This document shows, one piece after another, positions 1 to 64,000 of a DNA stretch of 64,000 nt; position 1 is the first letter of the stretch; each line of letters begins with the position of its first letter. The stretch comes from Marsupella aquatica (Eukaryota > Plantae > Marchantiophyta): contig OZ316891.1 in assembly GCA_973895155.1 (NCBI GenBank), forward strand, positions 31,255,112 to 31,319,111. Reading direction: 5' to 3'. Below the pieces are notes generated by a model. It was not told the DNA's origin. It did no database searches and was given only the letters and a program-made list of their open reading frames with translations. Position numbers and translations under genes: made by a program.

Positions 1-1672
1 CTTTGGAAGTCGAATGTAGCAGCTCGTGCGAGCAAACAGGAATAGTGTGCCAAGAAACCATTTGCAGTTGTGCCAAGAAACCTCGGAGTCCGTCGCCACC
101 CAGCAAGTTTTGTGGGTACATGCCAAAACTCATGCCAGAGGAAGCGCACTGGGGCACTTGTACTAAAGCATTCCTCGTCAATAACCTGTGCAGACTGACT
201 CAAGGTTAGGATTCCACCTAGACAAGCTTAAACATGTCCAGGATTCAACACATAGAAATTCGTTCTTTACCACAAGACAGAAGAAGATCGAACACTTTTG
301 CCATGTCTAAGGTTTAAATGAACCTGAACTTTGTTTGCTAATTGCAAAATAAGTACGTACGGAAAACCTGAAGAGGTAACGATGGAAATTAGAAGCTTTC
401 GGAAACCTGAGATCGTGTAATTTCAGTCTTGCCAACCACAAATTTGTGAGAAAAACTAATTTGTGAGAAAAGATTTAACCGACTTAAACGGGGAGAACAT
501 GCAAAAGACTTCGCCTGAAGTTGAGAAGTGGAAATGACTAATCGAACCATAAAAGCCAATCAATCGAGCTCGTGACACTCACCTCGTGAAACGACTGAGC
601 TTAACGAGGTGAGTTTCATGAGCTTTACGTCCATACACATTGCACGAGATTTAGGGATGTATAAGCATTGATACTCTCTCTGTCCAATATCCACATTTCT
701 CGTCTTTTCTTTCAATTGACTCTCACTAGTCCTGTTAATTTTCTCTTCCGATTTGCCCTGGATGGGCAATTTCTCTTTTATTCTAGGCTACATTTCATGG
801 ATTACCTTCCCTTTTCACTTGGGCAGCTTGACGTTCTACAATATCTAACAATAGACAATTGCAACAGACTATCTCTTCCAGAATCGAGTACACGAACCTA
901 AGGACAAGAAAGACAAGGCGGACAGGGAAAGGAAAGAAGACTAGAACTTTGGAGGGCAAATCGAAACAGCAGCATCCGAGGAAACCTCTGGAATGCAATT
1001 GAATATCGGACACGAAACACAATTTTTTATTTGATTTCAGCAGATTTAATTATACTGCAAAAGAATTAGTACAGAGTGAATCTGTGGGCCGTAGCGGATA
1101 TGCAGACCCACCTTTTGTCAAGCTAACGTTCATTCCCAAGCAAAACTGAAACGGCACAAAACAACTGGAATACAAGGTGGCTCGTTGCTTGTTGACATGG
1201 TTTGAGAAGCCCAAGTGAAACAATCCTTACTTGGGTTATCTATTGCCCATCACAATATTATCATGGACTATTGATACGCTTAATGACAATAGAATCACGG
1301 TAAATCAACAATTTAAGCAAGCTGAGTCAGCTCAGTCAGCTCAGTCAATTGGAAATAGTGGGACAGACACCCCAGGCTTGCTAGTTAGGTCCTGCTTTGC
1401 TGAGGTAGATTATGATGGAGCATAGCACCAACACCAAATCTTAGTGATTGGTTGATTGTTTGATACAACTTACAATTTAGATAGCAAAGATTAACTCCAA
1501 CTGCAAATTTGCCAATTTGAAGGGTTTACTAATGACAAGTCAAGCACAAGATGTTGGGATGCCCATCGGCCATGAGCATAAGTGAGTCCTTAAGATTGTG
1601 AAGCAACTTGTTTGCTTTATTGTAAAAACCACAACACCAGGCTGATGTCAAGCGGAAGACAGACAAATGGTG

Positions 1673-1850
1673 AAAACCGGTGGTGGCATGTGGTTGTGTC
1701 GCAAATGGCCTCTATGCTTGAATTAGGTCACAACTATGTTGTCTACTGAAACTTCTAGGCTAAAACCGGTGGTGGCATGTGGTTGTGTCGCAAATGGCCT
1801 CTATGCTTGAATTAGGTCACAACTATGTTGTCTACTGAAACTTCTAGGCT
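1673..1850. repeat. Perfect tandem duplication, 2 x 89 bp
   Basis: AAAACCGGTGGTGGCATG...CTTCTAGGCT at 1673-1761 and 1762-1850. Confidence 0.92.
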
Positions 1851-4254
1851 TCCCGGTGCTCCATGGTGCTTGTCCATAGGATATGCTAACTGTCATTAAA
1901 TGCAAGAAGTGCTGAGAGCTGAAAGGTTGGGCAGGATGTCATCACTAGCCCACTATCTCCTATTGTTGAAACATTCACTTCTCAACTAGAGAGTGAAGGC
2001 CCAAGGGCCCATCCTTATACTATTGTTGGGCATCCCTCAGGTGGCTTGTCACACAAGCCACTGTCAGTGGTTGGTTGCCATGCCTTGTCATGCAAGCCAA
2101 GGTATTTGTTTGCAATGCAAGCTCATAAGTTGAGTTGTCATGTAAGGCAAAGGTGGACCCCTGTCTTTAAGCTGGTGGGTCCACCCTAGCCTCCAATTCC
2201 TATGGGGCAACAAGCACAAGTTCTTTCTTTCCCAACATTTGAGGCTTTTACCTAGGATGTTTTTAACCTTGGTTTGCTCTCCCTAACCTAGTTGTGTCCA
2301 AGGGGGGCTCACTCTGTGGTGGATTAAATATTTAGGCATGGTGTTTTGGGTAATAAACACCTAAGAATAAGAATTTGTTTTTTAATTACCTTTTACCCCT
2401 ATCATTTTTTGAATCTTCTACAATTATTCCCAAAATTGTTCTTTACCTTATCTTTCTTATATTGTTGGAAATTGGATGAAAAACTCCTAAAGTTTTTTCC
2501 ACAAAAATCTATGTCTTCCACCAAATGCAGATAAAAACCTATATTTTTCCACAAGTGGTAGGTCGCAAAAAAATAAGTGAGGACCCTGAGATTGTGTTGC
2601 TATCTCCAATTCAAGTTACATATGATTCCATTCGATTCACAAGCTTTTTGAGCTTGGTGTTGGTCGCTCACTAGCCGCCAAAAATATTGGTGGCAACACC
2701 TTAATCTGACCATGGCTAGCTTCTAGCTAGGGTATGTAGCTGGCTAACACAAGTATGTGGCTAAGCTGTAGACATGAGTTTGCATGACAAATGTATTTCA
2801 CTGTGAAAGGTGTTGCACCTAGGGAATCACTCTGCAGAATATTGAAATTATGTGCAAACAAATGAAGGTATTCTTTAATCTCATTTGTGTAAATGTCTAT
2901 AATGTAGGATTTCTTAATAAGTAAGGTGATCACTTTTTCGCTAAATTTCTCTAGCTTTCCAATGAAACTAAGATTGACAGATTTTATCAAGTATTAAGTA
3001 GGTTTATTATTTTGTTTTACATTGCAGAGCCCAAGGTGTTCTAAATATTTACATTTCTATCGGTTGGTTTTTCAGATACTTGCAAAAAAAAATTTAAAAA
3101 TACAAACATTTTGATGTAAGAGACTGATATATCACTAACAAGGCATCAAATGGAAATTTGTGTTACTTGGTTGTTTGTTGGTCTAAATTTTACTTTCTAT
3201 ATTTTGATCTTCTGATCTTTTTTGAATATTAGTGATTTTTCTGTCTTCCCTTGCATCAAACATGAACAGTTGTGTTTCTTTTTTGTTGAAGACATCATTG
3301 CTCTAGTTTGTGACCAAACATGATTATGTAGCTCAACATGTTGCTAGGGAGTTTGGAAGGAGCTTCTCATGGGGTCCTTAAATATATAATTATTCATTGT
3401 TGTCAATACAATGTGAGGTCATGCAGTTGTGAGGTCAACCTTTTGTGAGCTTATTGCTTGTAGTTTGAGAACCCCCACAGAGTAAGCTAAGATTCATAGC
3501 AATAAGCCAAGTCCAAAAACTTCACTATCAATTACTCACTGAGATTGTGTCTTAGTGATAAAAACTTAGATTTAGGGTTTTTGTTGGTTGAATCTATTTT
3601 AGGGTTTAGGGTTTTTCCTTAAATGCTGGCATAGTACCATGAGCTTTATTTGTAGGCTCCAATAGATTGATTGCAAGTTCAAAACTCCAGTAAGCAACAA
3701 GAGATGGACAATAAATATATCATGTTATGGGTGTGCTACAAAAATTTGGTACACTTCAATTTCAGCTTGTGGTTTAGAACTGATGAGTAAAGTCAAATCA
3801 AAATTTTCTGTCTTTCACAAAACTTGTAATAGACAGCAGATTTGAATTAATTACAGTAGCGCACCCAATGCTTTGTGGCTTCAAATCTACCATTCTATGG
3901 TGCACTACAAAGCTCTTAGGAACACGCATTTGTTGACATAAAACTGACAGATTTTGATTGAGCCTTGATCAAGCAATATCAAATGAATAGCTTTCTGTGT
4001 TTCATAGAATTGTTGCAATGCCTCGGGGGTTTCACAAACATGTTTGTTGTTTTATTACTTCTAAGGGAAGACTTAGAAATTTTTGTGGATCTAAAAGTAA
4101 ATCTATGGGCCCATACTTTGTCACATATGATGTGCCACTTTCGTGGAAGTGACCCCCTCAAGCTGGGTAGTTGTGCCCATTTTATGTCACATTGCTCAAT
4201 ACCAGTAGTGAGTGCATTTGCACAAAAGATACAGTTAAGAAAAAAGAAGTTACA

Positions 4255-4965
4255 GTGTCACCAAAGATGTCGTGAAGCTAGTAAACGATGTCATTAAGAA
4301 AAAACATGTTGTGAAGGAAAAAGTTGTCATTCAAAAAAAAAGAATTTGTATCGCCAATGATTTCGTGAAGTAAAAAGATGTTTAAAACAATGTTGTGTCA
4401 CCAAAGATGTCGTGAAGTAAAAAGATGTCATCAGATAAAACGATGTTGGTATGTGAAAGATGTGTCAAGTACGTAAATTAAAAGATATTGTCAAGTAAGA
4501 AGAAGTCGTGTTGCCAAAGTCAGATGTCGTGAACTAAAAAAGACATCGCGATATATGCCAAAAATGTTGTCAAGTAAAAAGATGTTATAATGTCAAAGAT
4601 GTTGTCAAGTAGAACTAAGTATGTAGTCAAGTAACAAATGTGGTTAGTCATAGATGTTGTGAAGTAAAAGATGTTGTTGCATTAAATGTTGTTTAGTAAA
4701 AGATGTTGTGCAAAAACTGTCCATAAATAAAATATGTTGTTGCTCAAAAGATGTCTTTAAGTAAAAGGACATCCTTGTGCAAAAGATGTCTAAGTAATAA
4801 AATATATCATTTGGCAAAAGATGTCAATGCATAATAGACAAAGTTATACTAAAGATGTTCTTGAGAAAAATATCATGATGAAAGTATATCATTGAGTAAA
4901 AGATTTTTTGTTAAAAAGATCTCATTGCACAAAATGGTTGACTAGTAAAAGATGTCATGGCTCAA
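4255..4965. repeat. Degenerate A-rich minisatellite (core AAAGATGT(T/C)GT / GTAAAA)
   Basis: Dozens of imperfect AAAAGATGT-type units spaced roughly 20 bp apart. Confidence 0.75.
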
Positions 4966-7950
4966 AAACGGACGACAGCAACCACAAAGTACCACCAGGT
5001 AAGAATGACTTTCTTCTTTGTATTTTTCCTTTTTTAATTCTTTTTAAACCTTAACCCCCCCCCCCACCCCAACCTTCCCCTTCCCTCTTTTCACTACTTT
5101 TTGGTTTGATGTTTTTGTATTACATTATGTAATATTGGCAGTCAATTAATTAAACTCCTCATATGCCATAGATTATCACCGGGGTGCTTGATATGGATGT
5201 CTAGGCATGGAGAGGAGTATTTTCTATGCATGGATGACTTCCTATGCATGGATGGTACTATGCATAGATGGTCTAGAAAGTTCTTGATTATCATGCATTG
5301 GCAGTCCCCTATATGTCTTGCTTGGAAAAGGTGTCACTCTTTTCTTTACACAAAATGTAATTCTATTTTGATTTATTCTTTCTTTTTGGTCAGATTCTTT
5401 ACTTTTTGGGCCATTCAAATTCAAAAGACGACCACTGCATAAAAGACAGGACATTGTGTTATAGTTCTTGATTTTGGTGAAAGGGTTTCAGTTTTTACTT
5501 ATGTCAAATGAAGATTCTTGTCCTATGTGCTCTGTTGTGTGAAGATGTCAATTATACTGAAAAAAATTCCAAATTTTGACTTGGCAAAATTGCTACAACT
5601 CTTAGTATATTTCTGGGAATACAAGTGCAAACGCTCAAATCCAAATGTTGAGCACATCCTATCAGTCTATATGCTCAAACAAGGCCCGAAACTAGGTTGT
5701 GTGCGGCATTTGAATACCCTAAACTATTGCATACATTTCTACTGTCCAATGTTTGTGTTTTGTTCCAGTTGCATTTGAGCTAGAATGCAGCTGCACTTGT
5801 CTTTACACTCCTCCACTATGTAATCAATTGTAGGCACTTTGCTTCTTTAAAAGGGTGACCTGAGCTTCAAGTATTAACAATTAACTCCTGTGCTCCTGTT
5901 TTTGTCTCCTTGCTTCACATTCAGCCCAAATTCACAGCTTGCCTTGCGAGGCCCTTGTCAGCTTGGATGGTCCTAAAGATCCCCACCATGTAGTCCATGT
6001 TCTCACCTGCTTGCTTGTGGCTATCCTATTGGGTGAGGGGCTTTGGCACAACCACATCATTCACAGCAAGATTTGTAGATGACATTCTGGGTGGTTGCAC
6101 CAATTGTGAGGCACACGGTTGCTGACTATGGGGGAGTTGGTGCCTACCATTGCACCTTCTCTAATCTTTAGAATGTTTGTGGCCTTCCACAAAGGAATGT
6201 TTCTTTGGCTTGTGAATTGTCTCCAAATCCTACAAAGTTGCCCCATCCCACTCCTCAAGGGGAGCCTCAAGGTAATTGACTCCAGACTTCATGTCTTTTC
6301 ACACACACACTGTCCCTTAGATGACCCTTGAGTGTCCGAGTGAGTGTCTCATGTTCAATCTTGAAATTTTGAAAAATGGCCTTGTAGTCCACATAGCACT
6401 TCTCCCAAACTTTGGGTGGGATGAGTTATTTAACCTGGCTTATGCTTTCTGCCTCTGCTAAGCTCCCCAAAATGCTTCCAATTTGCTCTTACTAACTGTC
6501 CCACATATCAACCATCTTTTGTTCCTCCTTTTTTGGGTCATCATTCCTATCTTGGTCAGAAGACCTTTTGTGCCATTAAACTTCTTCACTTGGTGCAGAG
6601 TCCTTGCTGCCACATTGGCTGCCACTACTTCCAGGAGACTTAGAGGATTGAGCAATTATCAAAATGCCTTTATTGGAGGCTATCCCAGTATCTTTACCTT
6701 TACTGGAGACTATCCCATTAGCTTCACTGAATTTTTCACAATTGTTACAATCTAAGACATTCAACCTACTCGGTATGTAGATTTGCACTTGTTACCCTGA
6801 GAGCATCCGCACCAGTGCTCTACGTACATCCGGCTACCGGCTGAAATATCCTATCTTATCTTGGCTCGACGCATGTTTTTGGCTTGCACAGGTGGTAGGT
6901 ATCACCCAAGTTTTTGCTACACTATTGACCCAAACTTTTCTTGAACAACATACTTGGCCCCTTTTCAAGTTTGCACTCTCCTTTTGTAAATGATGCCAAA
7001 CTGCATCTAGTAATAATATGTTGCTGCTAATGCCACATGTTTACATCTGAGGTGTCCTAGATCATTGTCTTGTTTCAATGAACAGCCACTGTGCGCTTCT
7101 GAAGGTTGGAGTGTGTTCAAACACAGGTTTTACCAAGCACTGGTGCAACACCGCTCTTCCACCTGATCATATCTTGATGCAGGCCTCTTAGTTACCAATG
7201 AAAACAATACTTTCCCCTTGGGCAACGTCAGGCTGCAAAAGAGATGTTAATGTTGTAACTAGAGTGCATATCTTGCCTACCCAATTCAAATAGTTGGATG
7301 TCTCCCCACTCTCCTTTGATTTACAAGTTTTTCAACATAGGTCTTTTACTTCAGTGTGCAACTTCCCAAAGTTTACACATGCACAAAGTCCACAATTATG
7401 TATTTTTCAGTTGCAATCAAAAAATTCCTTTGTCCAATTAGACTTCTCTCTAATCTGAAACATTCTATAATCAAACCCTCCATTGGATCCCAAATATTGC
7501 CATTGGACATCAAGCCCTGACTAGGCAAAATTTTGTCAGGGTTAATTTAGTGTTTCTTTAGGATACTAGTGCAATCCTGACCTAATTAAAAGACCTCTAC
7601 TTTACATATATAATATTCTACAATATTTATATTTTGAGCTTTAGATGATTTATCTTACTAAAAGGTATATGATAATGAATATTCTCTATGTTTTTCATTA
7701 TAAACACCTTCTTGTTCACATTTGCCTTATAAGAAAAGATTGCATGTGATTGTCATTGAACTTGAGCAACCCTCAGGGATTGTAGACAACTTGTGTTCAT
7801 GATGCAGACTCGTTGAAAAACTTTAGCAACACTGGTCTAAACTCAGAAGCCTAACTATAATTGGACCAAATCCAGGAACTAAATTAAAATGCAAAAAATC
7901 AAATTTCAATTTTTATGATATGGTGATATATGACAAATACAATGATACAC

Positions 7951-8355
7951 AATGTTTGGATGTGAGATTCACCAGGGGCTCCAAGCTCAGGTCCGATTAC
8001 CTAACATGTGTGATGAGGCATAATGTTTGGATATGAGACTCACAAGGGGCTACAAGCTTAAGTCTGGTTACCTAGCATATATGTATGTAAATGAGACATA
8101 ATGCTTGGATGTGAGACTTGTGAAGGGTATGAGCCTAGATCTAAACATCAAGCATATGTAATGTAATGAGGCATAATGTTCGGATGACTGTAAGACTCAG
8201 GGGGGCTACAAGGGGGCTACAAGCTTAGGTCAGCTTACCTAAGATATGTGATGGGGCATGATGTTAGGATGTGAGACTCTGCAAGCTTAGGTTTGACCAC
8301 CAAGCATAAGTGATAACAAAGGAGTATTGCTTGAATGTGAGATTCGCAAGGGGAT
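7951..8355. repeat. Degenerate minisatellite, 5-6 copies of ~70-85 bp
   Basis: Units begin AATGTTTGGATGTGAGA(C/T)TC...GGGGCTACAAGCT at about 7951, 8022, 8100, 8175, 8260 and 8326. Confidence 0.8.
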
Positions 8356-9104
8356 CAAAATTAACAAACAAGGGTCTTTTTCAGCTGAATTGCCAGGGTC
8401 TAATTATAATATCTATTCTAGTCACAGTCCCCTAAAAATAGACACCATGGCTTCAACAGGTCTTAGCGAGCCAATAGCCATGACAAAAACATGGTTCCAA
8501 AGATTTCACCATTTTTAGTTTTTTTTTTAAAATTGAAGAGCAAAACCTCACGGTAGAGGAGAGGAATGGGAAAAAGGAAGAAATTTTGGACTCTTCCTTT
8601 TATATGGCCAGTGGTGGTTTTAACTACAATTGGCACACTGACATGACCTAATAAATTAAACAGACAAAATGGACCCTTTGGTTGGGCGGGGGTTAATTAT
8701 TTGTATAGAGGCTCTCACGAATTCGACCAATTAGCACCGCCATGCATGGATAGGCTTTGGAAGCCAAGGCGAAGGCAAAGGCTCCCGGAACTGAACCGCA
8801 GGAACGGACGCACGCACGCACGCACGCACCGCCGTAGAGCTGCCTTCAACATTACGGCTGCCGGATGTCCACTTTGCGGTTAGCCCTAAATCCCGTAATC
8901 TCGTCTCTGGCGGGGGTTACGAACCAACCCCAGTTCACGTCAGGTCAGGTCAGGGTTTTGTATGCCCCAGCTCCCTCCCTGTCTTACTAACCATGCCTGC
9001 CTGACCAGACCATTTCATGCCCTACGAAGAAAGGAGCTTTGCCATTTATGTCCCTCTCGCTTCGTATGTTGTGAAGCAAATAGTGCTCGTCATGTTCTTC
9101 TCTT

Positions 9105-9160
9105 CTCTTTCTCATCATTCTCTCCCTCTCTTCTCCTCTCCTCTCCTCTCCTCTCCTCTG
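9105..9160. repeat. (CTCTC)n pyrimidine microsatellite
   Basis: Directly visible CTCCT/CTCTC repeats. Confidence 0.7.
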
Positions 9161-9479
9161 CTTCATTTCCCCTTGTGCACGCTCAAAGGAAGGCCATCGT
9201 CGAGTGTCGGTCGATCCGTGATGCGGTGAAGAGTAACCATCCGTGCGCTGTGTCTTTGACGCAAGAGAAGGGCTCGGACAGGCAATGGATTGAGCCTGAA
9301 GGAGAAGAAGAATCGTGGAGGGGCAAGGAGTGACAGACCAGAGCAAAGCAAAAGGAGACCGGAGTTCTTCTGCTGGAACAACATGCCGGTGTTGGTCCAG
9401 CGATGGTATCCGTGGCTTGGGCGCTAAGGAAGTGACCGTCTGAGGAACGATGGACACGGGATGGGCGATGGCTCACGTC

Positions 9480-9487
9480 TATAAAAG
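9480..9487 (+). promoter_or_regulatory. Putative TATA box of the NUP98-96 gene
   Basis: TATAAAAG, followed by a short pyrimidine-rich leader, a donor-like CG|GTAACT at ~9602 and an acceptor GCAG at 10202 just before the ATG (probable 5' UTR intron). Confidence 0.45.
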
Positions 9488-10230
9488 GAGCCTGCATCTG
9501 CTGGGCGTCTTCCGTGAGTGAATTCTGCATCTGCTGGCTGGCTTTTTCTCGGAGCGCCCTTTCTGAACTTTCCGTTGAGGTTGTAATCCCTGTTCCAGAC
9601 CGGTAACTCTTCGGTCCTCTCCGTTTTCTGGCTTGTTTGCCTGCGGCTGGGTTCGTTGTCGGAAGGCTGCTGGAGGTTAAGCAGGGGCGGCTAAATTGTG
9701 AATTGGACAATGGGATAAGCAATCACACTCTCACACGGGGTGAAGATTTTATCTCTGGATCGTCATTCGCGTGTGTTTTGGTCTATGTGTGTCATCTTGG
9801 CTGCCACTTTGTGGTCACGGCCTTTCCCTCCTACAATGCTCCATTCCCATTCCACCGTAGTAGTGCACGATGCAGACATAACTGTCTAGTTTCTAGCTCG
9901 CATCCTGCATCGGAGGGATGGTTTGGGCGGCAAGTTATCTGTATCTTTGAAAGGCTGATAGATTTGTTCGTCGCCGTCCTATCGATTTTCCCTATTTCCA
10001 TTCTTCCTGTACTTGTTTCTCCCTCCGATTTCTTTCGTCCAGAAGAGACATCTTTGTCCTAGGTCGTGGTTCACCGCCCTGACCTGACCAGGTTGATTGT
10101 CGTGCAGTCTGGACGTGGTGTGCCGTGTGCAGTTGTACTTGTCGATTAGACCAATTCTTGCGACTCAGAGCGAAGCTGACACTTATTTGTGTGCTTGAGC
10201 AGGCTGATCAGGGTTTGGGCAGCAGAGTAA

Positions 10231-13200
10231 ATGGCCATGTTTGGATCAAGCAGCCGTAAGTACCTCCACTTCGGATGTAGTTTTAAGACCTGCACTATTC
10301 TGAATGCTTTCATTCATTTCTATGGATCGGACTCGCTGTTTGATACCTTCCTGGTCGTCTTAGTCCTCTGTCGGTCGTTAGATTTACTCGACTCTCCAAC
10401 GTTTGGCAGCAATACTTCCTGAAGATTGTTGCCGTTATTTCTGTCATATGTGGTATTGGAGTTGTCGTCCTTCCATTATGAAGGTCTTCCTGTTTCACGT
10501 TCTCATTGCCGGAGGAGAAGATATGTCTCGGCCACGCATTGCCACTAGTTTCGTGATATGCATGCTGAACAAGTTCGATCCTAAAGGGTTTTCTGTGTCG
10601 TTTGGCCTCTCTTTTTCGTTAAGTGGTCGTAAATTTCGTTCTACGATCTGCCTTTAGACGGGGGGTGTGAAAGAATCGTATTGACCTGATAGTCCATAGT
10701 TCCAGCATGAGCTGATTCGCTGCTGGTGTTTCCGCGTTGCTTTGCAACAATTCGAAACCAACTGCCGGGTTTTTGACCAACGAGTTTCGAAGCTGCCTGT
10801 TTGCTAGGGTCCATTTTTTTCGTTGTTCGCAGGCAAGGTGTTGCCGTTTAATTCTGTCAGTAGCCTATGGCTCGGTCAGAATGGTTACTAGCAACTATTG
10901 GATGGTTATGATATCGAATTGTCGTCGATACGCCCGGATTTGTCTGAGTATGATGGTGAATGTTGAATTCCTTAGTATTGGAAGACAGCTAGATAGAAAG
11001 TCCATGACTGAGGGAACTTAAGATTAAGATTAAGACGTTGTTTCAGGCTATTCACTTTCATGGTGAATGAATCAGCTGATTTGTGTGTCTTGCTGATTTG
11101 CGTCTTGCTTTTTGACAGCCTTTGGGGCATCTTCGTCCTCCCCCTTTGGAGGGGCTGCCACATCCTCTAATCCCTTTGGGGCACCTGCTCAAAATAATCC
11201 CTTTGGGGCAAATCAATCTGCAAACCCATTTGGTGCCAAACCATTTGGAAGCTCTCCATTTGGTGGACAGGCTGGCGGTTCTTTGTTTGGAAGTGGAACT
11301 GCAACAGGTGTGTTTGGTGCTACACAACAGCCTGCTTTTGGTGGTACAACATCAGCATTTGGTGCGTCATCCACTGCTCCCACCTTTGGCAGTACTGCTA
11401 CACCTTTTGGAAGTGGTACGTTACATTTTGGACCCTCTTTTCAAGTAAATCCCTCAAACCGCTTGAATGTCGTCCGCAAAGCACTGCTGAAAGCGTGGTC
11501 GTTCGTAGCTTTAGCGGTTGCGTCTGTGAGCTGTTTTGATATAAGTTACACCCTGGTTGTCATACGTACCTTAAAAGTTTAATTTCCTTGGATTTGTTTT
11601 TTAGACACCATAGTGGAAAAAGCCCACTTTAGTATGTATACAATTAGGGCTGATTGCCATGCATAAGGTTTCTTATCTGTGGCTGTTGGAATTTCAGGGA
11701 CCCCTGCCTTTGGCCAGAAGCCCGCCACTTCTTTTGGAGGTTTTGGGGCAACTCCAGCGCAAGCAAATCCATTTGGAACTTTTGGACAGACGCAACCTGC
11801 ATTTGGGAGCCAGCCATTTGGATCATCACCCCCTGCGTTTGGCGCCACGTCGACTCCTGCCTTTGGATCAACTGCCACTCCGGCCTTTGGGGGTAGCAGT
11901 ACTCCTGCTTTCGGTGTATCGTCCACGCCTGCATTTGGAGCAACGGCTGCTTCCCCTTTTGGATCGTCTACACCTGCATTTGGCAGCACTTCTGTTTTTG
12001 GCCAATCCACTCCTGCTTTTGGAGCAAGTTCAAGTCCAGCCTTTGGTAGTACGCCATTTGGAAGTGCCACTACTGCTTTTGGCGCTCCTCAAAGCGGACC
12101 CGCTTTTGGTGACTCATCTTCACATTCTTTTATTCCTAGGGTTTGGGCTGTGAAAGTAGTGTTGGCAATGACTTAAGTTATCACGTGCCTGTCCTGGATT
12201 TTGAGGATTTTCATTTTTGTTTATTATGGTGGACAACGTTGACTTATATGTCGGTTGTGTTGGATTTTTATATTTTGGTTGTCCCCAAATAAATGATCTG
12301 AAATGGCTGCCTGTTGGCTTTGTCTGTTAGGTTCAACACCCACAGCATCATTTGGTGGAACAAGTTTCGGGGCATCTTTCGGTGGACAACGGGTTGGAAG
12401 CAGAGTCGTACCTTATGCTGTCACAAATGATACCGATGTTGGAGTTGGTGGGCAGGTTGGGAAGTTCATGTCGATCTCAGCAATGCCCTCTTATAACACC
12501 AAAAGTCCGGAAGAGCTGAGATGGGACGACTATCAGGCCAATGACAAAGGTGAGATTTGTGTTCATTTCTCTGCTTATGTGATTTCATGACTTAAGCTCA
12601 AAACAAGCTGTAATTAAAGTTTTGGACGTGTATAAATATTGGTTGATGATTGTCAAGAATGAAATTAATAAATGAGCGGATTCTTTGCCCAGTGCTCTCT
12701 GCGGATTTGAGTCTGGGAAAGAAGGTAACCAGAAGGGTTGTACTTATATGCGATCTATATTGTTGATTTTTCCTTCTATTTTTAACCTCTGAATTGAACT
12801 TTTATGTAGGTGGTCCAAATCAAGCTGGGCAGCAGCCTGCTACTGGTGGGATCTTTGGCACAACTCCGCAGAGTCCTTTTGGTGGTGCTTCGACTGGGGG
12901 TTTTGGCCAACAGCCACCCGCCCCAAATCCGTTTGCTACGACACCTTCGTCAGGAATATTTGGCGGACAAAAGCCTACAGCTGGGTTCGGAGCAACATCG
13001 ACGCCATCATTCGGGTCGACACCTGCACCAGCATTTGGGCAGAGTCCGTCTCCTTTTGGCCAGACTCAGTCTCCATTTGCCGCACCGTCAACAATGTCCT
13101 CCTTTGGACAAGCCAGCGCTCCTACATTCGGATCAACACCATCTCCATTTGGTGGGAGCACTGGGGCAGGATTTGGTACAAACACATTTGGATCAACACC

Positions 13201-16200
13201 GCTGGGCACTTCGGTCTTTGGGGCTAGTACTCCCGGGTTCACAGGCTCAGCTTTCAGCACCCTGAACACTCCCAGCAATGTCGGTACTTCTTCCCCTTTT
13301 GGGTCCACCAGCTTTTTTGGCCAGTCACAACCAGCGGGAAGCCTGTTTGGGTCACCATTGTCTCAGGGATTTGGGGCATCCACTCCTGCATTTGCAGCTA
13401 CAAGCACGCCAGCTTTTGGAGGGAGTAATATCTTTAACAGTGGCACTCCATCAATATTCTCTCAGACCAAATCTGCTGGTCTAACCCAATCATCTGTAGG
13501 TTCTACAAACTAACCTTTCTGAGTATTATTGCTCGTGACGCTCGTTTTGTACTTTCGATGGACTTCAGCTTCAAATTGACATGTAATTGATTCATGTGCG
13601 AGAAACTCAATCGTAATTCATGTTGCATTTTTTCTTTTGTTACAGTCTCCATCACCATTTTCAGGCTTTGGGCAATCGACACCTGGACAAACATCATTTT
13701 CTTTTCCAAATTTCCAGGCATCACAACCAGGTAGATGAGTCTCTTGCTCAGCACGCTTGCCCTTGGGACTGCGTTTTCGTGTTCCTTCAGGTAGTTGTTT
13801 ATATTCAGATGTACAGATACGAATTTGTTTCTCTGAAACTGTACATTTCGTCGTATATGTAGGTTGGCAGTAGTTTAGGGATATTTCTGCAATCACTTGC
13901 TCATGAAGCCGAGGTTAAGGTTGAGTTGTTGACTCTTTTTTTTTGAGGATAGGGACTGTGAGAAACTCTAACTGGTGGTCTGGTGTGTCGACGTGACAAC
14001 AGCGGGAAACAGCATGTTCAATGGTTCTTCGTTCGGCAATACATTTGCACAACCACAGTAAGCTTATTTTGGGGTTTACTCCACCTATCGCAACAAAGGA
14101 CATGCGAGGATGTAGTACAACTGATGTTGAACTCATGCAGTCTCGTGGAGCTCCTCCAGAATCACGTGCTAGTTTTTCTTAGTGTTTACTAACGAAAGGT
14201 TTTTGAAGTAATTCTAGAAAGCCACGACATATCGATGTAAGAAATGTAAAATGTAGATACATAGATCATCCTGCAGCTAACAAAGTTCAGTTGACGTATT
14301 GACATCCGTATTCACCTCTTGTGTCTGTTCCAGGTCTACAAATAATCTCATGATGGCAATGCCCCAGCCTGTCGCCAACCCATTTGGGACTCTGCCAGCA
14401 ATGCCCCAAATGTCAATCGGCCGAAGCGCTGGGTCAAGCCCTTCTGTGCAGTACGGAATTTCCAGCATGCCGGTATGTGCGCATGCTGATCAATGTCTCG
14501 ACCATTTCATCCATATTACCATGGATTACTGTTCTAACCAAAATTTTGTTCTTACAGGTGTCTGACAAACCCACTCAAGTGCGGACAACTTCGTTATTGA
14601 CTCCAAGACATATCACTCAAAGGTCTAAAATTCGGATGCATGCACGGAGGTATAACCCTAAAAAGGACACCCCAAAGGTTAGTGCCGTCACTTCAATAAG
14701 TGACTCTTAAAAGTCATCACTATAAGTTTTGGTTCGTTGTCTTCCGTTACCATTTCCTTCCAGGATTTTCCACGAAGATGATGTTCATGTTTTAGATGTG
14801 AGTCTTTTGGAAGACTGGCAAAACGATATGTTTTGTTTTGAATATCAGTGCTCGTTTACATGCCTGCACAGTCATCTCCTGGCATGAGGATGCTACCACT
14901 GGATGAAGCCGTTAGAACTGATTTTCGTCTCTGGTTTCGTGGCAGGTTTCATTCTTCAGTGATGGGGAAGAAACACCGAGTACACCTAAAGCAGATGTCT
15001 TATTTGTACCTCGAGAGAACCCTCGTGCACTTTTCATTCGGCACACAGAGCAATCACCAATTTTACCACCCATGAAAGGAACTCCAGACCCTAGGGATAC
15101 TGCCACCCCCGTGCAGCGAAACGGTACGTCATAATGCCGTGCAATGATCCGTCTGAGGAAGGGTGCCAGTCAGGATAATCAGTTGTGAGTAATTATTGCT
15201 TGTATCTAGTTCTAGTAGGGGCCTACGCCTGAACGAACCAAAACGAATTTGGTCATAGTCTACCTACCGTCAGAATGTTATTTGTTTAGCGCCCATGAAT
15301 ATGGAGACTAAGAAGATCACATACTGTACAGAACGACGAAATAGATGCTGGTTGCAGGCACCTTCGCTGCCAATGAGAACAAATATCAGCACTGCAATCT
15401 GTCACAGTTCGATAATGGACTGTAGTCTCTAGTCACCCGTGGGAAGTGCCATGGAACGAGAGACATGGAACTTCGTTGATCAAGCATTTTAAGCCAGATT
15501 CCTTTTAACCTTCACGAAAGAGCAACTCCACAACGCTTCTCAGATGCGAGTCGTAGAGTTACTTAGTTGGATTATTACTTCATTCGACTAATTCCCGCTT
15601 TGTCCGTTTTGCTATATTTCCCAAGGGAACATGGATCATAATAATTAAGTATTTATTTATCAAGCAAAAGTAACTATGATGATGTCAATTGTTAAGTGAT
15701 GCGTGTACTGTCAACTTACATTTTTAAATCTTATGTTCCGTCGTTTGCAGGGGCTGAAGTGGAGAACCATGAGCCTTCCACCAGTCCCGTAACATCTCCG
15801 GGCAATTCAGAAAGTAAGCTGCAGTCTGGTCCCTCTAATGCAGTAGTTTCAAATTCACGAGGTTGCTATTGTAGGTGGCGGTAAACGTATTGGAAGTAGT
15901 GTCTGACTCGTTTGTAATTTTGGCCATCCTGAATACAAATCAATGCAAACTACGTTCTCTGTTCGTTTTGGGCTTGTAATGACTTTTCATCTTTGTTCGA
16001 AGTCATTTGTTTTATCCGTTCTCATTTCTGGTTGTAATGATGATCATGTAATTCTTGCTACTCGTGATAGATATTTAACTTGATTTTGTTGTATTCATCA
16101 GGTCCGATGGAGAGCTGGCCAAGTCCTGAGTTGGCAGATGGCAACATTCAGACGACCCCTCTGTCATCAAAGGCTGTTGATAAAAGTCCTCCTCTGAAGT

Positions 16201-19200
16201 CAGTATCTAAAATGAATGGGGTTCGGGAGGAACACAATCACCGGGGCAATGGATATATCTCCATCACTGGTCATAGAGCTGGAGAAGCTGCGATCGCCTA
16301 CGAGCATGGAGCAGATATTGAGGCACTCATGCCAAAACTTCGTCATTCAGATTACTTCACCGAGCCAAGGATCCAAGAGCTCGCTGCTAAAGAGCGTGCA
16401 GAACCTGGGTTTTGTCGTAGGGTACATGACTTCGTTGTGGGGAGAAGAGGATATGGGTCGGTAAAGTTCTTGGGTGACACAGATGTGAGGCGCCTTGACC
16501 TGGAGGGCATAATTCAGTTCAATAAGTGTGAGGTTCTTGTCTACATGGATGAGAGCAAAAAGCCCTCTACTGGACAAGGATTGAACAAGCCTGCCGAGGT
16601 CACTCTTCTTAATGTGAAAAGTATTGACAAGAAGACAGGTCAGCATTTCAGTGAGGGGCCTGAGGTAGAAAAGTTTGAAAAGCGGTTGAAGAGAAAGACT
16701 GAGGAGCAGGGTGCAGAGTTCATTTCTTTCGATGCAGTAAAAGGAGAGTGGAAATTTCGAGTAAAACATTTCAGCAGATACGGTTTGGATGATTCAGATG
16801 AAGAAGAAGTTCTCCAATCAGTTCCAGCAAAGGCAATAGTCCTGCCAGGCACGGATATGATGGAAGGAGTGGAAGGTGATATGTTTGAAAGTCCGGCAGA
16901 TCTTCGGCATAAATCTCTTGAGATTGGTGAGGAAACTGTGGACATCGATGACGAGGAAGTAGTACGGTCAGGGGAAGTTTATAGCAGTGCACCTCAAGCT
17001 GCATTGCCCCATTCTCTACCTTCTCAACTAAGGTTGGATCCTCTAAAAATGCAGCAAATGAGAGCGTTATTTTTTCCTTTGGGAGAAGAAGCTGAAGATC
17101 CCTCTGCAATAGGCTTTTCTGGAAAGCCACGGTCTCCTCATTCAGGTCATACTGAAGCCTCTGCTAAAAATTATGTCAAAGTTCAGAAAGATTTTAATGA
17201 GGAAGGAGTGCGCTCTGCATGGCCCCATCGCTCACCCTGGAAAGGAGGTCCCACAAAGCAGATGAGGCTGACCCCTCATACTTCGTGGAAGCCATCTGTA
17301 CCATATTCACCAGTTCAGACTGAAAGTCAAAGCAAACACAAATTCCAAGTATCTGACCTAAATGTCTCTCCATCTGAGAATGGAACGATGTTAGCTTTGC
17401 AGAATGGTGAAGGGGTTGGATCTAGAAAGGAGAGAGATTGTGGCTTCGCTATTGAGTTTGATGAAAAATCTGAGTCAGGAACTGCTGGGCGGTATGATCA
17501 CATTGTAGACGCCGGCTTATTTTTTGGAAGATCCTTCCGTGTGGGATGGGGCCCGAATGGTGTACTTGTGCATAGTGGAGCACGTACTGGTGCTGATACC
17601 CAGAACGTTGTCTTAAGCTCACGTTTGCACATCGAAAAGGTCGCTCTGGACAGCACTGTCAGAGACGAAAGCAGCGAAGTTGTGGAAGAACTTATTGAGC
17701 TGCAATTTGTGTATCCGCTGAAACTTCATATGTCTATGAGCGAAGTAGTGGAATCAGTGAAGCAACCGACGTCTGGTGATTTAAAGTTGCGGAATTTGGT
17801 CTGCAATCGGTCTGATTTGTCAGTCATATGTGATGAATATGAAGACTTGATTCATAAGCAACATGCAGTCAAAGGAATACCAGATGAATACCAGCTCACC
17901 CTGCGCCACCAGATCATCGTGTGGCGGCTCTTGGATGTCCTATTTTCTAACATTCTACCAGCGCAAGAATCGAAAGAAGAGAAGCGAGATCCCGGTGACT
18001 TCAGCAAATTTGGCACCCATGGTGCTTCTGTGGATCCCGTAGAGCTTCTCCTGCGAAGGGCTGAATTCAGTCGTTGGTTGCAAACCAGTGTGGGTCAGCT
18101 GGTTCAAAATGATCTCCAGCTTGTGGAGGACGAGGATGCGGATGAAATGAAGGAGATTTTTATTCTACTGACAGGCAGAAAAGTGGATGCTGCTGTTATG
18201 AAGGCTACTTTCAGAGGAGATATTCGATTGGCTTGTTTGCTTAGCCAGGCTGGCGCATCAGTCAAAAGCCGGTCTGACATTGCCACACAACTCTCTGTGT
18301 GGGGATCTGAAGGGCTTGACTATTCTCTTATAGAGAACGAGCGGATGTCCGTGTACAAATTACTAGCAGGAGACATTTGGGGAGCCCTCGAGAACCATTA
18401 CATAGACTGGAAGCGGTTTCTGGGACTCATTATGTGGTACCAGTTGGGCCCGGACACAGATCTGTCAGTGATTATTAATACATATCAGCAAGTCATCACT
18501 GAAAACAAAAATTTCTTACCGATACCAATGTATGTTGAGGAAGGAGCCAACAGCCATCCTGGTCATGTTGACACTTACGACACTTCTTATTATCTGATGT
18601 TGTTGCATGCATCCAAAGAGAAAGAGATGAAGGTGGATGATCTGAAGAAGATGTTCTCTTCTGCTTCCACAACATTCGATAAATTGGATCATAGAATGGC
18701 TTGGCATCAACAGGGATTCCTACAAGCTGTGGGTGTTTTGGAACCCTTGCAGCTGCATGAGCTGCATATGAACTTTGTGGCACAGCTCCTAGCTGTTGGA
18801 CTATGCCACTGGGCAATATATGTTGTACTTCACATGCCAGTGTTGGTAGAGTGTCCTGGCTTCCATGCAAAAGTGATAAGAGAGATACTTAGTCAGTACT
18901 GCGAGACATGGAGCAAATCACAACTGCAGCAGGATTTCTTGGAGCAGGAACTTGGGATTCCTACCAAGTGGTTGCACGAAGCACTGGTTGGTTGCACTTT
19001 CATTATTCTCCTCATCATATGATTTATCTTGGTTGCATCCCATTGTTGTGAGTTGTTGCATTGGTTACTTCCATGAGGACTAGAACAAACGTTTCAGAAG
19101 ATTCTGTCACCCAGACTTTCTACCACGGAAGGTCAACCTATCTTAGGGAGGTGCCAAAAACTTGTAAAACGGGGGAGGCATGAACGTCATAAGTAAAAAA

Positions 19201-20947
19201 TAATTAAGGTAGAAATGAACCGGACGTATCTAAATAAATTAAGTTCGTGGAATACTTTCGACAAAAAATTGTGCTGGTAATGATCAGGGATATGTTTGCA
19301 ATGATGGCAGGCAGTGTACTATCATTATGTTGGGGACTCAAAGCAGGAGCTAGAACATCTAATCAAAAGCTTGCAGTGGAATAGGGCACAGACACTTTTC
19401 ATGACGACTGTATCAGCATTGTTGTTCATGAACTGTAAGTACTCTTTTGAATGTAGGTTTTTTCTTTGTACGTGTTTTGCGTTCACTGTAGATCAAAATA
19501 TCTGTGGACCTTGTCTAGATTGAGGCGTTCGGAAACAGAGTACTCTTTCTTCTCCAGGTACACCTTGGATTTTATGCTATTTTTTGAGTTTGTTGTTCTG
19601 GGTCTGCTTAATCTCCACTTGGCGGGGTTTTCTGGACAGTCGTTTCTTGGCTATGCCTTTTAATGGGGTCTGGTTGTGTCTAAGTAAGTTGTGCAGATAG
19701 GTGCTATGGATACAAAACTTAGATTCTCATCAATTTCTGCTTTGGAATGTTCTTATGGTTACTATCCTTTAGAGCAGAGATTGAAAAATTGCTTTTCTGA
19801 TTCAATTTCGTTAGACTCGGGCTCTTATCCTTGTTCACAGTTCTCTGAATGGACTGTGCAAGGGGAAATGTGTACAGAATGACTACACCACGCACGTTAA
19901 TGCTCTTGGCAAAGTCATTAGCACCATTTGTGACTACAAGCTTAATAGAACCTACAGAGGTCATTAATTTAATATTTTTCTTACAATAACCTACATGGCG
20001 TTGATGTACAGCGGAACATTCAGAGGTGTGGAAATTTGCCAGCCAGTTGGAAATGAATATTGCAGAGTTGGAGAATTGGGATTTGGGTGCAGCAATATAC
20101 TTTGACTTCTATAATTTAAAAAGTAGTCTGGAAGACGACGATGATGTAATGGATGATCTGGTATGGAACTCTTTCTCGTTCTGTTTGAAAAGGTCGTAGA
20201 TAGGCTATATATACGGGGCATGACTAAATATGTCAGTATTATTGCCAATTCTCCAACTGGATACGTGCAGGATGGTGTTGTGCTGATGTATCAACATAGA
20301 TGAAATAGATGAAAGTCTTGTTTTGTGTCGGCTTACTGTGTGATTGGACTGCACCAAAGCCTCCAGCAGAGTAGCTTTTGTGTGGGCTTCACTGATGACT
20401 TTAGACAAACATTTATAACTGAAATTCGACGCATAGAAAGAGAGGATGAATGATAATTAGTGTGTTTGAAAGCTTGAGCGGTAGTGTCTGAGACAATGAC
20501 TGATATCAGGTTGCTATGATTCTGAATGTTCTCAGGATACTCTAGAAAAGAAAACAGCCGGTTGTAAAGCCTTCTTTGCCCGACTCAAAGATTCAGAGCG
20601 GCTATGGAAGTTGAAGGCTTCAAAGTACTTAAGGTCAGTCGCACGGAAGGCCTGTCCAAGATTTGAGAAAGAAAAGTGTTGGAAGTATATATTTCTTGCA
20701 ATTGCAGGGTTATCAAATATTGACTCAAGCAAAATCGTGCAATTGCAGGGTGGCTTATAGCCAAATGGCTGATGAACTTGCAAGTCTGTTATTGGTGGAG
20801 ACACATGCGAAGGCGCTCGATGCATCAGAAGAACTGAAAGGGTTTGATGCAGTCCTGGATGCTCCAGTACCGGAGCATATCCGTGCCTGTCGTATACAGG
20901 GCGCTGTTTCTGCTTTTACATCGTGGCTGGCAGAGACGGTTGTGTGA
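10231..20947 (+). CDS. NUP98: Nuclear pore complex protein Nup98-Nup96 precursor (FG repeats, GLEBS motif, peptidase S59 autoproteolytic domain, Nup96 domain), multi-exon
   Basis: Phase-consistent GT/AG exons: 10231-10255, 11119-11415, 11698-12108, 12331-12549, 12810-13495, 13646-13730, 14003-14057, 14334-14472, 14558-14677, 14946-15123, 15751-~15861 (donor uncertain), 16102-18986, 19311-19434, 20012-20160, 20536-20633, 20749-20947. The N-terminus MFGSSSPFG is followed by many xPAFG/PFG repeats. Motifs: GLEBS-like [21 protein letters not shown]; plant Nup98 motif [29 protein letters not shown]; autoprotease domain ending WKFRVKHFS; Nup96 motifs [34 protein letters not shown]. The start could be 10231 or 10237. 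Confidence 0.93.
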
Positions 20948-23900
20948 CTCCTATTACGGTGCTTCCCTCTTTGGAGGACATCCAAGTGGCTTTGGTTCCC
21001 ATGTTGTGATTCAACTTTTAGCTCTGTAGGTGAGGAATATAGAATGGTGTATTGAAGAAAGTCCTTAAAGTAGAGCCAGGACTGTTTGTGAGGATTACAG
21101 ATCTACGTCTTATCTTGATTGTGAGGTTGATACAGGCTGATAACCATAGTTATAAGATGAGAATTTTGTTGGATGCTGTACCAGCCATGGAGTCAGTTTT
21201 GATCAAGCATGGGGGTGGTGATTTCTAGGAGGGAAATAAGATGTGCTATACTATACTGTCTTGTACCTTGTGGGGTGTGTCAATGGACCCAACCTCAAAG
21301 CCTGATAGTCATGTGTGAAATGCAACGTGTTCAGCTAGTGGAGTTGCAATCATTTTGTTCTTTTCAGATAATAAGGGTGCATCTCTCTGTTGATCTGCTT
21401 TGTGTGGGTCCGTTGGACCTGTCAAGGCAGATGGGAAGCTTGTAATGAGATGCAGTTATACCAGCTCGGCCTATCATGGTCTTGGTCTTTGTTTCTGACT
21501 AAGATTGATGAAGCATGATTGGTATCTTCTGTGTTGATTCTACATTCCCACTACTAAATCAGCGGGCCGTGCAGCAGTTTGCAACCGGTCTCCTGTCCGT
21601 AGCTTTCACTGGAAAGTAGATTGAGGGCCTCCAATTAGGATCTAGGACGTTGATGCAGGGCAATCTTGTTGGAGGATATTTTGATTGCAAACTACTGCAA
21701 TCAAATTATGAGGCTGGGAGCATGGTATTTCAAGTTCCATTGACTTCACACTCTGAAGCAAGTAATCAAAGCAGAAGGGTGGGTGCAGAACTTTGAAGCA
21801 TAAGAGGTGTTGGTTCTTGCTTGATTCCTGTCATTTGTCTTCAGCCAATGTCCAATGGAGGTTACAGCTGGAGCCTGTAATGCTCACCTGGTAACTAAGA
21901 AATTTGAAGTTCCTTTCTGCAGGTCTCCTCTCCTCTTTCCTGAAATCAGTAAGATGCACTCTCAGAAGCCACTTCCTGTTGATCATACATTTTTTTATAC
22001 TGATGGCAATGAAGCCAAATAGCAAGTGAACACAAGTAATGAAGTACTGGCTCAAGTCCTATGAAGGTTAATGTCATAGGTGAAATTGTGACCAAACTGG
22101 GGGTTGGGGTCCCAATCGTTATTGATCCTCCTACTTTGTAACTACGTAGATACTTGGAAAAGGTAACGTGGAAGAGAGAATTTGTGTAGAAATTGAACAT
22201 CTTTCCACCAGAGAACATGCTATATCTTTCCACTTCTCTATCTCTATCCTAGCAAGGAAAAGAGAAAAGAACTGGACCTCTAGTTTTGTCAAAATGCAAA
22301 GAAAGTTGATGATGTAGAACCATTTGATATATAGTTAGATCATCTTTGAGGAGTGGAATACTTATAGATCAAAACTACTCCTTAAGGCAGCCTTTATAGT
22401 GTAACCATGTTGCTCTGACCTCTGAAAGTAACCCTAAAGTAATCTGAGGAGAGGTGAGTCACAAACTTTCTTGGAGTGTGAGTTTCAGGCAATCACATTA
22501 CAAAACTCTATGCTTACATGTGTAAAAAGAGTCAAATTTATACCATCTATCCATACATCTATAAGTAAGAATTGAATGCACACCTTCTAGCATTGAAATC
22601 CAAACTTGGATGGACCTTCAAGTTTGCCAGAACAGTTGCATAGGCTTTTGCTACTGAGATGGACCGTATTTTCTCCACAAACTTTATACCGTGAGTGAAA
22701 TGTGCCTAGAAAACTAGACAGCCATCTTCCGAAGTTTGTAGGTCTCTCAATTCTCTGCTGAAGTTTGAAGGTATTAGGCTCATGGGAAAGATATTTCCAA
22801 GCAGATTCTGCCAGCCCAAAAATCTATTCCATTAGATATTGAAAGAGATTGAATATCAAAACTTGCTTCCCAAAACTATCAGAATTGCAAAGTGTGGACA
22901 ATGAGTGATTGGGTACTAATCTTTAGATATTCATAGCTCTCTCAATTTTTCATGAAAACTAGTGATATCAACCTCATTAGAAAGATCTATTTAAGCCGCT
23001 TCTAACAAGGTTCCATTCTAGCTGGTTCTGTCGAATATCAAGAGAGATATTGGAAGGTCCAATTTCACTGCTCAAAATCTTTTGGAAGTGAGGAGGGTGC
23101 ACCACGTGGCACTGAGTGAAGGTGTAGAGGATTTTGGGTTCTTACTCTCAAGGTTTTTAAACACATCTCAGACCCAAACAGCACTTATTAACACACTCAG
23201 GCTTAATATTTGACATAGCAATCAATAAATTCTAGAGATTAAAGTAACCTCCTCCTACAATGTTACTACTTATCAGCAAGGAATATTATTCACAGACCCC
23301 AAGTCCCTAATGTATTGGAAAATATATGTGCATGAAGTTTTATGCCACAGGGGTATCAAGTAGTGTGACTTTTGAACTTTCTCTGGGCGTTATGCCATTT
23401 TAGTTCATAAACTAGAAGTGAGCAATGAGTCATAATCATTATATTGCCCTAAAGCACATCACTCTTTTTTTTCCCAGATCTTCACTCATCATAAATCTAT
23501 TTTGGGGGCATTTGTGCAAATTTCTTATTTAGAGTGGAACATTTAAATAACTTTTACTCCCACAATTCACAGAGATTGCCTTCAGGGTTGTCCTAGGTAG
23601 AGCAAAATGTGACAAAGACAACAAAGCTACAAATTTTGTCGAGTCTCCTAGCCCAGGATATGTCATGGAAAGTTGTGCTATCAATAAAACTATTCTTACA
23701 CTCAAGCCTCATTTGATGAGTCCTTTCAAGCTTCTATTTGTCCAAATGAAATATGACTGTCCAGGGTTAAGAAGGTTTACTGATAGTTTGATGCAAACAT
23801 TGTTTAATCTTTGTACATTGCTAAAATTGTGTTATCAATACAGAAATGGATGCTCCAATGGACCCAACACATGAACCTCAAGTCCCTCATGGACTCCACA

Positions 23901-26900
23901 CAGTCAACTGAGAGTACAGTACAGTTGGTGTGATGTGCTCATGTCATTTAGGGTGATGGAAGTGATGGAGCCATATCCTTAAGGGTGAATATGGATTTAT
24001 TTTACTTATTGTAAAACTCTCAGTCAATGGTACATCTTCATGACATGTTACCATTAGTGGTATTACGGACATGGTCAAAAAAAGGTTATCCTACCATGGA
24101 TGACATGCTTCCCTTAGGTATACACAAGAGAAAAGTGTTCTTCCAGCCCTTGTGAATGGTCTTGGTCAATAGCCTGGACTTCCAATATTGCTTTGAGGGA
24201 GCTCAGTGGTTCCCACAAAAAATGGGACTGAAACTGGACAATGCCAAGCTTATCTGCCATGGCTGCGGCTTACTGGACTGACAACCAGCTGTACTGGACA
24301 GAGTATTTTGTTGCACCCGGTGTCCCTCGCCTTACAGGTTAAATTATAGATAGGAGTGTAAGAAGTATCATCTTAAGTTAAAATAGACATTTGGTCAAGG
24401 TCCATCTGGATTGTCAAAATCCACTGGGGCATTTTGTCATACTTGGAGCTCCATCTGGGCTTCATCAATGCAAGAGAACAACTTGTTTCAAATTTGTTTG
24501 TAGGATCATTTTTTCTACCTTTTCAACCAAAAAATTTACTGAAGGTTTCCACTCATTGCACTTTCATTTGTTTACTATCCACCTTTTATGGAAATCATCC
24601 TTCCTCATTTTCAACTAAAAAAGTCATTTACTTAAGGTTTCCACTCGAGGCCTTTTCATTTGTTTACTATTTGCTTTGTACAGAAACCATTTTTCCTCCT
24701 TTTCAACTAAAAAGGTTTGTTTTTTCATGCTTCCACTCCAAACCTGTTAAATTTATTCGCTCTTTGGCTATAAAGCAGAATATATAAAACTCAGATTTAT
24801 TTTCTTGACACTTTTAAAATATTTGTGCAAATTCAAATGACAATTAGTTAGTGGACCCCTTGGCTAATAAAATCAGGGGGAAGAGTCGATCTGAGCCGTC
24901 TCCATTCTTATCTCCGGAAATCTCGTCCGTCCATCATAATGACCAATCTATGGCTCAAAAGAAAGATCTCAAATAGATCTATGGATGGGTTCTGTCTGTT
25001 TTGCAAATGGGTTAATATTTTTCAAATGAAAAATTAAACAAGTCCAAGCCTTCCTAGCCGTCGATTTTGTTGATTTTATGATCTTTGCCGTCCATTTTGT
25101 AATGCCTCTAGAAATCTTATTCATCCATGTTAGAAGGCAATCTAGGGTGCAAAAGAAAGATCTCAATGCGATCTATGACTGGGTATTTTTTGTTTTGAGA
25201 ATGAGTAAATAGTTTTGAGTATAAAATTCGATGAACTTTCAAGATTCCAGCCATTCCTCCTCCCTGATCCTGGGTTTCTATGTGCTCTTCCCAGCATTAA
25301 TGGTCATACAATACGAGAGGTCCTTACATACCGGGAATTGCGGTTTAACAAGGAAGTTATCAAGTTAGTTATTAGTCATTATTTATTATATGAAAAATAT
25401 TTTTTATAAATCTTTGAATTTAAGTTTTAAAATTGGAAATGTAACTAAAACGGTTACATAGTGATAGTTTTAACCGTCTTGCTCTTTGCATTTCCAATGT
25501 TTTTATTTTTCTTTTTACGGCACGGCGTCCCAAAATTTACACCCAAATTGACACAAACACGAATGAAAACTATAAATTTGATTCACAAAACCGACGAGTC
25601 TTGTTTGTTGCGGTTGTTGTTGACGTGGCATGCTGTGGTGCCAGGAATTTTGGAAGGGACCTCTAGTGGGGTCCGTAACAAGGCAGTCTGGGACACCAGT
25701 TTGTTGAGAAGGATACTGCCAGTAATGGAAGCCATACGATGGACTAGAGGTTGAGGATTGTGAAAACCTTCAGCTACAGACGGGGCTACAGAAACAGGGT
25801 AGTGACCGGGTGTAACTGAAACAGGCTGCTGACAGTGACTTCCAAATTTACAGGTCAGAATGCTGGTGGAAAGTTACTTTAGAAGGTGCTACTCAAGGCT
25901 TCTTAGATGCTTGGCATTTCCTGGATGGTTCTATAAGTGTTATAGGGATGCATGCGCATTCCATTTTGTTTTTTGGAGAAACTCTTTTTTGGGGGGGCTT
26001 CACAATCAAATATCATAAGGGGTGACACCTACCCTTAGATTGCTCCTAAAACAGAGCCAAAACACTTTCTGGTGCATGAGTTTTGGCAAAATGAAAAATA
26101 CCTTAAAATCATAACAAAATCAGGCACTCAAATTTTCATATAATCAAGTTGCACTAAAGTTTTGCAAAATTTTGTACAGACCAAGCTCGGTCCCTTAATT
26201 TAATTTTGTCTATGGTTAATTAGCCAAAGTCCAGTTATGAGTTAGGATGCACGGCTCAGAACTTCTGTACAGTGACAAAGGGGGCTTTTGGTTTGAACAT
26301 ATTTGCAAAGATTGCACGTTGCGGCTATAATAATTACACTTTCCAAAAGTTTTGGTTCAAAGTTGCATGAAATTAGGTATCAAAGGAAACACCACTGAAC
26401 ACCACTATAAGGATAGGTTTATTCCCGGGTTTATTTGGACCCAGTTTTGGGTAGCTAGAGACTAAAAGTTTGCTAGCCAAGTGGTCATATTTATTGTTTT
26501 CTCCCATGAGAGAAAGGTAAGGTAGTGTGAGTAAATTTTCCTGTTGCTCGCATGATAATGTCCCTTCTAACATCCAGGGAAAGTAAATTACCAAATTCTG
26601 TTCCGTTCGTTGTTTGCTTATTCAGCTTCCTTCAGTGCCTCCCTGGCGCTGCCCTTCATCCGCTGTGAAGCAACAGCAGGACTTCCACTGCTCGTGGATC
26701 TTTCTCTTTGCTTTACTCTTTTTCCTGAGTTCCATTGATTGTTCATTGCTGGTCTATGTGCTTCTCGTTGCTCAGAATCCATGCATTTAATGTTGTTGTC
26801 CATTACTCTTATGTTAGCAGTTAATTGGCGAACCGAACTTCTCTGGTAGGAGAGAACTCGGTATAAGGCTTTGCTTTAACCCAGCCTCGAGCTAATTGAT

Positions 26901-28974
26901 TGAATCCAAATTGGGTTTCAATGTCCGAGGATCAGGCAGCAGTCCATCAGAACCCAGTCGTCCAGGCGCTGAGGGGCTCTGGACGTCTGGTGAGAACATA
27001 TGAAAATATCAAAAGACTGATTGAGCTAGAGGAGTGAAAACAAGGCCAAACAAATTGCCGGCTTGGAATTGCTTCTCTGTGGAATGCTGGGGTGGAAGCT
27101 CTGGCAGGGACTTTGCAACGTCCAATGCATTGCTTTGTTTTGGAGGTCCTGAACCTTCAATTTGTTTCAATTTCAATCAATTCAGCTGTTCGACAAATTC
27201 TGGAGTTGGGTATTGGCGGGATGAATTCCATTCATCAGTTATTCAATTAGAACAGCAGTCGTTCTGCAGTTGGGTTGTCATTCTTTTCGCAATCCTTGCC
27301 TAAAACGCCAAATCAGCTGGCTTTACGACATTCGTACCTGCAGCAGCTGCAACGCTAAAGCAAATGGTTTTCAGTCCAACTATGAATGTGAGGTTATTTT
27401 TACAATTTGTTCATCGAATGTGCCCGGCCAATACTCAATCGATTACAATCAAAGAAGCCAGGAAAATCACAGAGTGAAGCTCGTATTGCAATGGTGTTGA
27501 GCTATCCAGCAGCAGGACGTGCAAGAATATGAGTTGTACCTTAACCTCAACACAGCACAACGATTTGTGGAGAAGGCAAGCAAGGGCGAAGGAATGCAGC
27601 ACCAAGATTACAGGAGTAGGTGTGAAAATAAAGCAATTGATCTGTGCACACTTTCGCAACGGATCTGAGACGAGGAAGTTGAGCAGCAAGAGACTGTAGC
27701 GGGAGCACTTCCACGTGATTTGCAGTGTGCTTTCCCCCTGCCCACCACAGTTTTTGCAAACCCAAAAGTTGCCCCAACTGCCAACAGAAGCCTTTGTTGC
27801 TCTTTCATCTAGGTCTGGTTTGCTATCGGGTGTAAATGGCTCGCCTGCCTTACACAATCCATGAAAGGGTAGAGACAATGTCCAGATCCATCCCGACTAC
27901 TATTAGACTAGTCACAAACAGCATTTTTTTCTAGTGGCGACAATTTGTTAGATTTCACCTCTCTCTAAAACATCTTTCCCACTTTTGGTAAAAAAATTCT
28001 GTCTTCCATTAGCCAGTTTGACCCCTAGCCCATTAGCCAGATGCTGATCTGGGAAAATTAGAGAACTAATATTTCTAGCATATTCGCCTTTGCAGAACGT
28101 GACATTAGCCAAACTAGAGAAACAATATTTCTACAGTAGCATCTTTGCAAGATTAAAAAACACATGAAGGTCCAACAAAAGCAAAACAAAATCACCAGAA
28201 AGAATCATTAAAAATACATGAAGGTCGAACAAAAACAAAACAAAATCACCATAAACGTTTGCAGTTAGTTTTCCCGTGAAAGGGGGAACTTTTGAGATAG
28301 CCTCTCAAAAACCTCATAATAAATTGTATATAGGTATGTTACTGACTGACACAATGCACGCGTGGTGCAGTCCACCCATTTATCGATCGAAATGTATTAA
28401 AGTAAGCCAACACAAAGATATCATTTTGTTCAGAACCATCCGTTTCCACCAATCCAGAAACGCCAAAAAGATATATTGTAAGAGAATTGATATTTTGATA
28501 AACAGGAGCAAGAGACAAGCACAAAATAGTTACCCGCACGGTTTGTGGATTTTGTCTTCCTATCCGTCCTCTTCTGGATTACTTGATCATTGTTCTACGA
28601 CGGCCGTTCACTTTTTAAGACAAATTTCTTCCCGACCAAGTCTAGCTTAAAACAGTGGCCCTCCGATCCAACACAAGATCTATAGAAGCACTTCGATAGA
28701 CGATTCTTGACCGTCGATGAATCTCGTATCGACTGCGACTTGAGGCCACCGTCCGTTGCGATCGTGAGCATACACGCGTACTGTTTCGACTGGATTTCTC
28801 TTATTGTGTACTTTGTATCCTTACCTTGTAAGTTGTAACGATACGATATAGTAAGTTGACCGTATCTTGACTCGACTCGCTCATCTTGACTCCGGATGTC
28901 GTTACACCACTGTAACCGGAGTTAACTGTGGGAGGAACTGTGGCAGCCGTCGCCGGCACAGTAAAGTGCAATCC

Positions 28975-29300
28975 AGCAGACCTTCTGGTAATCTGATATA
29001 GAGGCCTGTAACAGGGTTTTTTTCAGTGGCGAAAATCGGTCCAATTTCCCCAAAAATCTTTCGCTACTTTTGGCTAAAATTTGCTATTATTTCTCTATCT
29101 CATAAGCCAGTGTTCCACCAAATCACAGACCCCATTAGTCACAGCAGACCTTCTGGTATAGAGGCCTGTAACAGGGTTTTTTTTAAGTGGCGAAAATAGG
29201 CCAAATGTCCCAAAAAATCTTTCTTTATTTTTGGCTAAAATTTGCTATTATTTCTCTATCTCAGCCAGTGTTCCACCAAATCACAGATCCCATCAGCCAA
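28975..29300. repeat. Tandem duplication of ~165 bp with CCCATTAGCC sub-repeats
   Basis: CAGCAGACCTTCTGGTA...GAGGCCTGTAACAGGG...CCACCAAATCACAGA occurs at ~28975 and ~29143. Confidence 0.8.
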
Positions 29301-30121
29301 ATTTAACAGTCAGCCTTAACTTCACAGACCCCATTAGCCAAAATCTAACAGTCAGCCTTAACTCCAGGGAGATCTGACGGTCAGAAAATTAATTAAATAG
29401 TGAATCTTTTGAGCATCTTCTCGTTCACAAACCATACATTCGCCACTCTCGCGAAAAAGTAAAATCCTTAAAAAATAGGCTGCCCTGTAATAAGCTCGAA
29501 CATACACTGTCAGCGAGATATAGAGGGAGGGCAACACCGCAACTCCGCCACTGTATATTAATAGTCGCCAGGTTTAGCGGGGCGCCGTCAGTCATTATGG
29601 GGCCAGGTTTGGAGGGGCGACCTGAAACAGCGGAGAAGGAAGCAGAGCATTGGTACACAGTACACAGTACACAGATTGCACCAGACTAGGTACTAGGCAC
29701 TAGGTACTAGAGAGTACTGTAGTAAAAAGGTAGAGGCAGAGTCGAACCGAAGTATCGACGCACCCGAAGGTCGTCAGCACTCAGCAGGCTGGCGATGGCG
29801 GAACACGAGGTACTGTACAGGATGCGGCTTTGACTCACGTGCAGATTGTTCTTTTGTGCTACAGCTCTGTTCTTTCCTCGCGGCACCGTAGCATTAGGAA
29901 TGGCTGGCTCTCCTTTGGCAGCCTGCCCGTTTGCGAAATGTCATGGACATTCCGTTTGCGTGGGTCTGACTACGAAATTCGTAGCTCGACGAGACCAGCA
30001 TTTGGATTTGGGACTCATCAGTCAGCCAACAATAGCTGGAGTTGTTGGTTTGGACTCAATGGCTGGCTGGCTTGCTGTTGGAAATGAACCACACTCGAAC
30101 GAAGATGGATACAGCCACAAA

Positions 30122-30196
30122 GGGCCGGCCTGTAGCTCAGTGGTAGAGTACTATGATGTACACGGGAGGTCCTAGGTTCAATTCCTAGCCGGTCCA
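30122..30196 (+). ncRNA. tRNA-like unit inside the 5' LTR (Pol III A/B boxes; not a functional tRNA)
   Basis: A box TAGCTCAGTGG, B box GGTTCAATTCC, T-stem CTAGG/CCTAG, acceptor-like GGGCCGG/CCGGTCC+A. The anticodon arm does not pair. Confidence 0.8.
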
Positions 30197-30320
30197 TGCT
30201 GTTGAAAGTTCCAACATGGTATCAGAGCTAAAGAATAGAAATTTCCCTTGTAGCGAGTGCGGCTCAAGGGTGGGTGTTGGAAATGAACCACACTCAAACG
30301 AAGATGGATACAGCCACAAA

Positions 30321-30391
30321 GGGCCTGTAGCTCAGTGGTAGAGCACTACCATGTACACGGGAGGTCCTAGGTTCAATTCCTAGCCGGTCCA
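30321..30391 (+). ncRNA. tRNA-like unit inside the 3' LTR (Pol III A/B boxes; not a functional tRNA)
   Basis: GGGCCTG-TA-GCTC-AGTGGTA-GAGC-...-GGTC-CTAGG-TTCAATT-CCTAG-CCGGTCC-A. D and T stems are intact, the acceptor stem has G3:U70 and one mismatch, and the anticodon stem is degenerate. Confidence 0.8.
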
Positions 30392-31279
30392 TGCTGATGA
30401 AAGTTCCAACACTTGCACAGTACAGTGCAGTGCAGTACAGATCATTTCTATTGCGCCATGATTGAGAGAGAGATAAGTGACTGGTTGAGTAATCGAATTG
30501 CGAGTAATTGTGCTGGTCCTGGCATGGGATGGATGATGAGATAGATGCTAAGGATCTTCTCGGGGTTGGGATTCGATAGGTGATGGGGAATGTGAGTGAT
30601 TGACTGCTTTCCGTAAAGAAAAGGGTCAGGATAATTTCTATTGTCGAGAATTGGAGGTGAATTGTCTTATGTCCAGGTCTGTATTATTATCTTACTGGCT
30701 TGTAGTTGATGTCTTGATTCGCTTTATCGCTGCCGAGCTTTCTGTGAGCTTTCTGTGTGCTTTCTCCACAGCCCGGCCTAATATTTTATGGGCTCGGGTA
30801 GCTAGGCTGGGCTGCCCTGGCACACTCTCGGTTCTGATTGCGTGTGAGGTCGACGGTGCTGATGGTAGCGAGGTCCGCCGGGTGGTGGATTGAAATGCTG
30901 GCGAGCTAGCCTTGTTGCTCTTGAAGGAGGGGAAGGGAGGGGAGGAACTGGAGCGGAGGCGACCAGGAGAGAAGGGGAGGAGGTGCGCGATCTGAGGAGA
31001 GATTGTTTGTTGGACCGAATTTGATGTGGATCGGTAGATTGTGGAGGGGAGAAAAGGTTGAGGAAGGTGAAGGAAGTAAGGCAAGCGTTGGAGGAGGGAG
31101 AGAGGGAGAGAGGAGAACAGGAGAAGCTCCTGATGTGAAGCAGCGAGCCGGAGACCGGAGGAGTTGTTGATGCAGCACTACGAAGGTTTTGGTCAGGAGC
31201 GGAACAAGAAGAAGGAGGATTTCCTGGTGGTTGTCTGATGTGAAGTGCAGGAGCAGGAGCAGGAGCAGCGCAGAGGAGG

Positions 31280-31340
31280 ATTCATTCATTCATTCATCCA
31301 TTCATTCGTTCATTCATCCATTTATCCATTCATTCATCCA
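31280..31340. repeat. (ATTC)n microsatellite, interrupted
   Basis: Directly visible ATTC/ATCC repeats. Confidence 0.85.
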
Positions 31341-31876
31341 TCTGCTTTGGTTGCGTCGGGAGAATTGGATAGGGAACAGGAAGAAGGGACGATGGATACT
31401 ATACGTAGTTGGCGCTGAATTCTCTACTTGAGGATTCTAAGAGAGGAAGGAGAGGGTTGGGATCTTCTTCGGGTCGGCCTAAATTCAGGGGAGCGGGAGG
31501 AGGATCTCGAGAGTCTTTTCTTAGCAGGATGGTGATGAAGACGAGGGTCGATATCGATCGGCTGTGAAAGACATATCAGGGTTCTTGGCTGGGATGTCGC
31601 CTCCTCTCTTCAAGAAGGACTTTTGGACCCAGACGACCGCTTCAGAAGCGAAATTGTGATGAGGCGGAAGGACTAATCTGATGGCAGTAGAGTGGAGAAA
31701 TACATATGGAAGTTACGATATGAACCAAGGAAGAAGGTGACGTAGCAAAGTCTGAGAATTGGAGTCGATCTTGACGAGAAATACAGTACTGCTTGTAAAT
31801 CTCTGGACCACAGTAGGCAGTCGGACAGGCAGGCAAGAAAGAAGGAAAAATTGTGGCAGCGGCAGTAGCAGCAGCC

Positions 31877-34111
31877 ATGCCAATGAATGAGAAGGGGAAT
31901 GCTTTAGATAGATTGATAGGAGCGATGAAGGTTCCGACGAAACGCAGCCGGGGGGCTCTAGGACGGCAGCAGGAGGATGCTGTTCTGGCGTCCATGGAGA
32001 TCAACAATACACTGCATTCTTCCAGGATGAAAGCATTGCCTTCTTCGAGAAAACGCATGAATGGTATGGTACAGTACAATCCAGCAAAGGCCGTTCCCCC
32101 CTCCTCTGTAATGAATGAATGGATGAATGAATGAATTTCACGTTCAGCCTTCTCTACTTTGTTGGAGAGAGTAACCAGTTTTCCTACGTGTTCTCTCTGT
32201 GGTTCTTTATTATAAAGAGTAGCTAATCCCTCCGGTTCCTTATTAGCCAGAGTAGTCAATTCTCTTGTTTTCACTAGGAAGATTATTAGAGGACAGCACC
32301 TTAACCCAGTTTCTTTGCTCTCTCTAATTCCTTGCTCTCTGCACTTCCTTATTATGTGTACTTGCTTATTTTTCTGCTTTCCCTTCCTTTCCCGACTTAT
32401 TCGCTCTCCTGAATTATTCTCTCCATGTTGTCTCTCTTTCCTTTATTCTGGAGAGAAATGTCTACTGTAGTTCCCTATCAGAGAGAGAGAGAGGGCGGTA
32501 AAGAGACCGCGAGGGTGTTTTGTGAATCCTTCGCCTGCAAATAGGACATATCCCTTGTCGTTCAACATGCTCTATTGATGCCTGATGTCGGGTTCCGAAC
32601 GCCCAGCCTACCGATCCGTGGATACTCGGGTCATTGTTCAATTTACGGTGCTGTTGCTGATCTCCAAGTTTTACCTCACGTCCGAGACTGTCTGCCATTG
32701 GGATAAGTACTTATTTGAGGACCATTTTCGTCCAATGGTAGGTGTATCCATGGGGAGCGATACAGAGCACAGGGCGAAATGCTTCGGACAGTTAAATTGA
32801 GAGTAAATTTCTGATTGTTCTCTACTTGTGTTGGCTGATGATAATGTGAGAGCAGTGGATATGGAAGTGAAGCCGAGATCAGATGAGTCCCTGGTGGCGA
32901 CGCCGCCGAATGGAACGAGGACGCCAGCTCGCTTGCGGCTGTCTGTGAGCAGGAAGTCAAAAGACTCACTGGATTCGAAGGATTTCAGAGATTCCAAGCC
33001 CTTGCTGGATTATGAAGGGGAGATTAACGACAGTGATGATCATGAAGGTGTCTCGAGGGAGGCGTTTCCCTTGACTGATCGCCGGCGAGCCTTATTTGAG
33101 CCCCTGGGACCATCATTTAGGGGCCCTCGAGATACCGAAGATGAGAGTATGCTTCCTCCACCCGATTTCGAAACGGCATCTTATCCTCGAGGTTGGGTCG
33201 TGGGCAAGAAACGCAAGCTCGTCAACGTGGATGTCGTCGAGAGCATGCGCCGAATCGCTGTGCATGAGATGAATCGGAAGGTTGGTCCAGCTGTGGTCAT
33301 AGGAATTTAGCTGTCGACTCTGTCAAGCATTTTTTAATCAAGCAAAGATTAGTTTTTCCAGTTCGACTAACTTACTGTTCATGGTTATCCTCATCGGTTT
33401 CTTTCATTAAGAAAATAACGCTCAAGTGCAACACTGACTTCAATAAGGTTTTAGAAAAAGTGAATTAGTGAATTTCAAGGACATTAATGGACCCCAACAA
33501 CAGGCCGTGGCAAGAGCAAATGTTTAATGACTTCCCAATGATTCTAACTTCAGTGTTGTGAAATGCTGAAGGCGAGTGGCTTCTACCGATGATTTAAGAT
33601 CAAGATAGACCCAATCAGGAGGTCTGACAAGGAAATGCATATAACAATGTCTTTACTGTGACACTGACTTAAGGACTATGTAGAAGAGTAAATCAGTGAA
33701 ACATCTGGATATCTGAAGGGATCCAACTGGACTCCGGGGCAAGAAAATGTAGATGGTATCCAGCGTCAATGCGAGAGAAACGTCAGGGAAATTGTCGCAA
33801 GCGTGCAACATGTCATCCTGGCAATTGAAACCTAATCAAAGAACCAGTTCTTGTGTCTCTGGGTTCATGTATGCATCTCTTTGAAACTAAAATTGGTTAC
33901 TCACCCGCAGGACCGGGAGATTAATGGATTAAACGAACAATTGGAGGAGGACTCACGCACAATGGAGCATTTACAAATGCAGCTGCAGCAGGAGCGCACC
34001 AAACGCGTGCAGTGGGAGAGAGAAAATAGTATGCTCCAAGGACAAATAAACATGCTGATGAGCATGTTAAACGAAGAAGCAGAAGAAGGCGAGGAGATTC
34101 ATGGACCATGA
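31877..34111 (+). CDS. HDR1: HEADING DATE REPRESSOR 1-like nuclear coiled-coil protein, 3 coding exons
   Basis: Exons 31877-32063 (phase-1 donor G|GTATGG), 32856-33280 and 33911-34111. The joined peptide contains [43 protein letters not shown]|[14 protein letters not shown], which I recognise as the conserved HDR1 core. The first exon is less certain; an alternative ATG lies at 32861. Confidence 0.8.
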
Positions 34112-35859
34112 TATTGGTGGACATGAAATTTGGATGCAATGCAGGCAGGTTCTACCCACTCAGAGGTGTACGGAGGTTCCTGTGTTCACATACGATTGCG
34201 GAGTTGTGGTGGAGGCGTAGACAGGTACATTCTTTCTGCAAAACTAGCGAAATTGCGAGATGGTGGATGACACACGGTTTGCGTTTCTGCGTGTTGTCGA
34301 GAGGTTTATATTCCGCCATCTCTCGAACCTACCGAAATGGATGAGAACTCTGTTTTCGAAATGGAGGACTGTTTGCAAATGGAGCTGGGCATTGCGTCGT
34401 CCTCTATTGGTGCCCAAGCTACGGACATCATATATTTTTTCGCAACAATTCCATTCTCTGTTTTAATCAGTACCTGTGTCAGCTATTTTTTAAGCTTTTC
34501 AGCGTCGCCTCCCGCCGACAGCTGCGGACTATATTGCTCTCGTATATTTTTCGTAATTATCATTATAAATCAAAGAAACCCCCTCCCCAAAAACAAACAA
34601 AAAAAATTGATCACCCAGTGCTTTGAGCCTCACAGGACCCTTCATATGCCCCGCCGATTTCAACATCTCATATTGCAATATTTAGACAGCGGCTTGCTTA
34701 TTCAAGGTAGGCTCTAAATTAATGTATCAGAGGCAATTATGTGGCATGACACCAAACAATGCCTTTCTGTTCTCTTGTATCCGTCTCAGATTGAGGCTTC
34801 TCCTTACTATTCAGTGAAGTTTTCTGCAGTTATTGGCAGGTAGATTAAAATAGACACGACATTCTGCGTTGGCCTTGCTGTTAGCTTCTCGTGTGGAGGG
34901 TGTCAGTGATTAGATCGTGCTCAAGACCTCAACTGGGAACTGATTTCAACCTTCTGGCAGATTATTTCAGTGTCAAATATTAAAAAGGAGATGGGATTAC
35001 TAGACCATACATGCCCGGGCATCTGTTTGGGCTGGATTGAGAGACTCCTCAATTTATCTTTTGCGTTACATTCTTGTTGACGAGTGGTGATATGTTCCTC
35101 CTACGAGATCTTCAGGTATTAGACGGCCACAGCCAAATTTGAGCAAAAGCTAGTGTCAAAGACGATGGGAATTTTCGACAAGTCAAAAGATTGGCCTACA
35201 ACTGTCTGACACTGCCTATCCAGTCATCAACGGATGGTTTAGTGGGATGGGATTGGCAATTTATTTCGATTCACTCGAAAGTAGATTTGTTTTCTTTCAA
35301 TTCGTAAGGTCCTCGAGTTCAAATGTGTAGATAGGGCAGAATCTCCAAACCTGTTCTTCTTACCGGTATTTTGTCCCACTGACGTTATCTCCATCGCGAA
35401 GGTTTCTCAAGTTCCTCTAGTTTTCTAAATTGTATTTCGTTAATGAACATTCCTTTCCCTTTCCCGGACCGTCGTTACATGCACAGAGGGTGGTTCTTAG
35501 GAGCTGTAACCATCCTGTACACCAACAGAAGTCATTGCAAAGTGCAGCACAATCCTGTAATGCGCTGCAGCATGTCAGCTCACGATTGTGGGTGATCAGG
35601 TACCACTGCCAAAGAGAAGGAAAGCGCCATGCCAGGAGGCAGGATACCAAATTGGCAGGAGAATCAATCACAGGAGGAAAACGAAGGAAAAAGGCTGGAA
35701 GACCCTAGGAGTTGCGTCTGCTTTAGGCAGTAAGGCAGTAGTATGCGTGGACTGTACTAATGTCGTCACTCCCACCACTGGGTGACCGGGGACCACAAAA
35801 GCAGTAGTAGCTCAACTATATCAAACAAATTAAGGGGACTCGTTTTCCAAGAAAGATAT

Positions 35860-36243
35860 GTGGGCCTGGAGATACAGAAAGAGAGGTGGGGCACCACCCA
35901 TAGAAGCTCCCACAACTTTACAGAGTACTCTACGATTAGAAAACGTTTGCCGTGTGCTTGTCGAAAGTGTGGTGAGTGGCTGGGCTTGTATTTCAGGTCT
36001 CGAACTTGCCCTTTGCTTCCAAGATCCAGAAGGCCCAGTACTTCTCGATTATTTTGTAAAGCTGATCTCGGTGTGGGCCCGAAGAGACAGAAAGAAGAGG
36101 TGGGGCTCCACAGAAGCTCCCACAACTTTATCGAGTACTGTACGCTTAATTAAGAAAGCGTTTGCCGTTTACTTGTGTAAGGGTGGTGGGTGGCTGGGTC
36201 TCTTTAGCTTCCAAGATTCACAAGGCCCAGTGCTCCTCCATTA
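35860..36243. repeat. Diverged tandem duplication, period ~210 bp
   Basis: GTGGGCC..ACAGAAAGA..AGAAGCTCCCACAACTTTA..GCTTCCAAGAT..AGGCCCAGT occurs at ~35860 and ~36073. Confidence 0.8.
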
Positions 36244-39200
36244 GTTTTTCATGCTGATTCTCAACTTTTGCCCTTTCTCCTAAGATTGGATGGGCCTTGT
36301 GCTGACGTTTATGATAACTTAATAAACTTGTAACCACGAGAGAGATAAATACAAGAATGAGGGAGAGTTGTTCCCCTGGAAAATGAAGATAAGCTCTGTA
36401 AGACAAATGCCAGGCATGGTTGCTATTTACTACATAATGCAATGGTGACAAAGGCCAGCTACGGCTTTGTTGCATTTTACTAATGTGAGCCTAAAAGAGC
36501 ACTCAGTGCAAGAGATGAAGGGTGAAATGTCCAAACGACAGAAGTGTTCCAACACATTGCTCCTCCAATAAGTTTATCAATCTAATTTTACTCCTTTCCA
36601 GCTCTACTTGTTCCTTCCTAGATGTACAATATAGGTCCACACTCTACATTGTTTTTGCGTGCATCTCTACTATCATCCACAATCAACATGTGACTTTCAT
36701 GACCTCCTTTTTAGACTGAAGCCATAGGCTGCAATTTCAGTGATAACCACTTTTAAAACTATTATTTTACTGTAGCGTGTGCCTTGAAGCCCTTCCTTTG
36801 CACATGCACGGGTAATTTGGATAGTCATAACTTGTGGATTGGAGATTGTTTTGGATAGTCCCTAAATTAAATATTGAAGATTCCATGGCCAGTTTGTCAT
36901 GCACTCTACAAACTTTAGCTCATTTCCATTGAAATACCTTTTGGGGATCGCATGTGGTTCCTACAATTTTTGGTAGTTGACCTCTCGAGCCTTTAATAAC
37001 TTGTTAGACAAAGTTGAGTGATAGTGATTGGATTTTGGTGAAAGAGGCATTGCAGCTGTTAGATGAGCCTCTTCATGCCAATGCTAGCAACTTGTTCAAG
37101 CTTGAACAGAGGTTGAGAATGGATTGAACAGCTTGTTATGCAGCTTCATGCATGACAGCTACTTTGCATAGGCAGGTCATGGGGCAATATCCTTTGTGAT
37201 CAGTGACTAACATTGCCCTATTTTTCTGACTAATTAAAGCTCCTACTAACCAAAGAGTAAAAAGACTTACTCAATGGTTCTATTAGTTAAGCTTGGTCCA
37301 TTAAATAAGCAGAAAATTAGGGGGTGATTGAAGTCATTCTTGTCCGGCCCAATAATTTTCAGTAAAACATTTTGCTCAAGTCTCATTTACTGCTTCTGTG
37401 AAACCATGCAAAAATCTACAACTATAATAAGGGATCCCGCCTTTTTTCATCCTTCGTCCCAATACAAAAAAAACTTTATCAGCCCTTCCTACAAGTCCTT
37501 CGTCCCAATACAAAAAAGATTTATCAACCCTTCCTACAAGTTGCTGCCATCCTTTGGAGGTTAACTTAGTATATTTGTGGATATCATGTGCAATCCCAGC
37601 CTAGTATAATCACTTCTAATTTGTAAAAAAATGTTATAGGAATATTCTATATTTCAATAATAATGACCTATTTTACTTTTAAAAAAGGTATAATACTCTC
37701 GTTAACCCCTACAAGATTCAGTTAATTCCATCAACCATACATTTTGGGTATAGCATGTGGTTCCTACAATTTTTGGTAGTCGACCCCCTGAGTGGCCACC
37801 CTGATTAAAACATTAGCATGAATATGATTTTCTGGCTAGAGTGCTGGCTTTGAGATTACAATTGTCAGCTACCAAAATGTGTGTTGTATTTTGCCTCTCA
37901 TGGTAATTAATCCCATGCAAAAGCTGTGATCATTACTATGGAGGTTCAGCTATAGAACAGTAAGTTTCTGGCAAAGCATTGGATATGTAAATCAAGTGTA
38001 GTCAAGTGTGATACCTCACAAAATGCCCAAGGCGCTGAAAGGGTAGGTGCTTGTTTAATGTCACATGGACTGAGTGAGGGACAAATATAGCCATGGAAAC
38101 AAGTGGCAAAGCCTTTGCTTTAATGGATGAGTTTAACTCTCTAGAGTTATACAATGCCAAGGTGTCCTCATTATTTAGAATCATTTATTTAAAATATATG
38201 TCAAGTGATAGAAATTCCTTGAAATTTGCTAAAGGGATTCAATGCACAAAATTGAAATCTAAACATAGTGGGAACGAAGTTAGCAAAGAGTAGAAACATT
38301 ATTAGGGGTGCCTAGATAAATTCAAAATCTAAAGACAAACGATACACCTTGTGGTAAGGAACATTGAAATAAAAAGGTGAATCCACCAATTTTAGTTGCA
38401 TGATCAACTCTCAAGTTGACAGTACAGGTGGATGTTTATGAAAATCTCAAAAAAGAATTGGCATGCTCAGAACTTTTCATAGATTGTCCTATGGTGGGAT
38501 TTGGCTTTATATAAACAACAACTTTGCCATGTTAAAAAGCAACACGTGGGGCTAGGTTCCATGGGCATCCGGGTGTGGGGTACAAGCGTACCTGGGCACC
38601 CCAATAATCTGCAAGGCATCACTGTTATCACAGCAGGCCAAAGTTTAGGGTTTAGGAAGGCTCTTCAAAAATTTTTAAATAGAAGTTTCTTAAATATCCT
38701 GAGAACGTTGATTTGCCAGGTGTTGCTCTGACTTAAAGAGCTATAATTTTGCAAGGTCAATCTTAATCTGCAAAGATTTAACAATCCGTTCCAATATGTC
38801 AAATAAATAACGTACCCTAAACCTCCGTTATGGTATAATTTTCAGTAAAAGTTTTCTGGAAATGTACCAGCAAAATGGCCAGTGTGAAGGGCAATTTGCC
38901 AATCCACTCTTTGTGGGGTGGCACTTTCATGCGTAGTACAAGGCAGGAAATCATGTTCAAAGAATTTTTGAAGCTGCTATATGGTGTGAATGCACATTTC
39001 AGATTTTGTCTTATTCATATTTTTGTGTCATGTATTTTCATTTCAATCTGCCTTATCAAGGGGCAGCCTTTGTATTCTATACATTTTTAATTAAATTTTA
39101 GACCCCTTTAGTTTTAGATATTCTAGAGTGTTTTGAACTTATTTTGGCAGCCCGCCCCCTTTCACAGTATGTGTTTTCTTAGAGATGAAACCAAAGGCTC

Positions 39201-40082
39201 CACCACCACGAGTGAGAAATGATGCTGAAGAACATGAATGCATAGCCTCATAAGTTCTACTCATGTTTTTCTTTCCTAGGTTTATGGTTTTTATTGAAAG
39301 GAGTGTCATTCATAAGGCACCCTGAGTTAAGTGCACACATGGTAGCATAGTTTGACTGTACCTTTTCTTGTTCGCTGTGCTTTTCTTGGCAGACACTTTA
39401 CTTATATAATAACACTTCTATGCTCTCATATATTATTTACTTTCAGATCACTACAAGACAAAAAATAAAGCATGTTCCAGGATGAGCATGCTATATTCAA
39501 GCTGGATTGCCTGTTTCCAGTCAGCCATTTTCCCTAGACTAACATTTGCCTCAGGCTTACCTGACAAAATTGGGACAAAAATTTAAGGAAACATATTTAA
39601 TAAAGCGCCATTGAAAATCAAGATAAAGGTCTGCAGCATAGAGTGAAACCATTAGATCACCACTCTAGGGGCACAGCTATGGTCCAGGGTGGAACTGCAA
39701 GTGGGCACAATAGCATGCACCATCTACTTAACGAGCAAAGTTTGAGCATTCAAGCTAGTTTTGATAAATTAGCCAAATCCTTACTTTGTCCCCAGATCTG
39801 ATTGGATCTAATTAATAGCTCTCCATATAATCATGAAATTTAGATGGTGGAGACTGATGTGGCCCATAGTTCGTAAGACACTCATGATCTAGATGTAGCC
39901 ACCTTGTCTACTTTGAACAAATTAAGGTTTTCTCCACTTGACACGCTCTGCTGCACAAGCTGTTGGAGGGTTGTCATCAGGAGAGATATATTTGATGTAC
40001 CCCCAAAATGAAAAGTGTAGCTTGATTGACTTGACCCCACTGGTGATCCAGACAGGTATAGACCTTAAATCAACCTGCCCAA

Positions 40083-40304
40083 AATCTCATGGGCCATCAA
40101 CTAACACTTCTCAATTTAGTGGCACATCAAATATATCTATCTTCTCAATTTAGAGGTCCATCAAATATATCTTCTCATCAGCTTCGAACCAACAATCTCA
40201 TGGGCCATCAAGTAACACTTCTCAGTTTACTGGTACATCAAATATATCTCTCTTCTCAATTTAGAGGTCCATCAAATATATCTTCTCCTCACCTTCGAAC
40301 CAAC
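40083..40304. repeat. Tandem duplication, 2 x 111 bp, upstream of ERCC1
   Basis: AATCTCATGGGCCATCAA...CTTCGAACCAAC at 40083 and 40194, with internal CATCAAATATATCT sub-repeats. Confidence 0.88.
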
Positions 40305-41370
40305 GTTGCTTGGAGCATCGATGTTGCTCGAAGGCTAATTTAACTTAATTAAGCAGGTTGTGAAGTCGATCTGAGGAAGCCTGCTCTCTCGGAGAACTGT
40401 GGAGTTGTGGCAGTTTATTTTCAACTGGCTATGTCTGTAGGACTGGTAGTTGCGTGGTCCCGTTTTGGATTTTGGATTTCTGATTTGTGTATCACAGGAT
40501 GTACTGTCCGAACTAGAATGCATTGAGCAATGCAAATTTTGTTAATATTGTCGCTTATTTGAAGGAAATTTGTCCACTGTTCGATTTCTTTGGGAATGTC
40601 ACTGTTATCAGAGATTCATCCTTCACAGTGGTGAAGGTGGTGTGCTGATGATCGATCAGCTGCAGAGCGTCAATCATGGCCTTCGAGGTTGTTGATGCTG
40701 TGGAGATTTAGCGTTGGAAGCCTGTCCCGCCCGTCTAGTTGGGTGGGGAACAGTAGCAGTGCTGGATGAAGGAAGAAAGCTCAGTGTTCGAGCAGATTCT
40801 GATTGGGCTGTGCTTTGTGACGAGGAATTGAATTGAGTCGAAGGGAAGCAAAGGAAGAGCAGAAGGAGAGGCGATGTCTAGGCTCTTGTGTAGTTTCTTA
40901 TTCAAATTTATGCAAAATCGGTCTCCTCGTCATCCTCATTCTCGTCTTCAGCTTCCATCTCATCATCTTGTTCACTGTTTCCGTCATACTGATTGGGAGG
41001 ACCGAGGCATCCTTTGAGGAGGAGGGCGCATGCCACTTCTTTCTCCAATGTAGCTTCTGCTACACGTCCACCGGATTGGTTGAGCGCGAGCTTCGGTTTC
41101 TTGTATCGGTCCATGTAGCGTTTACACTTTCTTTTCATAGCATCGCCGTTAAGATCCTTCCCTGTTTAGTGTTTCTTTGATCTGATTGCAGTAAAGAGAT
41201 GACTTACATTTTGAATTCTTGGGGCTCCGTGTAGGGCATTGAGTAGTGAGAACAAAGTTATCTCCGATTGGATTCGACAACAAATTGAATTCAATTGACT
41301 CTAGTTAGGGCAAGGAATAGAGAGCACAAAAGATACTGTTCTGCCAGAGAGAGTGCGAGAGAGAGGAGAG

Positions 41371-44300
41371 ATGGAGGAGCAGGGTGGGGCGAGGAGGATT
41401 CTTGTGCAGATTCCGTCTGCGGAGGAGGTAGAGCGGCAATCTGCGGTGAGGACGCAGCCCCTAAACCTCTTCCGGCCCTCATCTGCTACTGCTGCATCAT
41501 CTTCTCCTACTGGGCAACCGAGGAGCTCACACGCAGAGCAGGGGCAGCAGGCGAATACTTTCACAGAAGCATTTTCATTCTTGCGGAACACTGAATTCTA
41601 CTCGGCTCCTCCTGCTGCGCCCCCTGCCCGTCCCCCGCATCCTACTCCTTCTATCCCTCCCATTCCATCGTCCACAACGACTTCACACGGAGGAGGAGGA
41701 TCTGCACCGTCCTTTGCGCCTGGAGATTTTAAAAAGGAAGGGTAAGCGTCGAATTCAATTACTTTGTGTTGTGCTGTGCATTGCTGCGTTGTTCATACCT
41801 TAATTTGATATCTGTTTGTATATACATCATGGACAAATGTCAACAGGTTTCATGTAAAGAAATAAGCCATTAGAAAATATGTCCCACACAAAGAATGTCA
41901 ATTTTTCCTCGTTTCTAACCGGATGTGAGCTTGGGCTAGATACAGCACTGGGTTCTTTCTTCCTTTCGGGTTCTTGGACGAGAAGTAAAGGGAAAATCGT
42001 TGGACGTAAAGAGACACTAAACCTTTTGACCAATCTTTCATGCCCAAAATTCTTGAAAATCTAAGGAAATTTGGTACACACAAAGGTCTGATTGTGGGCT
42101 GGATAGAGTGTACGCAGCTGCTCCGCAAACAGGACAAGCACGGAATTCAATTCTAGTCAGCCGCCGACAGGTAAAGTGACTTCGGTTTGCTTACAAATGT
42201 GGTTCTGTGTAGTTGTATGTGATATCAGTGCTCATGACTCAGTTTAGTCGCCCTTGGGCATTTCTGACCAATGTGTTTGGTAGCAGCAAGGGAATTCTGT
42301 GCTGAAACATATTCGCAATGCACGGTGGATGTTCACTGATATTGTCCCAGATTATATCTTGGGCCAACACACGTGTGCTCTGTACCTAAGGTACAAATTT
42401 TCAGTCATTCAGTCCTTTCTGCATCCAATTGTGAGAAATTGTTCTTATACTAGTGTCTAAGTGTGAGCGTTTATCGTGTTGCAGTTTACGGTACCATTTA
42501 CTGCATCCAGACTACATCTACTTTCGCATCCGAGAGCTTCAAAAAAGTTTTAGGTTGCGGGTTGTACTGTGCCATGTGGATGTGGTAATCCGACCAATTC
42601 ATCATTATCATTCCGAGAGACATGTCGCTACAGTGCTCAATTCCTGTTCGTTCAATTTAATGACATTAACAACCTAGTTAGCATTGGTCATGACAACTCT
42701 GTCCTAGAGGCAAAGGGCCTAGCCTTGTGACTCGAGATGGGAGGATGTGCATTTGTATGTCAACAAGCAAGGAAGGGCTGTCACTGCCCCTCTTGACAAG
42801 CCTTAATGTGCGTTTCCAGGATGATGTAATCAAGCCCCTGCATGAAGTTACAAAAACATGCCTCCTACACGACTGCAGTCTACTGTGTGCCTGGAGGTGC
42901 CTAAATTTCTTGCTCTCCTATGCTTACGTTAATTTCACTTTGCTGATCTTATGTGCATTAGACGCTGAAACTCATGTCGACGTCTCCATAAGTGACATCA
43001 TCTCATGAAATCATTCGAGCTAATACGCTATAAAATGTTGTCAGCCAGGAAGAATGTGCACGCTATTTGGAAACTATTAAGATTTACGAGAACAAGCCAG
43101 CTGATTACATACAAGAGCGTACAGATAATGACTATCTATCAAGGGTAACTATCCGAAACGCTTTACATGGTCGTAACTGCGCTTTTGAAATGGTTTGTGT
43201 TTAGGGAGCATACTGATGATTTGACTTCGTGTTTGAGTCGAAGATATTGTTTCGTTTGAGCTTCTGGAATGACGTTACTGCCTAACGTGACTCATGGGTG
43301 TGGTTAAGTGTTGTTCCGAGGCTACACTGGGGAAGGTCACTGAGGTACGAATCTCGATCTTGAGATCTTGAGCAGTGAACCAACGCTCTGTGTGGTCTTT
43401 GTGAAGAAAACATACTGACCCACTCATGGTGGGCTTTGTTACAGCTGACAAATTCCCTGACAACAGTCAGGCACGTTAACAAAACAGATGTCTTGACGCT
43501 TGGATCTACCTTCAAGGTGAGAAGATCTCCTTCATATAAGACAATTTACACACACCTGAAAAGCTTTGATGGATGTACGGGCTGCACACTGTTAGGATCT
43601 ATCTGCTAGTGCAGTCAAGAGAAGGCTTATCACGGTCTTGTCCAGTGATCAGATGGCTTTATGAAAGCAAGAGCGCAGGGCTACTACACACAAACCAGTG
43701 TTGCCGTTGTTGTTTCCTTTCCATAGTACATGTGTTATCTAGTTGTACTGATTGATCGTACAATTTTTCCTAACTTGCAGACCTTATCTGCTATCATGAA
43801 TGCATCTATGGATGACTTGGCTCGATGTCCAGGAATTGGTGAACGCAAGGTATGTTTCGAACTTTCTTCTCAAGTCTGTGTTGAGAAATGACACAGTTAG
43901 TCTTCTTAGCCAAGTGAATAGTGGGTGGGAATTCCGGATTCCCTTCTCTAAACACCTTCTATGGGTATCAGCTAATATTTCGATGTACTCTGACCCAGGT
44001 AATGCGTCTACATGATGCGTTTAATGAACCGTTTCGTCGAGTTCCAACTGCCAAAAAATCACAACAGAGCAATGGAGATAAGGTAGCAGCTGATGAAAGC
44101 CAAGCTCGACGTACTGAAGGAGAGGGTCTCGCAGGAGGAAATACTGTAGGAGAAAGTAACACCGAAACCAAGGAAGCCACCCCTGCTAGCAAGCTAATCA
44201 ACAGAGAAGATGAGACGGCTGTGCGGGAAGCTTTGAAAGTAGTGCGGAGAAAAGCAAACAAAAGAACTGCTTCCAAACTAGAGGCAAAAACTGGAACTAA

Positions 44301-44409
44301 CCCCGTAAATGAAGACCTGCAACCTACAAACATATTAAAACCCGAGAGGACTATCAATCCACTTCCTGACAGCATTCAAGAAGAGTATGTGATATCTTTG
44401 GATGATTAG
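41371..44409 (+). CDS. ERCC1: DNA excision repair protein ERCC1 (Rad10 domain + HhH), 9 coding exons
   Basis: Exons 41371-41741, 42107-42170, 42287-42390, 42485-42584, 42820-42896, 43045-43144, 43445-43516, 43781-43849, 43999-44409, all phase-consistent. Motifs: [97 protein letters not shown]. Confidence 0.93.
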
Positions 44410-45309
44410 TGTCTGATTAATCATATTGTGTCCTCCACCCATCAGAAGCTCGTGTCTACGGTCTCTTAATTACAGGTCCACTATTTTGCCTGGCATGAGT
44501 CTAGAGCTGGCTTGAAGGGTCTAGTTCATTATTTGGTTCACTGCATGGAGCAGCTACCTCACTCTGCAAGTCTTCGCGGCTACTGAAGATTGTCTTGAAG
44601 ACCTCACCAGGTCACTCTGAGAAAGGAATACATGCTTCAGAAGACCATACAAGGTCAGCTGTAACTTTATGCCAATTCAGTGCATGAAGTACTCATGCAC
44701 CGCACAAGATTCATGAGATTATGAGTTTCGTGGCTAACTTCTCCACAAACTAACAGCAACTTAGATGTACGATGATATGTAAATCCAGTTTCATCCTACT
44801 TTGTTCCAGACACAATCCGATTCTATCCCTGACTGTGAATATACGAATAGGTACACGGAAAGACACACTTTAAAACATCAAGGATGGATCGATCCATAGC
44901 AGCGATGGTCCTGATAGAAGTGGTGGCTCAAGGAAGATTATTAACTTTATTTAGGATCATGGACAATCAAGCCGTGACCGTCATAGCTGCATCTTTAGGA
45001 TTATAAAAGGTAGCACGCAGTGCAACTCGAAAGCTACCAAGCAGCCAATATGGGCTGGCAATATGATTAGCGTACCTGGTTGAACCAAGCCATGATAATT
45101 TGGCAGCGTGCAAAGGATTTGTGAGGGACAATATCGAAAATTGGAGGATTGGGAAGTTAATAGGTGGACTCAGTTTGATTGGCCAAGGCTAACTGTATTG
45201 TTGGCTCAAGATTTGTGAAGCATCCTCCGCCTCTTCCCCACCTTTTATGGAAATAATCTAAGTTTAAATATCAAAATTAGATTATAGTAAACTAGCCTGA
45301 TGTCTGTGT

Positions 45310-45670
45310 GTTGCACACAAAATGTTGAGGTGAGGAAAAGATCTTGAGATGGGAAAATATGTTGAGGTGAGAAAAAAATGTCAAGATGACAAAAGATGCC
45401 AAAGAGAGAATAGATGGCAATGTGAGAAAACTATCTTGAGGCACTGAGGAAAAGATGTTGAGAGAAAAGATATGAAAGGTGAGAAAAAGATATCGTGATG
45501 AGATACAGATGTCAAGGTGAGAAACCAATATCGAGGTGAGGAAACGATGTAGAGGAGAGAAAAAAAAATGTTGAGAAAAGAAAAGATGTCTAGCGTGAAA
45601 ACAAGATGTCATGGTAAGAGAAAAATTTCGTGAAGAGAAAAATATGTCCAGCTGAGGCAAAGAAAATATA
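45310..45670. repeat. Degenerate A-rich minisatellite (GATGTTGAGGTGAGAAAA-like)
   Basis: Imperfect units of about 20 bp repeated across the interval. Confidence 0.7.
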
Positions 45671-48452
45671 AGTTTTGCAATGTAGTTATTGAGACATGTT
45701 ATGTGTGTTCCCAACCATATAGTTGTTGTGGTCCTATTCAGTGCTTGTGCATTGCACAAAAAATGTTGCAAAAAAGATGTCATTATGTAAAAACATCCAT
45801 GCATGAGGGAGAGTGAAAAACTTTATGGCAACCAAGGCAGGCGCATCACGCAACGCTAGGTGGAGGGAGACATCCCGCCTCCCTTCTTTCCTAAACCCTA
45901 AACCCCTTTGAACTTTGGGGCTCCCTAGTCCCTGGCCCCTCATAATGGTGTCCCAAGTGCCCTCATCCCAATGGCAACACATGACACTCACATATGCGAT
46001 ATGTCATCATCCTCATAAAGAACTTTTGTGGTATACTAAATTCCTTGTCTTATGTGCTTTACATAGGGAGATTGATTTTTGGCTAATGAAAGGCTAGGAT
46101 AAAACAAAGGATAAATCTAATGGTCATAAGATGTTCCCTTCAAAAGTCACTTTGTAAACTGATGACCCACCATTTTTGGCGGGATTCCATATTATAGTAG
46201 TAGATTGATGGCAATTCCCTATCATAAACCTAGGAAGGAGAGGACAGAATTGACAGGTCACTTGTGTTTTGCTTGAGTTTTACCATACCTGATGCACACT
46301 CCGGTCCAATTTAGACTCTCTCTCCTTCACAAAAAAGGTGGTCGAGTAGCATATTTAATAAGGTACTGGTAGATTGCGAAGACAGAAATAGGGACTTTCA
46401 AAAGACTACCTTCCCCAAAAAAGTGGTCAGTTAGTGCATTTAGTAAGGTACTGGTAGAATGAGAAGACACAAAGATGGCCTTTCAAAAGACTAACTAACT
46501 CAAAAGGTGATCTAAACTTTGGTCAGAACTACACTGGCCACATAGGCATTTTGGGACACCCACTCTTGTGCATGTAGGATTGGGCATTGTTTTTGTACAA
46601 GTGATCCCTCAACTTCATGTAAGCCAAAGAGGACCAGTCATTTGATGTGAACAGTTGGGATGAAATCTAGAAAAGGATCGGCCATATGGTTGTGATGAAA
46701 TTAAAATTAAAATGTTGGAATGTCATTTGATATGAATGGTTGTGATGGAATTTAAAAGAGGATCAGTCACAGGGTTGCAATAAAACTTAGAAGTAAAATG
46801 TTGGAAGGTCATTTGAAATGAACAGTAGTGATGAAATTTAAAGGAGTATCTGGCCAGATGGTTGTTATGACGGATCCAGTTGTTCGTGGATCCAAATAAG
46901 AATCCAAAAGTTTCAGACCCCCCAAAAAGTTCAATATTGTTTGAAAAGGTGCACCACTCATGCACCAATTAGATCCCAGTTCTTGGTTTTAATTGACGAG
47001 CTGGGACAAGCAACTGCCACCTCTAAATAACGGGTTTGCACCTTTGCAAAAAATTGAGTGGTGCACCTTTTCAAAAACTTGGGAAGTACCCTCCTGCAAC
47101 CCGCTCAAATAAAATTAAGGAGTGGGGGGGATACTTCACATGTCGTCCTCCTGCCAATCAATCTAGTCTTGAAACAATGGAAGAGTCGTGAACTCTGGAT
47201 GTATTATCGTCTCCAAAGACCACAGAATTTTAGTTTGATTTTGAGTTAAGTTTTATGTGAGGAGCGATGCAGATCATTGTGGCTATGGAGAATCCTCAGG
47301 ACATCATTGTGCAGTCAGATCTCTTCTTTTACCTCACCTCAATTGGATCCGCTGCAAGACGGGAGGCAAGCAATCTGAGTGGAGTGGCACTTTGGATTTG
47401 GAATAGCTGAGCTGGGCTCAGCCCATCTGAATTCCAAGTGACAAGTCAAGGTTTGTGCGAGAAATTTCGAGTGACAGCTCACGGTTTAACAATGCCGCCT
47501 TCTCAGGGTTCCTCGTCCTCGCCACCAGGATTGTACGTGGATTCAAGGAGATCCCGCGTGGCTATCCCTAATCCTGGGCTGTCGCAAGGTAACAATGCTT
47601 GTAGCATTTTTTGTCTACTCAGTATTGCCTGTCGTAGCTCATTATTTAATGTCGCTTTAGTTGCTTTTCGGGGATCTGGTACCGAACTGTGTGTAGCTGC
47701 ATGCTGACGAATCCAGTGATTGCTGTTAGGTTCGCGTTACCACTTTTACCCGGCTTCTCGCGATGTTCTTTGGGCCTCAGAATTCTAGTAAAACGCTAGC
47801 TGTACTTGATGTTTTTTCTGCGTTTCAACCCTCTATTGCTGGGCCACAATACTTCTGAACTCTTAAAGGAAGCCCTGGATACCTCGTTCGTCTCCCCATC
47901 CTGCTTCAAGTCCTGCTCAATTTGTGGATTACGTCTGCTGACTTGTTAAACTCCAAAGGATATCTCCGTTGAGGAGCTTCTCTTATTGCCCATCATCATC
48001 TAGATCAATTTTGCGCCCACTTCCCATCCACTTGCTGTTCTGAATGAATTGTCGAGCCATCTGCCCAATTTGCTACTTACCTGCAAAGTCACTCGTACAC
48101 AAGTTTGTCTTTGAATAAATGTCTTCAATTTTTCGTGTGGTGTGCAGGATAATTTGGTTTGAAGGGTTCTTTCTTGGAGGGCCATGAACAAGAGCACTTG
48201 CGCCAAAGTTTTTCAGAGCGCAATGTGCAGGTAGGGTGGTGGTTGCCTTGGCATTCGAAAGCAAGCATTTCTCGTACCTTTTCCTCTCATAGCTTGACTT
48301 CCCGAAGAGAGCCTTCGCCTAGTGAATTTCTTTCCATATCGAAGGGGAAAATACGAGACTGTAAATTTGAGGGCCCTGCAAGATTGCACTACATAGACTG
48401 ATTTGAACGTTTGTCAAACAGGTAAGATAATATTTCTCACAATTGTAATATT

Positions 48453-48629
48453 AAGCTCTCTATTCCCGCCACGGGAACGGAGCTGACTCTATGGGAATTT
48501 TGGATATGGACCGTCTTAAGCAACATTCCACAGCCATGTACTATCAAGCTCTCTAATCCCGCCACGGGAACGGAGCTGACTCTATGGGAATTTTGGATAT
48601 GGACCGTCTTAGGCAACATTCCACAGCCA
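48453..48629. repeat. Near-perfect tandem duplication, period 93 bp
   Basis: AAGCTCTCTA(T/A)TCCCGCCACGGGAACGG...CATTCCACAGCCA at 48453 and 48546. Confidence 0.9.
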
Positions 48630-48966
48630 GGTATGATTAATTTTGTATGCATGTCATTTTGTTGGACGTTTATGTGACCAAATACCTTGAATACATTCTC
48701 AACAAAGACGTTTGATTTGCAGAGTTCATCCTTCATCTTCCGGTGTGGTTGGTGTTGGCACCAGCCATGAATCTTGTACAAGGCCTTCAGGTAATAAGAC
48801 TGAAGAGCGATTTCAACGTCGTCCTTACCTACTTTAAATAAAAATCCGTGTTCCAGCACCACGATTTGACAATTAGATTTGCATGAAGTTCCCGCTCTGA
48901 GACTGATGTGATGTAGACTTGAATTGCAAGTTTGATTCTTTATTCATCTCTAAGGAAGCACAGGGA

Positions 48967-49170
48967 AGGGGGCCGCTCTCACATTCATGTCATATGTGTC
49001 TGCCCTCAATGGATCCTACAGAGCCAATTTAAATATTGCTGGAGAGGCTTGTTTTCTGAATTATACGAGAGGGAGGGGGGCGCGGTGACATTCATGTCAT
49101 TTGTGTCGACTCTCAATTGGACTCTATAGAGCCAGCCTAAATTGTTCTGGACAGTCTTTATTTCTGAATT
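48967..49170. repeat. Diverged tandem duplication, period ~107 bp
   Basis: GGGGG..CACATTCATGTCAT.TGTGTC...CTCAAT...AGAGCCA...TTTCTGAATT occurs twice. Confidence 0.7.
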
Positions 49171-49793
49171 GTACTATCTTTTGAAAAAAACCTGAGATCT
49201 GTCAGCCAGGTTATACTTAGACAGTGTAGGCAACCTACAAATGAACGTTTGTCAATGTGCCCGAAGAGTCTATCCTAAAAGCAAACCAAGGATAACGTGT
49301 CAATGACTGACTGATAGCCAATTAGGATTTTGAATGTGTCTTTTCTATGGTTACGGTGAAATACCGGAGTATGAGCGAGCTTATTGATGCTTGAGCTACC
49401 CTGGATATGTCTTTCACAATGAATTCTAAGATCATTGCTTTCTTGACAGATAGTTGTTACTCTCGATTGAAAAGGAGTCATATAACTTTTGCAAGTTATC
49501 TATATCAAAGATCACAGCAGAGCAAGGGAGACAAGAAAATACATCTTTGGACGGAGGTAGGCATGCATCCTAGCCGTAGGACCCAACAGACTTAGCGGGC
49601 TGCTATCTATTTCTGAACATTTCATTTTAAAAAGTCCTAACGAAATGAAACAAATTGACTATACCTCGCGGAGTCTCCTGATTTTGTCCTGGTGTCAATC
49701 AGGCTTTCCAGAAATGACCGTGGGTTGTGGTGCTGACAGAGGAAGCCCAGAGCACCTGAGTTTAATCATAAGATTACAAGGAAAGCACTTTGG

Positions 49794-52034
49794 GTGAATG
49801 AATGGTCAACTCCAGCATGGCTTAAGGCGAGGACGCATTTGATTACCCAAGGCAGATTGCAATCTCGTGTTAGTTATGGCACGAGAGATTGGTCTCAAGT
49901 CACTGCACAAGGGAATGGCAGTAGGCACATGCATGATGCTGGTATCGTAAGTGAAGCAATTGCTGTTTTGAAGGATCGTCTACAACGAGGCATTCCTGTA
50001 GACTCGTACACATATGTCAAAGTTCTCCAAATGTGCTCGAAACGGAAAGACCTTTTAGCGACCACGGAGGTGCATGACCACATCATCCAGAGTGGAATGG
50101 ATAAGAATGTTTATGTGGCGGTAACCCTCCTGAATGTGTATATCAAATGTGGGGCATTGTTGAAAGCACGTCGAGTTTTTTATCAACTTGAGACGAAGAG
50201 TGTTATTACTTGGAACGCTATGATAGGAGCATATGCTAACAGTGATCATGCTGAATCTGTACCGGAACTTTTCAATCAAATGCGCCAAGAACAAGTGCAG
50301 CCTGATGAGATCACATATCTGAGCATCCTGAAGGCATGTGACAAGCCATTAGCTCTAAAATGGGGACAGGAAGTTCATGTGTATATTCGAGATGCTGGCT
50401 TTGAATCAGATGTGCGTGTAGGGTCTGCCCTTCTACAGATGTATGCAAAATGCGGGTGCATCACCGAGGCAAGGAACGTTTTTGAAAGGTTGAGCAATCG
50501 AAATGTCGTCACATGGACAGTTATGATTCGAGCATATGCAGAACTTGGTCATGGTGTGGAAGCATATCAACTGTTTCTCCAAATGAGACGGGAAGGCTTC
50601 GAACCAAATGCAATCACCTATGCGAGCATCCTGAATCCATCTGCAAGTGCGGGGGCTTTGGAGTGGGTGAAGGAGGTTCATGGCCATGCTAGCAAAGCGG
50701 GACTTGAGTCTGATTTGCGTGTGGGCAATGCACTTGTTCACATGTATGCAAAGAGTGGCAGTATAGATGACGCCCGACTGGTTTTCGACAGAATGAAAAA
50801 ACGCCATGTAGTCACATGGAATGTAATGATTGGTGGACTTGCGCAACATGGATGTGGACATGAAGCATATAGACTATTTCTCCAGATGAGACGCGAAGGC
50901 TTCGAACCAGATGCATTCACTTATGCTAGTATCCTGAATGCATCTGCAAGTGCGGGGGCTTTGGAGTGGGTGAAGGAGGTTCATGGCCATGCTAGAAAAG
51001 CCGGACTGGAGTCAGATTTGCGTGTGGGCAACGCACTTGTTCACATGTATGCACAGAGTGGCAGTATAGATGACGCCCGACTTATTTTTGACAGAATGGA
51101 GAAGCGTGATGTAGTCACATGGACTATAATGATCGGTGGACTTGCCCAACATGGATGTGGGAATGAAGCGCTGGAACTATTCAGAAAAATGACCGCAGAC
51201 GGTGTGAAGCCCGACAGTTATTCAATCGTGGCAGTGTTGTCAGCCTGTTGTCACGGAGGCCTTGTTGATGATGGTCTTAAACTCTTTTCAGATTTGACGC
51301 AAGAGTATGCCATCGAGCCTCACATGGTGCATTATACGTGCATGGTGGATCTTCTTGGCAGGGCTGGACACTTGGAGGAAGCAAAGCTCTTCATTAGTGA
51401 CATGCCAGTTGAACCAGATGCAGTAACTTGGAAAGCCTTGCTTGGTGCTTGTAGAACTTACGGTAATGTGGAGTTGGGCGAACTTGCTGCCAAAGAGCTT
51501 CTCAAGTTGGAACCCAACGATTCGTCCGCATATGTGCTCCTCTCCAACATCTATGCTGCAGCTGGTAAGTGGGAGAAGGTGTCATTGGTGCGCACCATGA
51601 TGCAGAACAGAGGTGTTCGGAAGGAGCCAGGACGTAGCTGGATTGAAATTGATAAGAAGATCCATAAATTCGTTGTAGCGGATAGATCTCACCCAGAAGC
51701 GAAGGCGATATATACTGAGCTCTTTAAATTGACTGACAAACTGAAGGCTGAAGGCTACATTCCGGATACCCGACTTGTGTTGCATGATATCAAAGAGGAA
51801 GATAAAGAACTCGCTCTTTGCTCTCATAGTGAGAAGTTGGCTATATCTTACGGACTTATGCACATACCTCGGGGAAAACCAATTCGTATATGGAAGAACC
51901 TTCGGGTGTGTTCAGATTGCCATACCGCAACCAAGTATATCTCTAAGGTGACTGGACGCGACATTGTAGCCAGGGATGCCAATCGCTTTCACCATTTCAA
52001 AGATGGCATATGTTCTTGTGGCGATTACTGGTGA
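49794..52034 (+). CDS. PLS-class pentatricopeptide repeat protein with E1/E2 and DYW cytidine deaminase domain (organellar C-to-U RNA editing factor)
   Basis: 746-aa open frame with about 14 P/L/S repeats, E1/E2, PG box (PGRSWIE), HSEKLA, CSDCH and terminal SCGDYW. The true 5' end is uncertain: the track starts at GTG, the first in-frame ATG is near 49929, and upstream exons may exist around 47490-48230. Confidence 0.93.
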   Translation: MNEWSTPAWLKARTHLITQGRLQSRVSYGTRDWSQVTAQGNGSRHMHDAGIVSEAIAVLKDRLQRGIPVDSYTYVKVLQMCSKRKDLLATTEVHDHIIQSGMDKNVYVAVTLLNVYIKCGALLKARRVFYQLETKSVITWNAMIGAYANSDHAESVPELFNQMRQEQVQPDEITYLSILKACDKPLALKWGQEVHVYIRDAGFESDVRVGSALLQMYAKCGCITEARNVFERLSNRNVVTWTVMIRAYAELGHGVEAYQLFLQMRREGFEPNAITYASILNPSASAGALEWVKEVHGHASKAGLESDLRVGNALVHMYAKSGSIDDARLVFDRMKKRHVVTWNVMIGGLAQHGCGHEAYRLFLQMRREGFEPDAFTYASILNASASAGALEWVKEVHGHARKAGLESDLRVGNALVHMYAQSGSIDDARLIFDRMEKRDVVTWTIMIGGLAQHGCGNEALELFRKMTADGVKPDSYSIVAVLSACCHGGLVDDGLKLFSDLTQEYAIEPHMVHYTCMVDLLGRAGHLEEAKLFISDMPVEPDAVTWKALLGACRTYGNVELGELAAKELLKLEPNDSSAYVLLSNIYAAAGKWEKVSLVRTMMQNRGVRKEPGRSWIEIDKKIHKFVVADRSHPEAKAIYTELFKLTDKLKAEGYIPDTRLVLHDIKEEDKELALCSHSEKLAISYGLMHIPRGKPIRIWKNLRVCSDCHTATKYISKVTGRDIVARDANRFHHFKDGICSCGDYW

Positions 52035-52088
52035 CCAGATTGAAAGTGGTGATCCAAATGACTCGAAAGCAGAATTCACTCCTACCCA

Positions 52089-52222
52089 TTTGTCTTTCTG
52101 TTCTAATCTGTCTGGTTGTCTTTCTGTCTGGTTGTCTTTCTGTCTGGTTGTCTTTCTGTTCTAATCTGTCTGGTTGTCTTTCTGTTCCAATGTGCCAATT
52201 TGTCTCTCTGTTCTAATCTGTT
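52089..52222. repeat. Short tandem repeat (TTGTCTTTCTGTCTGG / TTCTAATCTG) in the PPR 3' region
   Basis: Directly visible 16-bp units and variants. Confidence 0.8.
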
Positions 52223-55147
52223 TTGCCCAAAGAAATGACTGATGTTTGATGCTTCAATAGACAGATTGGTCAAACGAAATTTAATCCAACGCAAATTCAC
52301 ACTATATCCATGTCAAATAAAGCACAATCAAAGATTCTGAGTTGCCGTCTGGACAGGGGACACATGAGAGACGAGCTGGCCCTTTTGACTTGTATCAACT
52401 CATACGGTGCCATAAATTTCGTACAAATGTCGAGAAGTGGCAGGAGTATTTGTGACAGGCTTCCTGTGTTGTTCGGTGTGGCCACTGGTCCTAATTTTGA
52501 GTGGGAAGAACTGAGTCTCTTCCTAGAACTGTAGTAATTTAAATTCTAGATTATGAATTAACTCAACGTCATGATACTATTCGAGGTCCAGTATTTTTGG
52601 CCGAACTTAGTTCAGTGTTTTGATGGGGGCCCTACAATGGCCCCAAATCATACTGTGCAGGAATTGACAACAATGGATCGTCACAAACCAGTATTGTTCA
52701 GCATAATGTGATCTTGTGGTTGCGGCCTGATATTATTTACAATTTGATATTCAAAGCATTTCTTCATGAATAACACAAGTACAATACTCTAATCTGGACA
52801 AATTGAATAGGAGATATGGGTTCATTTTAATAGTAGTAAACAGGATTGAGGAATCCATAAGAAAAAAATTGGTCAGTCTACAGTTCATCTAGAGTGAACC
52901 CTTTTGGTAGCAGAAAATGTAGATAGTGGAATAGTTTTTATGAGTAGGAATGGGCATGGGGAGTTGTTACTATGTGTATTGAATGTTTGTGAAGGCTACT
53001 TTTGTACAATTCCCATTAAATTGTTTCAAATTGATAGTAGCCATTGTGTGCCTACTTTCAGAGTGTGCCATGTGTGGTGTTTTCAGAGTACTTTCTGTGC
53101 ACATGGCCTAATCTTTCAGAGTGTGCTCTAGCAGGAAATTTTGAAACGAAATGGATGAAGTTGTCTAATTAGTCACTATAGGGGAGTCATAATGAACTTT
53201 ATAGATATGTAGGATGTACTTTTTAAAGAGCTCGCTGAGCACAATTGTGTGCGCTCTCGATTGGACTCAAAGGGTACAAGATATAGGTATAGGTGAAGTC
53301 CTCATACATAGACTTAAATTCTAGTCTAGCCCAATGGTTAGGACACTGGCATGGGAACAGGAGGTCCCCAGATAAGAGGACAGGGCTTGGTAGATTTAAC
53401 AAATAGGACATTACGATAAAAGCTCCCGCTACCAAACCAGTAAAATCAGAAATGCAATTCAAAAATCTAAGGGGGTGATGAAACTTGTGAAAGTCAAATT
53501 TTCTCTACTAAATTAAAGTGGATCGATGCTAATTTCAAAATGTGAGAAAAACCTGAGAGCAAAGCCTCATCAGATAAATCAAAACCTTAATTACTACTGG
53601 AAAAATTGGGAGAATGACACTTGTATGTGTAACAGTTCTCTATGGCGTCCAAAACAACAATATTTCTTGTTTGCTTCATGCACACCAGCAACTCAGCACT
53701 GCAAAGTAACTTCTCAAAATACAGATTAGTCTACTTATGCCACAACGTCTATTGCTCTAAGGACGACGGACCAAAACAAGCACCAGGCTCCCTAAGCTCA
53801 AAATAAGTACCAGATGTCCTACACAACCCAAACATATAATAGATTCAAGTAAAAGTAGGAGTTATCCTTTGCGAGGTTGACGACTATAGCCCTTTATAAC
53901 TGACTTCTCTACCCTTAACTTGTCGTTCAGCAGTGTCATGTGGGCCTATCCAAGGAGAATATAGGAAAGAAAAATCTTTCCAATTTGCAAACACTGATTA
54001 AAGCTGCAACATGGAGTTTGACTTTGTAGCACTCAAAGCTAAGTAGTTTTTAGGGGTGACCTATGGGACCTATCTTATGTGTAGAAAGGAACAAGGAAAA
54101 CTTGCACGATTGCAAAGAAGAATAAAAGCTACAGTACCGGTCAACTTTTCTAATGTAAATGAGCTTTTAGCATCATTTTGTTAAAATATCTGGGGGCTGG
54201 GTCCTCTAGTTAGGCAACAGTGCCTCAAGCAACGACAAGTGGAAAGAAACAAATTCTCATGAATGTTCTAGTAATGGCAAGTGGCAACAAGTGAAGAAAA
54301 AGTCCATAGGTGCATAACCTATAGCAGTATAGCACCCTACATGGGAGGAGAGGCACTTGCTTTCTTTCAAAACATACCTTAGTAATCAATAACTACCGCA
54401 TCATGCATAAATGAACTTGAAGCCAGCATGGAAATCCAAGATAAACTTTTGCAACCCAGATGGACTCCAACAAAACCCTCCTTTCTGCTCACATATTACA
54501 CACTACTAAGATGAGTGAGATGTGGGAAGAAAGTAAGACATGCAGATTCGGAAAATTTTAGGTCTTTCAGTTCTCCATGAAATCGCACAATATAAGGCTC
54601 ACAAGAAAGATCTTTCCAAGAAGTTTGTAACAAACCCAAAAAATCCAGATCTCATTAGATATTGAGGGAGATGAATGTCAAAAGTTAGTTGCTCAAAACT
54701 TTTTGGGAGCACAAAGTGTGGAGAGTGATTAATGGAGTATTCTTCGGAACACTAGGGTAGAGATCTTAGATTGCTTGGAAAGATCTCTAGTTTTCATGCC
54801 CCAAGGATCTTACACTGGTTGGAATTGATCTCTAGTATTCATGAAAAATTTGGTCAAGGTCTCCCTCAGGGCATGGAAGTGATACATCATGTACAACAAA
54901 ATACATGGTCTTAAATTATTGTGAGGAAGACTCTTAAAGAGCTTGGTGGAAATAAGTGTTTTAAAATTTAAAACAGTTTAATATGTGAGTGTCATCATAT
55001 AATTGGTGTCATACAAATATATTTAATGAAAGTTATCGAGGGGGTCAAAACTAACCCAAACCTTTGCACATGATGTACAACCCACCAGTATTGACCCCCC
55101 AAAAAGTCCATTGTAGAATAAGTTTCAAAGGAAATTGCAAAGCATAA

Positions 55148-55509
55148 GGGCCACTTTACAAGACGGGCGCGGCAATTTAGTTCCTCTTTTTTCATGATCG
55201 AATCGATCACAACCGTTGTTTCAGCCTGCCCGGGCGCTCCTTGCTTTAGAAGACTGGCGCGGCAAGTTGAGCTGCGGGAATAACCGAACCTGCATTCTGG
55301 TATGGATCAGCTCTGGCCAGCCGGCTTGGGACTCTCATCCGGGCGCTAGACTATTGGACCTCTGGAGGTGCGAAAATGGGCAGCCCGCTTCCTCCTAGGA
55401 TTCCTGCCTTGGATTGGTCTAGAGTCCTACCGTACCACTAAGAGTTGGGCTCTGTTACAGCCCTGGTAGAAAGCACTCAAATTGCCGCGCCCGTCTTGTA
55501 AAGTGGCCC
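55148..55509. mobile_element. Tourist-like (PIF/Harbinger) MITE, 362 bp
   Basis: Perfect 31-bp TIRs GGGCCACTTTACAAGACGGGCGCGGCAATTT (55148-55178) and its reverse complement (55479-55509), flanked by TAA on both sides (55145-55147, 55510-55512). GC-richer than its flanks. Confidence 0.9.
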
Positions 55510-57323
55510 TAAGGTAGGTGCACTGCTTCTTTCCAGTAGTGCTTGATGGGACCCCTGGCAGAAAGTTTTTACTTTATAAAACCCTTCGAAGGTATTGTAA
55601 CCAACTAGGATTCCTTTTGACAGTTTTGGCTCAGAAGTTCTTGTAGCAGTTCCTATAATGAGGTTTTTTTTGTTTTGTTTTGTTTTAAATGAAACCCGCA
55701 AAAACCCACGGGAAGGGGGGCCCAACAGGGCACCTATAATGAGGTTTTGTTTGATATTGTGACCGAAAATAGCTACTCTAAACTTTATGGTGAACCGTGC
55801 CTAAACCACGAACTGCAAGGTCGGAATCAAGGTCCAACCTTGAACAGTCGATACATGGTTGGGGGAATGACAAAATAGTGGCTGCCACCGCCCAAATTGC
55901 GATGTAACTTAAGTGAAGACAATATGGTTAATATCTTTTGGTTTAAATTTTTAACATATCACGATTTTCACTAGGTTTACTGTCATGCAAGCTACCCAAG
56001 GTGTTTCTGATGTATTTTTTGGTGCAACTGTCCATCAATGCGTGCATAGCAGAAGGGAGTTTGCATCCAACAACATGAGGGACGTGATACAACTCGACAA
56101 GGTGCAATAGTTGTTTATGATGTAAAGACAGGTGGAATATCAAGACTTCTAATTCCATGTGTGGATCAAATGTTCATGACTATTCTTCTGTCAAAACATG
56201 ATCTCAAGCTCACAATGTAACATATTTCTCTTGACAATTTGTCTTACTTTATACTAGGCAGAAACCTCAGGATGCAAAGCCATCTTATAGTGGCAACTTT
56301 TTGCTCACTGAAAAATACGTTTAAATGATCATGAAGAAGGGAAATTCCAGATGGCATGGAAATCCACGACAAAACAATGATAGTCCCTAAAAATGATCTG
56401 AAGACATAAACCATAGTCTTCACCAAACGATAAGAAGAAATTGCATTGGGCGACTCTGACCACAAACAGAGCAACTTGGTAAACCATAGAACTAAACCGC
56501 CCATGATGTGTAGGCTGAGGCCAAAAATTGTGTAATTCCTCCATTTAAAAGAACAATGCAAGGCTCATTAAGAGAGGTCCTAACAGGTAACAAAACTTTC
56601 ATAGGGGTCCTAGTAGTTAACAAAACCTTCATAGGGGCCTATCACATAAAAAAGTCCTGTCAGTGTCCATCAAGCATATACCACTTCTCTTGGACATGTA
56701 ACCAGTTCTCTTCTTTTGGGAATTTTGGGAAACCTGTGGAAAGCAACAAGTCAACAAACTTAGACAGTGTCTTAAGTTCCCAAATAGTGTCACTCAGAAA
56801 ATCCAATTGTAACAGGAGAATCCATGGTGAGCCTGAGTCACCACATGACATGGAAATCTCACAGCTCAAAGCTGAGTTTAGTATATTGCTATTGATTGAC
56901 TGACACACTCTAAACAACATGTCTCCAAGATGACAAACTGCAGGTCCCTTTTTTGCCTTGAAACTCATTTTGAATTCCATCCAAAAGACAGCATACTTGC
57001 AGGTCCCTTTGCACATAGTCTTATTGGAACTAAATCAAATTCCTCATTGGGACCCTCCCTGGGCTTCTTTCCCCCTCCTGTATAGGGTTTCTTGTAGCCA
57101 GTTTGATGTTTTTTGTTTTCTTGTTCTTTGGTATATTATATACACTCATTATTGTAGTTCTCTAATTCTAAATTCCTGTCATCCTAGTCACCTAGTGCAA
57201 CCTTACGTTTTGATAGACTTTAGGTATATCCCAGCGAAACCTTTCCAATGGAGGTGTCATCCCAGCTCCTAGCTGGCAAATCATAAAAATGGAAGAAAAA
57301 GAGATGTCCATATGTACACGTTT

Positions 57324-58088
57324 AATAAATTATTTCGCCGAAGGTTGGCTGGATGGCTCCTGCCTCCAGGATTTTAGGGGACATTTTTATTGCCTGCGAA
57401 GAAAAGCCAGGAGAATCTCCCGCAAAGACCGGAACATGTGGGCCACCATATGACTTCTTCGGAACGCGAGATGCGACCGCTGCTGGTCTACTGCCATCGG
57501 CGGACCGGGCAGTCGGGCAGTAGGGCAGCACGAAACTTTGTCTCGCAAACAAGACAGCGCAACGTGGCCGCTTCTCGCTAGTGGCCTTGTCGCTTTCTTC
57601 GGCTGCTGTCCGCGGTTAGCTGATAACATTCTCGGTGCTTCCGCGGCTCCGCGTGACGGGACTCGCCGACCGTGAAGTACAAAAGGAGGACACGGACGGG
57701 CAGGTCCGGGCAGGTCCGGGCAGGCGCAACGGGACTATCGGGCAGCGCTCGCCGTCTGCAATCTGCATGCACTCCGGGTCCGGGACTGAAAGAAATAGAC
57801 GCCCCATTAGTGGGTCAGGTAGACGGTCAGATCCGCGCAGGCTTGGTGAAACGGAAGGCTGAGATTGGCCCAGGTGGGTGAGTCTGGGATCGGCGATGTT
57901 CCCGGCGGTCTTCGGGCAGCAACGGGGTCGACTGTGACAGGGGAACTCCGGTACAGTACGTTTTTGTCCTCGCGACCGAGCAGGCTGGCAGGGCGTGTGT
58001 GGGCCAGTTGGGCTGCGCTGACCACGGTCCTTAACCACAGTTACAAGTGGTGGAGGCCTTGACGATTCTGTACACCGCTGTACGTCAC
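57324..58088. mobile_element. GC/CpG-rich insertion of unknown class
   Basis: Abrupt GC/CpG-rich block in AT-rich DNA, flanked by the direct repeat ACACGTTT (57316-57323, 58089-58096). Internal GGGCAGGTCC tandem repeats. No convincing ORF. Confidence 0.45.
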
Positions 58089-60748
58089 ACACGTTTCATA
58101 CGTCCGTACGTATTTCTTTTGCCCTTTTGTCCTAGCCATACTTCCAAGCTTCATCCTTATCCTTAATGTCTATGTGGCGTGCATATAGTCTGAGATTACG
58201 AGACAGACATGGTTGGGTCGTTGGATTGTTCGCTTGCAGTTTGTGGACTACAGTACCTATGCCTATTCCGGTACTGTAGTAAGTTGTAACCTGGTCCACA
58301 CAAAATTTAGGGCTTGGTGAGAGTTACATATAAGGTAATAAGGGTCTGGGCAAGGGTTATTAGGCAGGCAGGGGCTTTTAGTTTGTAACCTTGGGACCAG
58401 AAAACTAATAAAATATAAACCAATAAAATCTAACCAACTAACCAACAGTAGCCAGGAAGCTTCTATGAGCATTTTTGGGGCAGATTTCACACTCAAAGCC
58501 CATACCATCTTTGTATCATCATGTAAATGCTACATGGGAAAAGTAGCTGATGGCCAATTGCCACGCAATAAATTATGCAAATACCAAAGACATCCAGAAA
58601 TGGTTACACATGGGTAACCTGTATTTTGTACTGCACTTAGTGGACCAATCAAAGAACAAATACATGATTGTGTATTGGAAAAATAGGAAAAGCAAAAAAC
58701 TTACTTAATATAAAGCAGTAAGACAAATCAAATGCAATCTTTTGTGTACAAGTGCCTTGCGTATAGTGGAGCCAAATCATACAGTAGCTAATATTATAGC
58801 AAACATAAGAAGCGTTTATTGATCAATATAATAGACGATTACACAAAGTAGTTTATTCTCTAATCCAATTGAATCATGAAATACAAGGGATCTGACTTGT
58901 GTAACCTAACAACACATAAGAGTAAGTACATGAACTATTTCCAATGCACTTATTGGGTAATGCAATGCTACCCATGTGTATAATTATTGGAAATTGATAT
59001 GTCATGCACTTATATATAATATATTAGGGCATCAAACCTCAAAATTTGATGGACCTTAACTTAATGTTAAATTTATGGGCAGGAAAAATGATGAAATATC
59101 AAAGTCATTATCCTCTAACTTTTTGCCATAAGAATTGGTCATGTGCCTTGACCATATCACTTTGGCCAGTGGAAAGAAATAGACAACTCTACCAAAACAC
59201 TATGGCCGTCTGTTTATGGAACTCTTGAGTTTTTGAGATGCCCTGATGCATGCCATGGATAAGTGCCAGTTTATTAAGTTTGTGTGTGGAACCTGCACTA
59301 CAAAACCAAGTAACAAATACTGCCAACTTACTATCTAACAACCATTGCCACTCCCCCGGCAGCCGAAGGTTCTCAGCAGATACGGAGGGCGACGATAAGT
59401 TAGCACCGGTACTGTAAAATAAGAGGCCCAACGTTCCATCCGACCGAGCCTACTACTACTACTACTAGTCAGCTACGTAGGGCAGCTGCCAGCCGGGCAA
59501 CGTACGGTACAAAGGAAGTACAGTAGTCAGTGCGGCGTTGCGGGCAACGGGCAGGAAGGGCAGGAGGGGCAGGATGGTGCGCGAGGAGGAGGGCGGAGCA
59601 GAGCGACTGACCGAGGACTCGAGGAGGGAGAGCCGTTCTTGTAGCGGAAAGCGACAAGCGGGTGGAACTGTTCATCGCAAGAAAGTGGTGTAAAGCGGAA
59701 CGCGCAATAATACGATAGGACGGTCTCGCGGACGCGCTTCGTCTGTTAGAACGAGCGGAGTGCGGTTGGGAAGGGAAAATTGTTGTCCGCGTGCCGTCAA
59801 CGAAAATTTGTCGGCTTACGGTCGACGCGTGGGACGACTAACGCGGTGGAGCAGCATCAGCATCGACACGATTATTACACAGCTATATGCTTTGGGCGAA
59901 GCGCGCCGCGGTCCTGAGATTATTGTCGAACAAGAAGGAAGGGAGGTCGAAAGGGTGTCCCCTGTGGTGCTGTTTCTTCGCCAAGAACGAAAGCAAGCAA
60001 CAAAGAAACTGAGGAAATTTGTTGACGCTTTCTGTGTGTAGCAAAGCAAGTTCGTTTACAGTTTTTGTAGTCTGTATTGCGCCGTGCGCGGTCGCAGATC
60101 TATCGATCGAAAGAAAAGTAGGATTGGTCGAAGAGAGCGTGGATAGCAGACTCAAGCAGATTCATTGAGAGAACGAAGATCGATCGAAGGAGGACAGGAA
60201 AAGAGTGTCGATTAACGAGAAGTGGATCGGTCCCAAGAAGGGCGGAGGAAGTCCCGATCTAGGCGAGGTGGATCGATCGAACGAGAGGCAGATCGGTGAT
60301 CGAGTGAAGGAAAATTGTTCGAGGAAGAGAGGGTCAAAGGAAGGAAGCGAAGATCCTGATCGATCGTACAGAGAGAAGAATCGAGGTGGGAAGGTGGCAA
60401 GGTATCACCGTTTCGGATGTCTGAGACGCGGAGGCAGTGAGGGCAATATCCCAATGTCAACCAGATCCCTGGTGAGAGAGAAAAGTGGAAGGTCTCTTTT
60501 GCGCCGAGAACGCACTTGTGTAGGGATCAGAGCGCCTGATTGTGTCTTCGATCCGTTGTGAAGTGCAGTCTGCGTCTAGGACGTTCTTCATGACCACCTC
60601 GTGTTGTCAACTGAGAGATTAGAAGGATTGTTAGTTCGGCAACGTGCCATTCTACAGGATTCTGTTACGGTGGTACGCTGGATATCGACTCCGGTGTACA
60701 GTTTGGTGGTGGTTGTAACGGGGTGGTAGAAGGCGCTGGAGATCCAAG

Positions 60749-62602
60749 ATGGAAACGGTCGTCTTGCCAGCACAGGATCATCTTGCCCAAGAGAGGTATA
60801 GGCAGCAGGGCGGAGTTATGTCGGGTATGATCTACCCGCTTGGGGGTTTACCCCGCACAAGGAGGAAGGTGAGGTCGCCTAATCAGGTTTTCGTCGCCGC
60901 CTCGCTGCATTCGGGTATCACAAAGTCGTCCGACAAAAGTAATTTGCTTGTCGCCGATTCGAGGAGCGGGTTGGTATCTCAAATGGATATGTCACTAGGT
61001 ATCCTGCGTAGCGCTCCCTCATCGGCCTCGACTTCTCATCTCCCTCCCTCATCTGTATTGAAGACACCGCAGTATCGGCTTAACAATACCACGCCGCACG
61101 GATTCATCTCACATGAATCCTCATCGAAGAAGCAGCAGCAGCAGCTTGCAGTATCTCTATCAACACATACAGCAGGAACCAATGGTATGTCAGTTTCCCC
61201 GAGGCACATATTGCGAACGAGGTCGGATGGCGTACTTGGTGAGTTGCTGCAACAGCAAGGCCCGAAGAAAGGCGTAGAGGACAGAAAAAAAGCCCTGGAG
61301 AAGGGTGTTGAAAGTTCGAAGAACTCCGAGAAGAACGTGGAGAAGTCGTCAGATAGGAGGAAGGGCCTCGACAGGAGGCCTGTGGAGAAGAAGCCTGTCG
61401 CCGTGACCAACACCAGCCAGGGGGACAAGAGTAGCACCGTCCATAAGAAAGTAGGTGTGATTACGATCCTACAAAGACCTCAAACGAGGGAAGCAGCCGC
61501 TGAGAATATTGCCCTGTTCACCGGTAGGCCAGTCGAAGCTGTCACCAAGCAGATCCTCAAGCCTGCGCAGGTGATATCACAACATCATGTCGAACAGACT
61601 GCGGTAGAAGTCGGGTTGGTGAAAGGTTTGGAGGTCAGCGGGAAAGATGGAGAGATCGATCATGTGCATTCTAGGAGCTCGAGGAATGTATCTCCGAAGA
61701 GCGCAACGAAAAAGAAGCCGTCACGCGATTTCTCTGGCAAAGCTGCGTCACGGGCTGCAGCAGCAGAAGTTGCACAAGTGGAGTCACGAAGAACTCAAGA
61801 CGTTGAACTCCGTGGAGAGGCAAGAAGACCGAAAACTGCGCTACAGCTGGTAGATAGTGCTTCAGTGGACCGGCGGAGGTCTGACAATACTGAGCGCCAT
61901 TCTGATGAGAACAAAAGAGCTGTGGAGCTGGATGCCTTTGAGGCAGGTGTCGATGAGTTAATTAAGAGTTTTGATAATGAGCTCAATTCAGGCCATGTTT
62001 CAACATCAAGCGTGGATCAGATTGTTTCCAGTTGGTCTAATGACGAAGTGGCTACCATTCCTGGAGTTCTCCATCGGGTGTCGAGTGACTCGATAGTTGG
62101 AGAGATCGCGCAAGCATTTGGTAGGCAAGGTGTGATAAGCCGAAGTGGCAGCTTCCGAGATGCGTCTCGTAGTAATGACAACAGTGCAGAACTCTTTTTC
62201 TTGCCATCATCCCCACCGAAGCCCTCTGAGAGATGGGCTGGTCCTGCCTACACGAATTCCCCCCCTCCTAGTACTCTTCCCTTCCCCACGTTCCCCCTTC
62301 AGCGCGTGAAGACCTCTATGACGGAGGTCACCCTGGCGGAGGTGGTTCTGAGGGGACCTCAGGATACAAACTTGGAGACACTGTCTTCCTCCGATCCTTC
62401 TTCTCCCACTCGGGTGGCGTCTTTGTTGTTCTCGGCCACCGCGATGCAGTCGCCCTTTGTGGACCCATCATCTGCGACTAAGGATCTGAGAAGGATATTA
62501 AATCTGAACGTGGAGAATAGTTTTGATGTCAGCGCGGAGTGGAGCGAAGGCGGTGTGGAGTCAGCTACTCAGAGCTTGAAGAGGATGCTGCAGCTAGGAT
62601 GA
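60749..62602 (+). CDS. Intronless, largely disordered 617-aa protein with a C-terminal PNRC (proline-rich nuclear receptor coactivator)/Edc1-like motif
   Basis: Long ATG-initiated ORF, S/K/R-rich and low in complexity. It contains ERWAGPAYTNSPPPSTLPFPTF and the C-terminal motifs ATKDLRRILNL and ATQSLKRMLQL. Confidence 0.8.
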   Translation: METVVLPAQDHLAQERYRQQGGVMSGMIYPLGGLPRTRRKVRSPNQVFVAASLHSGITKSSDKSNLLVADSRSGLVSQMDMSLGILRSAPSSASTSHLPPSSVLKTPQYRLNNTTPHGFISHESSSKKQQQQLAVSLSTHTAGTNGMSVSPRHILRTRSDGVLGELLQQQGPKKGVEDRKKALEKGVESSKNSEKNVEKSSDRRKGLDRRPVEKKPVAVTNTSQGDKSSTVHKKVGVITILQRPQTREAAAENIALFTGRPVEAVTKQILKPAQVISQHHVEQTAVEVGLVKGLEVSGKDGEIDHVHSRSSRNVSPKSATKKKPSRDFSGKAASRAAAAEVAQVESRRTQDVELRGEARRPKTALQLVDSASVDRRRSDNTERHSDENKRAVELDAFEAGVDELIKSFDNELNSGHVSTSSVDQIVSSWSNDEVATIPGVLHRVSSDSIVGEIAQAFGRQGVISRSGSFRDASRSNDNSAELFFLPSSPPKPSERWAGPAYTNSPPPSTLPFPTFPLQRVKTSMTEVTLAEVVLRGPQDTNLETLSSSDPSSPTRVASLLFSATAMQSPFVDPSSATKDLRRILNLNVENSFDVSAEWSEGGVESATQSLKRMLQLG

Positions 62603-64000
62603 CGAGGAGGCGCCGCCTAGGTGCTTTTCAGTTAGGGTATAACATATTCACCCTGTGTAGATTCTGGTTCTATTTGGCCCGAAAGCGTACGCTTCTTGAG
62701 GTCACAGGTTGTAAAGTAGGTGGTATGTGTATAGTTCGTAAGAGGGAAGCACTTGGTGTCAGGCTTGGTTGCCACCCGTTGTGAAGCTTCATCGGGAAAC
62801 AATGGCACCTCCTATCCCAATTTTGAAGATATCGCCTGGGCGTCGGAGCTAGCGGAGCCGTGTATAGTGATGTTTGCTGAATTAATCCCTTGGAGGGATT
62901 GATGACGAGCTTGCATGATGGATAAAGTTGGGTGTGTTCGTTTGAAGACAACAGCTCCGACGTGCTTGGTGTGGTCTTTCACGGAAAGGCGCATCAGGTA
63001 GGTCCTGCGGCATCGAAAGAAGTTTACGATATGAGTCTCTGCTAAGAAGGACTGGTAGTCTGGGCGAAGTCTGGAAACCGGTTGAGGAGAGATATCCTGG
63101 CGTTGTAAGTACGTGAAGATATGGTGTGACATTGATTGTAGGTCGATTGGTGGCAAAGTGTTTAGGTCAGGTAGGCGGATGCAATTTTATCAATTTTTCT
63201 CTCCCGTAATCGGAGATCTTTTGAACCCCTGGTGGGGTTGACAGAGTTAGGATCTCTCTCCTTGTATCATACTCTGGTGTATCTAGCTCCTACTTAGATA
63301 GAACAGGTATTGTATTCTCGAATAAAAGGTGATAGCTGCATCTGAAACCAACGACTTCACGAATGGAAGTCTGCGCCAAAGGTGCTCTACAGTGTTAACG
63401 GTTTTGGTGATCCAAAGCTTGAGGTTGTCTGCTGAGTGCAGGCGCCGCGGTGCCGAATGTTTCCTTGGGGAAACAATGGTCCAGTTAAGGCGTGGATGGG
63501 AACGTTGTAGAGGAAAGGAGAGGAAGACAACGATCTTGTGGTGGCACGTTTGTGTTCATTCAGCGATCTTGTCCCGGAAGGCGATTTTTTAAGCGCTCTT
63601 GCCCGGAAGCAGTTTGAGAAAGTCGAAAGCTTGAGTAGGATATTGTTGGACCGTTGCCAGACAGCAGCCTACTTTTTAATTGGTCTGCCGTCTCAAAAGA
63701 GGTATCAACGTGTCCTGAAAGCATAGATAGTCTTAAGGCAACCCGATTGCAAGGGACAGTCAGTGTTGGTAGATGTTGGGTATGTAGTTCAAGTCCGAGT
63801 TAGTGTTATACATGTTATGTTCGAGTGGCGGCGGTGTGCCGTCTGGGGTCATGGAAATTTTTGCGACCCTTTCAGAAGAGGACCGAAGTCTCTGAAACAG
63901 GACATTGAGTTGATCATATGAAAGTACGTGTTCTGTAAGGAAGTTGTGCTGGAGAAGGTGGCGATGGCAAAACATGTGAAATACCAGCCGAAAATTGTTC

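Follow-up and report, generated by a model that had tools for sequence, protein, structure and literature searches.

Helenus elements (TRIMp3; Kojima 2024) are TRIMs of under about 1 kb with tRNA-derived sequence in their LTRs, and have been described from fungi, animals and one plant, with Selaginella moellendorffii as the sole plant host listed (PMC10886601). They range in length from 311 to 1,263 bp, the fungal and plant families are flanked by a 5-bp duplication, most of the tRNA modules are non-functional according to Kojima, and SINE insertion is the origin proposed for the class (PMC10886601). Pol III activity is stated in the same work to be unvalidated for any Helenus, and Copia is proposed as the autonomous partner of the fungal families (PMC10886601). 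The sole validated case of such a mechanism is Cassandra, a non-coding TRIM of 565–860 bp that has in each LTR a Pol III promoter derived from a small RNA; it carries 5S rRNA sequence and terminates inside the 3′ LTR (PMC10886601). Here we describe an element from a 64-kb stretch of liverwort DNA (the window) that is a new family of this known class and likely the first Helenus from a liverwort. The literature searched yielded no report of a bryophyte Helenus; Repbase, Dfam and subscription papers lay outside the search, so an unpublished entry is possible. None appears in the accessible parts of three further papers (PMC13570524, PMC12859917 and PMC13182070).

The features of the element are as follows.

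30071–30075, plus strand: left TSD copy, CTTGC; runs X3 and X5 have a single copy where the element is absent
30076–30411: the element proper, 336 bp, between the two CTTGC copies
30076–30216, plus strand: 5′ LTR, 141 bp, TG..CA, with an 8-bp terminal inverted repeat
30076–30121, plus strand: predicted U3, comprising the 5′ LTR as far as the module, with CAA at 30118–30120
30122–30196, plus strand: tRNA-like module, 5′ LTR copy, opening with a 4-nt duplication; A box 30133–30143, B box 30175–30185
30217–30228, plus strand: primer-binding site, 12 nt, adjoining the 5′ LTR
30245–30270, plus strand: predicted 9-bp interior hairpin overlapping the purine tract, present in both the MFE and the centroid fold
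30266–30274, plus strand: short polypurine tract, purines at 8/9 positions, adjoining the 3′ LTR
30275–30411, plus strand: 3′ LTR, 137 bp
30321–30391, plus strand: tRNA-like module, 3′ LTR copy, 71 nt in length; A box 30328–30338, B box 30370–30380
30412–30416, plus strand: right TSD copy, CTTGC

The original prediction, of a 336-bp element with two LTRs, a primer-binding site, a polypurine tract and an exact TSD, holds in every structural statement. The LTRs differ from each other by 5 substitutions and one 4-nt indel (93.6% alike; Jukes–Cantor distance 0.037), and the 8-bp inverted repeat at their ends is perfect. The 58-bp interior opens with TGGTATCAGAGC directly at the LTR end and closes with the 9-nt purine tract, and the hairpin predicted within it is a possible packaging signal. 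No protein is encoded, the longest ATG frame being 41 codons, and Pfam detected no retroelement domains in the 8 window ORFs scanned. The primer site, which we take to be the complement of the 3′ end of the initiator Met tRNA, occurs only once in the window; its complementarity to the element's own module is confined to the CCA-pairing start and one further base. An identical 5-mer at the same spacing as the TSD copies is found at 75 of 63,654 window positions (0.12%), and the combined pattern of module, LTR end and primer site has a single occurrence in the window and none in 100 shuffles. With TG..CA LTRs, a total length below 1,000 bp, a primer site and purine tract, a 5-bp TSD and evidence of mobility, the element has the features by which TRIMs are recognized. 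No long reading frame covers it, and a probable plus-strand host gene begins roughly 1 kb downstream; neither a second copy nor a second primer site was found in the 64 kb.

Each LTR was also predicted to hold a tRNA-like module with intact A and B boxes and D and T stems around a decayed anticodon arm, a description that Rfam and stem pairing bear out. RF00005 scores 46.1 bits at 30321–30391 and 36.5 bits at 30126–30196 (gathering score, 29). In the 3′ module the acceptor stem is paired at 6/7 positions, the D stem at 4/4 and the T stem at 5/5, and the anticodon arm is 16 nt with no pairing; ARAGORN calls only this copy (tRNA-???), with an unreadable anticodon. Both LTRs carry the TRGCY and YGG of the A box and the GGTTC of the B box given in the Helenus definition. 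The module occupies half of the LTR, of which only 46 nt lie upstream. Its folding energy is not exceptional (z-scores of −0.5 to −1.4, and +0.6 in one register) and, lacking significance, was rejected as evidence for a cloverleaf. Among the seven Rfam matches at E up to 10 there is no 5S rRNA. One of the weak matches is to mascRNA/menRNA (RF01684; 21.8 bits, E 0.18, under the gathering score of 42.5), a processing product of a vertebrate lncRNA, which likewise resembles tRNA in its acceptor and T arm but has no proper anticodon arm; the resemblance is one of analogy only.

The module is likely not a working tRNA. That it is a functional tRNA gene spread by the element would accord with the score of the 3′ copy, which exceeds the Rfam gathering score, but it differs from such genes in lacking a 5-bp anticodon stem with a 7-nt loop and a downstream T run: the 16-nt anticodon arm is unpaired, there is no terminator, and most Helenus modules are themselves described as non-functional (PMC10886601). 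We regard this reading as very improbable. tRNA-derived SINEs lack LTRs and consist of one head, body and tail, the tail being A-rich or a repeat, with duplications of variable length; the element differs from them in carrying its module twice, once in each LTR on either side of a primer site and a purine tract. It differs from Cassandra in having a tRNA-type module, a length of 336 bp and no T4.

The suggested assignment to Helenus fits in the tRNA module, the A and B boxes, the TSD, the length and the lack of complementarity between module and primer site. The accompanying label of a SINE/TRIM hybrid belongs to the published hypothesis of Helenus origin (PMC10886601) and is not something observed in the element. 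Ordinary plant TRIMs were sampled by a control scan of metagenome contigs for a similar primer site and purine tract, which returned 33 loci (L001–L033), 20 of them distinct; most look like ordinary seed-plant TRIMs and two (L001 and L022) like chance matches. A scan of the metagenome for module, LTR end and primer site together gave 0 loci. The element resembles the ordinary TRIMs in size, primer site, short purine tract and 5-bp duplication but differs from the 20 distinct control loci, which are without tRNA module or B box: TATA-like motifs occur in 12/20, T4 runs in 19/20 and a B box in 0/20. BLAST of the element against the control loci gave matches at the primer site or LTR ends only. 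Rfam gave 0 matches in the 20 of the 33 loci scanned, and the 40 scattered calls that ARAGORN made in 26 of the 33 at a lowered threshold were therefore treated as noise. Loci L002–L033 include several very small plant TRIM families of about 290–360 bp, some of them in tandem (L003/L026, L007 and L031/L033). For bryophytes, the portion available of Gao et al. 2016 records that no TRIM was found in Physcomitrella (PMC4717578).

Five public sequencing runs contain part of the stretch, two from organism A and three from organism B, and four of these (X1, X2, X3 and X5) were examined. They bear out the expectation of a mobile, multicopy element with an empty orthologous site. Two studies supply the empty site: in X3 from one and X5 from the other, a contig of organism B passes directly from 30075 to 30417, missing out 341 bases (the element and one CTTGC), with 183–255 aligned bases on the shorter side of the joint. 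The depth at the joint in X3 is 65, equal to that of the flanks; five letters lie inside the joint and in X3 are identical to a further unit of the pentamer repeat beginning at 30417. The element is also repeated. Summed depth in X1 is 819–3,735 over the element against 14–17 on unique flanks, and is raised over the element in X2, X3 and X5 as well; summed depth is not copy number, and some of the contigs matched to the module at the 80% level may be genuine tRNA genes or SINEs. A second full-length copy on another X1 contig (record 4) matches 30076–30411 and is exact at both boundaries, with 47 mismatches and 8 gaps, and contigs depart from the LTR end at 30216 into mutually unlike sequence in X1 (17 contigs; agreement 0.40) and X5 (9 contigs; agreement 0.46). 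X1 may be the window's own source and gives no independent support for the filled site. Because the site is empty in organism B and the element is repeated in all four runs, we conclude that the family is mobile.

A local tandem duplication of a tRNA pseudogene, with no mobility at all, would account for there being one copy only in the 64-kb window; it leaves aside the TG..CA ends, the primer site, the purine tract and the 5-bp TSD, and is refuted by the precise empty site in two runs together with a second full-length copy that has the same boundaries. We give it next to no weight.

Flanking sequence in organism B differs from the window at 113/2,473 positions in X3 (4.6%) and at 23/731 in X5 (3.1%), which together with the LTR–LTR distance of 0.037 is consistent with an insertion around or after the split between A and B. 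Copies about 85% alike, with matching extents, are seen in both organisms (X1 records 4 and 5; X3 records 17 and 20; X2 record 14) and are possibly older insertions common to the two; the family may therefore have been active both before and after the split. In X2, contigs (records 12 and 13) follow the LTR and primer site, lose the match and regain it at the module (joints 30233/30234 to 30319); they possibly represent sister families that differ in their interiors, or may lead to a longer partner. Several contig joints re-enter the match at 30315–30321, the start of the module, which suggests that the module is better kept than the U3 and the interior.

Modules were compared by eye with printed consensus sequences over the 55 positions outside the anticodon arm. 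On the consensus as printed, the 3′ module is identical to that of Helenus-1_SMo, from Selaginella, at 48/55 positions. The two elements are further alike in size (325 against 336 bp here), in the 5-bp TSD, in the first four and last eight letters of the LTR, in a Met-type primer site adjoining the LTR and in the placement of the module near the LTR 3′ end. They differ in that the U3, the anticodon arm, the trailer and the interior (85 against 58 bp here) could not be aligned by eye, and in that the Selaginella consensus has TTTT behind the module whereas the liverwort element has none. Helenus-1_AmAr, from the agaricomycete Amylostereum areolatum, matches the 3′ module at 47/55 positions, again by eye, with 2 extra D-loop bases, and shares the 5-bp duplication; in its printed form it differs in a longer LTR (209 bp), a long trailer, A3–U70 in place of G3:U70 and primer-site letters that diverge after the first five. 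The Selaginella and Amylostereum modules, for their part, are identical at 53/55 positions outside the anticodon arm, and both printed interiors are 85 bp. Two control families picked as similar-looking, Helenus-2_CCin and Helenus-4_CVi, agree with the 3′ module at 38 and 39 of the 55 positions of their consensus sequences, by the same visual count. Closer Helenus relatives than the printed families compared may exist.

Four of the seven differences between the liverwort and Selaginella modules form two double compensatory changes, at acceptor pair 5:68 and T-stem pair 51:63; of the remaining three, one keeps the 50:64 pair (from a G–U type to A–U), another disrupts pair 6:67 and the last falls in the T loop. 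The anticodon arms of the liverwort, Selaginella and Amylostereum modules, as printed, differ freely and cannot be aligned. Both plant modules, on the Selaginella side as printed, have G3:U70 with A73, the alanine identity set, a point in favour of the reading of the module as a functional tRNA; G3:U70 is, however, not constant in the group, since the printed Amylostereum module has A3–U70, and the case for alanine identity is weakened accordingly. The text of PMC10886601 contains the word 'acceptor' 0 times and 'horizontal' in a reference only, and discusses neither acceptor stems nor transfer. The likeness of the modules suggests either one cross-kingdom lineage or repeated captures of a single parent tRNA or SINE, possibly with selection on the fold; across kingdoms, and from three sequences compared by eye, it is a lead and not a result.

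A tentative possibility is that the module is kept also as a folded tRNA mimic of acceptor, D and T arms, through which host tRNA-handling proteins would export the RNA, pack it into the particle of the partner or fix its 3′ end, the last by cutting after position 73 in the manner of RNase Z. Five of the seven differences from the printed Selaginella module outside the anticodon arm keep pairing, as judged by eye, and these pairs lie outside the A and B boxes; the freely varying anticodon arm in the three modules, as far as the printed sequences go, and the lack of a T4 terminator point the same way. Against this stand the small basis of three sequences compared by eye, the broken 6:67 pair in the 3′ LTR copy, the unremarkable folding z-scores and the consideration that efficient RNase P/Z cutting would sever the 5′ module or remove the 3′ repeat and so destroy the template; inheritance from one parent tRNA could, moreover, leave the stems paired without present selection. 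Such mimicry can be compatible with Pol III transcription of the element. We think it doubtful that the liverwort, Selaginella and Amylostereum elements form one old cross-kingdom lineage, through transfer between a fungus and an early land plant or retention since the bryophyte–tracheophyte split, with the module selected as a tRNA mimic at the RNA level. If this were true, tRNA-processing enzymes would, with no T4 present, define the genomic RNA end of the liverwort family, which would then be an LTR retroelement with RNA ends set by Pol III and the tRNA-maturation machinery.

The original prediction also argued from a lack of TTTT that Pol III could read through the element. The observation is correct, as the element holds no TTTT and the first lies at 30784, but the argument is weak, because such a lack is expected by chance: 57.6% of mononucleotide and 78.5% of dinucleotide shuffles of the presumed transcript (n = 2,000 each) are also without TTTT, although only 596 of 2,550 window tiles and 1/20 control loci are. 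With shuffles so commonly free of T4, its absence was rejected as evidence for Pol III. Nor is it a requirement for the Helenus class, since TTTT stands just behind the module in the Selaginella consensus (6 nt behind) and in 26/26 complete rust-fungal consensus LTRs compared, in the part of Data S1 used (PMC10886601 Data S1). Within that part, most fungal Helenus LTRs have exactly four T shortly behind the module, a feature that the text of the paper does not mention, and TTTT is missing in fish, coelacanth, sturgeon, some bivalve and a few fungal families (PMC10886601 Data S1). The four-T run of the published families may mark the R/U5 border by acting as a leaky terminator. On these consensus sequences the liverwort element is within the Helenus range for T4, yet unlike its closest published relative.

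No TATA-like or AATAA-like motif was found in the element's LTRs. Four bases before the module the LTR has CAA, which in the accessible parts of two papers is a known plant Pol III upstream motif (PMC13437025, PMC13578239); the CAA at 30118–30120 lends weak support, because such motifs are described in the available part of one of them as rarer in non-angiosperm tRNA genes (PMC13437025). A rival account makes the element an ordinary Pol II TRIM that once received a tRNA-derived SINE or a tRNA pseudogene in its LTR, the module now being a passenger and transcription coming from neighbouring promoters or from an unrecognized promoter in the LTR. The position of this copy, with a probable host gene starting roughly 1 kb downstream, would suit such a history, as would the proposed origin of Helenus by SINE insertion (PMC10886601). 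Half of the LTR, however, is module, the mere 46 nt that remain upstream of it lack a TATA-like motif, both boxes are intact, the same module recurs in distant hosts, and the contig joints that re-enter at 30315–30321 suggest that it is better kept than the U3 and interior. We consider a passenger module improbable.

We propose instead that the element is a Helenus-type TRIM, probably transcribed by Pol III from the 5′ LTR module and probably copied by an autonomous partner, itself probably of Copia type; we hold this account with reasonable, though not full, confidence. TFIIIC would bind the A and B boxes and Pol III would start a few bases upstream of the module, at about 30118–30122, with the RNA running through the primer site, the interior, the purine tract and the 3′ LTR. 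Because the LTR has no T4, the 3′ end of the RNA would fall at the next T run in the flank (30784 for the copy studied) or result from trimming behind the module. Host initiator-Met tRNA would anneal to the 12-nt primer site, and the resulting strong-stop DNA, comprising the module and the 20-nt trailer, would transfer to the same sequence in the 3′ LTR, a step to which a read-through tail should be no obstacle. The purine tract would then prime the second strand, and the partner's integrase would insert the DNA, yielding the 5-bp duplication. A primer from the 3′ end of Met tRNA with a 5-bp duplication fits most Copia lineages and most chromoviruses, in the section available of a published survey (PMC6317226); these two features do not separate the candidate partners, and Copia would be favoured by analogy with the fungal Helenus only.

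The element extends Helenus to a second plant lineage, likely as the first bryophyte record in the literature searched, and provides a clean pair of insertion and empty site. Helenus elements inflate tRNA gene counts in annotation, as in rust fungi (PMC10886601), and place Pol III promoters near genes. As liverworts have a tractable model in Marchantia, the family could supply the missing test of Helenus Pol III transcription. The closeness of the plant and agaricomycete modules raises the question of transfer between fungus and plant or of constraint at the RNA level.

The window holds other features of note. A 316-bp element at 29172–29487 has short inverted ends (CAGGG..CCCTG) and is bordered by TAA left and right; we take it to be like a Tourist/PIF-Harbinger MITE. 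A second, partial copy lies at about 29013–29141. The summed depth of the 316-bp element is high in all four runs, and organism B omits 29181–29512. At 55147–55510, two perfect 32-bp inverted repeats separated by about 300 bp are possibly another MITE. Host genes on the plus strand include an intronless PPR protein with E, E+ and DYW domains, of the organellar RNA-editing factor type (49737–52034), and a Nup98–Nup96 gene at about 11097–19022, in which FG-repeat exons precede a 983-codon frame with autopeptidase and Nup96 domains; the best cluster in a NUP96 search, from which fused forms fell outside the length range, was from Physcomitrium (55%). A 627-codon plus-strand frame at 60719–62602, whose matches indicate that the host is likely a liverwort nearer to Jungermanniopsida, has a weak PNRC motif; homologues were found in liverworts only (7 matches), three from Calypogeia fissa (63–69%), one unnamed, two from Riccia (38–49%) and one from Marchantia (38%).
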